A DNA stretch of 64,000 bases from Tubulanus polymorphus (taxonomy: Eukaryota > Animalia > Nemertea). Both the position numbers and the translations under genes were made by a program. The stretch spans positions 5,417,950 to 5,481,949 of the forward strand of contig NC_134026.1 of the NCBI RefSeq assembly GCF_964204645.1, read 5' to 3'. The notes under the pieces are model-generated. The model ran no database searches, had not been told where the DNA came from, and saw only the letters and a list, made by a program, of their open reading frames with translations. Below are positions 1 through 64,000 of this stretch, one piece after another; within the stretch, counting starts at the first letter, position 1; the number at the start of each line of letters is the position of its first letter.

Positions 1-227
1 ACTACACCGCATTGTGGTGTACAAATGTTGTCAGTAATTAGTGATCAAAAGATGGCAAAACTTGTGAAATACACAGTTAGATAATAGTAACTAACGACAC
101 ACTCTGGTGCAGTGTAGATGCTTTAAAGCTGTATGCCTGTTATATAACAAATGGGGGGAATTTTTTATAATAATTAAATCATCTCCAGCACTTTCGGGTA
201 TTAATTAGTGAGCACTGAAAGGCTTAA
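1..227. mobile_element. piggyBac-like MITE, right part (family with TTAA-CCCTTTCAGTGC ends)
   Basis: Ends in ...GCACTGAAAGGCTTAA; homologous to 15503-15835 and, in reverse orientation, to 24676-24815. Confidence 0.55.
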
Positions 228-1220
228 GCTAATCTATTATTCTATACCGCTTTCAAATGATATGTGACTCAGGAAAACTGTTAAAACTAGTTTTATTTGA
301 AAATCTAAATTCACCCAAAAAAATGAAAACTTTGGATTTTTACAATCAATTTGCAGATTGCAGTCCCAGGCGTAGAAGAAAGATCTAAATTGAAAAATTT
401 AATCTGAGTGAATTCACTTGGAAATATAACCTGGGGAATGAACTTTCTAGTTATCAATACAATATTCACAGTGAGTTTAATCTTCAGAGAGCAGATCGGC
501 TGCCTTTGTCTTGGTCTCGATGTTGCTGCACTTTGTAAATTGGGAAATATTAAGGAAGACTGTAGACAAGCAGATTAACGCAATCTCCGGGGCGAGTTTT
601 TTTTTACACATTGAGTTTTATGCCATAGGGCTAAATCTCTATTCGATTAGATGATGAGTATTTTTTGCGAGTTTTTCCGGGTCCAGTTTCGATCGTTAGT
701 CGCAAGTAAAAAGAATCTAGAAATTTAAACTGAACTATTATATTACGGGATCAGTGGAAATGAATCCACAATGTAATCCAGATCACGGGTAGAGTATTTG
801 TTATACCCGATCATTGTATTGTCCCCTACGGATTTATTTTGAATTGATCAATTAATATCTCCGTAGTTTCTCTCCGGAAATAACTGTCAAATTTATCGAA
901 ATTTTCCCCGGAGGAACGGAAGTTAGGCTCAAGTTATAGCCTGTCTCAAGTTTTTAAAACTGTGGCGGCTATGGCTTCGATGTATCCGATATATCAGTCA
1001 TTCCGTCCATGTCGGTTGTTGAGAGTTTCCGTCAGTAATCTTATCGTCGTACATAATATTTCCGTGATGAATTACCCGAAGTTCACCGAGTTCTAATGCA
1101 CCTATGAGATTTCTCCAGATAAGTCTTAGCTTAGCTGAATTCGATTCCATTCATACCTATCGACCGAATTCAAACCATTGATGGAGACGCAAATTTTCTG
1201 TTTTGATATTTTATTAAAAA

Positions 1221-1584
1221 CTGGGTTCTTACGGGTTTTGGAAATGTTTGGAAAATAGGAATTTTTTTTTCCAGGCCCTGGAAAAACTATGGAAATTTTG
1301 TATTTTCTTTTCTCTATGGCTATTGAGAATCAGAAAATGGTCTAAAAATGAAATTTTCCCTGTATTTTGTATTTTAGACTATAAGATAAAATGGCTTAGT
1401 ACACATTTGATTACAAACTTCATGAAAACACTTTCTCAAATGGTATTGATTATTGTCACTTATTTACTTAGAATTTGCTTACACGTTGCCTGTTCTGGGT
1501 TGGCAATAGGGATATGGAAAATTAGAAAAGGTATAATCTGGGTGTGGAAAAGTTGAGGCAATTGAGAAACCTGTAAGAACCCAG
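1221..1584. mobile_element. MITE (hAT-like ends)
   Basis: Inverted termini CTGGGTTCTTACGGG / CCTGTAAGAACCCAG and internal GGAAA-rich subterminal repeats; no clean target-site duplication. Confidence 0.55.
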
Positions 1585-1763
1585 CAAAAACTCTTTTTTC
1601 TTGGATCTGATAAAATATCACTCATCATTAGCCAGAAATACTCGTTGCTGAAGTGACTTCATTTCTACACATAAAATATTTTTCCCGTCAAACAGTTCGG
1701 TTCCTCGAACAATCTCGACGCACTAATTCTATGAATTAACATCGTCTCGTTTATTTTTGCCAG

Positions 1764-4700
1764 CGTATGGGTTATTTGGCGGCGTCGCAGAGTTTTCACG
1801 AAGGCACCGACGTACTGATGTTGACAACTAACATGATTCGAAAGGTAACTATCTTATCGCCAGTCGTCGGCAAACGCGCGCGGCGGGTAGCGTCACACCC
1901 CCCCTGTTGTTTCGAAGATGACATCGATATAAAAACAAGCGGACGAAAAACAAGTTCGTTTACGTTCTGTGAAGCTACGTCGAGCTGTAATTTGATACGA
2001 GGCAAACACACTAGCCGCGGAAGGACATTTCGTCGTCGCAAATTGCTCTCCACCAATTGCCCGACACTTTCTTTCGACCGACCGACCGGGTTGTGAAATT
2101 CCGGCTCATCAAGCAGAGAACACTATTGCAATTTGATTGCGCGTCAAGCGACTGTAGCTCGTATTTCACTATCCATCATTTTATGGCCGGAGCTGATATA
2201 AACCATTTATCACCGCGTAGAGACCGAGGACTATCGGGGACTAGCGTCGGCCACCGCTGCGACGGCCACGGCGGCAGTCGTTTAAGTCCCTATGTCTTGG
2301 CTCTCCTCTGTAATGCGCTCGAAAGTGACCGCTAATTATGAAAAAATGGATGATTGATCGCGATTTATCATCGAGCACGCGGATACGCCGTAATGAGCCT
2401 TTCGTTCGTTAGATAAAACTGTGAGAAAAACATGGCTACCGGAGCAGTTTAATCGCATTAGCGTAAAGTCTGATCTAGATTGGTCCATGGAATTTTTGAA
2501 TGGACCGATTTAGACCGACCAAGAATACTGATCCAGGTCCATTCTAAATAGAACCTGTATGTTATAGAATGTACAGAATGGTTCATATCTTTGTATGTGA
2601 ATAGGAACTTAGCTTTAATTGCCTGTCAATGTGTTTTGTTTAGCTGGACCAGTGATAACAGCTGATTAAAAAATGTATTTGAACGCATAAGCCGCGATCA
2701 CACGGAGAAGATTTGGCCCGGGCCAAATTGGCACCGATCAGGCTCGGGCCAGATTTGGCCCGTGCCTTATTAGAAAGCGCATTCATACGCAAAGCATATT
2801 TGGCACGGGCCAAATTTGGCCGGGCCAAAAATGCTCGTGTGATCACGGCTATAGTCACTGATTTGGTCGGTTCTGGTCCAAATTAGAACGCGGTGTGAAA
2901 TTAGTGTCAAAGCGGCTATATTGTCCTTAATCAATTTTTGGTATGAAAGATTTGTCATACCCAGAACATCCTGATGATAGATTAGGGTTGGTGTCCCTCT
3001 TGTCTATTAAGGCTATTATAGGCCAGCAATATCATCAGGTTCAAATCACTGTCAAGTAGATTAACTTATGTGGATATGACATAACATATCTCTTATTGAA
3101 TCAGTGTTCTCCATTATGATGGAATGTTAGGCAAGCTGTCTTCATTCTTTAGCGTAACTTTGTGGCCGCTGATGAATCAAAGCCTTTGGTCTCCCCAATA
3201 TAGAAGATTAAGCTTTATTTTGGTGCAATCTGCTATTTTTCATATGAAATCATTACTTGTTTGAGAGGGGTGGATGTAAAAGTGAAAGGGGGTTTGCCAC
3301 CCTTTTGAAACCCCTGTCGAGAACACTGTTGAATATTTCTTTCAATTTTATTTGAATTCTTGCTTTTCAAAATTTCAGGATCTGAGCAGTCAGAATATGT
3401 TCGACGCTGGTGTAGCATTGACTGGATTGTCGTGTTTCATGACATGTGACCTCGCTCGCGATTTGGCCAATGATATCATGACATTGGTAAGTGTTCATTT
3501 CATAGATACATGCATACCCCAGGGCTGATTGTACTGGATTTGACATTACACCAGTTTCGTAATAGTATAACAAATAGATTGAGCCAAATAAAGAACGTTG
3601 AACGGCGATTTGTCAGACCTTCTTCATCTAAGACCACTTTTGAACTAAGTCACAACTGAGCCAAAGGCCAATCGTGATTTAAGTAAAATAATTGGCTTAC
3701 AGTCTCAGGCCAGTTTTTGAGCTCAGTCTGGTATACGAGCTTAGGGCAACGGGCTGCGAAAAAACATTGCAGTTTGTACTTTGACATTTATCGCAGTCAA
3801 AATTATGTTTTTGAGTGATTGTACGTGACAAGCCCTCCGGATGAAAAGCGTGTTTTCATTTAGCCCCGTGGTCGTGTAAACACAAAGTTGTAATCTGAAA
3901 AACCGAAAGGAACTGATAAGAAAACATTGTTTTAACAGTCCACGCACAAATATCGATTGCAGTTTATGATCGCAACGTCGTCACTGTAATGGCTTTAGGC
4001 GATAAAATTCAATAAATTGAGTAAAATTTGTGTGAGGTTTATTTACTTCGATTACACGCTAGATAGTAATGGAATTTTTATAAGAACACTAAATGATGAT
4101 AATGATGGTAATGTTTATTTTTGTATAGCTCGAAAAACTCGTGATGCTTTATGTGAAACAGAATAAACAATAAGATTATCATTTAAAACAATGCACCGAG
4201 CCATTACAATATCTTGTATATAATTCTTGAAAAAGTGAGGTTTTAGCCTCTTCTTAAAAACTGATAGGGACTCGATATCTCAAATAGTTTTTGGCGATGA
4301 ATTCCATAAGGCAGGACTCGCATAGCTAAAAGATTTAGAGCCAATATTCGTCCTGGTTTACAGAGGATTGACTAATCCAATCCTGAGCGTAGTTGACGGC
4401 GTGGAGGAATGTATGGAGTTATAGGTTCAGACAAATATTTAGGTGCTATATTTTAAGACATTAAGTCATATTAGTAATATCCTAAAATAATTACGTTCAT
4501 GAACTGGAAGCCGGTGAAGTTGTTTTAGAATTGAAGTTATATGTTCACGGCGCATTGTCCTAGTGACGAGTCTAGCAGCATTATTTGGTACTAACTGCAA
4601 TGTATTTAGTAATTTTTGTCGCAATATTGGCTTTGAGATGATTTTGCTCGTTTGGTGACTCGCGTAATTCGAGACCAGTATCGCGAATATTCGTCGGTTC

Positions 4701-7700
4701 GCATTTTGATGTAATTTCTCTTGACACGAATCTCATCTGCCGTATCTCGGTTGATATACTAGATTTACCGTGAAATGCGATTCGATATAAAAAATAAATT
4801 ATCGCGACGACGACAACGTCGATGGTCGGACAGTCGCAGCGCGCGGTGAAAGTGTAAGTGAATCATTCCATCTCGGCGTGAACCCTCGAGATGCATATCT
4901 TTACCGTGTCTATTGTCGCCGCACACTTTTACTAAACACCTCACGGAAATTACACATATTCGTGTAAAGGCTCGGTTAACCTTCTCATCTCTCCACCGAT
5001 TCGTCTGGAAGCCTATTGGTGACGAACGAGATAATTTTGTCATGATTTCAACTCGTTATTCGTCTTCTTATGTCAAAATTTGAGCGATTATCTCGAATTT
5101 TGATGTAATTAACTCGAACTTCGACGTAATGACTCGAGGAGTCGAAATCGTGAAAAAATTATCTCGTACGTCACCGACGGGCTTCCGTAGATTCATCTTA
5201 TCGATGACAAAGGAGTCGGAAAAGGTTGCGTTCTTGCCCATTCATCATTTGTTTTAAAATCGACAGAACTTTAATAAAACACGCGTCGCGCTGTTATTGA
5301 TTTTCTGACATCGAACGAAGTCAATCTCATCGGAGATTTCCCTCCAACATTATATATTAACTGTTTGTAATAATGTTCCGAATGAACTCCGATAGCGAGT
5401 AGATAAAGATGGCTGCCGTGGCAGCTTTACTAGTTTACACGGACAGTTGATGGGTCTTAAACTGCTTAATTAATGCACTTTATCTGTTTGTCTTTAATCT
5501 GGTAGTTCTTGGAGGTATGGAGCAATCAATGACAGGTCTTGTAATGGCTTAGACTTAACGCGGTTAATGGAAGGGTGATTGTGTTTGTATGCATACCACC
5601 GCAACCACCACCTTCGGCGAAATAAAGATAAAATCCCGTATGTTTTGCGCCTTGTTCAACTCTCGTCGTAAATACGCACGGGGCCCCAGTTGTGTCCAGT
5701 CCAATAGATTCATTAAAAGATGATCGATGTTAGATTCGTCGTAAAAAGACTAGCGGTTTGGTGACATGCGAAAGCGACGTTGTTTTCTCAGGAAACATTG
5801 TGATAATATATACCCTGTAACCGACGGTGCGTATTTGTCTTTCAGATGTCGTCGGTGAGGCCGTATTTACGAAAGAAATCTATTCTGATCATGTACAAGG
5901 TGTTCTTGAAGTTTCCCGAGGCTTTGCGTCCAGCATTTCCGCGGCTGAAAGACAAACTCGAAGACCCCGATCAAGGTAAACGGCTGCTGTCTCGTTCTAT
6001 TCGACGCGATCACATGGAGCCGATGTGGCCCGGATCAGGAGTGAAATTTGGCCCTTGCCTAATTAGAGAGCGCGTTCACATGTAAACCACTCACTGGATA
6101 CTTACGTATCAATGCTTAAACAAGGTGAAGTGAGTCACTTTCGGAACCAGTCGCAATTCACATGCAATAATTTGACCAGTGCTGACATTTTGCTCAGGCC
6201 TGGTCCGACTTTTTTGGTCGGGCCAAAACAGGCATGGGCCCATTTGGCAACTGTGTGAACAGTTGTTCCGGTCCTAATTTGGCACGGGCCCTCGTGTGGT
6301 CGCGGCTTGTCGGTGAAAAAAAAAACTTCTTATTCATACCCCAACTAATGATGCCATAATTTCATACTTCATCACCGGCTCATTACGCCTTCGCCTACAA
6401 ATGATCACCTTTCCGCGAGAGCCCGGGCGACGGTGTGATCGATTTTTCATGAAAAATCAATTCCTCATTTCTTCACGAGTCATTTTCCTTCTTATTTATT
6501 TGCGAAAAAAAAGAACCGAGTTATTAAAAGCATCCTTCGGTCGGTTGAGTCGTGTGAGATAAGTTATTACCGATAGCGAAAACACAGTAGTCCGGTAACC
6601 ACGTGTCACTGCGTATAGCAACCAGTGACAAGCAGCTGCCAAAAAACACTTAACTAAACGCGCTGTTGTTTCGCATCTTGATATGAAATATTCATAAGAT
6701 TCTCAGCTTTAGTTTTGTATACATGTCTATAGTTACTCTAATTCATTTGCTGGTGTTTTTTTTTGAAGGGTTTCCGTCTCATTTTGACGCTGATCGTTTT
6801 ACCAACTTTTTCACCGTTTATGTTCTAGGTGTCCAGTCAGCTGCCGTGAATGTGATATGCGAGCTCGCGCGCAAAAATCCGCAGAACTATTTGTCATTGG
6901 CGCCGGTATTCTTCAAACTGATGACCAGTTCATCGAACAACTGGGTTCTCATCAAAATCATCAAGCTGGTATGTATGGCTTTTGGCTTGGTGGCACTGAA
7001 GTTTTTTGTATGCCGAAGTTAAACTTTTTTTGCACCCAGCATATAATTGTCTTTTCAATTACATAAGTCCTTCGACCACTGTCTTAAGTCTTATTATTGA
7101 TTGTAAATCGGTTTAGAACTTTGTCCAGATTAAGAAAAAAAGACGGAAATATCTTAATTCTACTGATCTGGTTTGAAAGACAGATTGAGTTGTATTTCAA
7201 GTTGACATTGATAAGAAGTGTTACAAGCTTTAACCATTAATTCACTCAGTCAAAAAACAATTCATCAAGTTTACTTCATTGAAACCATGTTTTTAATTCA
7301 GGATTGATTACTGTTTGCAAAATCTTTCAGTCTCTCAAGTCATCAACATTTCACTCAATTGAATTTGTTAATTTGATTGTGTATTTCATATGTTTTTTCC
7401 TGTGATCAAACCGGCACTTTTGGCCCGGGCTTATGAGTGAATATCTTATGTCGATTAGCACTTAGAATGAAATGACTTTTTAAGTGTGTCTGGATGCAAT
7501 CTGCAAGTGTCTGATATTAGTGTTCCGATTTGCATTCAACAGCTTTGTTAACATTGCCCTTACCATTTTCCTTACCTCTTGCAGTCTCTGTGTCAATATT
7601 TGTTTTTCATTTCAGTTCGGAGCGCTGACTCCCTTAGAGCCGCGGTTAGGCAAGAAGCTTATCGAACCACTTACAAACCTTATACACAGGTAGAGTTTTA

Positions 7701-10700
7701 TTTTCATCCCATCTTTTCGCCGCCAGTAAGGTGGGGTAGATTTAGGCGTAACTTTTGAGGTTTGATTAAGGACCCTATTTCCGACTAAAGGAACTGAATA
7801 TTGCATGTTTTGAGTGGTGCTGAGTCAAATTTTTAGAAAAAATGAAAATTGAATACACCTGCGCATAGCTTCAGTCCAACCAACTTATCGAATCATCATT
7901 CTAACCTAACTGTATCCACTATTGAGATCAACCTCTAGTTGATTATAATCCAGACGCCTCAGACAACACGAGCTTGTGGCCGCACTTATTACACCAACCC
8001 CACAAAATACATGTTCCATGTAAATGTCAACTGTCACACCAGGATATAGGCAAAATGCTTAAAAAAGAATCGAAACTTTTAACCCTGCTTTTAATCTGTT
8101 AATATGGCTCTACAAAACAAAAAGCGCATGCGCTGCTGTGACCAGTGCATGTCGGGAATACGTTGTACTATCGAAATGTATATTTGATCGATCCCAACAT
8201 CAACTTTGATGAATTCAAATTACTTCTAACATATTATGGAAAAAACACTTATGCAATGAATGACGTAACTGTCCTCCCAACGAAGCTCAGTTAAGGAATT
8301 GCTGCTGGATAAATGAAGTCCCCTGACTGTCGTGTAGACAATCACTGAGCTTACAACAAAGTACTACAAATATTTACACGTCTCAAAACCATTCGTTGAA
8401 CGCGTTCATCGTCTCATCCGATACGACGCGCGCGCCGAAACTTGGCTTGAAATTTACTCCAGAGGCCTCAAGAGTTCGTCGGCGGTTGCTCTAGTGTTTC
8501 AGGAGGTAACTCCGCCGATCAAACAGTTCGCGCTGATGTTTCTAGAGACATTCAATCTCTATTAGTTGATATTGAACGGTAAATTGACTGTTAACTGATA
8601 TTTTAATGAGAAAACGCAATCGAGAGACTTTTATATCAGTCACGATTCTACCAGGCGCACGCCCTCATCGTTTATGTTTTCGTCGTTATCAACCTTGCGT
8701 ATAACTCGGTGGTTAATTGACGCAATGAAATTTGTTGAATCATGGACGTGTAAACTAGGTTTGAATAAAACGAAAAAATAACACTACTCCATCATCCCTG
8801 TGCTCTAAGGCAGATTGCGTCCAGCTATTGAAGCAAACCGTATTGAAAAACCAGCGAATTAACTGATTTGTCGGTGTTTCGCGACCGTGTACGGCTCAGC
8901 ACGGCAAATTATTGAACATCGTTTTACTCGGAAACTCGCCGTGTTTGATTTGCAAACCATGCTTCCGCTGAAGAAACTGTTTTCTCAATGCGCCTTGTAA
9001 ATCGTGAAATCCACACGGTCGGCTTATTTTGCAAGAATACCCGAGGACAAAAAACCGGTAGGAGGTGCCTGAGAAGCAAAATGTTCTACGTTTTTTTTTC
9101 GTATTTTTTCCTTAAATTCCCATGTTTGTGTTACCAAACCTAGAAATAATTGGACGGACTACAGCTTATTAGTGCGCGCTCAAAAACTATAATAACCAAC
9201 CCATTTATTTATCTCCCGACTTGTTGCAAATGATTGAAAGACGTCAGCCTTTCTTCAGCCAAAATCTTGTGTCATGCGTGTGCTACCGAGTTAGGCAAGG
9301 TTTACTGCAGTCGCTTGTGAATTATTACACGCGTAAATATACAATCTAATCAATCTTTCCACCAACGCATCATTTCTCATCAATGTCTTTTATGATTTTC
9401 TTGCAGTACATCGGCGATGTCTTTACTGTACGAATGTATAAACACAGTAATTGCAGGTTAGTGAGCCATCCGTTTAAATTTCCTACAGCCATTTCGCGCC
9501 ACGCCTTATACAACATCGTAAATGGCAATCATAAATGCGATGCCAACACTCCATTTCGAATTCGAATCCCTATTTTATTATTCGCGCAACTGAAATTCGT
9601 CGGTAAATGGCTTTAGAAGATTTAATACTTTCTTCCTATTATTTTACGAAATTTGTCGTCGTAGTCGTCGTGTTAAGATTCGTTCGTTTGCGTTTTTCGC
9701 GACGCGCGGTCGGGTGAAATTTTTCATAAGAACTTGTCGCGGTGATGCGAAGCGTGCGAACGTCGCTTCGCGTTGAATTGTCTCTCGTCGTCGTTTCGCG
9801 GCGAATAACCATTAGTTCGAATATACGCGTCCAATCCGGCATACTTCCTTCTTGTCACTGTATCTCGTTTGGTTTTCATTCGATGACAAATTGTCCGACG
9901 GCGGTTTCTTTATTGTTTGTTAAGTGCCGAGCACCGGTCGAATCGGTTCGAGGAGATGTGTAACATCTCGGCAAAGCGGATATTTTTCAAAGGCACCGGC
10001 GAGTATATTAATAATCAATAGAAATTCCAAGTATATTCAGCCATATGTATATAATATGATATATATATATATAAATATATATCTGGGAAGGAACAAATTT
10101 TCACAATATTGACCAAATATTGGCAGCAGAGTGTGCTGTGTTACCCCGGGGTATAGGCTTGCTCGCCTGGTTTCTAGCTCAGTCGCAAGGCGCTGTTGTT
10201 ACAATTCGATTCTACGCACGTCTATTAAGTCTTCATTTGATAAGTCGTCACGTGACCGAAGTCGTCTCTAATTTTGAGGCTCGAATTGTGTTTCGTATTT
10301 AATTTGAATAAGTCATTAACTTATTGACTTACACTCCCAACAGCTACGACTTAAGCTTGAATGTCATCTCATTTGTTTGAGTCTCACTTTGATTTGATAT
10401 TTTGAAGCGCATTCGATATTTTGACTGCAGGGGGAGGAAAGAAAAATAAGTCGTTACTGGCCGTGGCAAGTACTAATGCGCATGCGTATGGCTTTAATGG
10501 TTGTTGATTTATTGTAGGATTAGTTCCTACCTGTATAACATCCGCTATTCGCAGGAAGATAAGGATAAAATGTGATGCATCGTTTCTGCTGATATGCGCT
10601 CAGACGGTGTATAAAAATCATCATCTTACAGCGCGAATTATTTTCGCATATCGATGCCTTCATCGTTTTATGGAAAAAGAACGCGTGTATATTCAATTTG

Positions 10701-13700
10701 TATTGAACTCATAAATTCAATAGTTAAATTTAATTGTCTAAAATGAAAGTTTGCGGGGTGAAATTATGATGTGAAATGCGGTACAGTAGATTATTTGATA
10801 TAAGCAACAATTAGGCCCGTGCGTTCATATGTTAACCACTGACTCGATGCAAACTGAGTGAATCACTTGCAGAATCAGTTGCAATTCACAATAATTTGAC
10901 CCTTGCTAAAATTTGGCTCGGGCCTGGTCCGGCGTTTTTGATTGGACCAGATTTGTCATGGGCCCTTTCGGCACCTGGGCAAAAAGTTGTTCCTGGCATA
11001 ATTTGGCCAAAAATGCTTGTGTGATCGTGACTGCATTGACATGACAGTCATAAGGAATAGGGTTTACAGGAATAGATGTAATATAGTAATAAGTTTAGGA
11101 GTGGTATTTCTTCGATGGCACGTATACCAAAAATTCACCATGATTATCATGAAATTGAGATTGATTTAGCCGAACTGGGTGTGGTCTTTATGGATGAATT
11201 CATCTACTGGATTACAATGAAATGTTTGCGATTATTAGATTTGACTTATTCCACTATCACGCGAGTATTTTGGCCCGGAACAACTGTTCACACGCGTGCC
11301 AAATAAGCCTGTGCCTCCTGGCCAAATTTGGTCTGACCTGGTCTGAGCCAAATTTAGAATGGATGAAATAATTGCGTGTGAATTGAAACTGGTTCTGGAA
11401 GTGACTTAATGCAATGTTTAGTGGGTGATTTGCATGATGAACATGCCCACTTATTAGGCACTGGCCAAATTTGACTCGGGCCTGATCTGTGCCTATTTGA
11501 CCCGAGCCAAATCGTCTCCATGTGACCGCAGCTTATTTCTCAGCCACCAGCCTCAGGGTAGAAACCCTTTTGCGGAATAGCACCGGCGAATAGAATATGC
11601 TAGCATCGAAAAATTTGAATAGTTTTTGTATCAAATAGCGTAGGCTGTAAAAGCGGCGACAGACTGACCTGCCACTGAAGTGCTTACCAGTACTTTTCTA
11701 GTTTTGTCCACTTCTGCCCGTCTCTCGAGGCCTCTCTCTCGAAGACAAGAACTCTGGACAAACATTCGGGGATATAGATCTTATCTCCAATTAACCCCCA
11801 TCTTCCACTCCAAACACCCCCCTAGCACCCCCCCCCCCCAGAGCTCTACTCGTGTTCTAGAAGGAAGTATGCCTCAATTTATTTGTACAATATGCATAGT
11901 CTTATCTGTTGTTATCATTTTTTCCCCCTGACTTTCTTACAGTCTTTGTATATTACTAACACACGTTATATTGATCTTTTCTTTTGATATCGTGTGACTT
12001 TGAATTACACGCACAAATGCACTCTATGAATTATTATGCGTCCCGTAGTAAGATTAGTAGTTATCGTGTGTTTTCAATCATATCGTTTTGTTTGATGTTT
12101 ATCTCGTACGGGGGGGGGGGGGGGGGTTCCGAAAATAAAAATCGCCATTGCGACTACCGCGATTATATCTAATTCAGCTAAAATGATATTAATCCTCCCA
12201 AACATGGGATAGCAGAAATAATCGTTGTGCCGATGGTGATTTGTAATTTTGTTGGCCATCGGTCTCGTCAATCCAGGAGTTACGTAGTTGACATCGGTAA
12301 GAAAAAGAAACCCCTGAACCTAACGATGATGCCCTGAGCGGTCCTCGCTAGTTCGAGAAATATTACATTCAGTTATCTTCATGACTATGTATTGTGAATT
12401 AATTATCGTAATTTTATCATGAATATTATCGTTTTTACAATCGATATTTTTTACTACTTTATTATTCTTACACGTCTCTACTTTCTCTCTATTTTTTCTC
12501 TTTCTGGAAACAGGGCAGCATTAGTCATTCAAACATTGTATTTTCTTTCCTTTACACTTACAGTGCTTGTTTCTATATCTTCAGGCGTACCGAATCACTC
12601 CGCGTCAATTCAGGTATGGTATTATACGTCGAAACATTTCACATCATGTAATGATATTAACGATATGATAATCCTTATAACCTGTTTACCTACTTCGAAC
12701 GCCTTAAATCTTGTCTTCGTCCGTGCTTTCGAGCGACTTGCTGGTCTCTTTTCGAAAGTTTCCCCCCTCCAACTTTCCGCCAACCGCTTGATAAATGAAT
12801 ATCTGACACTCAGATATGCTATCAGACGTTTTATTGGACATTCTTTTCGATACGCCGCCTTCCATCTCGATATCGAGGACATTTTCGCCTTATGAAACGA
12901 ATTCCGTTACGGCGGGGGGACGAAGCGGGGGTCGGGAAATTGTCTGCGCGATGACAATTTTATGAACGCGTCGAAACATGTAGCAAATAGTAAGAGTAAT
13001 TTCCTGTTAAGCGTCCGTTGATGTGACGCGCGGCGATTGTCGGTCAGTTTTCGAGATAAATTGCCTATTAGCTGATAGGATGATCAATTTAAGACCAATA
13101 TTTGGTTCATTGGCCCTGGGAGTATTCGTTCCGTCAGATCGTAGATTGGTTCGCCTCAGACTTCCACGAAATGCATTGCCGTCTAGCATTGCGCGTTTTC
13201 AGTTCACACGAGTTCATCGGCGAAGTTTGTACATAAACACGTACGCTGCGTATAATATATTCATACATTCTACGTGCAATTAATATTTCTACTAATTAGA
13301 TATACTTCGTTAATTGTTTCCGGCGATGAATGAATCAAATTTACTGCGTGTTTATCATCGGTAAGTGCACGGAATTGATGGCACAGGAGTCCATTTTCCT
13401 ACCTTGCTGTTTGCTCTAACGCATTACCTTGTATATAACCCTACTTCGGAAAATGAATAACGGCAAAAAGTCTCCGTATGACATTGTTGATTACTACTGA
13501 TTACCACAGATCGTATGAACTCGAATAACAATTTTGTATTCAAATCAAAATGGCTAGCGATATGCTAATGTTGAAGGGGGTTTCAGAAGCCGGCGTCATT
13601 TCTGCTCGAAAGGCCTCTGCTGTTCCGAATTAGCCAAATTACATTGCCAGGTTGACTAGTTACTCGAAGACAAGCTATAAGGTGTAGTGCATTTATTGCT

Positions 13701-16700
13701 CGCAGTCATCATGATAATTGTATAATATTTGCGTATTCTTTTCGCTACTTCGCGGTGATGGTAGATATCACACGACCGAAGCCTTTTCTGCTCTCATCCA
13801 AGCATGATAAAAGACTATGACGGAAATTGGGTTAACGGGAATAAAGAACATAAGAGTTTACGTATGTGCCGTCTCTCGGCTTCTTTTCGCACATGGAAAT
13901 ATCTCGTACTTTGTTCCGTATAATCCTATCAACGACGAGACGGTCATTTTGATAATCTGATTTTCTCGATCTAGTGTGGAGGTGAACTTGGCGGGTCGGG
14001 TGTTTGGTGGTGCGAGTGGTTTGGTGGTGATATTGTACGGGTGCTTGTTTGAGTTTGGTAGTTTAGATTCTTGGAGGAAGGAATTACTATGATTTCTATG
14101 ACCACCCAATTGTACCTGATTAACGATGATGTGATCGAGAGACTGAACATCTCGTTCTGGCAGGGATTCGAACCTGATGGCATCGCTAGACTCAGCCATT
14201 TGCGGCACCAATCAGATTGCCTGTTGTGTAATTGCTGACACAAATTTCACAGATAAACTTTAAGTGGAAAAACCTGGGCTAAAAAAACAGGATTTCCGAT
14301 TGGCTAATAATGACATCATCTAAGCTGCGCATGAAGCTGCGCACTCGGGCTAGTAGGTGGCAGGATTTCGTACCGTGGCGAGTCTCGAAGCCGACAGGTT
14401 CAAATCCCTGCTGGGGGACGATGCGTTATGCGTTTACCGGAATCATTGAATGACTAAAAAATTATGAAATCACGAATAGCCAATTTGTAGCCGCTATACC
14501 TCTCTTCATAAATGGTCCTTATTGTTCTCTAAGCTTCGCTTAAAGATCACTAAAAAGAAAGCAATAAATCTAGCTATATGTGATGGAACCTTGCTGGCGA
14601 GTTGATTTATTTATTTCTACTGATTGATGTTGACCTACAGCTCAGGCGAACTAATGCAATCATTTTGCGTTATTCTGTCGCTGGTTTTCTTGCCGTTGTC
14701 CGCTCGGAAGGTCTACGGTCTCTCTTCGTGATGAACTAATTGAGAATTCAGCGCTACCGGCTACCGACGTGTCAATCTACCATACATTACTGATTATCCG
14801 CTCAGTCTATTAGCTCGCGCTGTACGTCTCGTTCCCTTTCTCTCTTTTTCAACGCTCGGTCATTTCATTACGGGCGTCTCTACCTTCAAATCTTATAGAT
14901 TGATTATCGCTCTCTTACGAAAAAAAAAATACGTCGATAATAAAATGCGGTCTTTTGCTTAGTATTTTTATCGACGTAATCAGGTTTCAGACCTAGCATG
15001 CGGTACCGGCATTACCCGCGGGAACGTAATATGGGTAGAATGATCAGGGTTTTTTCTCATTAAATTGGATTGAATACTTCGGTGATGGCATTGGCTACTT
15101 TACTCGGAAAAAGGAGGGTATTCAATAATATGCTTAGCTTGGTACGAACACCACGTATAAACGTATTCAACCGTGAACGTGTACTTTAAATCAAACTTCT
15201 AAATACTCTTAGAAATAAGTCCTCGCCTTCAGCAGTAAAGTAGTCTTGTTTTCAGTTAAGAAGATTGATTGAAGATGTCGGTTATGTGTTTTTTTTTAGT
15301 TATTAAGATGATTATGTCATCGTGTTCAATTTTCAGTTATGCGTGCAGAAATTGCGAATTCTGATCGAGGATTCCGATCAAAATCGTAAGTAAAATTTCG
15401 ATATTTTACTCGCTTTTTGTACAACTCAAGTTCAATTAGATTGTAATCTAGGCTTCTAGAAAACTTACCACTAAATTTTTTGCAGCATGTATGTTTTAGC
15501 TTAAACCCTTTCAGTGCGTCTAGACCTTTCGGTGCGGTGTATAAATCAATGGTGGACTTTGCTAGTACACTGCGGTGTATTGGTGCATTAAGAAATTAAT
15601 TTTTATCTCTAATGAAAGATGACAGCACCTGCCAAACCAGTTGAATATTAGTTATTAATGATACACCGCACCACGATGTAGACACATTATAGCTTTATGC
15701 CTGTTATGACACACCATGGACGTATAAACTAGAGTCTAGTTTATACGTCCATGGACACACTAAGGTCTGAATTTTTGAAAACTTTCAAATTATCTCCTGC
15801 ACTTAAAGAGTATTAATTAGTCAGCACTGAAAGGTGTACTTTGTTATATATGTCACTGGTTTACTCTACTGGTTGTATATCTCTGGAGCTTCAGGATAGA
15901 TGAAATTGACATGGCTTGAAATTAGCCAGGGTTGGCCAGATTAGCCATTGCATCATGTTCAATGATGCTGATATTTTTATACCAATATATACCACACGCA
16001 AATTGTTTCGGAAAGAGCTTATATCCTTCGGCTAAGATTCTAGTACATCATTAAGCCAGAATTTCAGACGAAGCACGGGATTGTTAACTTCTGCACTTGA
16101 TATGCGGCTAATCTCCCCATCATCAATTTTGTTAAGCAAAAAAAGCTTATCAAATTAAACTTTATTCATTAGCCCATGCATCTTGGTTAGTTAGATAAAC
16201 CCAACTTAATACCCTTGAAAACTTGATATTTTAAGAATTTACAAAAACTGAGCGCGTGAAATTTATACCCCTTCCTGCAAAATCTCTGGGGATAAGACGT
16301 CTGATTACTGATGACAAATTATGTTGTTCTAAAGTTGTCAGGTTTTTTTATGTAAATTCAAATCAGCGTATCCCGTAAATGCCACGAGCTTCCGACAGAG
16401 ATAATATGCCGTAAAATTAGCTAAGGAGCCGTAACAGTTCGGTTTCTATAGATACAAGCCGACTTTCAAATTCAGAAGATTTTATCCATCAAGTGCATCG
16501 GATATGCGTAATTCTATATCCAAGAAAGTGATAGATGGGAAAAGTTAGGTGAAAAATTTGCACAAAAAATGTAATGCTTTTCTGAGCGGACTTCTCAGAG
16601 TATCTTGTTTATCTTGTTCATCGACAAAGCCCTGTTTAATGGTGAAGTCAAGCAAAGAATCTGAGTATCAATTTTGCACCTTTGCATATACTGCCAAAAT

Positions 16701-19700
16701 TATTATTAAAATAATGTTATATATAAGTTATGTATATATATATGTTTGAAATTATATATTTGAGAAATTCACAAAATTTGGGTTAAGTTTCGTGATAGTG
16801 ATTTTTTCCTAATTTGCCATTAGAAACGCTGTTTCCTATTGCAGTGAAGTATCTCGGCTTATTGGCCATGTCTAAGATTCTGAAGACCCATCCGAAGAGT
16901 GTCCAGTCGCACAAGGATCTCATTCTGCAGTGTCTCGACGATAAAGATGAGTCAATAAGACTGAGAGCGTTAGATCTCCTTTATGGAATGGTAAGTCAAT
17001 AATCACGCACTGATCTTAACATCAATAACCTCAATACTGAAAATACATAATACGTGTATGCGCGATAAAGGAATTGATTAACAGCAACAGTAAATAGGGA
17101 AAATAACGTGAATACTGAAAATACTAGATGAGAAGAATTCAATTACCGGGGTATGATAGGTGCAGTACAGTTATACGGTCACATTTGAAGCAACCACTAT
17201 ATACATTGAACATCTTAACATTGTATTGAAATTTCCAAGGTGTATAACTATCTTCATATGAAAAACAGGGTGGCCACTTGACTGGAAATCAGGGAAAAGT
17301 CAGGGAATTTTCTTTAAAAAAGTTGAGGAATTTTACCAAAAAAAAGCTTAAGGTCAGGGAAATTTGTCAAGATTTCTAGAACGCGCGTAAAATCAAACAG
17401 TTCCCGTCTATGTCTTAAGTATTTGATTGTGGTAATTGATTCGATTCTTAGCAGATCAAGTCGCGAAAGCAACGTGCATGTCAGGGAATAGTCAGGGAAA
17501 AAAGTCGAATAAAAGTGGCCACCCTGAAGATCTTGTCCCAGTTCGCTCATATCACTCTATTACAATAAGCTCTATCACTCTGTGGTTACACATGGAAATT
17601 TGATGTAGCTTGAAAAATGAAACATGATGTTCGGATTATGCAGCCAGACAATATAATGTATCTTTACGGAAGTCAAAAGAAAATATTTCATCATCATCGT
17701 TCATACATTGTAGGTATCGAAGAAAAACCTTATGGAGATCGTGAAGAAATTGATGGTTCATATGGACAAGGCAGAAGGCTCAGTGTATAGGGATGAATTG
17801 TTATGTAAAATAATTGAAATCTGTTGCCAGTCGAACTATCAGTACATCACTAACTTCGAATGGTACGTAAGTTTATGACAACTGTGCGATAAAAGTACTG
17901 TCACTTATTGACGAGCCGAAATTATTTTGCCTGATTAGGGAAGCTTTTGATCGAGGTTGAGTTGATTGTAAGTTTAAAGCCCAACACACACAGCAAAACA
18001 TTTGTTTCCCGGAAACAGAAACACGTTTTTCAGAAAATGTTTTTTGCTCATGAAAAACGTTTTTCAGTTTGGCGTTTTTTGTTTCGCCTCCCCCGCACAC
18101 GGCATAACAAAAAACATCTTTTTTTCATAAGGAAAAAACGTTTTTTCGGTGCCGTGTGCGTTGGGCTTCAGAGAAGGTGAGCTGACCTGACAAACGGTGG
18201 CCAGTTGCTCAAAAGTTGGTTAAAGATAACCGGCGGAAAAATAACATAGTAATAATGAACTTTTAACTGTCGCTATGTCAACTATCTACTGGTTACCTCT
18301 TACCAACTTTTGAAAAACTGGCCCCAGAGCTAGAAGTTGAAAGTGATGATAAAAAAAAGAATTCAGTAGAAACTGACCAAAGGACCAGAAAAATATTTTG
18401 CCGACCCTAATATCTTCACTAGTTTCTTGCCCGAATGATTAACATTAGTTACCCTTAATCACCTTGAACTGTTACCACTAAGCAATACACTATCTTAAGA
18501 TATGAGACTTAACTCTTTATTCCAGACCATAACTGCTGACAAGGCCAATTATTAACTTAGCAGTCCTGAATTAACTAGAACCGGTACCTCGATATGACAC
18601 GTGGCCAATTCACAGGCCCAACCAGAAAGATACCGGCGAGCTAGACTTGAGTGGATTAGCCGAGCTGTGCGTTTGAGTTAATGAACTCGGCTAATCTAAC
18701 AATGAGTGGCTCGAGTTCGGTTGACACAACACTCAATAACTCAGTACTGTCTACTTGCAATTGGTTTGTAATTACCTGTCTGTTCGGCTTCGTCAACACC
18801 GTGTCGGTCGTCGGACGCCGATAGGGTATACACGACGTCGTTCGTCTGGCTGTATAGATAAAGTTACACAGATTCATTTAAGAAACTTTTTTTCCACTTA
18901 CAGACAAAAACCTTAGAAATGACTTACGCTAATTGCTTCGTCTCCACTTAATACGAGCTCACGCGCCCGCCCGACGTTATTCAACCTTCTGTTTTCGAAA
19001 ATTGCTGTATTTTTTTCCCCAGTCGCCTAGCAACCGATCGCTCGCGTAGTTATCGATGATAGCTCAATTAGAAAAGAAAAATAGAAAATTCAGCCTCGAT
19101 TAGATTTAGGTGCTCGCGAAAACCTTTTTTCCGTAGTCAAATTATTCGGGTACGATCAGTTATTAAATTTTTCACTTAAGGCTCTCGTTGGTTTTTTTTT
19201 TTCGGTGTCATTCATTTCCGGAGAATTACAGAATCCATTAGACGTTGAAATGCGATTCCCTTTTTCGAGCTTTTCGTCATCGGATCGCGCTGATCAACTA
19301 CAATGGTCTGAATAAAGATTCGTAACGCGCTATTATCGCGAGATCGTTCATCGTGCGATATCTTCCGTGGTTCGGTTAAGAAGTAACGAAAAACTGATCT
19401 CTTTTCAACTAATTACCATATCATAACCATGTCGAAAAAGTATCTCGGCTAATGCATATGTCACGGGCTGTAGAGACGCGTGTTAAGTGGTAAGACAATT
19501 TTTCGGTAATGTACATCGCGTCTCAAGTGATAGAAGTTCAAATTTTCATCGGTATTCCTCAGACCGAATCATCGACAGACGCCTCTTAACGCTTCGGCAA
19601 TTATTGTTTGACCGGTTTTTAACGATATGTCTATCGATATTATGCAAATTTATGATTGATTCATGTAATTACGACCCATAAGACGTAATGATAAATTCAG

Positions 19701-22700
19701 CGCCCATCTCGTGTGGAGATGCTCCACGGCAAATCGCATTCTATATTGGCATATTTTGGTGAATGCCCTCTTGCTTGTATGTATAATGTATGTACAATTT
19801 CCTTTGGCTGAAATTCGTGTCATACCAATAGACTGATAAAACTCCTTAACCGTTAAAATGCCCAAACCAGAATCCGGTTCCACAGTTGTGAGTTAAATTT
19901 GACTCTTAGAAGATTTGACTCTTGAGTTAAAACATTGAAAAATGAACTAATTTTAACTCTAGAGTTAACTGTAACTCACAACTGTGGAACCGGGCAGATT
20001 TGGCACAACAGTATTCAGTTAGATATATAGATTTCTATCCGTGTTGTACAACTTTTCTGCATTATAGGAACCAGTATAAGAAAATTCTTAGTTTTCGCGT
20101 ATTAGTGTTTAACTGGGTAAGAACTAGCAAGTACCTCGAACACGTCGGACAGCATTCTCTGGGCCCTCGACAAAGATTAGAAACCAAGTTGATGACGATA
20201 TCTTGATTTGATATTGTTACGCAAATGTCTCTTTTAAAGATCATATAATGATAGATATGTGTCTTATATAGCGCTAAATCCTGGGAAGCTGCTCAGAGCG
20301 CTTTACATTTTTCAGTATTATTACCCAAGCCATTTAATACTCTAACATGTATCAGTCATCTCTCTCTCCCTTGGGAGAAGTAACACCGAGTGCTAACGAG
20401 CGCTCAGGAGTCATCTATCAGGCCAGGTAGCCATTTACTCCTGGGTGGAGAGAGGCAATGAGGATAAGTGTCTTACCCAGGGACACTATGGTAATGTATC
20501 GGGTTTCGAACCAACGACCTGGCTTCCCAGAACGCTTTTACCACTCGGCCATACCGCCTCACTCATATCCTCATTTCAGTTCTAGTTTTATATGGATATT
20601 CACCTTTTTCGTCGTCAAACTTTTCACCACGTTCAGAATTAAACGAATGAACTTCATTTCGTTGGCGTTCGAATGAATCGATTGCGTGTTTATTAATTTT
20701 GCAGGTACGTCAGTATACTAGTCGAGCTCACGCGAATCGAAGGCACGAAACACGGAAAGTTAATTGCCTCACAGATGTTAGACGTGGCTATCCGAGTACA
20801 GGCTATACGTTCATTCGCCGTCGCTCAAATGGTAACAATAACATTCGATATAACTGACGAATTAGATTTATGTTTTCGATTAATTTCGTCTTAATTTGAT
20901 GAACGAACGGTGTGTATTTTCAGGCTGTTTTACTAGAAAATTCACATCTACTAGGATCGCATTCCCAGAGAAACGGAATATGCGAAGTGCTTTACGCTGC
21001 AGCGTGGATCTGCGGTGAATTCTCAGAGTAAGGAAGAGATATTCAGCCAAATTTTTATGTTTGAATAACGTATAATATATTCGATAGTTATACCTGTAAT
21101 ATGAAGTCCATAAGTATATTGAAAATCTGAGTTATGAAAAGCAGCATTCACATTATCCCTAGTTAGTCCATGGAACAGACCAATTTAGAAATGGCCGAAT
21201 GAATGCTCTACATTCACACATGTTTCTAAATCCGTTGATATTACTGGTCCAGCTAGATGCAACACTGATTGATAGGAAATTCTGTCAAAGTTTCTTTTCA
21301 CGGGCACGCTCCATTCTAAAATTTAGAACAGACCTGCATCGGTTTGATTGGTCTAAAGATAAGTCCGTTCTAAAATAGAACAGACCAATTAAAAACGACT
21401 TTTCGCTAGTGTGTCCATTTTAAATTGAACAGACTAAACTTGAAATTTCAAAACTCAGGTTATTATTCGTACTATACTTTGTAAACAATTTTCATTTTAG
21501 TTTACTGCCCGACCCACCAGCAACTCTGGATGCGATGTTGAAACCGAAAGTGACCCAATTACCCGGTCATATACAGAGTATATACGTACAGAATTTACTT
21601 AAGTTATACACGCAAATATTGATCAAAGCTGAGGAAGAGGAAAATGAAGAGATGATACAACAAGCCGGGCAGACGTTAATCGAAAAGTTACCGATGTTTG
21701 TGCAGAGTGCCGATTTAGAAGTTCAAGAAAGGGTCGGTTTTCGGCTTTAAAACACTTTCATGCGTATTGACTATAGCTGCGTAGTAACGCTTATGTTTTT
21801 GTTGTTTTGTCCTAGGCTTGCAGCGTTTTACAACTGATGAAATACATCATGAAACTGCACGAAAAAGGTGTGAAATTATCGCAGGAATTGTCTTCGTTAT
21901 TCAGCGGCGAATTGAATCCGGTTGCGCCAAAAGCTCAAAGAAAAGTTCCTGTACCAGAAGGGTAAGTTCTTTCATTAGCCGTACTTCTAATTCCTTCATT
22001 TTACTTTTTTCACTCTCTTTCCCTCTCATATCTCTCCTCGGTAACATGATAGCTCTAGCTCGCTCTCGTCTTATTACTCAGAAATCTGATCATTCTTGCA
22101 TTTTCTGAATGTTTTTTGCAGGTTAGATTTAGATGCTTGGATTAATGAGCCGCCATCTGACAGCTCGGATGACGAAATACACAGCAAGAACATCTTTGGA
22201 AATGATTTTTCTGAACACCGTCACATCACTCAAACCGAAGCGCCAGTTCCAGAACTTACTGAGGAAGAATTGGAGAGGGTATGCATCTACATGTATTTTT
22301 CTCATACGAAGCTGATTCAGTTTGAAAACTTGCATTCATGTATATTCGTTTACCAATCTACACATGGTATAACTGCATCTCGGTTTGATTTAGTATTAGC
22401 CATCACTGGCCCTTTTTGGAAATTTTTGTCAGCTTTTATCGAAACTCTTCATCTTATCATAGCTCAGTAATGACAGGAAAAATAAATACATCTTTACACA
22501 ATGTAGATCCAGTACCCTTCTGTTAATTGGCATATCGACTTATGCGGTGAAGTGATATCGGTTTCAGCAATTAATTCATGAATATCGACGTTACTTTCAG
22601 AGACGCATTCAGCGTCGAGCTCAGAATATGATGAACCCGCATTACCTCCGTTCAGATGGAAAACCAAGCAATAACGCAGATTATCATGACTTGAACAATG

Positions 22701-25700
22701 TAAACGACATTCCAGTTGCGAAACTTGACCTCAACATACCTCTATCAGTGCCAGGTTTGTAATCAACCGATAGTTTTTGGCCATTTCGGTTCTGAACTTG
22801 TTACTGAATCTTTCTGTAAATTTCTTATAGGCTTACCGTCGTCCGATGACTATCTTCAAATACACCGCCGACAACAAGAGCAGCTACGCGAAAAAAGGAT
22901 GAAACAGAAGAAAAAGAGGAAAACGAAGAGAAGTCGCAGGCGACACGGCAATGATGAGGAATCCGATGAGGATATACAACCTGCTCATCAAGTCAGTTCA
23001 GTTGTAGATGTTCCTGAGGTAGGATTTATCTTGTTTGTTCATTCTTTTGCGAAACAGCTGCTTGGTTTTGTCAGAACTGCCGGGTACTTGATGACGATTA
23101 CTGTATGATAATTTGTGCACATATTTCAGGGTGCTACTGTTTCCGATAAAGAAGATCACGGAAATCTGACTGATGATGATCCACATCGCCAATTAGATAT
23201 TAATTTAGATGAGTAAGTTGATAACTTTCCCATGTACTCTATATTATTATTTGCTGTAATTAGGCTAACGAATATGCTAACATAGTCACTCTGTTGTGAC
23301 ATTTGGGACTCCCTGCCAGGAGTTGAGATATTTCAATGAAAATGGAGTTTAATGGGCTAAATATCAATTGATTAGAATTACAGCATGTATGATAACCGGA
23401 GTTTCATATTCAGTGTATAGTGAAATAGGTTTCATTCATTCTTTAAACTTTTGACTTCGATTTTGATATATTAGGCCATTGAGGGATGACGAAATATTGC
23501 CAGTTCGTACTCACCGCCAAACACCAGCAACAGCTGAAAACGGCGACGAAGAATCCAACGTCAAACATCGTTCCCATAGGAAGAAAAGCAAGGAAAAACA
23601 CGGCGAAAAAACTAAGAAGGAAAAACACAGCGAGAAGGTATTTAATTAAACCAACTCATTCCGCCAGTATTGGCTCACTGTAAACTGGAAAATATGTGGA
23701 GAATCCCACGATGATGTCAAAAAAATTATATAATGTCCGAAAATCTTTCCTTGAGCTAGTAGTTTATTCAACGTTTCCGCTATTCTAATTGTCATCTTCA
23801 GAAATACTTGGGAGTAATCAGCATTCCTGAAGATGACTATCAAAATATAGTGGAAACGTTATCATTGTGGGATTCTCTACATATTACTATCACAACATCA
23901 TGGATAAAGTGTTTCATCAGTGGTTAAACCGTAAACTGGAGTTTACAGTTTATTGTGAGGGGCTACAGTAAAGCAATCCTTGAATGTACAAAAAAGTTAT
24001 GATTTGTTTTCATCACAAATGTCGTAGTATCAAATAAAAATTACTTTAAAATTTCTTCACTCCTCCCTTATTACATATTAGCCATCGTGTTTTAGAATTC
24101 ATATGTTTCATTTCTGTAGAAACGTTCAAGCAAGAAGAGTAAGAAAAAGAGAGACCATTCATCCGATGCGGGAGCAAATTTGCTCGGAGATTTCCCGGTC
24201 GGTGATCCGGAATCGAGCGTCAAAACACCGTCCGAGTATCAGGAACCAGAACGTGAGAACGGGAAACGAACGCCGAGTCCTGCTCTTTTCGAATCAGTTG
24301 AGCATCCCACGGCGAAAACTGTTGACCTTAGCCCGGTAGCAGATGTGATAGCGCCACCTGGTGGTGAAGAAGAAACGAAAGAAGAGGATAAAGAACAAAC
24401 GGTAATTAGCTTATTGAATAATTATCACTAGAGAAATGTTTATGAAATAAAGTAGGATACCGGTATATATCCCACATTATAAAATTTTGCACTGAATTGT
24501 TCACAGCATAAAAAGAAGAAAAAGAAGGAATCGAAAAAGGAGAAGAAAAGAAAAGAGAAACGAAAGGATAAAAGCGAATACGAGATAGCTGATGGAATAA
24601 CTACACCGTCGAAAGAGGTTCTACTTCCAACTCCTCAGACCACTCAGCTACCCGTGAGTTTCATCATAAATTCATTAACCCTTTCAGTGCTGACTTAATA
24701 ATACCCTAAAGTGCTGAAGATAATTTGAAAATTTTGAAAAATTCCAACCTAGTGTATTGAATAACGGGAATACCACTATAGTGTGTACACACCACGGCGC
24801 GGTGTATCGTTAGTAATTCCATCTTCATTTTTCAGCCGATGTCCAGTTATAAACTTCTCGGTGAAGACACTACTATAAAGATGGTATGTAAACTTGCAGG
24901 CTATTCGATGTTGTTTGGTTGTTTTGGAAAAATTGCAAGTAATATCTAATTGCATGTCAATTTTTCAGATGTCCGAAACACGCGTTAGCCCGCATAATCC
25001 GAATCAAGTTGTATTGTCGGTTATTTTCACCAATCGACTGTCGAACCAAATCAAAGACATGGAACTGAATGTATTAGACTCGCTGAACACGAAACTTGTT
25101 CGAGAGGTGAGTTAATTAGCTTGTCAGAAATGAAAAAAATTTTAATCCTTGTCCTTGTCTTTTCAGACGGAATATATGTGAATAAACATGATAAAAATTT
25201 TGTTATTTCTACTTGATCAGGTTGGCAAGACGGCTCATGACCCGGTGAAAGTACCATTTATTTTGCTTCCTGAGAGTCAGAATGAAGGCCAGTTTGCGTT
25301 CACAGTTGACCATATCAATATGATACAGAGATTAAGGGGAACATTAACATACATTGTCAAGGTATGTTGGATGAATCGTTTTTCTTATCTCGCCAGTAGT
25401 GAGGATTTTGCCTATCTATTTCAAACCTGGATCCAGGGGGTCTTGCGCGAGGGCCACAAACGTTTTGAGTTGCCCTTTTCTGATTGAACTCTTTAAGTTT
25501 TTACTACCTTATTATATGTAATCTTATAAACTTGTCTTGCATAATTTTTGGATAAAGAAAGGTATTCTACATGGAAATGTTTTAGAATGCATCTTGCCCA
25601 ACTACAAATTTCAAAGGCAATGCCTTGTTGATATGCTTCCAATATACCAATGATAGAAAATTGCCCATGAATGTGTCACAAGACCTTCATAAGAAGTCTT

Positions 25701-26742
25701 TGGATCTGCCTCTGTATTTTCTTATTTCGATTCACAGTTAGAAGACGGAAGTACACACGAGAAGCTCGATTTCAAGATCAATTTACTGTGTTCATCGTTC
25801 ATGATGGCTATTCCTTGCACAGGGTATGTAGTACTGATTATCCTTCGATCCCGACTGAATCAAATACATTCATTTTATATCTATAAATTCTATTTCCTAC
25901 TCTAAAGGTCTAGTTTCGCTGAACTGCTGGCGAATGGGGAATTAAGCGAAAAATCGTCTGCTAAATTTACACCAACTGATCCGAATTTCTCGCATAATGT
26001 AACAAAGTTATGTTTCCTCCAGCATTTTAGTGGTATGTATGGTTGTCTTCAAAGCTTTGTGTCATGATTTTTTCGCTTGAATTGGTCGTTACTGAAGTTT
26101 GTTTGTGAATTGAATTTTTCAGTTGTTGAACAAATTCCAGGCAGTGCCTCGTTATATAGTAAATCAATTCAAGGTCATCACGTTTGCCTTCTTATCAAAC
26201 AATTGGTTAGTAAAAATTTTTTAGTCATTTTATTTTTTTCCAGGGTCCGATCTAATGAATAAAGGCGACTAGCACGCATATCTAAAATTTCAATTACCCC
26301 CTGAAATCTACTTGCCTTAGATTTTGCTGTTAAAGCTTAAACAGCTGGAAAAATAGAAACAATTATCAAAACTGTTGGAAGCTATCTTTTCTATAATTTA
26401 TAAAATTTAACAATCAAACAGGAAAATGTTTCAAAAAGCATTTTGCTCAAAAACATGTCTATTAAGTAAGTTTTTCCATAAATCAAATTCACCGGCAGAC
26501 AAGTGATAATGATAACCTACTTGCCTTAATGAGAATATACTTGTCCCCGGGCAAACGAACAAGTGCTTAGATTGGACCCTGTTTTCCACTGTTTATTAGA
26601 AATATTTTGATTGATGGTAATGTGAATTGTATATTTTCAGTCAAATGGTGACCTTTCCGTGGATGCGAAGAGTTCAGATTCATCATTAATTTCCAATCTA
26701 GTCGACGAAGTGAAAACATTGCTGACTCAAAAACAAGAATAA
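1764..26742 (+). CDS. AP3D1: AP-3 complex subunit delta (5'-partial; first exons lie upstream of the window), 28 coding exons
   Basis: Exons, all GT-AG and phase-consistent: 1764-1844, 3379-3486, 5846-5975, 6829-6968, 7616-7689, 9407-9456, 12564-12613, 15337-15385, 16845-16990, 17714-17862, 20705-20831, 20924-21027, 21501-21732, 21816-21961, 22122-22278, 22601-22754, 22831-23018, 23130-23212, 23475-23637, 24120-24401, 24507-24653, 24836-24883, 24969-25106, 25221-25361, 25738-25823, 25908-26032, 26123-26205, 26641-26742 (TAA). The translation contains AP3D1 signatures GYLAASQSFHEGTDVLMLTTN, GVQSAAVNVICELARKNP, FGALTPLEPRLGKKLIEPLTNLIH, LCVQKLRILIEDSDQNLKYLGLLAM and ELNPVAPKAQRKVPVPEGLDLDAWINEP, then a Lys-rich hinge and a C-terminal ear domain. 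Confidence 0.97.
2689..2851. mobile_element. MITE family A (AAGCCGCGATCACACG termini, internal GGCCCGGGCCAAATT motifs), short copy
   Basis: Inverted termini AAGCCGCGATCACACG / CGTGTGATCACGGCTA; related copies at 6003-6308, 10808-11033 and 11256-11534. Confidence 0.65.
4090..4620 (-). mobile_element. 5'-truncated, decayed L2-clade LINE (ORF2 C-terminus plus 3' tail)
   Basis: The minus strand reads LQLVPNNAARLVTRTMRREHITSILKQLHRLPVHER...APKYL...GSKSFSYASPALWNSSP...SLSVFKKRLKPHFF, with stops and frameshifts. This is the typical L2 ORF2 end, followed by a short ATC/ATT-rich tail near 4090-4115. Confidence 0.8.
6003..6308. mobile_element. MITE family A copy
   Basis: CGCGATCACATGG ... CGTGTGGTCGCGGCTT, with internal sequence shared with the other copies. 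Confidence 0.6.
10808..11033. mobile_element. MITE family A copy (left end missing)
   Basis: Collinear with 6060-6308 and ends GTGTGATCGTGACT. Confidence 0.55.
11256..11534. mobile_element. MITE family A copy in opposite orientation
   Basis: Reverse complement of the 6003-6308 copy; ends CCATGTGACCGCAGCTT. Confidence 0.55.
14157..14415. repeat. Two diverged, back-to-back tRNA-derived SINE head fragments
   Basis: Minus strand TGGCTGAGTCTAGCGATGCCATCAGGTTCGAATCCCTG (14161-14198) and plus strand TGGCGAGTCTCGAAGCCGACAGGTTCAAATCCCTG (14376-14410); both contain a B box. Confidence 0.45.
15503..15835. mobile_element. piggyBac-like MITE carrying a nested palindromic insertion
   Basis: Terminal inverted repeats CCCTTTCAGTGC ... 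GCACTGAAAGG, TTAA adjacent to the left end, and internal similarity to 1-227. Confidence 0.6.
15715..15753. mobile_element. 39-bp perfect palindrome with 7-bp target-site duplication (possible P-superfamily minimal element)
   Basis: CATGGACGTATAAACTAGA-G-TCTAGTTTATACGTCCATG flanked by GACACAC (15708-15714 and 15754-15760). Confidence 0.65.
17266..17526. mobile_element. MITE with CAGGGTGGCCAC termini (hAT-like)
   Basis: Perfect inverted termini CAGGGTGGCCAC / GTGGCCACCCTG and internal TCAGGGAA repeats. Degenerate relatives lie near 34961 and 35893-36131. Confidence 0.65.
17977..18168. mobile_element. MITE with AAGCCCAACACACAC / GTGTGCGTTGGGCTT termini
   Basis: Imperfect inverted termini and internal AAAAACGTTTTT palindromes. 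Confidence 0.55.
18199..18323. mobile_element. Short foldback MITE
   Basis: GGCCAGTTGCTCAAAAGTTGGT ... ACCAACTTTTGAAAAACTGGCC inverted arms. Confidence 0.55.
19874..19993. mobile_element. Short foldback MITE (second copy at about 29620-29712)
   Basis: CCGGTTCCACAGTTGTGAGTTA ... TAACTCACAACTGTGGAACCGG (22-bp perfect arms); the core CATTGAAAA(A)TGAACTAA is shared with the copy at about 29.6 kb. Confidence 0.65.
20258..20560 (-). mobile_element. tRNA-derived SINE with a CORE-like central domain and L2-type 3' tail
   Basis: Minus strand: A box TGGCCGAGTGG, B box GGTTCGAAACC, then GTGTCCCTGGGTAAGACACTT (CORE-like), CTCTCCACCCAGGAGTAAATGG, and the tail TGTAAAGCGCTCTGAG...AGCGCTATATAAGAC. Confidence 0.8.
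24676..24815. mobile_element. piggyBac-like MITE fragment, same family as 1-227 and 15503-15835
   Basis: Starts TTAACCCTTTCAGTGCTGAC and is the reverse complement of the right end of the other two copies. Confidence 0.55.
26241..26581. mobile_element. MITE (hAT-like CAGGG termini) in the last AP3D1 intron
   Basis: CAGGGTCCGATCTAA / TTAGATTGGACCCTG inverted termini. Confidence 0.55.
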
Positions 26743-29158
26743 AAACCTGAAATGAATTTATTTTCATGACTTACTAGCTATATTGTGCATTTGAAAGGTT
26801 TTGGGTGTAGCGTTGTTATAAGTAGACCTAAATGGGGCTCATCCCCGGATAACTACAAATTGGACCAAATGGATTATTCTTGTATTCCTACAATAGTATA
26901 AGCATTATGAATTAGATTTGTAAAGGGATTTCAATACCTATTTTTTGAATTACGAAACTGCAGAGAATTATTCTTAAAGTTACAGTTCAAACTTGGAAAC
27001 TTGGCCATTATATTTAGATTATATCTAGTATTGGCAAGACAGAAAATGCCAAGTTGATTTAGTTTCTGGTTTTCACATTAGATGGCGAACTAATCGTTCG
27101 TTACTAAAAACGTCAGGAAAATCCGAAATTTTCCTGTGTAACTCTTAGCAAAATCCTTTCTGAATTATAAATCTTCTGTAAAATCCTTTACACGCTAAAA
27201 ATAAAAGTGAAATTAAACTACTGGTATGAGTAAAATTTGATGAATTATTCAGAATGTGCTCTTGTATTGTTATCATAACTGACTGTATATCGGTATATAT
27301 ACGTATCTGTAAAAGAATGGAATATTTTGTAAACATAATTGCAGCATACCATCGGGTGCCTGGGAACAAAAAGCTTATAACAAACTCGCTGTATGATGAG
27401 CTTTGTGGACAAGTCAAGTTGAGCGTTCGTAAATCATATCATTATATTATATCAAATGAAGTAACGATCATAATTAGTATACTGGCATTAATTCTGGTAT
27501 GCCAATGCAGACGGCTAAACCAGGGTAGTGCTCCATTTCAATTGCAATTTATCACACAGCCTTAGACATAGACATAATATCCTGCCAGCTATCTACGTAT
27601 GTACGAAAGTATGTATTTCTTAAGATGAATTTATCCGGGCAAAATTTCATTAAGAATATTCTGTAGGCGGTTTAGACTTTAATTGAATTGATATGAAACA
27701 ATAACCTAATTAAAAGTTAAACTTTTGTGAAAACCCATCCCCTGGCCCATTTCTGCAGTAATTGTATGACATAATGTTGACAATTGGACCTTTTCCCAGA
27801 ATTGATTTATTCCAGGGGCCAGTTTTTTCAAATTTTTACAAACTTTCATTATTTGCCTATGGTGGCCCCGTCCTTTATTCAATGACTTCGGCAATGAATT
27901 TATCATAATGAGCTATGAGAAATTGGACAAGGTGTTTTATGTTTTAGATTGATTCATTTTCATTGACAACCACTCCTAAAGTAAGTGAATGAATAGCCTA
28001 CGATCGCCGATGACCCAAAGATAAAACTTATGAATGGAAAATCACACATTGCTCATATATAAGCGTATTGTAAATATTATAGTATGATATTGTGTTTTGT
28101 TGTGACATGGCTGATTATTGATTGATCGCATCAGAAAAAGGGTTGGTTATAATACTGTAAATGTATATTATAAATAATATATATCCAAATAAAATAAAAC
28201 CAAATTATAAAACAGCATGTTTACGTTTGTTGTTGATACTGTTGGAAAAGAGGTTTTCAAAGAGGATATTGAAAACAAGCATTTTTTTCCAGAAGCCTGA
28301 ATCAAACAAATCAATTCAAGGCTTTCCGTTTTACGGCCGAGGAATGAATTTGAAATGATCAAATGAGCTTCATTCATATATTCACTATTGTTTACGAGGA
28401 GTGCCCCGCCCGGTATTGATATAAACATTCCAGCAGTAGTATTTGTGTGGGTGCCTGATCGTTCGACCACGTGTTTTTGATTTGATAGTAAACATCGATA
28501 CACCGTCAATGAAACGATACGGCCGCTGATTGGTTTACCAGCGCCACTACCCATGTATCGGTACGCGATGAATGAACCGTGTATTTGCCGTGAGAAAAGC
28601 TAGTTACCACTCGAAAAAACTCATCAAAAACCATAATTAAAGTTTCAATCGCAATCGATTTGCTTCATAAGCGTAAATATTCACTTATAACTCGAAAAAA
28701 GCATGAACGGCTCAGTCGAAACATTTGAATTTGAAAAATAGTTCATATCGCGTGATCGTAAGATGTGACTCGCCCATGTGAGTGAGTTGTGAGTGAGTCA
28801 GCTTCAGTTGCATCGATAGCAAATTCAGGATTATCATCGTTCGGTGGCATTGCATCAGTCGCCTGATCGAAATCGAAAGTATCTGCCTATCGAGAAAAGG
28901 AATTCGCTATAGTTCTTTTAGACTTTGATTAACGCGGTTTGGAGCTAACGTGGTGACCTAGTTTTCCCGAGTTGCGCGGTTTCGCGATCCCCATATCTAT
29001 CTTGGCGCGTTGTGACAACACATTTACAACTAACAGTGCCAGCTCGAGTAGTAGATCGGCTCCGTTTTCTCAACACACTCGACACAAGCTAAAACGTTTT
29101 CAAACTGAGGAAAGAACATATATAGTCCATCGTTGTCGGTGAAAGAAGGAGGATAAAC

Positions 29159-36919
<7,761 letters not shown>

Positions 36920-37873
36920 CCACACCAACTGATAGATGCTCGGAATTTACTATTACAAAACAGCGAGTGGAGTTAATGCATTTATGTTGTCATAGCAACC
37001 AGGCTTGAGACGCGCGTATTATTTTGTATCGAACTGAGAAAAACAGACCACAAACAAACATTTACATTGAAAAGCACGATAGATAACGATGAAAAGATGA
37101 CAAATCATTATTAAAGAATGATTATGATTACTTATGATGTGAATCGACAGGCGCGCCGTTAAACCATGATCGAGTGAGTGTATATATATTTTTGTGATGA
37201 TTAACGATAAGATACCATTGTCTTTCTGGTTGTTATGGTTACGTATGCGTTATAACCATTTTGCTCAAAATGCGCGTGGCAAGACGGAAGGCGTCGCGTA
37301 CACGAGCTAGAGCGACGTTCGCTGCGTGTATTCATTACCCGGATCGACATGCGCGCGGCGTCCGATCGCGTTCGCGCGGGGGGTTTCGGAAGCGGATAGC
37401 ATCGATTTGACGGCTAAAACCTGTGATAAAGTACGATTAGCTGCGGTGTGAGAATTGTTGTTGTGTCAGTGTGGGTATCGTTTAACCGAACTATAAATAT
37501 CTCGAAATGCCAAACGTCTGCCGTGCCTCTATTCGCTAGCAGACGACGAAGATGAATGAACAGACGATACAAACGTTGCGAAATCTTCATATCAGAACAA
37601 TTTCGAGACGATAATAATCTTCTTATCTGTTATTTTCACGGCGGCTCGAGCCGTTTTTGTATCGCGTCTAGATGAAAAAAATAGTCATTGATTATTGACA
37701 AATATATAGTGTATATTTGTTTATTAAGTTGTGTACAACAGACGGATGAAAAAAAAGTCTAACTTTAGTGTGTATGTACGCGTGAAGTGCTTCAAAATCA
37801 CTGATGACCGAAAGTATGCTTGCTTCTTGTCGTGAATGTGCTGATGATAAAAGCTTTAAAAGCTGTCCATATG

Positions 37874-37876
<3 letters not shown>

Positions 37877-37922
<46 letters not shown>
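37877..37922. repeat. (AT)23 microsatellite in the putative VLDLR-like 3' UTR
   Basis: Read directly from the sequence. Confidence 0.95.
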
Positions 37923-37927
<5 letters not shown>

Positions 37928-40900
37928 GATATTATATTATTATTATAAGTAGTATTTATTATGCTAGGGAATCTCTGTGCTTACTCTCGCGTGACTGAAT
38001 GATGAAATAATGTGCTGCCTATCACCCGCCCGAGGGTAGGATTATTTTCTGTTTGTAAATAATGATTGTATAAGATTTTTTGTTAAAAAGAGTTCATTTA
38101 TGTACATATATTTAGTGAAAGCGTGTAAAGGCGTGCTTGTTGTTTGTGTTTGATGTCGATATACGTATTGTTATAAATTTTTGAGTTGACGATTTAATGC
38201 GCAAAAAAGAAAACATTCCCCTATACTGAGCAATGTCTTTCATTGTGGATTTCTGATAATCATAGACACTGCCACTAACCAGTTAAATGCCAACACCCGG
38301 TTACTTTTCTAATCTCATTAGCGGATTGTATATCAAAAATAATCAATAAGTTAATATGCCCTTAGAATTTCACATCTAAGTTAGTTTAGTTGGCTGAAAC
38401 CGTTTTGGTCTGTGCTTTAAAACGATTATTGTAGTTATCGTGACGAAAGACTTGCTTTTAGTAAAACGGGAAGATTTTTGACGATGTAAATGTATTCGCC
38501 TTAACGCGTGTATGCTAGCTGAGATATGCTCTTCGAAGAAGTTTTGAAGTGTAAATGTAGTCACTGATCAAATGATAACGTTTTAAAACTAGGACTGTTC
38601 TATACATAGTTATAATAACGTGAAGTAGGCATGTTTAGACTGAATGAATCGTTCTTATTCTGGCTAAAAGCCAAGTCGGTTTCGTTCACCTTTTCATCGG
38701 AGGTCACACTGCGTACTACTACCACCTACCGCCACCGAGCATAACAACCCGATATCTTCGTGTTGACCCCGTTCTTGTAGATAAAAACCCATTGATATAT
38801 AGATACCGGTATTTCTGGAAAGTTGCGAGAAGACCGCTACGAATTTGTTCAAACTAGTTTTCAAACGTAGGTCATCGAGGTTGTTTACTCATTTCAACCG
38901 AATTGCACGATGCGCAGAAAAACTTCAAACATAGCCAATCATTGTCCTTGATTGATGATATTGCTTGGGCGTTTTAAATTGCATTTAGATTTTGTTGCAA
39001 GTTCATGCTTCTTATGAATGTTGACATTCCGTGTATTAATACGCATTAGGAACATGATGTAAGATACTGTGCAACATCTTGAATACAAATAATAAGCTTA
39101 AGAGTTCAACATCTAGTCCCATAAGGTTTTGGACTTACTTTACCCCGTTGTTTACACCGCAAAATGCTCGAGTCCTTTTAAGATCTGGTCAGGAATAGAA
39201 TACTCTCTTTAGAATGATACGGAAATTCCACCAAATGAAGCGATTTTTCCATTCTTCGCGTGGCAGCTTTTTCTACGTTTCAAACACTTTACTTCTACTA
39301 GTAGATTGTGTACGCTTTGTTATGATTTTTTAACCGACTCGCGTTATTCTTTCGAGCACATGTTCCATTTCGGGGATAGTTAGTTTCCTGTGCATAGAAT
39401 TCAAATATGTGCCTTATTATGTGTAGTTTTTGTGTATTTTCTTGCGTTTTCTTCATTAACTCTTGTTGAGATCAGTTAATCGACGCGCATTACTTGCCGT
39501 GACTTATTGGGTTGAAATAATACGTTGTAGTATGTTTACGACGAATATTCGGGGATTCTTTTGTGATTTGTAAATATAACAAAGCTTTGGGGTACTTAAA
39601 AAAGGATGAACATTACATTAATATAATAAGCACTTTGTACATAACCCTATTTAGTCTATGTTCTATATTCGTTTCAGTAGCTACCTTGTAAATAGTTGGC
39701 AAAGCGAATGCAATTCAAATCATGTATTTAAATTATGAAAGAGCAGTTATCACCGTTGTATGTATGTATGTGTATTGATGCAGAAATTATTGTCAGGTTG
39801 TATATTTTGTGGAAAGTTTGTTTCTTTGCTGAGGTTTGCGAAAGTAGTTGCTACTTTCGAGAGAAATAGTTGTAATTACCCAAGAAAAACTTGAATGGAT
39901 GTTATTGGCTTTTTGTCGAAATGAGTTTGAAGCACTTCATTTTGATATATCACTGTAAAAATGCAGCGCATATTTGTTTTTAAAAAAAGATAAACGAATT
40001 TTTTCATTAAAATCCTAATAAATTATGAAAACATATTCTGTGGCTTCTTTGTTGTTGATATAATATATATATACATCTTTGTGGAGGACTTCATTTTCAA
40101 ATTGAGTGGAAATCGAAGAAAAACTGTTTTTGTTTTCTACGACAAAGGTTTACGATTTATCTGAGGAAAAGTAGATAAAGAGGTAATCGCTTTAAGGACA
40201 TTCTTACTGAGCTCCTTCGTTTAGAGATAATCAGCTGATAAGGATATGGTAAGTTCCTTTGCCAACTTGTGATAATTTTTAAAAATGTGGTGTCAATTTA
40301 ATGCGGCTGGCTCTATACCAAACGACAAACAACATGACACCGTTGAAATGAGCAGGTGTGTCGTCAGTGCGCGCTGATTGGTCGATTCAAACATCAGCCC
40401 ATAAACTACCAACGACACAGTAATTATGACAACAAGCAATACACGATCGCGCGTCGCGCTCGTCTCAAGGTTGATAACATGCATACATAAGTAACTGTAA
40501 AAGAAATAATTCTCGTGAATATATTCACATGATGTGTTATATTAGCGTTTTCAGGCTGTTTGCCAATTTTTTTTCTCAAGATTTGCCAAAAAATATATAA
40601 TAATGCGCTGAAATTAGGTACAATTTGGAAAAACAAGTGTTTGCATTTGCGTTATCCAGTCCTTAATGATTATGTTTATCTAAGATTAGATAATATCAGA
40701 TAACATGTTGACGATCCTTAATTTGGTAAACCTATAGTATCTTATCTCAATAAGACAGGATCTGGTACTCAAAATCCCCGGGTCGCGTATTTAGTCCAAT
40801 GTGTAAACACAAATTCACGCTACAACAAGAACAAAAAAAAATTGTTTCAGCGGCTTTTTAATAAATGTATTCACAAAAAAAACACAGAAAAACAACATTT

Positions 40901-42329
40901 GTGAGATGAGGTGATTTGTGGGGAGATTCCATTGATCTGTTGAGAACAGACGTCATCGCCACATCGAACCATCTCTGTCGTCTGCAGCAGCATAATCATC
41001 ACCAGCAGTCTCTCATGTTACATTCCCGCAGCGCCAGTTAATGCAACCATAGCCATATGGGATACGTATCATACATATAAAGGCCTAAATCAATTAGAAT
41101 AGACATAATTATTGAAACATGATCAAGATTTTGGCCGATTACATTATCGAAAATCACACAGCAAAGTTCTACATCTTTTTTATTTCAAATTTGTTTATTC
41201 ATTCATGATATATCTTTACGTCAGACAAGGTTGTCTGAACAAAGTAGTGCAGCGTTAAAAAAAACATTACGTAATAAAAAAGTCTGGATTCACCAAAATT
41301 ATATATGGCGAAAGATATTCCTGTGACAACAGGCGTTACAAATCGAGAAAGAAAAGAATCGTTCTGCGTTTGGATGTTTCCTCACAACAAGAAAAAGAAA
41401 ACATATTGTCAGGTGTAAATAAGCAGTAAAGGCAAAAGGTGAAATACATATTTTAAGTACGTTGATAAATCCATGAAGGTCTATTTACAATTTACCGGCG
41501 GTAGGTTTTATTAAGTGCGCATCTTTCTTTAGCGGCTGCCAAAAGTTAATGTGGTGGATTGATAAAGAAAATAATAAAGATCAATCTATTTGTAGTATCA
41601 TTTTATGTTTTGATTATGATCATTTGACACGACTTCACAAATGATAGCGCAAATATCAGTTAGTCACCGGGGGCGCCATATGTCATTGCAGGAGGGAATA
41701 AGCGCGCGATAAATTGCATTACCCTAAACATTTTTTTCCTACGTTCAAATTAAAAAGATTCGCTTTTCAGATGATTGATCTAGTACGGTTTCTTCGTTGC
41801 ACCTTTCCATTCTATATACGGGTAGAGCATTTTACTGGACCTTTAGGGCCGTAGGCCTACCTAGCATTTGAATTTGGGGAAGGCAGATATATCCGAAAAA
41901 GGACGGTTCTATTGAATATAACAATAATATAGGCGCTTTTCCCACATTTCAGAGGGGCAACTGCCCCTGCCCTTGTCCTCCGCTATGTACGACCCTAGGC
42001 CTTTAGCGGAAGTTTCGAAAAGTGAGAAATATTATTCATCAAACGAACTGGTTGATAAAAAGTGTGGCGTTGAAAATCCCGTGGATAATGCGGCTCAAAT
42101 AGATTTTGCATTAAAAAAGCGCGGACCTTTTTCGGACTTTGTTCTAACGATATTCGATGTGTGTATTTTCATTCACACACCCTGATAAGCGAACATTGAC
42201 CCAGACGATGCCGTCTGCGATTGACGTCGTCGCGAAAAATTCTTTGGTGGAGATGTCACGTAGTACGAACCTATCTCTGTTACTACTTGTCCAAACAACA
42301 TCGTGTTAAGATACTAACAGGAATATGTC

Positions 42330-42790
42330 ATACAGTCGTTTCTCACTAAATTCATGCAGTCACCTTCCATGTTTACGAGCAACGGCTCAACGTGCTACGA
42401 AGTCCATCCTACCCAGACGATTACACAAAACGGGAAAATTCGATCCAAGGAGAAGGATAACAGTAGAATACAAACCTATACAAATTGGAAAAACGTCGAT
42501 GCAAAAAACAAGAAAAACTATTTCTTCATTCGATGGGAGAACGTCTGGAACTCGGTACCAGAGGAAGTACCGGTAGTCATTGCATCTACAGCGGACACAG
42601 GATTAGACAAAATTGACATCTTCCCAGGCGCTGGCGGCATATCAATTCGATGGGGAGCCCGGACATCTAAAGCTGGGCGTAGGTCGACCTTGCGACGGCT
42701 TGCGACTCACTGCGACGCGATTCACTGCGATCGCCAGCAACGATCGCAAGGCCTACGCCCGCAGTCGTGTTTGCATGATATGAATTTGTA
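42330..42790 (+). mobile_element. Decayed CR1-like LINE 3' fragment
   Basis: Frameshifted remnants YEQRLNVL...RRL and KKNYFFIRWENVWNSVPEEV..VIAST...LDK resemble the CR1 ORF2 C-terminus (NFFS.RVVN.WN.LP.EVV.A.S...LD). Confidence 0.45.
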
Positions 42791-43536
42791 GGAGGGCTCA
42801 TATTTTCGTAAAATATATAACTTCTTTGCGGAAATTGCATACTGTATTTTCGTGTTTATGGAGCTTGCTAGCTACACGGTATAAACCATCTCCTTGATAA
42901 ATTGCCTTTTATAGAAAACCCGTCCAGTCTCATTTCATGTGACGACAGATTGAAAATCGACGCACCGCGTAAGAAATAACAAAATACACGCACCACAGTG
43001 TCGGCTAAATATACAACTAAAATATAATTCATTCTTCTCAGCTCCTTTCCGTACAACAGCTTTTATTTAGTCCTTTTTACATAATATTCTTTATCACAGA
43101 CGAATAATATCACAATTCAATATAGACTACATGTGTATAAGATTATTATTGGTAAATAGCACGGATTTGAAGATTATTGCAAACGAACTAATTTGAAATT
43201 ATTACCATTTAAAAACAATACACTCTCTGCCTCCCAACGATCATGTTGATGACGTTGCATAGTAGGACGGCATGACGTCATACAACATTTGAACTCAGCA
43301 GAAGTACGAGAATTAGAATACATCCGAGATTAACTTATAAATATTTACTATACATATCAACGATATCTCAATTATGAATACAGAACAAGTGGGAGTTTAC
43401 GGCACCTCCCTACCGAGATGCGGATTAATGCGCAATGTAGATAATCTCTTGAAAATCGACATTCGAGATTTGATCGAATATAAATATTTTAAACAATAAT
43501 AACAATATGTCCTTTGAGTTTCAAATTGAATCAATT

Positions 43537-45552
43537 TCAACTTTCCACTAAACTTAAAGTGACGGAGCGTTCTCCGTCCAACGATTTCTTCACCTTTTGT
43601 GTGGTCAACGTCATTGCTAACCTCACCTGATGTAACCACGGTTTTTCTTTGAAAGTGTTCGCGACGGATAAACATTTAATCGCGTAGTCTCTGGATTTCA
43701 TACCCCTATATTTCTCGTACTGATCCAAAGTTCGTTGCGCATCGTCCACCTCGTAAACCCCTACGTGATAGAACGGTTTCGGCAAACTGTCTACACTGTT
43801 CATTGGTAACGGGATGCCGTACTCGGCAGACTTCGCTTTGACGAGTAATGCTGCTGACTTCGTCTGCCGCTTCTTCGGTCGTCCGTCTGCATCGCTCATC
43901 GATTTGGCCGATTTCAAATTTTTCGGCCCGCTAGATTCGTTAGGTTTTAATTTACCCGTTTCTAAATAGTTACTTTTCATAGAAGCCGCGCTCGGGCTAT
44001 TCGGTCTAAGCTCGGATGTTTCTGAACCGGTCGAATGCATAGCGAGATTCTGGTGTGACTGACTTTTCGATTTCTTCATCGATGATTGGTTGCCATAGCT
44101 CAGATTCTGCTGTGACTGGCTAACGCGACGGCGTTCTTTGATTGGTGGTAAGCGAACCGAGTCATCGAGCTCATCAGTTGGAGACGTCAGCATCGGGTAC
44201 GTGCTCGATTCGCTATGCCCCGACCTATCACTAGCCTTATCATCTATGATGCTACTTTTGCCCGATTTTAGACCGGCAATAACGGACTTATTCAAGCGAC
44301 CGATTCGAGGCAATTTCACATTAACATTCAACAACCTTCTGAAATAGCCCTCCGGGTCATCGTCATCGATGTCAAGATGTGCCGGCGGCAAGTTCAATAT
44401 TTTCCTATTTTCGATATCAAATCTGGTGATGGCTTTAGATTTAGCTTGCATTTGACACTCGGAAAAGCCGTCGACGTAGACACCCTGTCCAACCAGCGGT
44501 GCATCTTTCTCAGGTCGACGCTTCAAAGAAGACTTATCTAAACCGTAAATCAGTAACGTACGCTCTTTGGCTCGTTCGCCCCAAGCTCTCATCTTGGCGT
44601 ACAGCGACAACGGTACGGACGTCGTCGAATAAGCGATGCGACTCCATTGCTTCGTCAACAGAAATTGCGCGCAATGTTTATGTTTCTGTCGAAGAGCGAT
44701 ATTTAGTGGTCTGAGACCGTTACCATCTTTAGTCATAACTGTACATACGTTGTTATGTACAAAAGCACGCAGTACCCCGAGCTGACCGTTCTCCGTCGCT
44801 TCGTGTACGGGACATTTGAAACTGTCGACGTGTTTCGTTTTCAAGCACCACTGTCGGTACGGGTGTTGCCCAACTGGTTCATCGTGACGAATTCCCTGTT
44901 TCATCAGCGAAATCGCCAGGTCAACGTGGCCAAAATGAGCAGCAATGTACATCGCTACTTTCATCTGATATCTGGCCACGAATTCATCGGCCGATAACTT
45001 AGCCATCATGTGATCGGTAAAACCCATAACCGCCAGTGTCAAAAAGTCGTTCCAGCCATCCCATGTTTCCAGGTTAATCGTATCACCTGCCTGGATGTCG
45101 TACTCATCAAGACCATGTACATCGTACATTTCCCTATCGTCTTTCGTAACCAGACGAAACACCCCGACCGGCAGTCCAGTCTTCTTCGACGCTAATGTCC
45201 TCAATTCCGCTGTGAGCATTTCTCGAATTTTGATCCGTTCCAGAATGTTCAAAGTTTCTCGGTTGTGTACGCAGTAGATGTACAGGATCGGATTGCGTTC
45301 TTCTTTCAGGAAAGCTCGGATCGTTGATCCGGGATTCACGCCGATATCGGTGAGAATCCACTCGTCTCCAAGTTCAGCGCCGCCATAACTGAGAACCAAA
45401 ATATTCTTGGCGGTTTCCATATCTCCGGTAGCTGCATTATTCGGACGGATGAAGAATTTGTCTTGGACCATTACCTTCACATCGGCTACAGTTTTACCAT
45501 GCGGAATGTCCATTGATGCCCGTTCATCTCCGAATGAAACGAATATTCGCAT
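43537..45552 (-). CDS. ANKUB1: Ankyrin repeat and ubiquitin domain-containing protein 1, single coding exon (671 aa)
   Basis: The ATG at 45552 (MRIFVSF...) follows a tttcag acceptor (exon starts at 45560), so the upstream TTG start in the ORF track is intronic. N-terminal ubiquitin-like repeats (LSYGGAELGDEWILTDIG; ETWDGWNDFL) and the ankyrin region (VAMYIAAHFGH, VGQHPYRQWC, KCPVHEATENGQL) match recalled human ANKUB1. A long Ser-rich C-terminal region follows. Confidence 0.92.
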   Translation of the reverse strand: MRIFVSFGDERASMDIPHGKTVADVKVMVQDKFFIRPNNAATGDMETAKNILVLSYGGAELGDEWILTDIGVNPGSTIRAFLKEERNPILYIYCVHNRETLNILERIKIREMLTAELRTLASKKTGLPVGVFRLVTKDDREMYDVHGLDEYDIQAGDTINLETWDGWNDFLTLAVMGFTDHMMAKLSADEFVARYQMKVAMYIAAHFGHVDLAISLMKQGIRHDEPVGQHPYRQWCLKTKHVDSFKCPVHEATENGQLGVLRAFVHNNVCTVMTKDGNGLRPLNIALRQKHKHCAQFLLTKQWSRIAYSTTSVPLSLYAKMRAWGERAKERTLLIYGLDKSSLKRRPEKDAPLVGQGVYVDGFSECQMQAKSKAITRFDIENRKILNLPPAHLDIDDDDPEGYFRRLLNVNVKLPRIGRLNKSVIAGLKSGKSSIIDDKASDRSGHSESSTYPMLTSPTDELDDSVRLPPIKERRRVSQSQQNLSYGNQSSMKKSKSQSHQNLAMHSTGSETSELRPNSPSAASMKSNYLETGKLKPNESSGPKNLKSAKSMSDADGRPKKRQTKSAALLVKAKSAEYGIPLPMNSVDSLPKPFYHVGVYEVDDAQRTLDQYEKYRGMKSRDYAIKCLSVANTFKEKPWLHQVRLAMTLTTQKVKKSLDGERSVTLSLVES

Positions 45553-48500
45553 TTTAGGTTCTGAAAATAGACAAAATTGAAAATAGCCGTCAGTTACTGT
45601 GTCGATATTCAATTTCCAAGATGAAACATAAGCGCAATCGCGTATTTTGTATATTCATGACCCCATGAACGAGGCGAGAAACATCAGAAATCGCCTAATA
45701 AGTAAAAACCCACAGTTGATGATTAGAACGTTTATTGTCTGACAGTTTTACTTATTGACTCTGAATACTGAGATTTTGATATCTCTAGTCATCAGATATC
45801 GCCTCTTTACCGTTACCATAAAACATTAGAGTCATAATAACGAATTTAACTTTACTCCACGCCGTTACTAATTGACGCAACGATCTTCATTTACTACATT
45901 GTTTTAGTTCTGAGGCGCAGAAATAATTTGTAATCAGACACTCATCAAATGGTGATGATACTGGGGGATTTTTAGGTCGAATGATTCGGGCGCGTGGAAA
46001 TCAATAGGTTTACTGGTAATGATCGATGCTTAGTCATCAGAAATATGTTCAGTTTCATTCGACATAGATCGATTACCAATATCTAGCCTGACGACATCAT
46101 TGTGGTTTGTAACGTCGATGTGATGTGAAGACTGTGAACTTTATATCATTCGCAGGACACCTCTATTCTCGCATACTAAATATATACATATTCATTCATA
46201 AGAAATTTCATGTAAACAGCGATTCTACAATGTTACTTGGTGATGATTTTATTATACATCGGTCCGACAAACCGTGGACGTTACACGAACGGGGGTTAAG
46301 TTTTGATTCGAATTAGCAAACTAACCCGAATTAATGGCTTAATCCCTGTTCGCGAAACCGGGCCCGGGCCAAACAGTTGTTCGTATAGTCCACAGACAAA
46401 ACGAAATCTCTACTGAAATGAAAGTTACAACGAGGGACATATGTATGAAAAATAGCTGATGTATATATTGAAATCGATAATTAATACCGACAGAACGAAT
46501 TTACGTTTTTTACTGATATCGTCTGAACTTTCGTAAAGATATACTTTATTGTACAAATTATTAAATTCAATCTAGAAATGCATAAACGACAGTACACAAC
46601 ATTTCTAAGTATATATACCTTTACGTCTTTTGCGAAAAGAGCCGAGCATCTCTAATAGGAACTGGTCCAGTGGCATTTTGAAGGCGGTTATTCCCTCTCA
46701 ATGATAGAACAGTTTTGCGTATATTAATGAGATAAATATTGCTTTCTTAGCGCTTTCTGTTCGTGTTGACTGTAATTATGTGGACGATGTTAGCTGGTTT
46801 TTCAACCGTCACCAAGGTATATCTGTTAGAGAGCTCTTACAGCTATATTCAATGCTTTGACATAAAATCGCAATAAACTCTTTCTTTGTACAAAAACATT
46901 CGCGTGATTTATATTATTTTAGGTTTGGTCACGGTGTAAATTTCAGCGCAGAGGTACTGCTCGGGTTAATTAGGAACCATAAAAGCGGGTCGTACTCGGG
47001 TGAAGTCGACAAATTGAATTTTAACGGTGCTTTTACAGGCATTATTGATATGATTATAATGGTAAAGAAATGAACGAATGAACGAAGGCAAGGTGCATAT
47101 TAAGCATAGCAAATCCCGTATGAATATATGAAATAGCCGTTAAGTGATAAACTCACCAAAAAAACAACTATTCAATGTGTAATATACCAAACCGCATTGA
47201 AAGAGTCTTTTAGACTATGAAAGAAATTACAAAACTATCATACACAATAAAAGAATAGCTTGGTAATATGCATATCTATTATTTCAGGTTTATGAGATTT
47301 CTTTCATGCGCAGAATGAAGAATAACGAAACTTATTAATTAGTTTTCTGCTAGAAAAAATAACTAGCACTCGTTTGAATACTTAGAATACTTTAGTTATA
47401 CAATTTGACAAAACACGAACGCCACATGTAGTCATTTATCGATTACAAGTGGTATTATAGAATAAACGGGTATTCCATAAACACTAAATACACGGGGCAG
47501 ATCTAGAGGGGATGTTCGAGAGGTTCGGATCCCCTGTCATGTCCTGATGTATCCGTTTCGAAAGAAGCTAATACGAATTTAACCCGCAGCCAGACCCATA
47601 TTGGCTGTCTGATACTGACCTAATGCCTAATGCTGTCATAATCTTTTAGGCTCTTGCCCACAAGGTACGAACGTACCCTGCAAAGTCTCGGGTTCCACTA
47701 ATTTTTTTGTTAAAGGATGTTTTCCTACAGATAGCAGGATAGATAGATACTGTAACGGTGAAGTTTGAACAGGCCCAACCCTTCTTTGAAACTAACCCCT
47801 AATGTCTAAACTGTAAATGATAAAATGCCACCCAGTGCCCTTATTGGTGCGGCGATACAACGACTTACTATGAAATTAACTGCAGCAATCAGAGCTGAGA
47901 AATAAGAATATAAAAAACTTACAAATTGTTATTCATGCTTATATTATAATGTACCCAGCTCTCCAGCATCCCGTATATGATTAATAACATTGCGTGGTTT
48001 GCGGCCACTAGTAATAGCTGTTGATAGAATGGGTAACGATGGAAATATAAAAGTAACCCATTAACCACGATCGTAATTGATTAATCTTAACGGAACTCCA
48101 TATGTGGAGTTTCCGGAGTTTCAACTCATAAATCAGCGCAGATTTCTATATATTCCAATTGGTGGCGCATAGATCGGACATAGCCGCAGGTGTTCTCCGT
48201 GAAGACTGGGTAGTTCAAAAAATTATTGAAGACGAAATATAGATTAGTTAGGATATCAATTAACCGGTTATTTCAACGCTTTTAATTACTATATTTGAAA
48301 TTAGAAGAACTTTCTCCGTTAGAAAGATTTATGACATCAGCGAAGTCGACAATGCCTCTCGCGGTGGTCTGGGGGCCTCCTTCGTAAAAAATGACATTTT
48401 CTTACGCTGTAATGTACGTGGCCTTGTTTTTAATCGATTCTTATTCTTATTGCTGAGAGAAAATGAATGTACACCAACTTTTTCTGACATTTGGAAAAAT

Positions 48501-49768
48501 GGACATTGAGCACACCTCCTTTACCTCCAAAATCATTTGAGGTTGTATTGCGCAATCAGATTATTACGTTGAATTCAGAGATCATTTTTGTTATGTATAG
48601 AAATTTGTAGCCTTTTATACTTGAATGAGAATTAATTACTAATGACGACGTGAAGCGGGTTGTTAAAGCCGTTGACCTGTCTAAATTCGAGAGTTCATGA
48701 TTCTATCGGGAGAAAACTAATAGTTTTATTACTCCGTGATAAAAGATTCGCAAAAGAAATGTTTGCTTACTCCGACAACGACCGCAGATGTTTAACCGAG
48801 AACGCTGAACGAGGTCTTGCGGTGTCGTTTTTCTCACATGACTTGATGCGACGATTGCATAATCAGGTTTTTTATTGATGTCAACAATCAAAATTAGTTT
48901 GCTCAAAGGTTTTACGAAGGCCTCGTTACACAAGAAAATAAATGAGGATATGTGATATATAATACTTGATTTCAAAATGTTTCAATACATTTTGTTTATT
49001 TGCAGAGAAACGATATTTAGAAAATGTACTGATATCTAGAAGATGGGCTAAAGTGCATTATATACATATACATATACATGTGCATTATACATATGTTCTG
49101 GATATTTGACGTGGCTGTATTGTCAGAGTCAACAGGATATATTAATCAATCAACGCGATTTGTTAATTGATTATCGGTCGCACCGGATGGTCGTTGTTTT
49201 ACTGACGTGGCCTTCAAAAACCCACGTCTCTTGGTCTCGTTCTCTTCTCGGACTGTTCTGCAGCCGTCTCACTAAAGGCTTTTGCGCGGTGTCAACTGTC
49301 TGAATGATACAACGCGGTTATAACAACCAAAAGTTCTGTGCTATACTGTATCTGTACTTCGATTTCCGATTTTAAAATCAAACCCCCTGTTTCGCTCTCG
49401 GCAGGTGTGGTGGGTCTTCAAGGGACACTCAATCATAAAATCAAACGAAATTTACCTATCAAATAAATAACAGGGACAATCCCTATTATGCGTAAGATAA
49501 AAAATAAACAACCAAAAGTTCTCTTATTTCTCTGAACTAGGAACTCTGTATCATTTCTCTGAGCTAGGAACGCTGTATCAACTGAACTCAGGGTATGCCT
49601 GAATATAATAAGTGAACTTTCTATCGATCGCCATTTGAAATCTCATTGCAAATATAATTTATCTGTAAACTGATTGGTCTTTCAGTATTTTCAATCATTT
49701 TTAGTTGCTGCTTCGATGGGATTGTTAAAGTAAACTGCCGATGCGGTTTTACGTGAACAACGAACGAT

Positions 49769-50344
49769 TTATTTTGGTGTATGCCTACCTGTCGAATCGA
49801 GGATTAATTTATAATGCATCGAATCACGTCGTTTCATCCCTCTTTTCCTCTGTGAATCCTCTAACCGTTTTTGCAATTCAAAACTAGTCGTAGCTCGAAC
49901 ATTAGGTGTTACCGGCCAGGTCTCAGTTAGAAAAGCTATCGCATCGTTCTTCGCCGGCCGTTCGGGTGGAGTATCTTCGGCAATCACTGGAGTGTGAGAG
50001 GACAGTCTGGACATCATCCACGGTACTATCGATGCGCGCCTGACTATAGATAACCTTCTAGGCGCGGAGGCAGGCGGCCGATACATGAATTCATTTTCCA
50101 AATCAGCGCTATCATTGTCACCGTTTTCATCGTTGCGGTGCAATTCGAGCCTGGTAGATGACTTTCGGAAACCAAACGCCAGTTCATCACGAACTGTTAT
50201 TACCCGATCGTGCGGTATTTCAATCGGGATTTTGGTCGGTTTCTCGTCGCTGAATAATCTTTCCATCACAACCGTTGAAAATCCTTTCAACAAAATACGC
50301 GCAATGATTTTTTCACTTTTGTTAAAATCGAACGAACGAGTTTT
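49769..50344 (-). CDS. Putative terminal coding exon of an uncharacterised protein
   Basis: 576-bp stop-free frame starting exactly at a tttctgtag acceptor (KTRSFDFNKSEKIIARILLKGF...GRHTPK*). Composition is protein-like, with RRLS/RRAS/RRDS basic-kinase motifs. Candidate AATAAA at 48995-49000 (-). No family recognised and upstream exons unresolved. Confidence 0.45.
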   Translation of the reverse strand, partial: KTRSFDFNKSEKIIARILLKGFSTVVMERLFSDEKPTKIPIEIPHDRVITVRDELAFGFRKSSTRLELHRNDENGDNDSADLENEFMYRPPASAPRRLSIVRRASIVPWMMSRLSSHTPVIAEDTPPERPAKNDAIAFLTETWPVTPNVRATTSFELQKRLEDSQRKRGMKRRDSMHYKLILDSTGRHTPK

Positions 50345-52488
50345 CTACAGAAATTAGAACAGTTCCCACTGGAGAATATTTAATACGGTATTCCTGGCGA
50401 CCGCGATGTTACAAATTGCTCAATCGGTTTTCCGCGCCTGTTTTAATACTGCAAATAATTTGCGGCTTGATTCTATTCCCCGTTGGCGTCAAACATTTTA
50501 ACGGATCAATCGACAGATACGCTTAGCAGACAGAAGGTTTTTTTAGAGACGCATTTTGCTGTTCAAACATTGCAGAATTAAACAGTACACGAGTGTGCAT
50601 ACAACAGATTAAAACTCGCTCGCCTGTTTTGGCCAATTTTACATTGATATATTTCGTGGATTAATTCTTCGACTCGCTGAGTTTTTGGTCAAATGCGAGT
50701 GACCTCTTACAAAGCTATTTCTTAGTTCTTTTATTTCTGATCGAAGTGGAACAAATCTTCGAGCTTTTCTTGATTGTAAATAAGGTGCACTTAGTAGCTT
50801 TAAGTATCTACGTACGAATTGTATTTCCATGTTTGTAAGCAATGATTTCTCACTGTTGAATTTCAAGTATATGAGAGAAAATGAAAAGTACGCGTTTGTT
50901 TGAAAGGCGGCAAAAATACGTAAAGGATCTAAATTACGGGTTTGATAGAAAGTGCCGGTTTCGCCTGTTCTGTTGAGCCATTTTATTTCATCCTGACTTT
51001 CGAACGAGTTACGATATAATTACTAAGTGATGTAGCCAGGTCATATTTCAATTCAGGTTCCTTCACAATCGAGACAAGTTACCCCCCAAAGATGTGTTCA
51101 TTCGCGTTATTCGGGTTTGAACAGAATTTATGTTTCAGAACTGAATCGTAATTTGGTTGCAATGTTCGATGTTTAGTTTTTACCCATGGACACCAAAAAC
51201 GAAAGAGTCTATGGTTTGACCTCTCCAACCATGTACTATGTCATCAACATGCTCGTAATCTAAAAGTCTCATTGTTAAGCGCGCAACACAGGACTAAGAC
51301 GTTAAAGGTTTTCCGGGTGTTAATCGTTAATAATTCATATTCAGACTGAAGGAATTGTTTCATATTTCAAGTTACAGAGGCGATATCGTGGTTGCTGCCC
51401 TACTACAGGAAGCAGCCATGGAAACATGGAACATTGATACATCAACGTCAGTGAAAGTATCAAGACATGCAAGCAACGTATATCAGGATATTGAAAAACG
51501 ATGCATTAGAAGATTTGTGCGGGATTAACGATAGTAATTTCGGAATTTGAAAAAAATTGTTAATCCAAAAATCAAGTGTATATGATTCCTTCCGTAAAAA
51601 TTGGATGAGACACTAAATAAATATATTCTATCATAGAAAATATTTGCTGATTATGCAAATGCAAATTATGAACTATCCAATTCATTCTCAATTTACGTTA
51701 TTATAGTAATTATTTCTACATTTTTCCGCTCATCTCTAGAATTTTCCATTTTGTTCTTCCCAAACAGAACACGCACGTCTATTGCGTAACTATATTGAAT
51801 ATGAATATTCGACATTACCTTAACTAATACATGGCCTACCTATGCAGATGTTATTTTGAGTTAATCAATTGTTCAGTTATATCTTTGTGCTGTATCAAAA
51901 TAAATACGTGTAAGATTTTCGACCTAACTTTAAAAAAATCGGCTAAATTCTGCCTTTTAAAACAGGGTTTTATCTTTTCAGCTCAAATCATATATTTATA
52001 TATTGACACTAATGTAATGACAAAGTGATCTACCATATTGACTACCGACTTTTAATAAAGGTAATGGACCTAGTGGAACGTTTTTGTACTGTTGTATAGT
52101 TCTGTCATTTTCCCTGAACGCTATGGTGACCGTGTGAAAGTTTTTCGCGGCACTTCTCCCGAGCATTAATTGAAATAGAAAGTAAAAACTGCATCGTTAA
52201 GAAATGAAAAGAAAGACATTGCATTTTGCAGTTTTTCGAGAAACCTCAAACTAACCAACGGACAAAAATAATGCTTTATAAGGTTGTTAGCAGACAAAAC
52301 CTTGCAATGGATGCGTAAATTTGCCTAGCAATTAGTTTCAGTCAAAACCAACAAGCAAAAATAATGCTTAAAAAGAACCTGTGACCAGATAACTGTCGGG
52401 AACCATTTGTGAATTTATCGGTTTGCCAAAATTTGCATTGTTTAGCTTGTTAAAGTTAAGATACTGATTTGAAAAAGCATCTATTTAC

Positions 52489-52642
52489 CCCATTCGTCGA
52501 CAATAACTTGAGCAAATCTAACAGCCGTCTGCAATTTTACGATTCGCTTTTTTGTTGCTTTTTTTCTTTCGTTTGAGTTGCATTTTCGAGTTTCTTCGTC
52601 TTGTATTTTCTCCATCTTCGTGAACTCTCGCTGTTTTGACAT
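52489..52642 (-). CDS. Candidate first coding exon of an unknown gene (MSKQREFTKMEKIQDEETRK...FAQVIVDEW)
   Basis: ACCATG start context, 51 open codons, and a G|gtaaat donor. It ends in phase 1, so it cannot join the phase-0 exon at 50344 directly, and I could not find an intermediate exon. Confidence 0.25.
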
Positions 52643-53736
52643 GGTTACTGTCGCGTAATATCGTAATTATAACAACTTCCTCTCCTCTGTATTACTCTGG
52701 CGGGTGGTCTGTGGTAAACGGCGACGGCTGGTTGCTGTTGCAATCGCGCGCACTCACGCTAACAAATGCAATTATCGAATAACAAATTGCGCGTTAATCT
52801 CGTAAAGTGTAAAAGTGATGGAACATTAATAGTTCGCTCTTATCATAGACGCCTATATTCACCGTTCACTTAAGTTTTTTAAACAGACTTTGATGGAAGA
52901 CAGCTTCGTGATACGATACGTAATAATAATGTGTTTGAATATGATAGCGTTGTTAAGTGTCGCTTATTGAAGTTCCACTCTGAAATTGATTAGCTGTAAT
53001 GAGTCGATCTGTGAGAAGCTTTCCCACGTATAAATTATTCAGAACATGCATTCGACAATGTTGTAACATTCATTTCGTCGAGCTTGTAGAAATTAACGAA
53101 TGCTCGCTCTGTCCGTTGGGTCCGAAAAATCAGTTGATCGGGATCGAACCTATGACAATCCTCTTCAACCATGTATGCGATTTCAAATAAGAAATTTCAA
53201 ACATATTCAATAATCGTTTATTGGTCAAAGTATAGATTTAGTGAATGAATAACATATTTTACATTCTTAGAAAATTAAGCATTCGAAAAAAGATTTCACG
53301 GTCAATCTGCAACAACCTGAAGAAAGATATTTTCGTGGAGTTTGCATAACATTTTCTGGGGCCAACAGCGCTGGCGAACTTTTTCCTAGTTAGTCGACTG
53401 GGCGAAAGCAAGACCGAACGTACTATAATTCGGTCTTAACGCATTTCACAGTGTCAGCTGTCTTGGAAGCAGGTCTGGTCTACTAGGGAGGATGACTGTC
53501 ATGCTGCTCTTGAGTAGTTCCGCTTTTTCTGGACAGCCCAACGACACGACACCGGGAAACACTTAGAAACAAGACATGTTCGATCGCGGAAACATTTCTC
53601 CTGTTTCCGTATTTTCCCTGCGTCAAGTGCGTCTCACTCTAAGTCAAGTCGGTCGCAGCCCGTTGATGGACGGCTGGCTCCAATGGAGTCCTCCTGATAC
53701 TGCTCCTCGCCAATGACCGGCTAGTGCTGCCACCAT

Positions 53737-53750
53737 GTTTCCATGGAAAT
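53737..53750. promoter_or_regulatory. RFX X-box upstream of CIMAP2
   Basis: GTTTCCATGGAAAT is one mismatch from the palindromic X-box GTTTCCATGGAAAC and lies about 135 bp before the ATG of a ciliary gene. Confidence 0.6.
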
Positions 53751-53884
53751 AACATGTAGTTTGACATGTACATGTAAAATGTCAAATCGTGAAGGAAGAA
53801 ATCCATTATTGTTAATGATGTCTTAAATAGCGATTACTCGTACCAGTTTATTATTTCATACAAGACACTACTCATCTATTAAAT

Positions 53885-56800
53885 ATGACCGATAAGAAAT
53901 TCAAAGGAGCCCCGTTCGGCGTTCAGACTTCACGGTAGGGTTAGGGCCTTAATGCTTTAGTTTTCAGTCAGCAGGAGCCTCCTCTCCTCACTCAAGACTC
54001 AACAACTCATCTCTCTTATCTACCTGTTTCTACATATTACCTATTTTACTGTATATATCAGTGCAAAGTTTAGTGGTTATTAATATCTCTAACTTCATAA
54101 TAGCCCTCAATTCAGGCTCGGCTTCCAAATCCTCGCAGTAAAATTATATTCCGTTGAATTATCTATTTTTAGATTTGACGTATCAGGCGTTCATCCGAAG
54201 AGTAAAACACCTGGAACATTTACGCAAATTCCATACGACAAAAAATCAATATGTGAATTGGTAAGTGGCGAAGGAATTGTCAATTTAGAAATATGAGTTC
54301 GCCATTCTAAATCGCTAAATAATCTGGATCAAATTTGTTCTATCTATCTTTCAGAATCGACGCTTAGGCCCGGGTAGTTATCACGTAGATACAGGCGATT
54401 TCTCCGACAAAGCCGTAATCCATCGCGCTTCGGGTCCGGGATGGGCACGAGCTTATGAGGTTTCTAAAATGGCTGCACTTCCACATCTACTGCACAAAGA
54501 ACAATGGGAACTGAAAAAACTGCTTGTAAGTCTATAGCGATCTCTTGTTTAGCCAGGGGCGGATCGAGAGAGTGGTCTCCCTGATCCCTCAGATCCCTGC
54601 TGTCCAATCAAGATTGTCCTTTTAGTTAAGGCAGAGATCAAAGCCTACAAATTTGATTCTATCCTCTCAAAAGCATCTATTGGGATGTATTTCTTCGAAG
54701 ATATCTATTAAAAACAAAGGGTGAGACCCTATAGAGGCCTTTGACATAGCTGCTATATCTGAGAGATACCTTTCATTTTCTTCCGGGGCACGGCGATCCC
54801 TTCCTATATTTGCCCCATCTATTCGATCTGAGGAATCATGGATTTTTTAATTAATCATTTCATCTTTGAAAAGGAGCGGAAACTTGGACCTGGAACGTAT
54901 AACATCAAAGATTTTCTAACGGATCAGCGTCCTCATAGCATTCGTGGTATCTGTCAAACAAAAGAACAAAGATTCAAAGAGCCATCCACTTTAGTAAGTA
55001 TCGGTACCTTTAAATCACTTATAGAGCATTCCTATAGTCCACATATATTTTTGTGATTAGCTTAAAAACAGTAAATTCAGTTTAAGTATAGTTAGTGAAC
55101 CCTGAGGATGACGTATAACTGTAGAATGAGACTCTTTTTGTAATGTCCATTTAGAATGATACACCGGGACCGGGTACCTATGGTAAAGGAGGCGTACCAC
55201 ATGCAGCATTGGAAGAGAAAGGGTTCAAGTCAACTAGTACTGTGGGCATGTTAGACGCCGGTTCATCGCAGCCTAGATCACTTCCGATGGTGGTAAGTCG
55301 CGAAGAAAAAGCCTTCATTACGCACGTTACCCACAAGATGTATGAATTTAAAGATGTTTGATTTTATTCAGGGATCCGATCTTGGACCGGGAAGTTATAA
55401 CTTCGAAAGTTTCACGGATCAAACCGCTAAGAAACTAACGAGTCTACGAGGACCGTATGATCTCTTCACGGGAGAACGCAATAAACCAATCACTACAGGT
55501 CACTACGCATCACCGGTAAGTTTTATATCAGCTGTATTTAGATATTAAGTTAGAATAGTCACCCTTGAAGTGTGTACACAGTTCTGCTGATTTGCCAGGC
55601 TTCTTTTCAGGGCTGTCACAAGGATTTTTCTAAAAGGGGGACAGAATTTATATGAGCGGAATTGCCACGAATTCTTGAAACCTTTTGAATGTTCTTTCAT
55701 AATCTTATATTTTAAATTTGAAGCTTGATAGGGGGGTTTTCTGGACCTTTTTAGGCAAAATATTTGTGAAATTTCTTGAATGTGAAAAAAAAATTTGGAT
55801 CTGAAAAAATGTGGAACTTGGGTTTTAAAAGGGGGTCGTCCGTAACCCTCGACCCTGCTCTGACGATGCCCTGCCTCGACCCAAGTATGCCATGCAGGAA
55901 TTAGGCTCATAGCTTCTATTGACCATCTCCCCATAGTTGCTCAATGAATAGTCTCTCTGTTTTTAGTTGAGTGGCATTAGTTTTTGGTATTGTTAAATTG
56001 GGATTTGTGGTTTCTACAAATCCTCGATGTTTGTTAAAGGTTATAATACACTGTTTTTTGTCTTTTTTTCAGATAAGTCATCTCGGTCCCGGTCAATACG
56101 AGCTGAAATCGTTCCTCGACGATATGACAAGTGAACACAGCAAAAAACAAGGAAAGTTCGGAAAAGTTGAACAATATCCAGCGAAACATAGCGACCGTAT
56201 TTACTGTTGTACACTACCGCAAGTACCACGCAATCCTGTACGTTTTAGCATATTAATTCATAAGTCCATTTGAAATTTCTTGTCAAAAAAGAATTCATGA
56301 GTTATGTTGTGCAAATTTATATTCTCGCAGGAAGATCCGGGCCCAGGAAACTACGATCCCGATAATCCCAATCTGAAGAAACCGAGCTTCGCGAAGAAAT
56401 CCCCCGGTTTCCTGTCGTCCGCTCAGAGGAATGATCGAATCGCGCAGAAATTCTTCACTAGAAACTTTGTAAGTACGAGTCTAACCCCCATTTCATAGAT
56501 CAGGGGCGTATTAAGGGTTTAATGCTTTTACTCATTGCTTTTCTTCTATAGAATCCAGTCGGAGCCGGTCGGTATGATATACAGAAATGGGAAGAATCTC
56601 ATCACATCAATGCGCATAAGAGCGTATTCGATTCGAAAACCGGGCGATATCAACCATCGATGGAAAAGTTCTATAAGTAAGCAGATTTCGCTGAAGTACT
56701 ACTTCGTACAAAGACTATAGCCTATAGTTGCGATCCTTTGAAGGCCCGACGCATGAGGGTTCTAACGAGAATTTAGTTTTGCTAATCAATAGTAATGGAA

Positions 56801-57177
56801 TCTTAAAAATGTTTCAGAGTACATGCCACACATAATCTTAAATTTGTTTATTTACTCGGTTACATTTACGGAAATCGCTCAGAGGCCATATTGAAGCATC
56901 GAATTCTCAAAAATTTCTGTCTGGGAGAAGGTCCAAGATAAAAGCTTCAGTTCCAACCGATGTTAAACACAAACTCACTCGCATATTCCTCAAGCCTGTC
57001 TGCTTGAATAAATCCAATGATGTTTTCATAAAATTTTTCAGAGAGAGAATTCGTGCTAAAGATCTCCGTCCCGAGGACAAAATATGTATCATTCAACCGG
57101 AGACGCCTTCGCAATACGTGCAAAGACAAAAAGACAACACGCCGATGTCAAATCAACGAGCAACGACTGTCGTTTGA
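53885..57177 (+). CDS. CIMAP2: Ciliary microtubule-associated protein 2 / lymphocyte expansion molecule (C1orf177; PGPGxY STPGR-type repeats), 10 exons
   Basis: Exons: 53885-53934, 54173-54260, 54355-54525, 54874-54993, 55155-55292, 55372-55515, 56073-56237, 56331-56468, 56552-56676, 57042-57177 (TGA). Motifs KFKGAPFGVQTSRFD, LGPGTYNIKDFL, RGPYDLFTGERNKP, SDRIYCCTLPQVPRN, NPVGAGRY and ERIRAK are collinear with recalled human LEXM/CIMAP2. Confidence 0.9.
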
Positions 57178-58626
57178 ATAATTATACTCGAAATAAAACT
57201 GCCGATATTCGTCAGAGCTACTGATTTCTTTCAGACAGGTTACACCACCGGTACGCACTAAATACTCGCCCAAATTTTTCTCATTCCGATGGCCGTCATC
57301 TAGGCATAATCTGCGTTTACTTTGAAAATTCCAATAATGATTCGAATATACCCAGTACTCGGTTTTGGAGGGGCTTTGAGTGCAGATGTAATTATTTGAG
57401 TTATATATTATTTTTGTGCTGTGATTTACGTATTTACAAAATATGTTTGCTTTTTATATATACATTCTAATCAAACTGCTAAGACTCTATTGTTAAATTC
57501 TACTCTAATTACTCTATACTCACTGTATATACTATACGTTGATTACCGGTACACATGATTGTTGTTGTTATTTAGTTTTCAATACAAGACACCTTTTTAA
57601 TTTCATGTACAATAATGATTTAATTGATCGACAAAATACTCTATTGATCGTGTCCAAACTGACCAAGAGATGATCTGTGATATTATGAAAAAAGAATTGA
57701 AATAAATTGAATTTTTCAACGATAATATGTTGTTATGAGACTAGAGGATGGTAATTTGATTTGTTTCAAGCTTAACACAGCAATAACTTATCAGTGATGG
57801 GTGCTGATCAAAATATTACCAGGCCCGATATTACCCAGAGGTTGGGTGTAAATGCACTTCCCCGCAAGATCCAGTTCCGCTATTTCTTGTTTAAGAAAAT
57901 CTATGAAGTTTACATTAATTTTCCAGAATAATTACATTTGTAATGACCCTCAGCCAAATGGACCAATCCTCTAAATCCCCAAAAAATTGACTCACCCTCT
58001 GAGATAACATTTTTAGGATGGATTTCTTCAAAATTATCTAAGCCTAGATGGAGGGACCTTACCAGTCGACTCAGACATGGCTATCTTCTGTGAACAAGTC
58101 CATTCCATTCACAGAAGCTCGGCAGATACAGCACATGAAATCAGAAACAAGACTCCTTCGTTTTCTAGTTACCTGCAGAATCGGCAGGTGCAGTCAATGA
58201 ATACCCAGTCTCCACAGATCATAAACTGTACTTATGCATGTAAATTTCTATGGCCTTTGGATCAATGGTTGCTGAACTTCTGTGACCATCCAATATAGCC
58301 ATTTGATTCATCACAATGCCTATGATTTTGTCCAAGGGTTAATTAGTGAATTGTGCCCAACTCAGGGCACAGTATTTGACATGTACCGATAAAGGGTACT
58401 CAATTCAAAGTATCCTTTGTGGATGAATGAGTTTTGTTGGTTTTCGCTGCAACAAATTTGGCCACCACTTTCTTGGGTAGTTGACTAACCCAAGTTCAGT
58501 ATACCCTAATTCAGGATAAATATGTACAGGTCCATGTTTCGGCTACTGACTTGCAAAAAAATACATCAATCCCTTCAAAAACACCATATCACAAAACCAT
58601 TAGAACATTTTCAGCCTAAAACAAGT

Positions 58627-59992
58627 TTTATTAAAGAATTTCAGAATTAGTCGGCCCAACAGGCCACATCGACCATATATAGACCACTTATGCGCAGCTT
58701 ATGGCTGTTATTGGAAGAAAATAATCCTCTAAATAATTGAAACAAAAATAAGTCATATTTACATCGAGCACCAACAGGAAATGTCATAATCTGCCTGGAC
58801 GGTAGCACCATTTTGTGAACTCAGCGGTTTTTGCATAACAAATTGTTCACTCGGGACTAAAAACAATTCCTTTCAAATGAGCTTGATTGTAGTCGAACAC
58901 GATTGCAAAGTTAAAATGGAGACTAGAATTGAAGCTCAATATACTTGGAATCATTCAACATAAATGCATAATGGTGGTAATATCACAGGTTTTGTAATCA
59001 TGAAAGACAACCAAAGACTTCTTAAATGCAATAAGTCCTTTCATGACGAAAGAGACAGTTTGATTTTTGAGATCACTATTTGAACTGGTTTGATTTCACC
59101 ACACGTATGTTCCAACTGCTCAGTTTGGAAGTTCATTAATCTCACCAATTGCGGGCTCCGTTTATTCAAAGAATGTGGTCACCTTTTTGAGCAAAACCGT
59201 TGAAAAGCTGAAGAGCCACTGAATGCGGAAGGCACTTACACACACATCACAAATATTGTGTACGCGAATCAGATACACCTGAAAACCATGGGAGCTTTAA
59301 CTATTCAACTCTAATCAATAACCACCCTTTTCATTGGAATGATAGGAATTCACTGGAATGAAAAGAGTATTCGTTGGAATGCGTGAAATTGCAGCAGACT
59401 GCATTCGGCCTTCACTGACAACAGCAACCTTTCAGCATTTTCAGTTTTTTTTCTCTCCGAACTGTTTTTTTCCAGCATCAGCTCATACCCATCGTACATT
59501 ATGCATTTATCGGTCATATCCATCCGCTATCCAGGCAGTGTGCATACAACATTCACTGCGTCCGTTCTAAACCAATCGGAGTTTGTTCTGATAATCGACT
59601 CCGGTTGGCTTAAATTGCTTTTCGACACTCGGAACATTTTTGTCAGTGCTCTTTTTTCCCCCAAAGCCGCAGTCACATCAAATAATTTCCAGTATGAATT
59701 GAAGTTCTTTTCGAATTGAAAGATATTTGACATAATTGAAGCCGACCTCTGCATCTATAGAGATGTGAACTATATATACATCCCACGTTAAAAACAGTGA
59801 GCGATTTAGAATGTTGTAAAACTCCATTATACAGAGTTAGAATTTGATTTGATTAAACATTTTAACTCGTTGGAACTTGAAACAGAACATCAATCATTTT
59901 TCTTGCAAAGAAACAGTTTAAGTAATTCGAACATTTATACAAAGGAGTACCATACAACTGTTACTCCTCGAGTAGGATTCGTGAGAACGCTA
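58627..59992 (-). promoter_or_regulatory. Putative vasa 3' UTR with dense miRNA seed sites, two Pumilio elements and two AATAAA signals
   Basis: AATAAA (-) at 59161-59166 and 58627-58632; UGUAHAUA at 58756-58763 and 59773-59780; many seed matches (see findings). The UTR end is inferred from the poly(A) signal only. Confidence 0.65.

Positions 59993-64000
<4,008 letters not shown>

What the first reader, a model, noticed from the sequence alone, without database searches (positions are those of the whole stretch)
58712..59588. vasa 3' UTR is tiled with target sites for about 20 conserved miRNA families: a candidate 'soma-exclusion cassette'
Seen: vasa is on the minus strand, so target sites read on the plus strand as the miRNA's own 5' end. 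8-mer matches (nt 1-8 or more): miR-29 TAGCACCATTT 58803; miR-277 TAAATGCA 58961 and 59023; miR-216b-type TAATATCA 58978; miR-2 (K box) TATCACAG 58981; miR-71 TGAAAGACA 59001; bantam TGAGATCA 59068; miR-216a TAATCTCA 59137. 7-mer-class matches: miR-7 58712, miR-29 58767, miR-184 58796, miR-153 58831, miR-219 58884, miR-279 58921, miR-1994 GAGACAGT 59052, miR-315 59059 and 59089, miR-87 TGAGCAAA 59188, miR-124 AAGGCAC 59229, miR-1 TGGAATG 59335/59354/59375, miR-12 59365, miR-76/981 59370, miR-34 GGCAGTGTG 59534, miR-375 59582, and possibly miR-1990 CGGGACTA 58852. My rough estimate for about 40 families over the 340 bp holding the eight 8-mers is about 0.2 hits at uniform base composition, or a few-fold more with AT bias. 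Established: many of these miRNAs mark differentiated tissues (miR-1 muscle; miR-124/7/153/219/71/2 neural; miR-12/216/375 gut), and vasa is restricted to germline and stem cells largely post-transcriptionally. Inference: the UTR acts as a NOR gate, silencing vasa in any cell expressing a differentiation miRNA. I know of no description of such a pan-miRNA array on vasa but cannot search the literature. The miRNA sequences are from memory.
Basis: partly seen in the sequence, partly recalled or inferred. Interest (0 to 1): 0.9.

Follow-up and report, generated by a model that had tools for sequence, protein, structure and literature searches.

The report
Many-microRNA target block on vasa mRNA
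The untranslated tail of the germ-cell gene vasa in a ribbon worm carries 32 matches to 24 different ancient microRNA seeds, more than three times what chance gives, which likely lets the combined microRNAs of body cells hold vasa down, although binding and repression are untested.

Summary
All 27 motifs lie at the stated places. RNA contigs show a spliced, polyadenylated vasa mRNA whose 3' UTR is 58608-59992. The animal is the nemertean Tubulanus polymorphus. Against 52 seeds fixed from a published snail table, the UTR has 32 sites for 24 seeds, nine of them 8-mers. Shuffles give 9.3, 8.2 and 1.6, and 0 of 5000 reach the observed values. Two other lophotrochozoan vasa loci show a similar excess with unalignable sequence and other seeds (L015, 23 sites; L013, 25); seven clitellate-like loci show none. 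Two limits: neighbouring 3' UTRs are also about 1.5-1.9-fold enriched, so vasa is roughly twice its neighbours, not unique. And in oyster data the seeds with sites are no more soma-biased than those without, so a strict differentiation-only NOR gate is not supported. Best reading: a dense multi-family target block that likely sums total miRNA load and represses vasa in miRNA-rich somatic cells. Ten literature searches found no description. New variant of a known kind.

The parts
58608..59992 (-). vasa 3' UTR, 1385 nt, part of the last exon
   Evidence: unspliced cover by RNA contigs of X2, X3, X4; poly(A) loose end at 58608; stop codon
59993..63201 (-). vasa coding exons 59993-60127, 60219-60329, 60422-60691, 61156-61254, 61337-61646, 61923-62208, 62284-62577, 62762-63201; the gene goes on beyond
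   Evidence: splice joints; best named hits DDX4/vasa; zinc knuckles and Helicase_C
58627..58632 (-). polyadenylation signal in use
   Evidence: 19 nt upstream of the poly(A) end in X4
59161..59166 (-). internal AATAAA; its use would remove 18 of the 32 sites (15 seeds); no use seen
   Evidence: RNA contigs of three runs cross it
58712..59381 (-). dense block: 25 sites in about 670 nt, median gap 21.5 nt, 14 of 24 gaps 8-40 nt
58712..58718 (-). miR-7 7mer-A1
58767..58773 (-). miR-29 7mer-m8
58795..58813 (-). miR-184 7-mer next to a miR-29 8-mer that pairs nt 1-11
58831..58837 (-). miR-153 7mer-A1
58853..58859 (-). miR-1990-3p 7mer-m8 (the family may be absent from nemerteans)
58884..58890 (-). 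miR-219 7mer-A1
58921..58927 (-). miR-279 7mer-m8
58961..58972 (-). miR-277 8-mer; pairs nt 1-12 of the oyster sequence, nt 1-9 of the snail one
58978..58988 (-). overlapping miR-216b and miR-2 8-mers
59001..59030 (-). miR-71 8-mer (59001-59008) and second miR-277 8-mer (59023-59030)
59052..59095 (-). miR-1994 7mer-m8, miR-315 7mer-m8, bantam 8-mer (59068-59075), miR-315 7mer-m8 (59089-59095)
59137..59144 (-). miR-216a 8-mer
59187..59194 (-). miR-87 8-mer
59229..59235 (-). miR-124 7mer-m8
59330..59390 (-). three 21-nt look-alike units, each with a miR-1 7mer-A1, interleaved with miR-12 7mer-m8 (59365) and miR-981 7mer-A1 (59370)
59498..59588 (-). miR-1993 7mer-m8 (59498), miR-34 7mer-m8 (59534, pairs nt 2-10), miR-375 7mer-A1 (59582)
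59717..59924 (-). miR-71 7mer-A1 (59717), two miR-315 7mer-m8 (59843, 59848), miR-252 7mer-A1 (59918)

Best explanation
The vasa 3' UTR of this ribbon worm holds 32 seed matches to 24 conserved miRNA seeds, 25 of them in one 670-nt block, and these likely act as selected, additive target sites that repress vasa mRNA in proportion to a cell's overall miRNA load. Shown: the UTR, the sites, their excess over chance and over neighbouring UTRs, and a similar excess behind two other lophotrochozoan vasa genes. Inferred: Argonaute binds these sites, closely spaced sites cooperate, and the mRNA is deadenylated and poorly translated in somatic cells whichever of these families they express. Also inferred: eggs and germ or stem cells escape mainly because they hold little miRNA, perhaps helped by protective RNA-binding proteins. 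The breadth of inputs, not their tissue specificity, would make it work in many somatic lineages.
For: Real UTR with poly(A) end. 32 sites against 9.3 expected, 0 of 5000 shuffles; 2 sites on the antisense strand and 2 in 1942 nt of vasa coding exons. Holds when mollusc-only seeds and miR-1990 are dropped and six more seeds added: 31 sites against 9.5, 0 of 3000. The top two of 256 500-nt bins in the window are this block, 15 and 12 sites against a next best of 7 (24 seeds chosen from this UTR). With all 52 seeds the best rival window has 18 sites. Recurrence: L015, sister to Mya vasa, has 23 sites for 17 seeds. L013 has 25 sites, 13 of them for seeds absent from the window against about 4.6 expected, p 0.001. 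These UTRs do not align with the window's. Variants: 1 event in 58608-59300 against 9 in 59301-59992, none in a site. Oyster eggs: miRNA is 0.90% of mapped small-RNA reads against 87.05% in muscle (PMC4138081). [quoted passage not shown]
Against: Neighbouring presumed UTRs are enriched too. For the 24 seeds: SHIPPO-repeat gene 9 against 2.0, ANKUB1 5 against 1.9, LDL-receptor-like gene 17 against 10.1 with ten 8-mers; two others are not enriched. At a 1.7-fold baseline the vasa excess has p 2e-4, at 2.5-fold p 0.05, so a few such UTRs per genome are expected. Seven clitellate-like vasa loci (24 against 29.4) and a gastropod-like one (4 against 4.8) show no excess. Sites are not more accessible than other positions (p 0.15-0.22). 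Absence of variants from sites is not significant (p 0.08-0.15), and the distal/proximal split was drawn afterwards. Seeds come from a snail and an oyster, not from this species. In Drosophila the one miRNA shown to keep Vasa out of somatic cells acts without a site in vasa (PMC12285543).
Confidence: 0.55

Rival explanations
1. The sites are real miRNA targets, but the UTR is only the upper tail of a genome in which many UTRs are site-rich; they fine-tune vasa and play no special part in keeping it out of soma.
For: 3 of 5 neighbouring presumed UTRs are enriched 1.7-4.4-fold for the 24 seeds. All-seed density is about 17 and 16 per kb in two of them against 23 for vasa. Eight of 14 other vasa loci show no excess, and the general UTR baseline in those species is unknown.
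Against: The block (25 sites in 664 nt) stays at p 2e-4 even at a 2.5-fold baseline. Breadth (24 seeds in 1.4 kb) exceeds the short neighbours (6-7 seeds). The excess recurs in L015 and L013.
Confidence: 0.17
2. The sites work mainly inside the germline: miRISC binding stores maternal vasa mRNA in a silent, stable state or brings it to germ granules, and somatic decay is secondary.
For: Seeds relatively abundant in oyster eggs and blastulae (miR-2, -71, -279) have sites. In C. elegans a miRNA reporter is destabilised in soma but stabilised in germ cells (Dallaire 2018, seen only as summarised in PMC8882679).
Against: The four most abundant oyster egg seeds (miR-183, -96, let-7, -92) have no site, and eggs hold little miRNA. 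Muscle, gut and nerve families would be pointless in oocytes (tissue labels recalled).
Confidence: 0.12
3. Strict NOR gate: only differentiation-specific miRNAs are inputs, and any one of them is enough to switch vasa off.
For: Seeds with a site account for 6% of listed egg reads and 50% of adult reads; the top four egg seeds have no site.
Against: That contrast is due to miR-1 alone (5% against 9% without it). Egg/adult ratios do not differ between seeds with and without sites (p 0.84). let-7, miR-125 and miR-10 have no site. L015 carries an 8-mer for miR-183, the top egg and larval seed. Single sites typically repress only modestly (PMC6836737, abstract start in the listing).
Confidence: 0.1
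4. The abundant vasa mRNA acts on the miRNAs, as a sponge or a trigger of miRNA decay, lowering miRNA activity in germ cells.
For: Two sites pair beyond the seed (miR-277 nt 1-12 with the oyster sequence, miR-29 nt 1-11), and bantam and one miR-1 site show 3' pairing by eye.
Against: By eye only 7 of 22 m8-type sites extend to nt 9, about what chance gives. One or two sites per family are few against a cell's whole target pool (recalled argument).
Confidence: 0.04
5. Chance or base composition.
For: The window was picked from a very large scan; seeds with sites are more AT-rich than those without (mean 3.0 against 3.9 G+C of 7, counted by hand).
Against: Composition-matched shuffles and mock seed sets never reach the counts, and the signal is strand-specific. 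No repeat explains it beyond the miR-1 triplet.
Confidence: 0.02

Closest known systems
miR-430 clearance of germ-plasm mRNAs (nanos1, tdrd7, dazl) from zebrafish soma, relieved by DAZL (PMC2759513, passages)
   Same: A germline mRNA whose 3' UTR carries miRNA sites that would repress it in soma.
   Different: One early zygotic family there; 24 seeds of lasting tissue and broad families here. That paper names vasa as cleared through its UTR but, in the passages seen, not as a miR-430 target. Nothing is tested here.
miRNA target hubs (Shalgi 2007, PMC1914371, passages)
   Same: More than 15 families on one UTR; high density.
   Different: Hubs were defined by conserved sites in mammals, tend to have longer UTRs and are enriched for transcription and developmental regulators. 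Here it is a 1.4-kb UTR of a germline helicase, with site conservation untested.
Drosophila miR-932 keeping Vasa out of testis hub cells (PMC12285543, main text read)
   Same: miRNA-dependent exclusion of Vasa from somatic cells.
   Different: Indirect, one miRNA, one cell type; the authors found no site in vasa.
K-box, GY-box and Brd-box arrays in Drosophila Enhancer of split and Bearded UTRs (recalled, no call)
   Same: Short UTRs with several miRNA families; miR-2 and miR-7 sites shared.
   Different: Three families on Notch targets, against 24 seeds on vasa.

Membership tests
Canonical animal miRNA target sites | Located in a transcribed 3' UTR, on the mRNA strand, clear of the stop codon | tested here: met
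   nearest site 74 nt from the stop; 2 antisense sites
Canonical animal miRNA target sites | 8mer, 7mer-m8 or 7mer-A1 match to a mature miRNA seed, above chance | tested here: met
   9, 13 and 10 sites; 0 of 5000 shuffles
Canonical animal miRNA target sites | The miRNAs exist with these seeds in this species | not testable with these tools
   no genome held, none in the window, no nemertean table found; seeds taken from snail and oyster
Canonical animal miRNA target sites | Sites conserved or under purifying selection | tested here: inconclusive
   no alignable relative; 0 of 13 variant positions in sites, p 0.08-0.15; excess recurs clearly in 2 of 14 other vasa loci
Canonical animal miRNA target sites | Accessible context | tested here: inconclusive
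   unpaired probability 0.110 against 0.092, p 0.15-0.22
Canonical animal miRNA target sites | Argonaute binding and seed-dependent repression | not testable with these tools
   needs CLIP and reporters
miRNA target hub (Shalgi 2007) | More than 15 families on one UTR | tested here: met
   24 of 52 seeds; cut-off, set for mammals
miRNA target hub (Shalgi 2007) | Sites conserved, and gene in the tail of the genome-wide distribution | tested here: inconclusive
   densest of 6 UTRs in the window, but 3 of 5 neighbours are also enriched; no genome-wide set
miR-430-type clearance of germ-plasm mRNA | One dominant early zygotic family with repeated sites | tested here: not met
   sites spread over 24 seeds; the dominant early oyster seeds miR-183, -96, -92, -242 have none
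miR-430-type clearance of germ-plasm mRNA | Protective RNA-binding-protein elements active in germ cells | not tested
   only two Pumilio-type motifs noted (consensus recalled)
Differentiation-only NOR gate | Inputs are absent from germ cells and inputs differ from non-inputs in soma bias | tested here: not met
   oyster proxy: 23 against 33 seeds, p 0.84
Trigger of target-directed miRNA decay | Seed plus extensive 3' pairing with a central bulge | tested here: inconclusive
   by-eye comparison: partial for miR-277, miR-29, bantam, one miR-1 site

The most novel reading that the evidence does not exclude
A pan-miRNA load sensor on vasa is a recurring lophotrochozoan device: nemerteans, bivalves and at least one more lineage keep a dense block of sites for many ancient families, rebuilt with different seeds in unalignable sequence. 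It ties the germline and stem-cell gene vasa to the rise of miRNAs at differentiation and shuts it off in somatic lineages without a dedicated clearing miRNA; clitellates appear to lack it.
Probability: 0.3. Interest if true: 0.8.

Novelty: new variant of a known kind. Interest (0 to 1): 0.55.

Why it matters
How vasa becomes confined to germ and multipotent cells in spiralians is open; vasa mRNA marks the 4d lineage in molluscs (PMC5508042) and no miR-430-like mechanism turned up in the searches. A 670-nt block gives a direct handle: one reporter with and without seeds in a spiralian embryo tests whether ancient tissue miRNAs together exclude a stemness gene from soma. It would also be a natural example of function kept while individual sites turn over.

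Tried and rejected
No whole genome is held, so no genome-wide UTR ranking. No Rfam match in the window: the motifs are not miRNA genes. No run was on record as RNA; the spliced contigs supplied the transcript evidence instead. Variation data rest alone; further individuals were not read. BLASTN found no homology between this UTR and 14 other vasa downstream regions. Accessibility gave nothing. Use of the internal AATAAA at 59161 was not seen, but contigs cannot exclude it and 19 loose-end rows were hidden. The second-best window, 25516-26900, is AP3D1 exon and intron, not a UTR. Of 119 metagenome loci, 31 had a recognisable vasa-type C-terminus. 25 were scanned and six with under 260 nt downstream were left out. 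14 entered the pooled count. Eleven were dropped as duplicates (L012, L064, L032, L050), long-branch copies (L046, L079), or short or divergent helicases (L017, L040, L066, L067, L073); none of these showed an excess. The two pooled groups were drawn after seeing counts. No nemertean miRNA table was found. Oyster supplement 3 held novel miRNAs and was not used.

Full report
Gene and transcript. The minus-strand gene at the right end of the window is vasa: exon 61340-61645 has DDX4/vasa proteins as its best named close hits, up to 77% identity, and other exons carry CCHC knuckles and Helicase_C. The frame ends in the acidic tryptophan tail with a stop at 59993-59995. Of 4 runs laid, X2, X3 and X4 give contigs spliced at seven introns. 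They cover 60127 down to 58684, 58615 and 58608, with short breaks between contigs in X2 and X4, and X4 ends in poly(A) at 58608, 19 nt past an AATAAA. The four runs are at most 3 samples and 2 studies. A neighbouring ANKUB1 frame is 100% identical to a protein named Tubulanus polymorphus, next Lineus at 60%, so the animal is a nemertean.

Seed list. I fixed the list before seeing the k-mer index, from Table II of PMC7328434 (snail; Results section read): the dominant arm of each hairpin, collapsed by nt 2-7, without miR-1260 and miR-199a, giving 52 seeds. Each was looked up by eye in a 6-mer index of the UTR. 24 of 52 have at least a 7-mer, in 32 sites: nine 8-mers, thirteen 7mer-m8 and ten 7mer-A1. 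Oyster Table S4 (PMC4138081, all nine parts read) confirms the seeds, apart from nt 8 of miR-375 and with miR-184 not listed, and adds six seeds without a 7-mer site.

Chance. Dinucleotide shuffles give 9.3+-3.0 sites, 8.2 seeds and 1.6 8-mers; none of 5000 reaches 32, 24 or 9. Mock seed sets matched for G+C and CpG give 8.8+-3.1; none of 20000 reaches 32. Seeds without a site entered these nulls as composition-matched random 7-mers. The antisense strand has 2 sites for the 24 seeds, and vasa coding exons have 2 in 1942 nt. The oyster table classes miR-1984, -1985, -1986 and -2722 as mollusc-only and miR-1990 as neotrochozoan. Dropping these and adding the six oyster seeds leaves 31 sites for 23 of 53 seeds against 9.5, 0 of 3000. 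Twenty-five sites fall in 58713-59376, with a median gap of 21.5 nt.

The fair control. Among 1227 sliding windows elsewhere the 24 seeds give a mean of 4.7 and a maximum of 13; the best one reaches 18 with all 52 seeds. But presumed UTRs of neighbours, placed by stop codon and polyadenylation signal (RNA-supported only for the SHIPPO-repeat gene), are often enriched for the 24 seeds. SHIPPO-repeat gene 9 against 2.0, ANKUB1 5 against 1.9, LDL-receptor-like gene 17 against 10.1, AP3D1 1 against 1.5, an unnamed gene 3 against 2.7. The other 28 seeds add 0, 3 and about 8 sites to the first three, by eye. The local baseline is thus about 1.5-1.9-fold and vasa 3.4-fold. At 1.7-fold, p is 2e-4 for the UTR and 5e-7 for the block; at 2.5-fold, 0.05 and 2e-4 (Poisson, no overdispersion). 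vasa is the densest and, per length, the broadest of six, about twice the local baseline, but a genome may hold several such UTRs.

Other vasa genes. A vasa-specific motif fetched 119 metagenome loci; 25 were scanned and 14 non-redundant ones pooled (rows left out are listed under Tried and rejected). UTR ends are unknown, so the first 1411 nt after the stop were used. L015, sister to Mya vasa (98/83), has 16 sites for the 24 seeds against 5.0 (0 of 300) plus 7 for the other 28, densest where the contig ends. L013, in an unplaced clade, has 12 against 5.5 (2 of 300) plus 13 against about 4.6 in 1550 nt (p 0.001). L036 (11 against 5.7), L016 (9 against 5.1) and L035 (9 against 5.4) lean the same way; L059 and the gastropod-like L019 do not. 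Pooled, these seven give 66 against 35.7. Seven loci of a clade placed weakly beside Enchytraeus give 24 against 29.4, and sequence upstream of the stops gives 64 against 63. The grouping was made after seeing counts, and no control UTRs exist for those species. None aligns with the window's UTR, so what recurs is density, not position.

Selection within the species. One search lists ten variant events in the UTR: one in 58608-59300 and nine in 59301-59992 (binomial p 0.011, split chosen afterwards). None of 13 variant positions falls in the 242 nt of sites (p 0.08-0.15). By the contig totals, about one X1 variant in this part of the window is unlisted. This is weak support.

Which miRNAs. With oyster expression as a proxy, 23 seeds with sites and 33 without have the same egg-to-adult, blastula-to-adult and gonad-to-adult ratios (p 0.84, 0.84, 0.49) and the same abundance (p 0.85). 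The four top egg seeds have no site but the next four do. Sites cover 6% of listed egg reads and 50% of adult reads, but 5% and 9% without miR-1. So the inputs are broad rather than differentiation-specific. What differs between egg and soma in that paper is the total: 0.90% against 87.05% of mapped reads (passages).

Mechanism. Shown: a real UTR with a dense, strand-specific excess of canonical sites. From established miRNA biology: such sites add up, and close ones can cooperate (PMC3467055 and PMC6836737, abstract starts in the listing). Inferred: the block reads total miRNA load and holds vasa down in somatic cells, while miRNA-poor germ cells escape (0.55). Rivals are ordinary fine-tuning (0.17), germline storage (0.12; PMC8882679 passage on Dallaire 2018), a strict NOR gate (0.10), a sponge or decay trigger (0.04) and chance (0.02).

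Known work. It works like miR-430 clearance of germ-plasm mRNAs (PMC2759513, passages) but fails that system's one-family feature. It meets the family count of a target hub (PMC1914371, passages), with conservation untested. The Drosophila miR-932 effect on Vasa is indirect (PMC12285543, parts 1-2 of 3). Ten searches of the open library (listings only unless stated) showed no multi-family array on vasa. Most subscription journals are not held, and supplementary target lists were not searched. PMC5508042 and PMC11213123 were seen as passages. The scan's own notes hold nothing on vasa or this place but do hold other dense site clusters, unchecked.

Verdict. Observation confirmed and extended; interpretation partly supported; new variant of a known kind; interest 0.55.

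Noticed in passing
window 58978-58987, 43105-43114, 57676-57685: The 10-mer made by overlapping miR-216b and miR-2 sites occurs three times on the two strands of the window, each time as a target in a real or presumed 3' UTR (vasa, ANKUB1, SHIPPO-repeat gene); a weaker form is in L015.
   Followed up: partly
window 36920-40040 (+): The presumed 3' UTR of an LDL-receptor-like gene has ten 8-mers among 17 sites for the 24 seeds.
   Followed up: partly
window 57178-57720 (+): The 3' UTR of the SHIPPO-repeat gene, tail to tail with vasa, has 9 sites against 2.0 expected, three for miR-12 and two for miR-2.
   Followed up: partly
window 58960-58973 and 59497-59510: A perfect 14-nt inverted repeat joins the first miR-277 site to the miR-1993 site 523 nt away; pairing would mask both.
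   Followed up: no
window 59324-59390: The three miR-1 sites sit in 21-nt units of 76% identity, suggesting tandem duplication, and two lie in a 19-bp imperfect hairpin.
   Followed up: no
window 59161-59166: Internal AATAAA just upstream of the densest part of the block; a germline isoform ending here would lose 18 sites. No use seen.
   Followed up: partly
window 58756-58763 and 59773-59780 (-): Two Pumilio-type elements (consensus recalled), one beside a miR-29 site.
   Followed up: no
L016 6473-6872 in vasa orientation: Seven sites for the 24 seeds in the first 400 nt after the stop, then few: possibly a short dense UTR.
   Followed up: no
window 58011-58057, 58393-58444, 61036-61068: Short dispersed repeats, seen as loose ends from other contigs.
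   Followed up: no
window 62748-63201 and 63856-64000 (-): vasa N-terminus with five CCHC knuckles, the middle three near-identical, and FSSGGG-type repeats further up.
   Followed up: no
window 1740-26742 (+), 30057-36919 (+), 43540-45654 (-), 49772-50344 (-), about 54300-57177 (+): Gene order: AP3D1, LDL-receptor-like gene, ANKUB1, an unnamed frame, SHIPPO-repeat gene, then vasa.
   Followed up: partly
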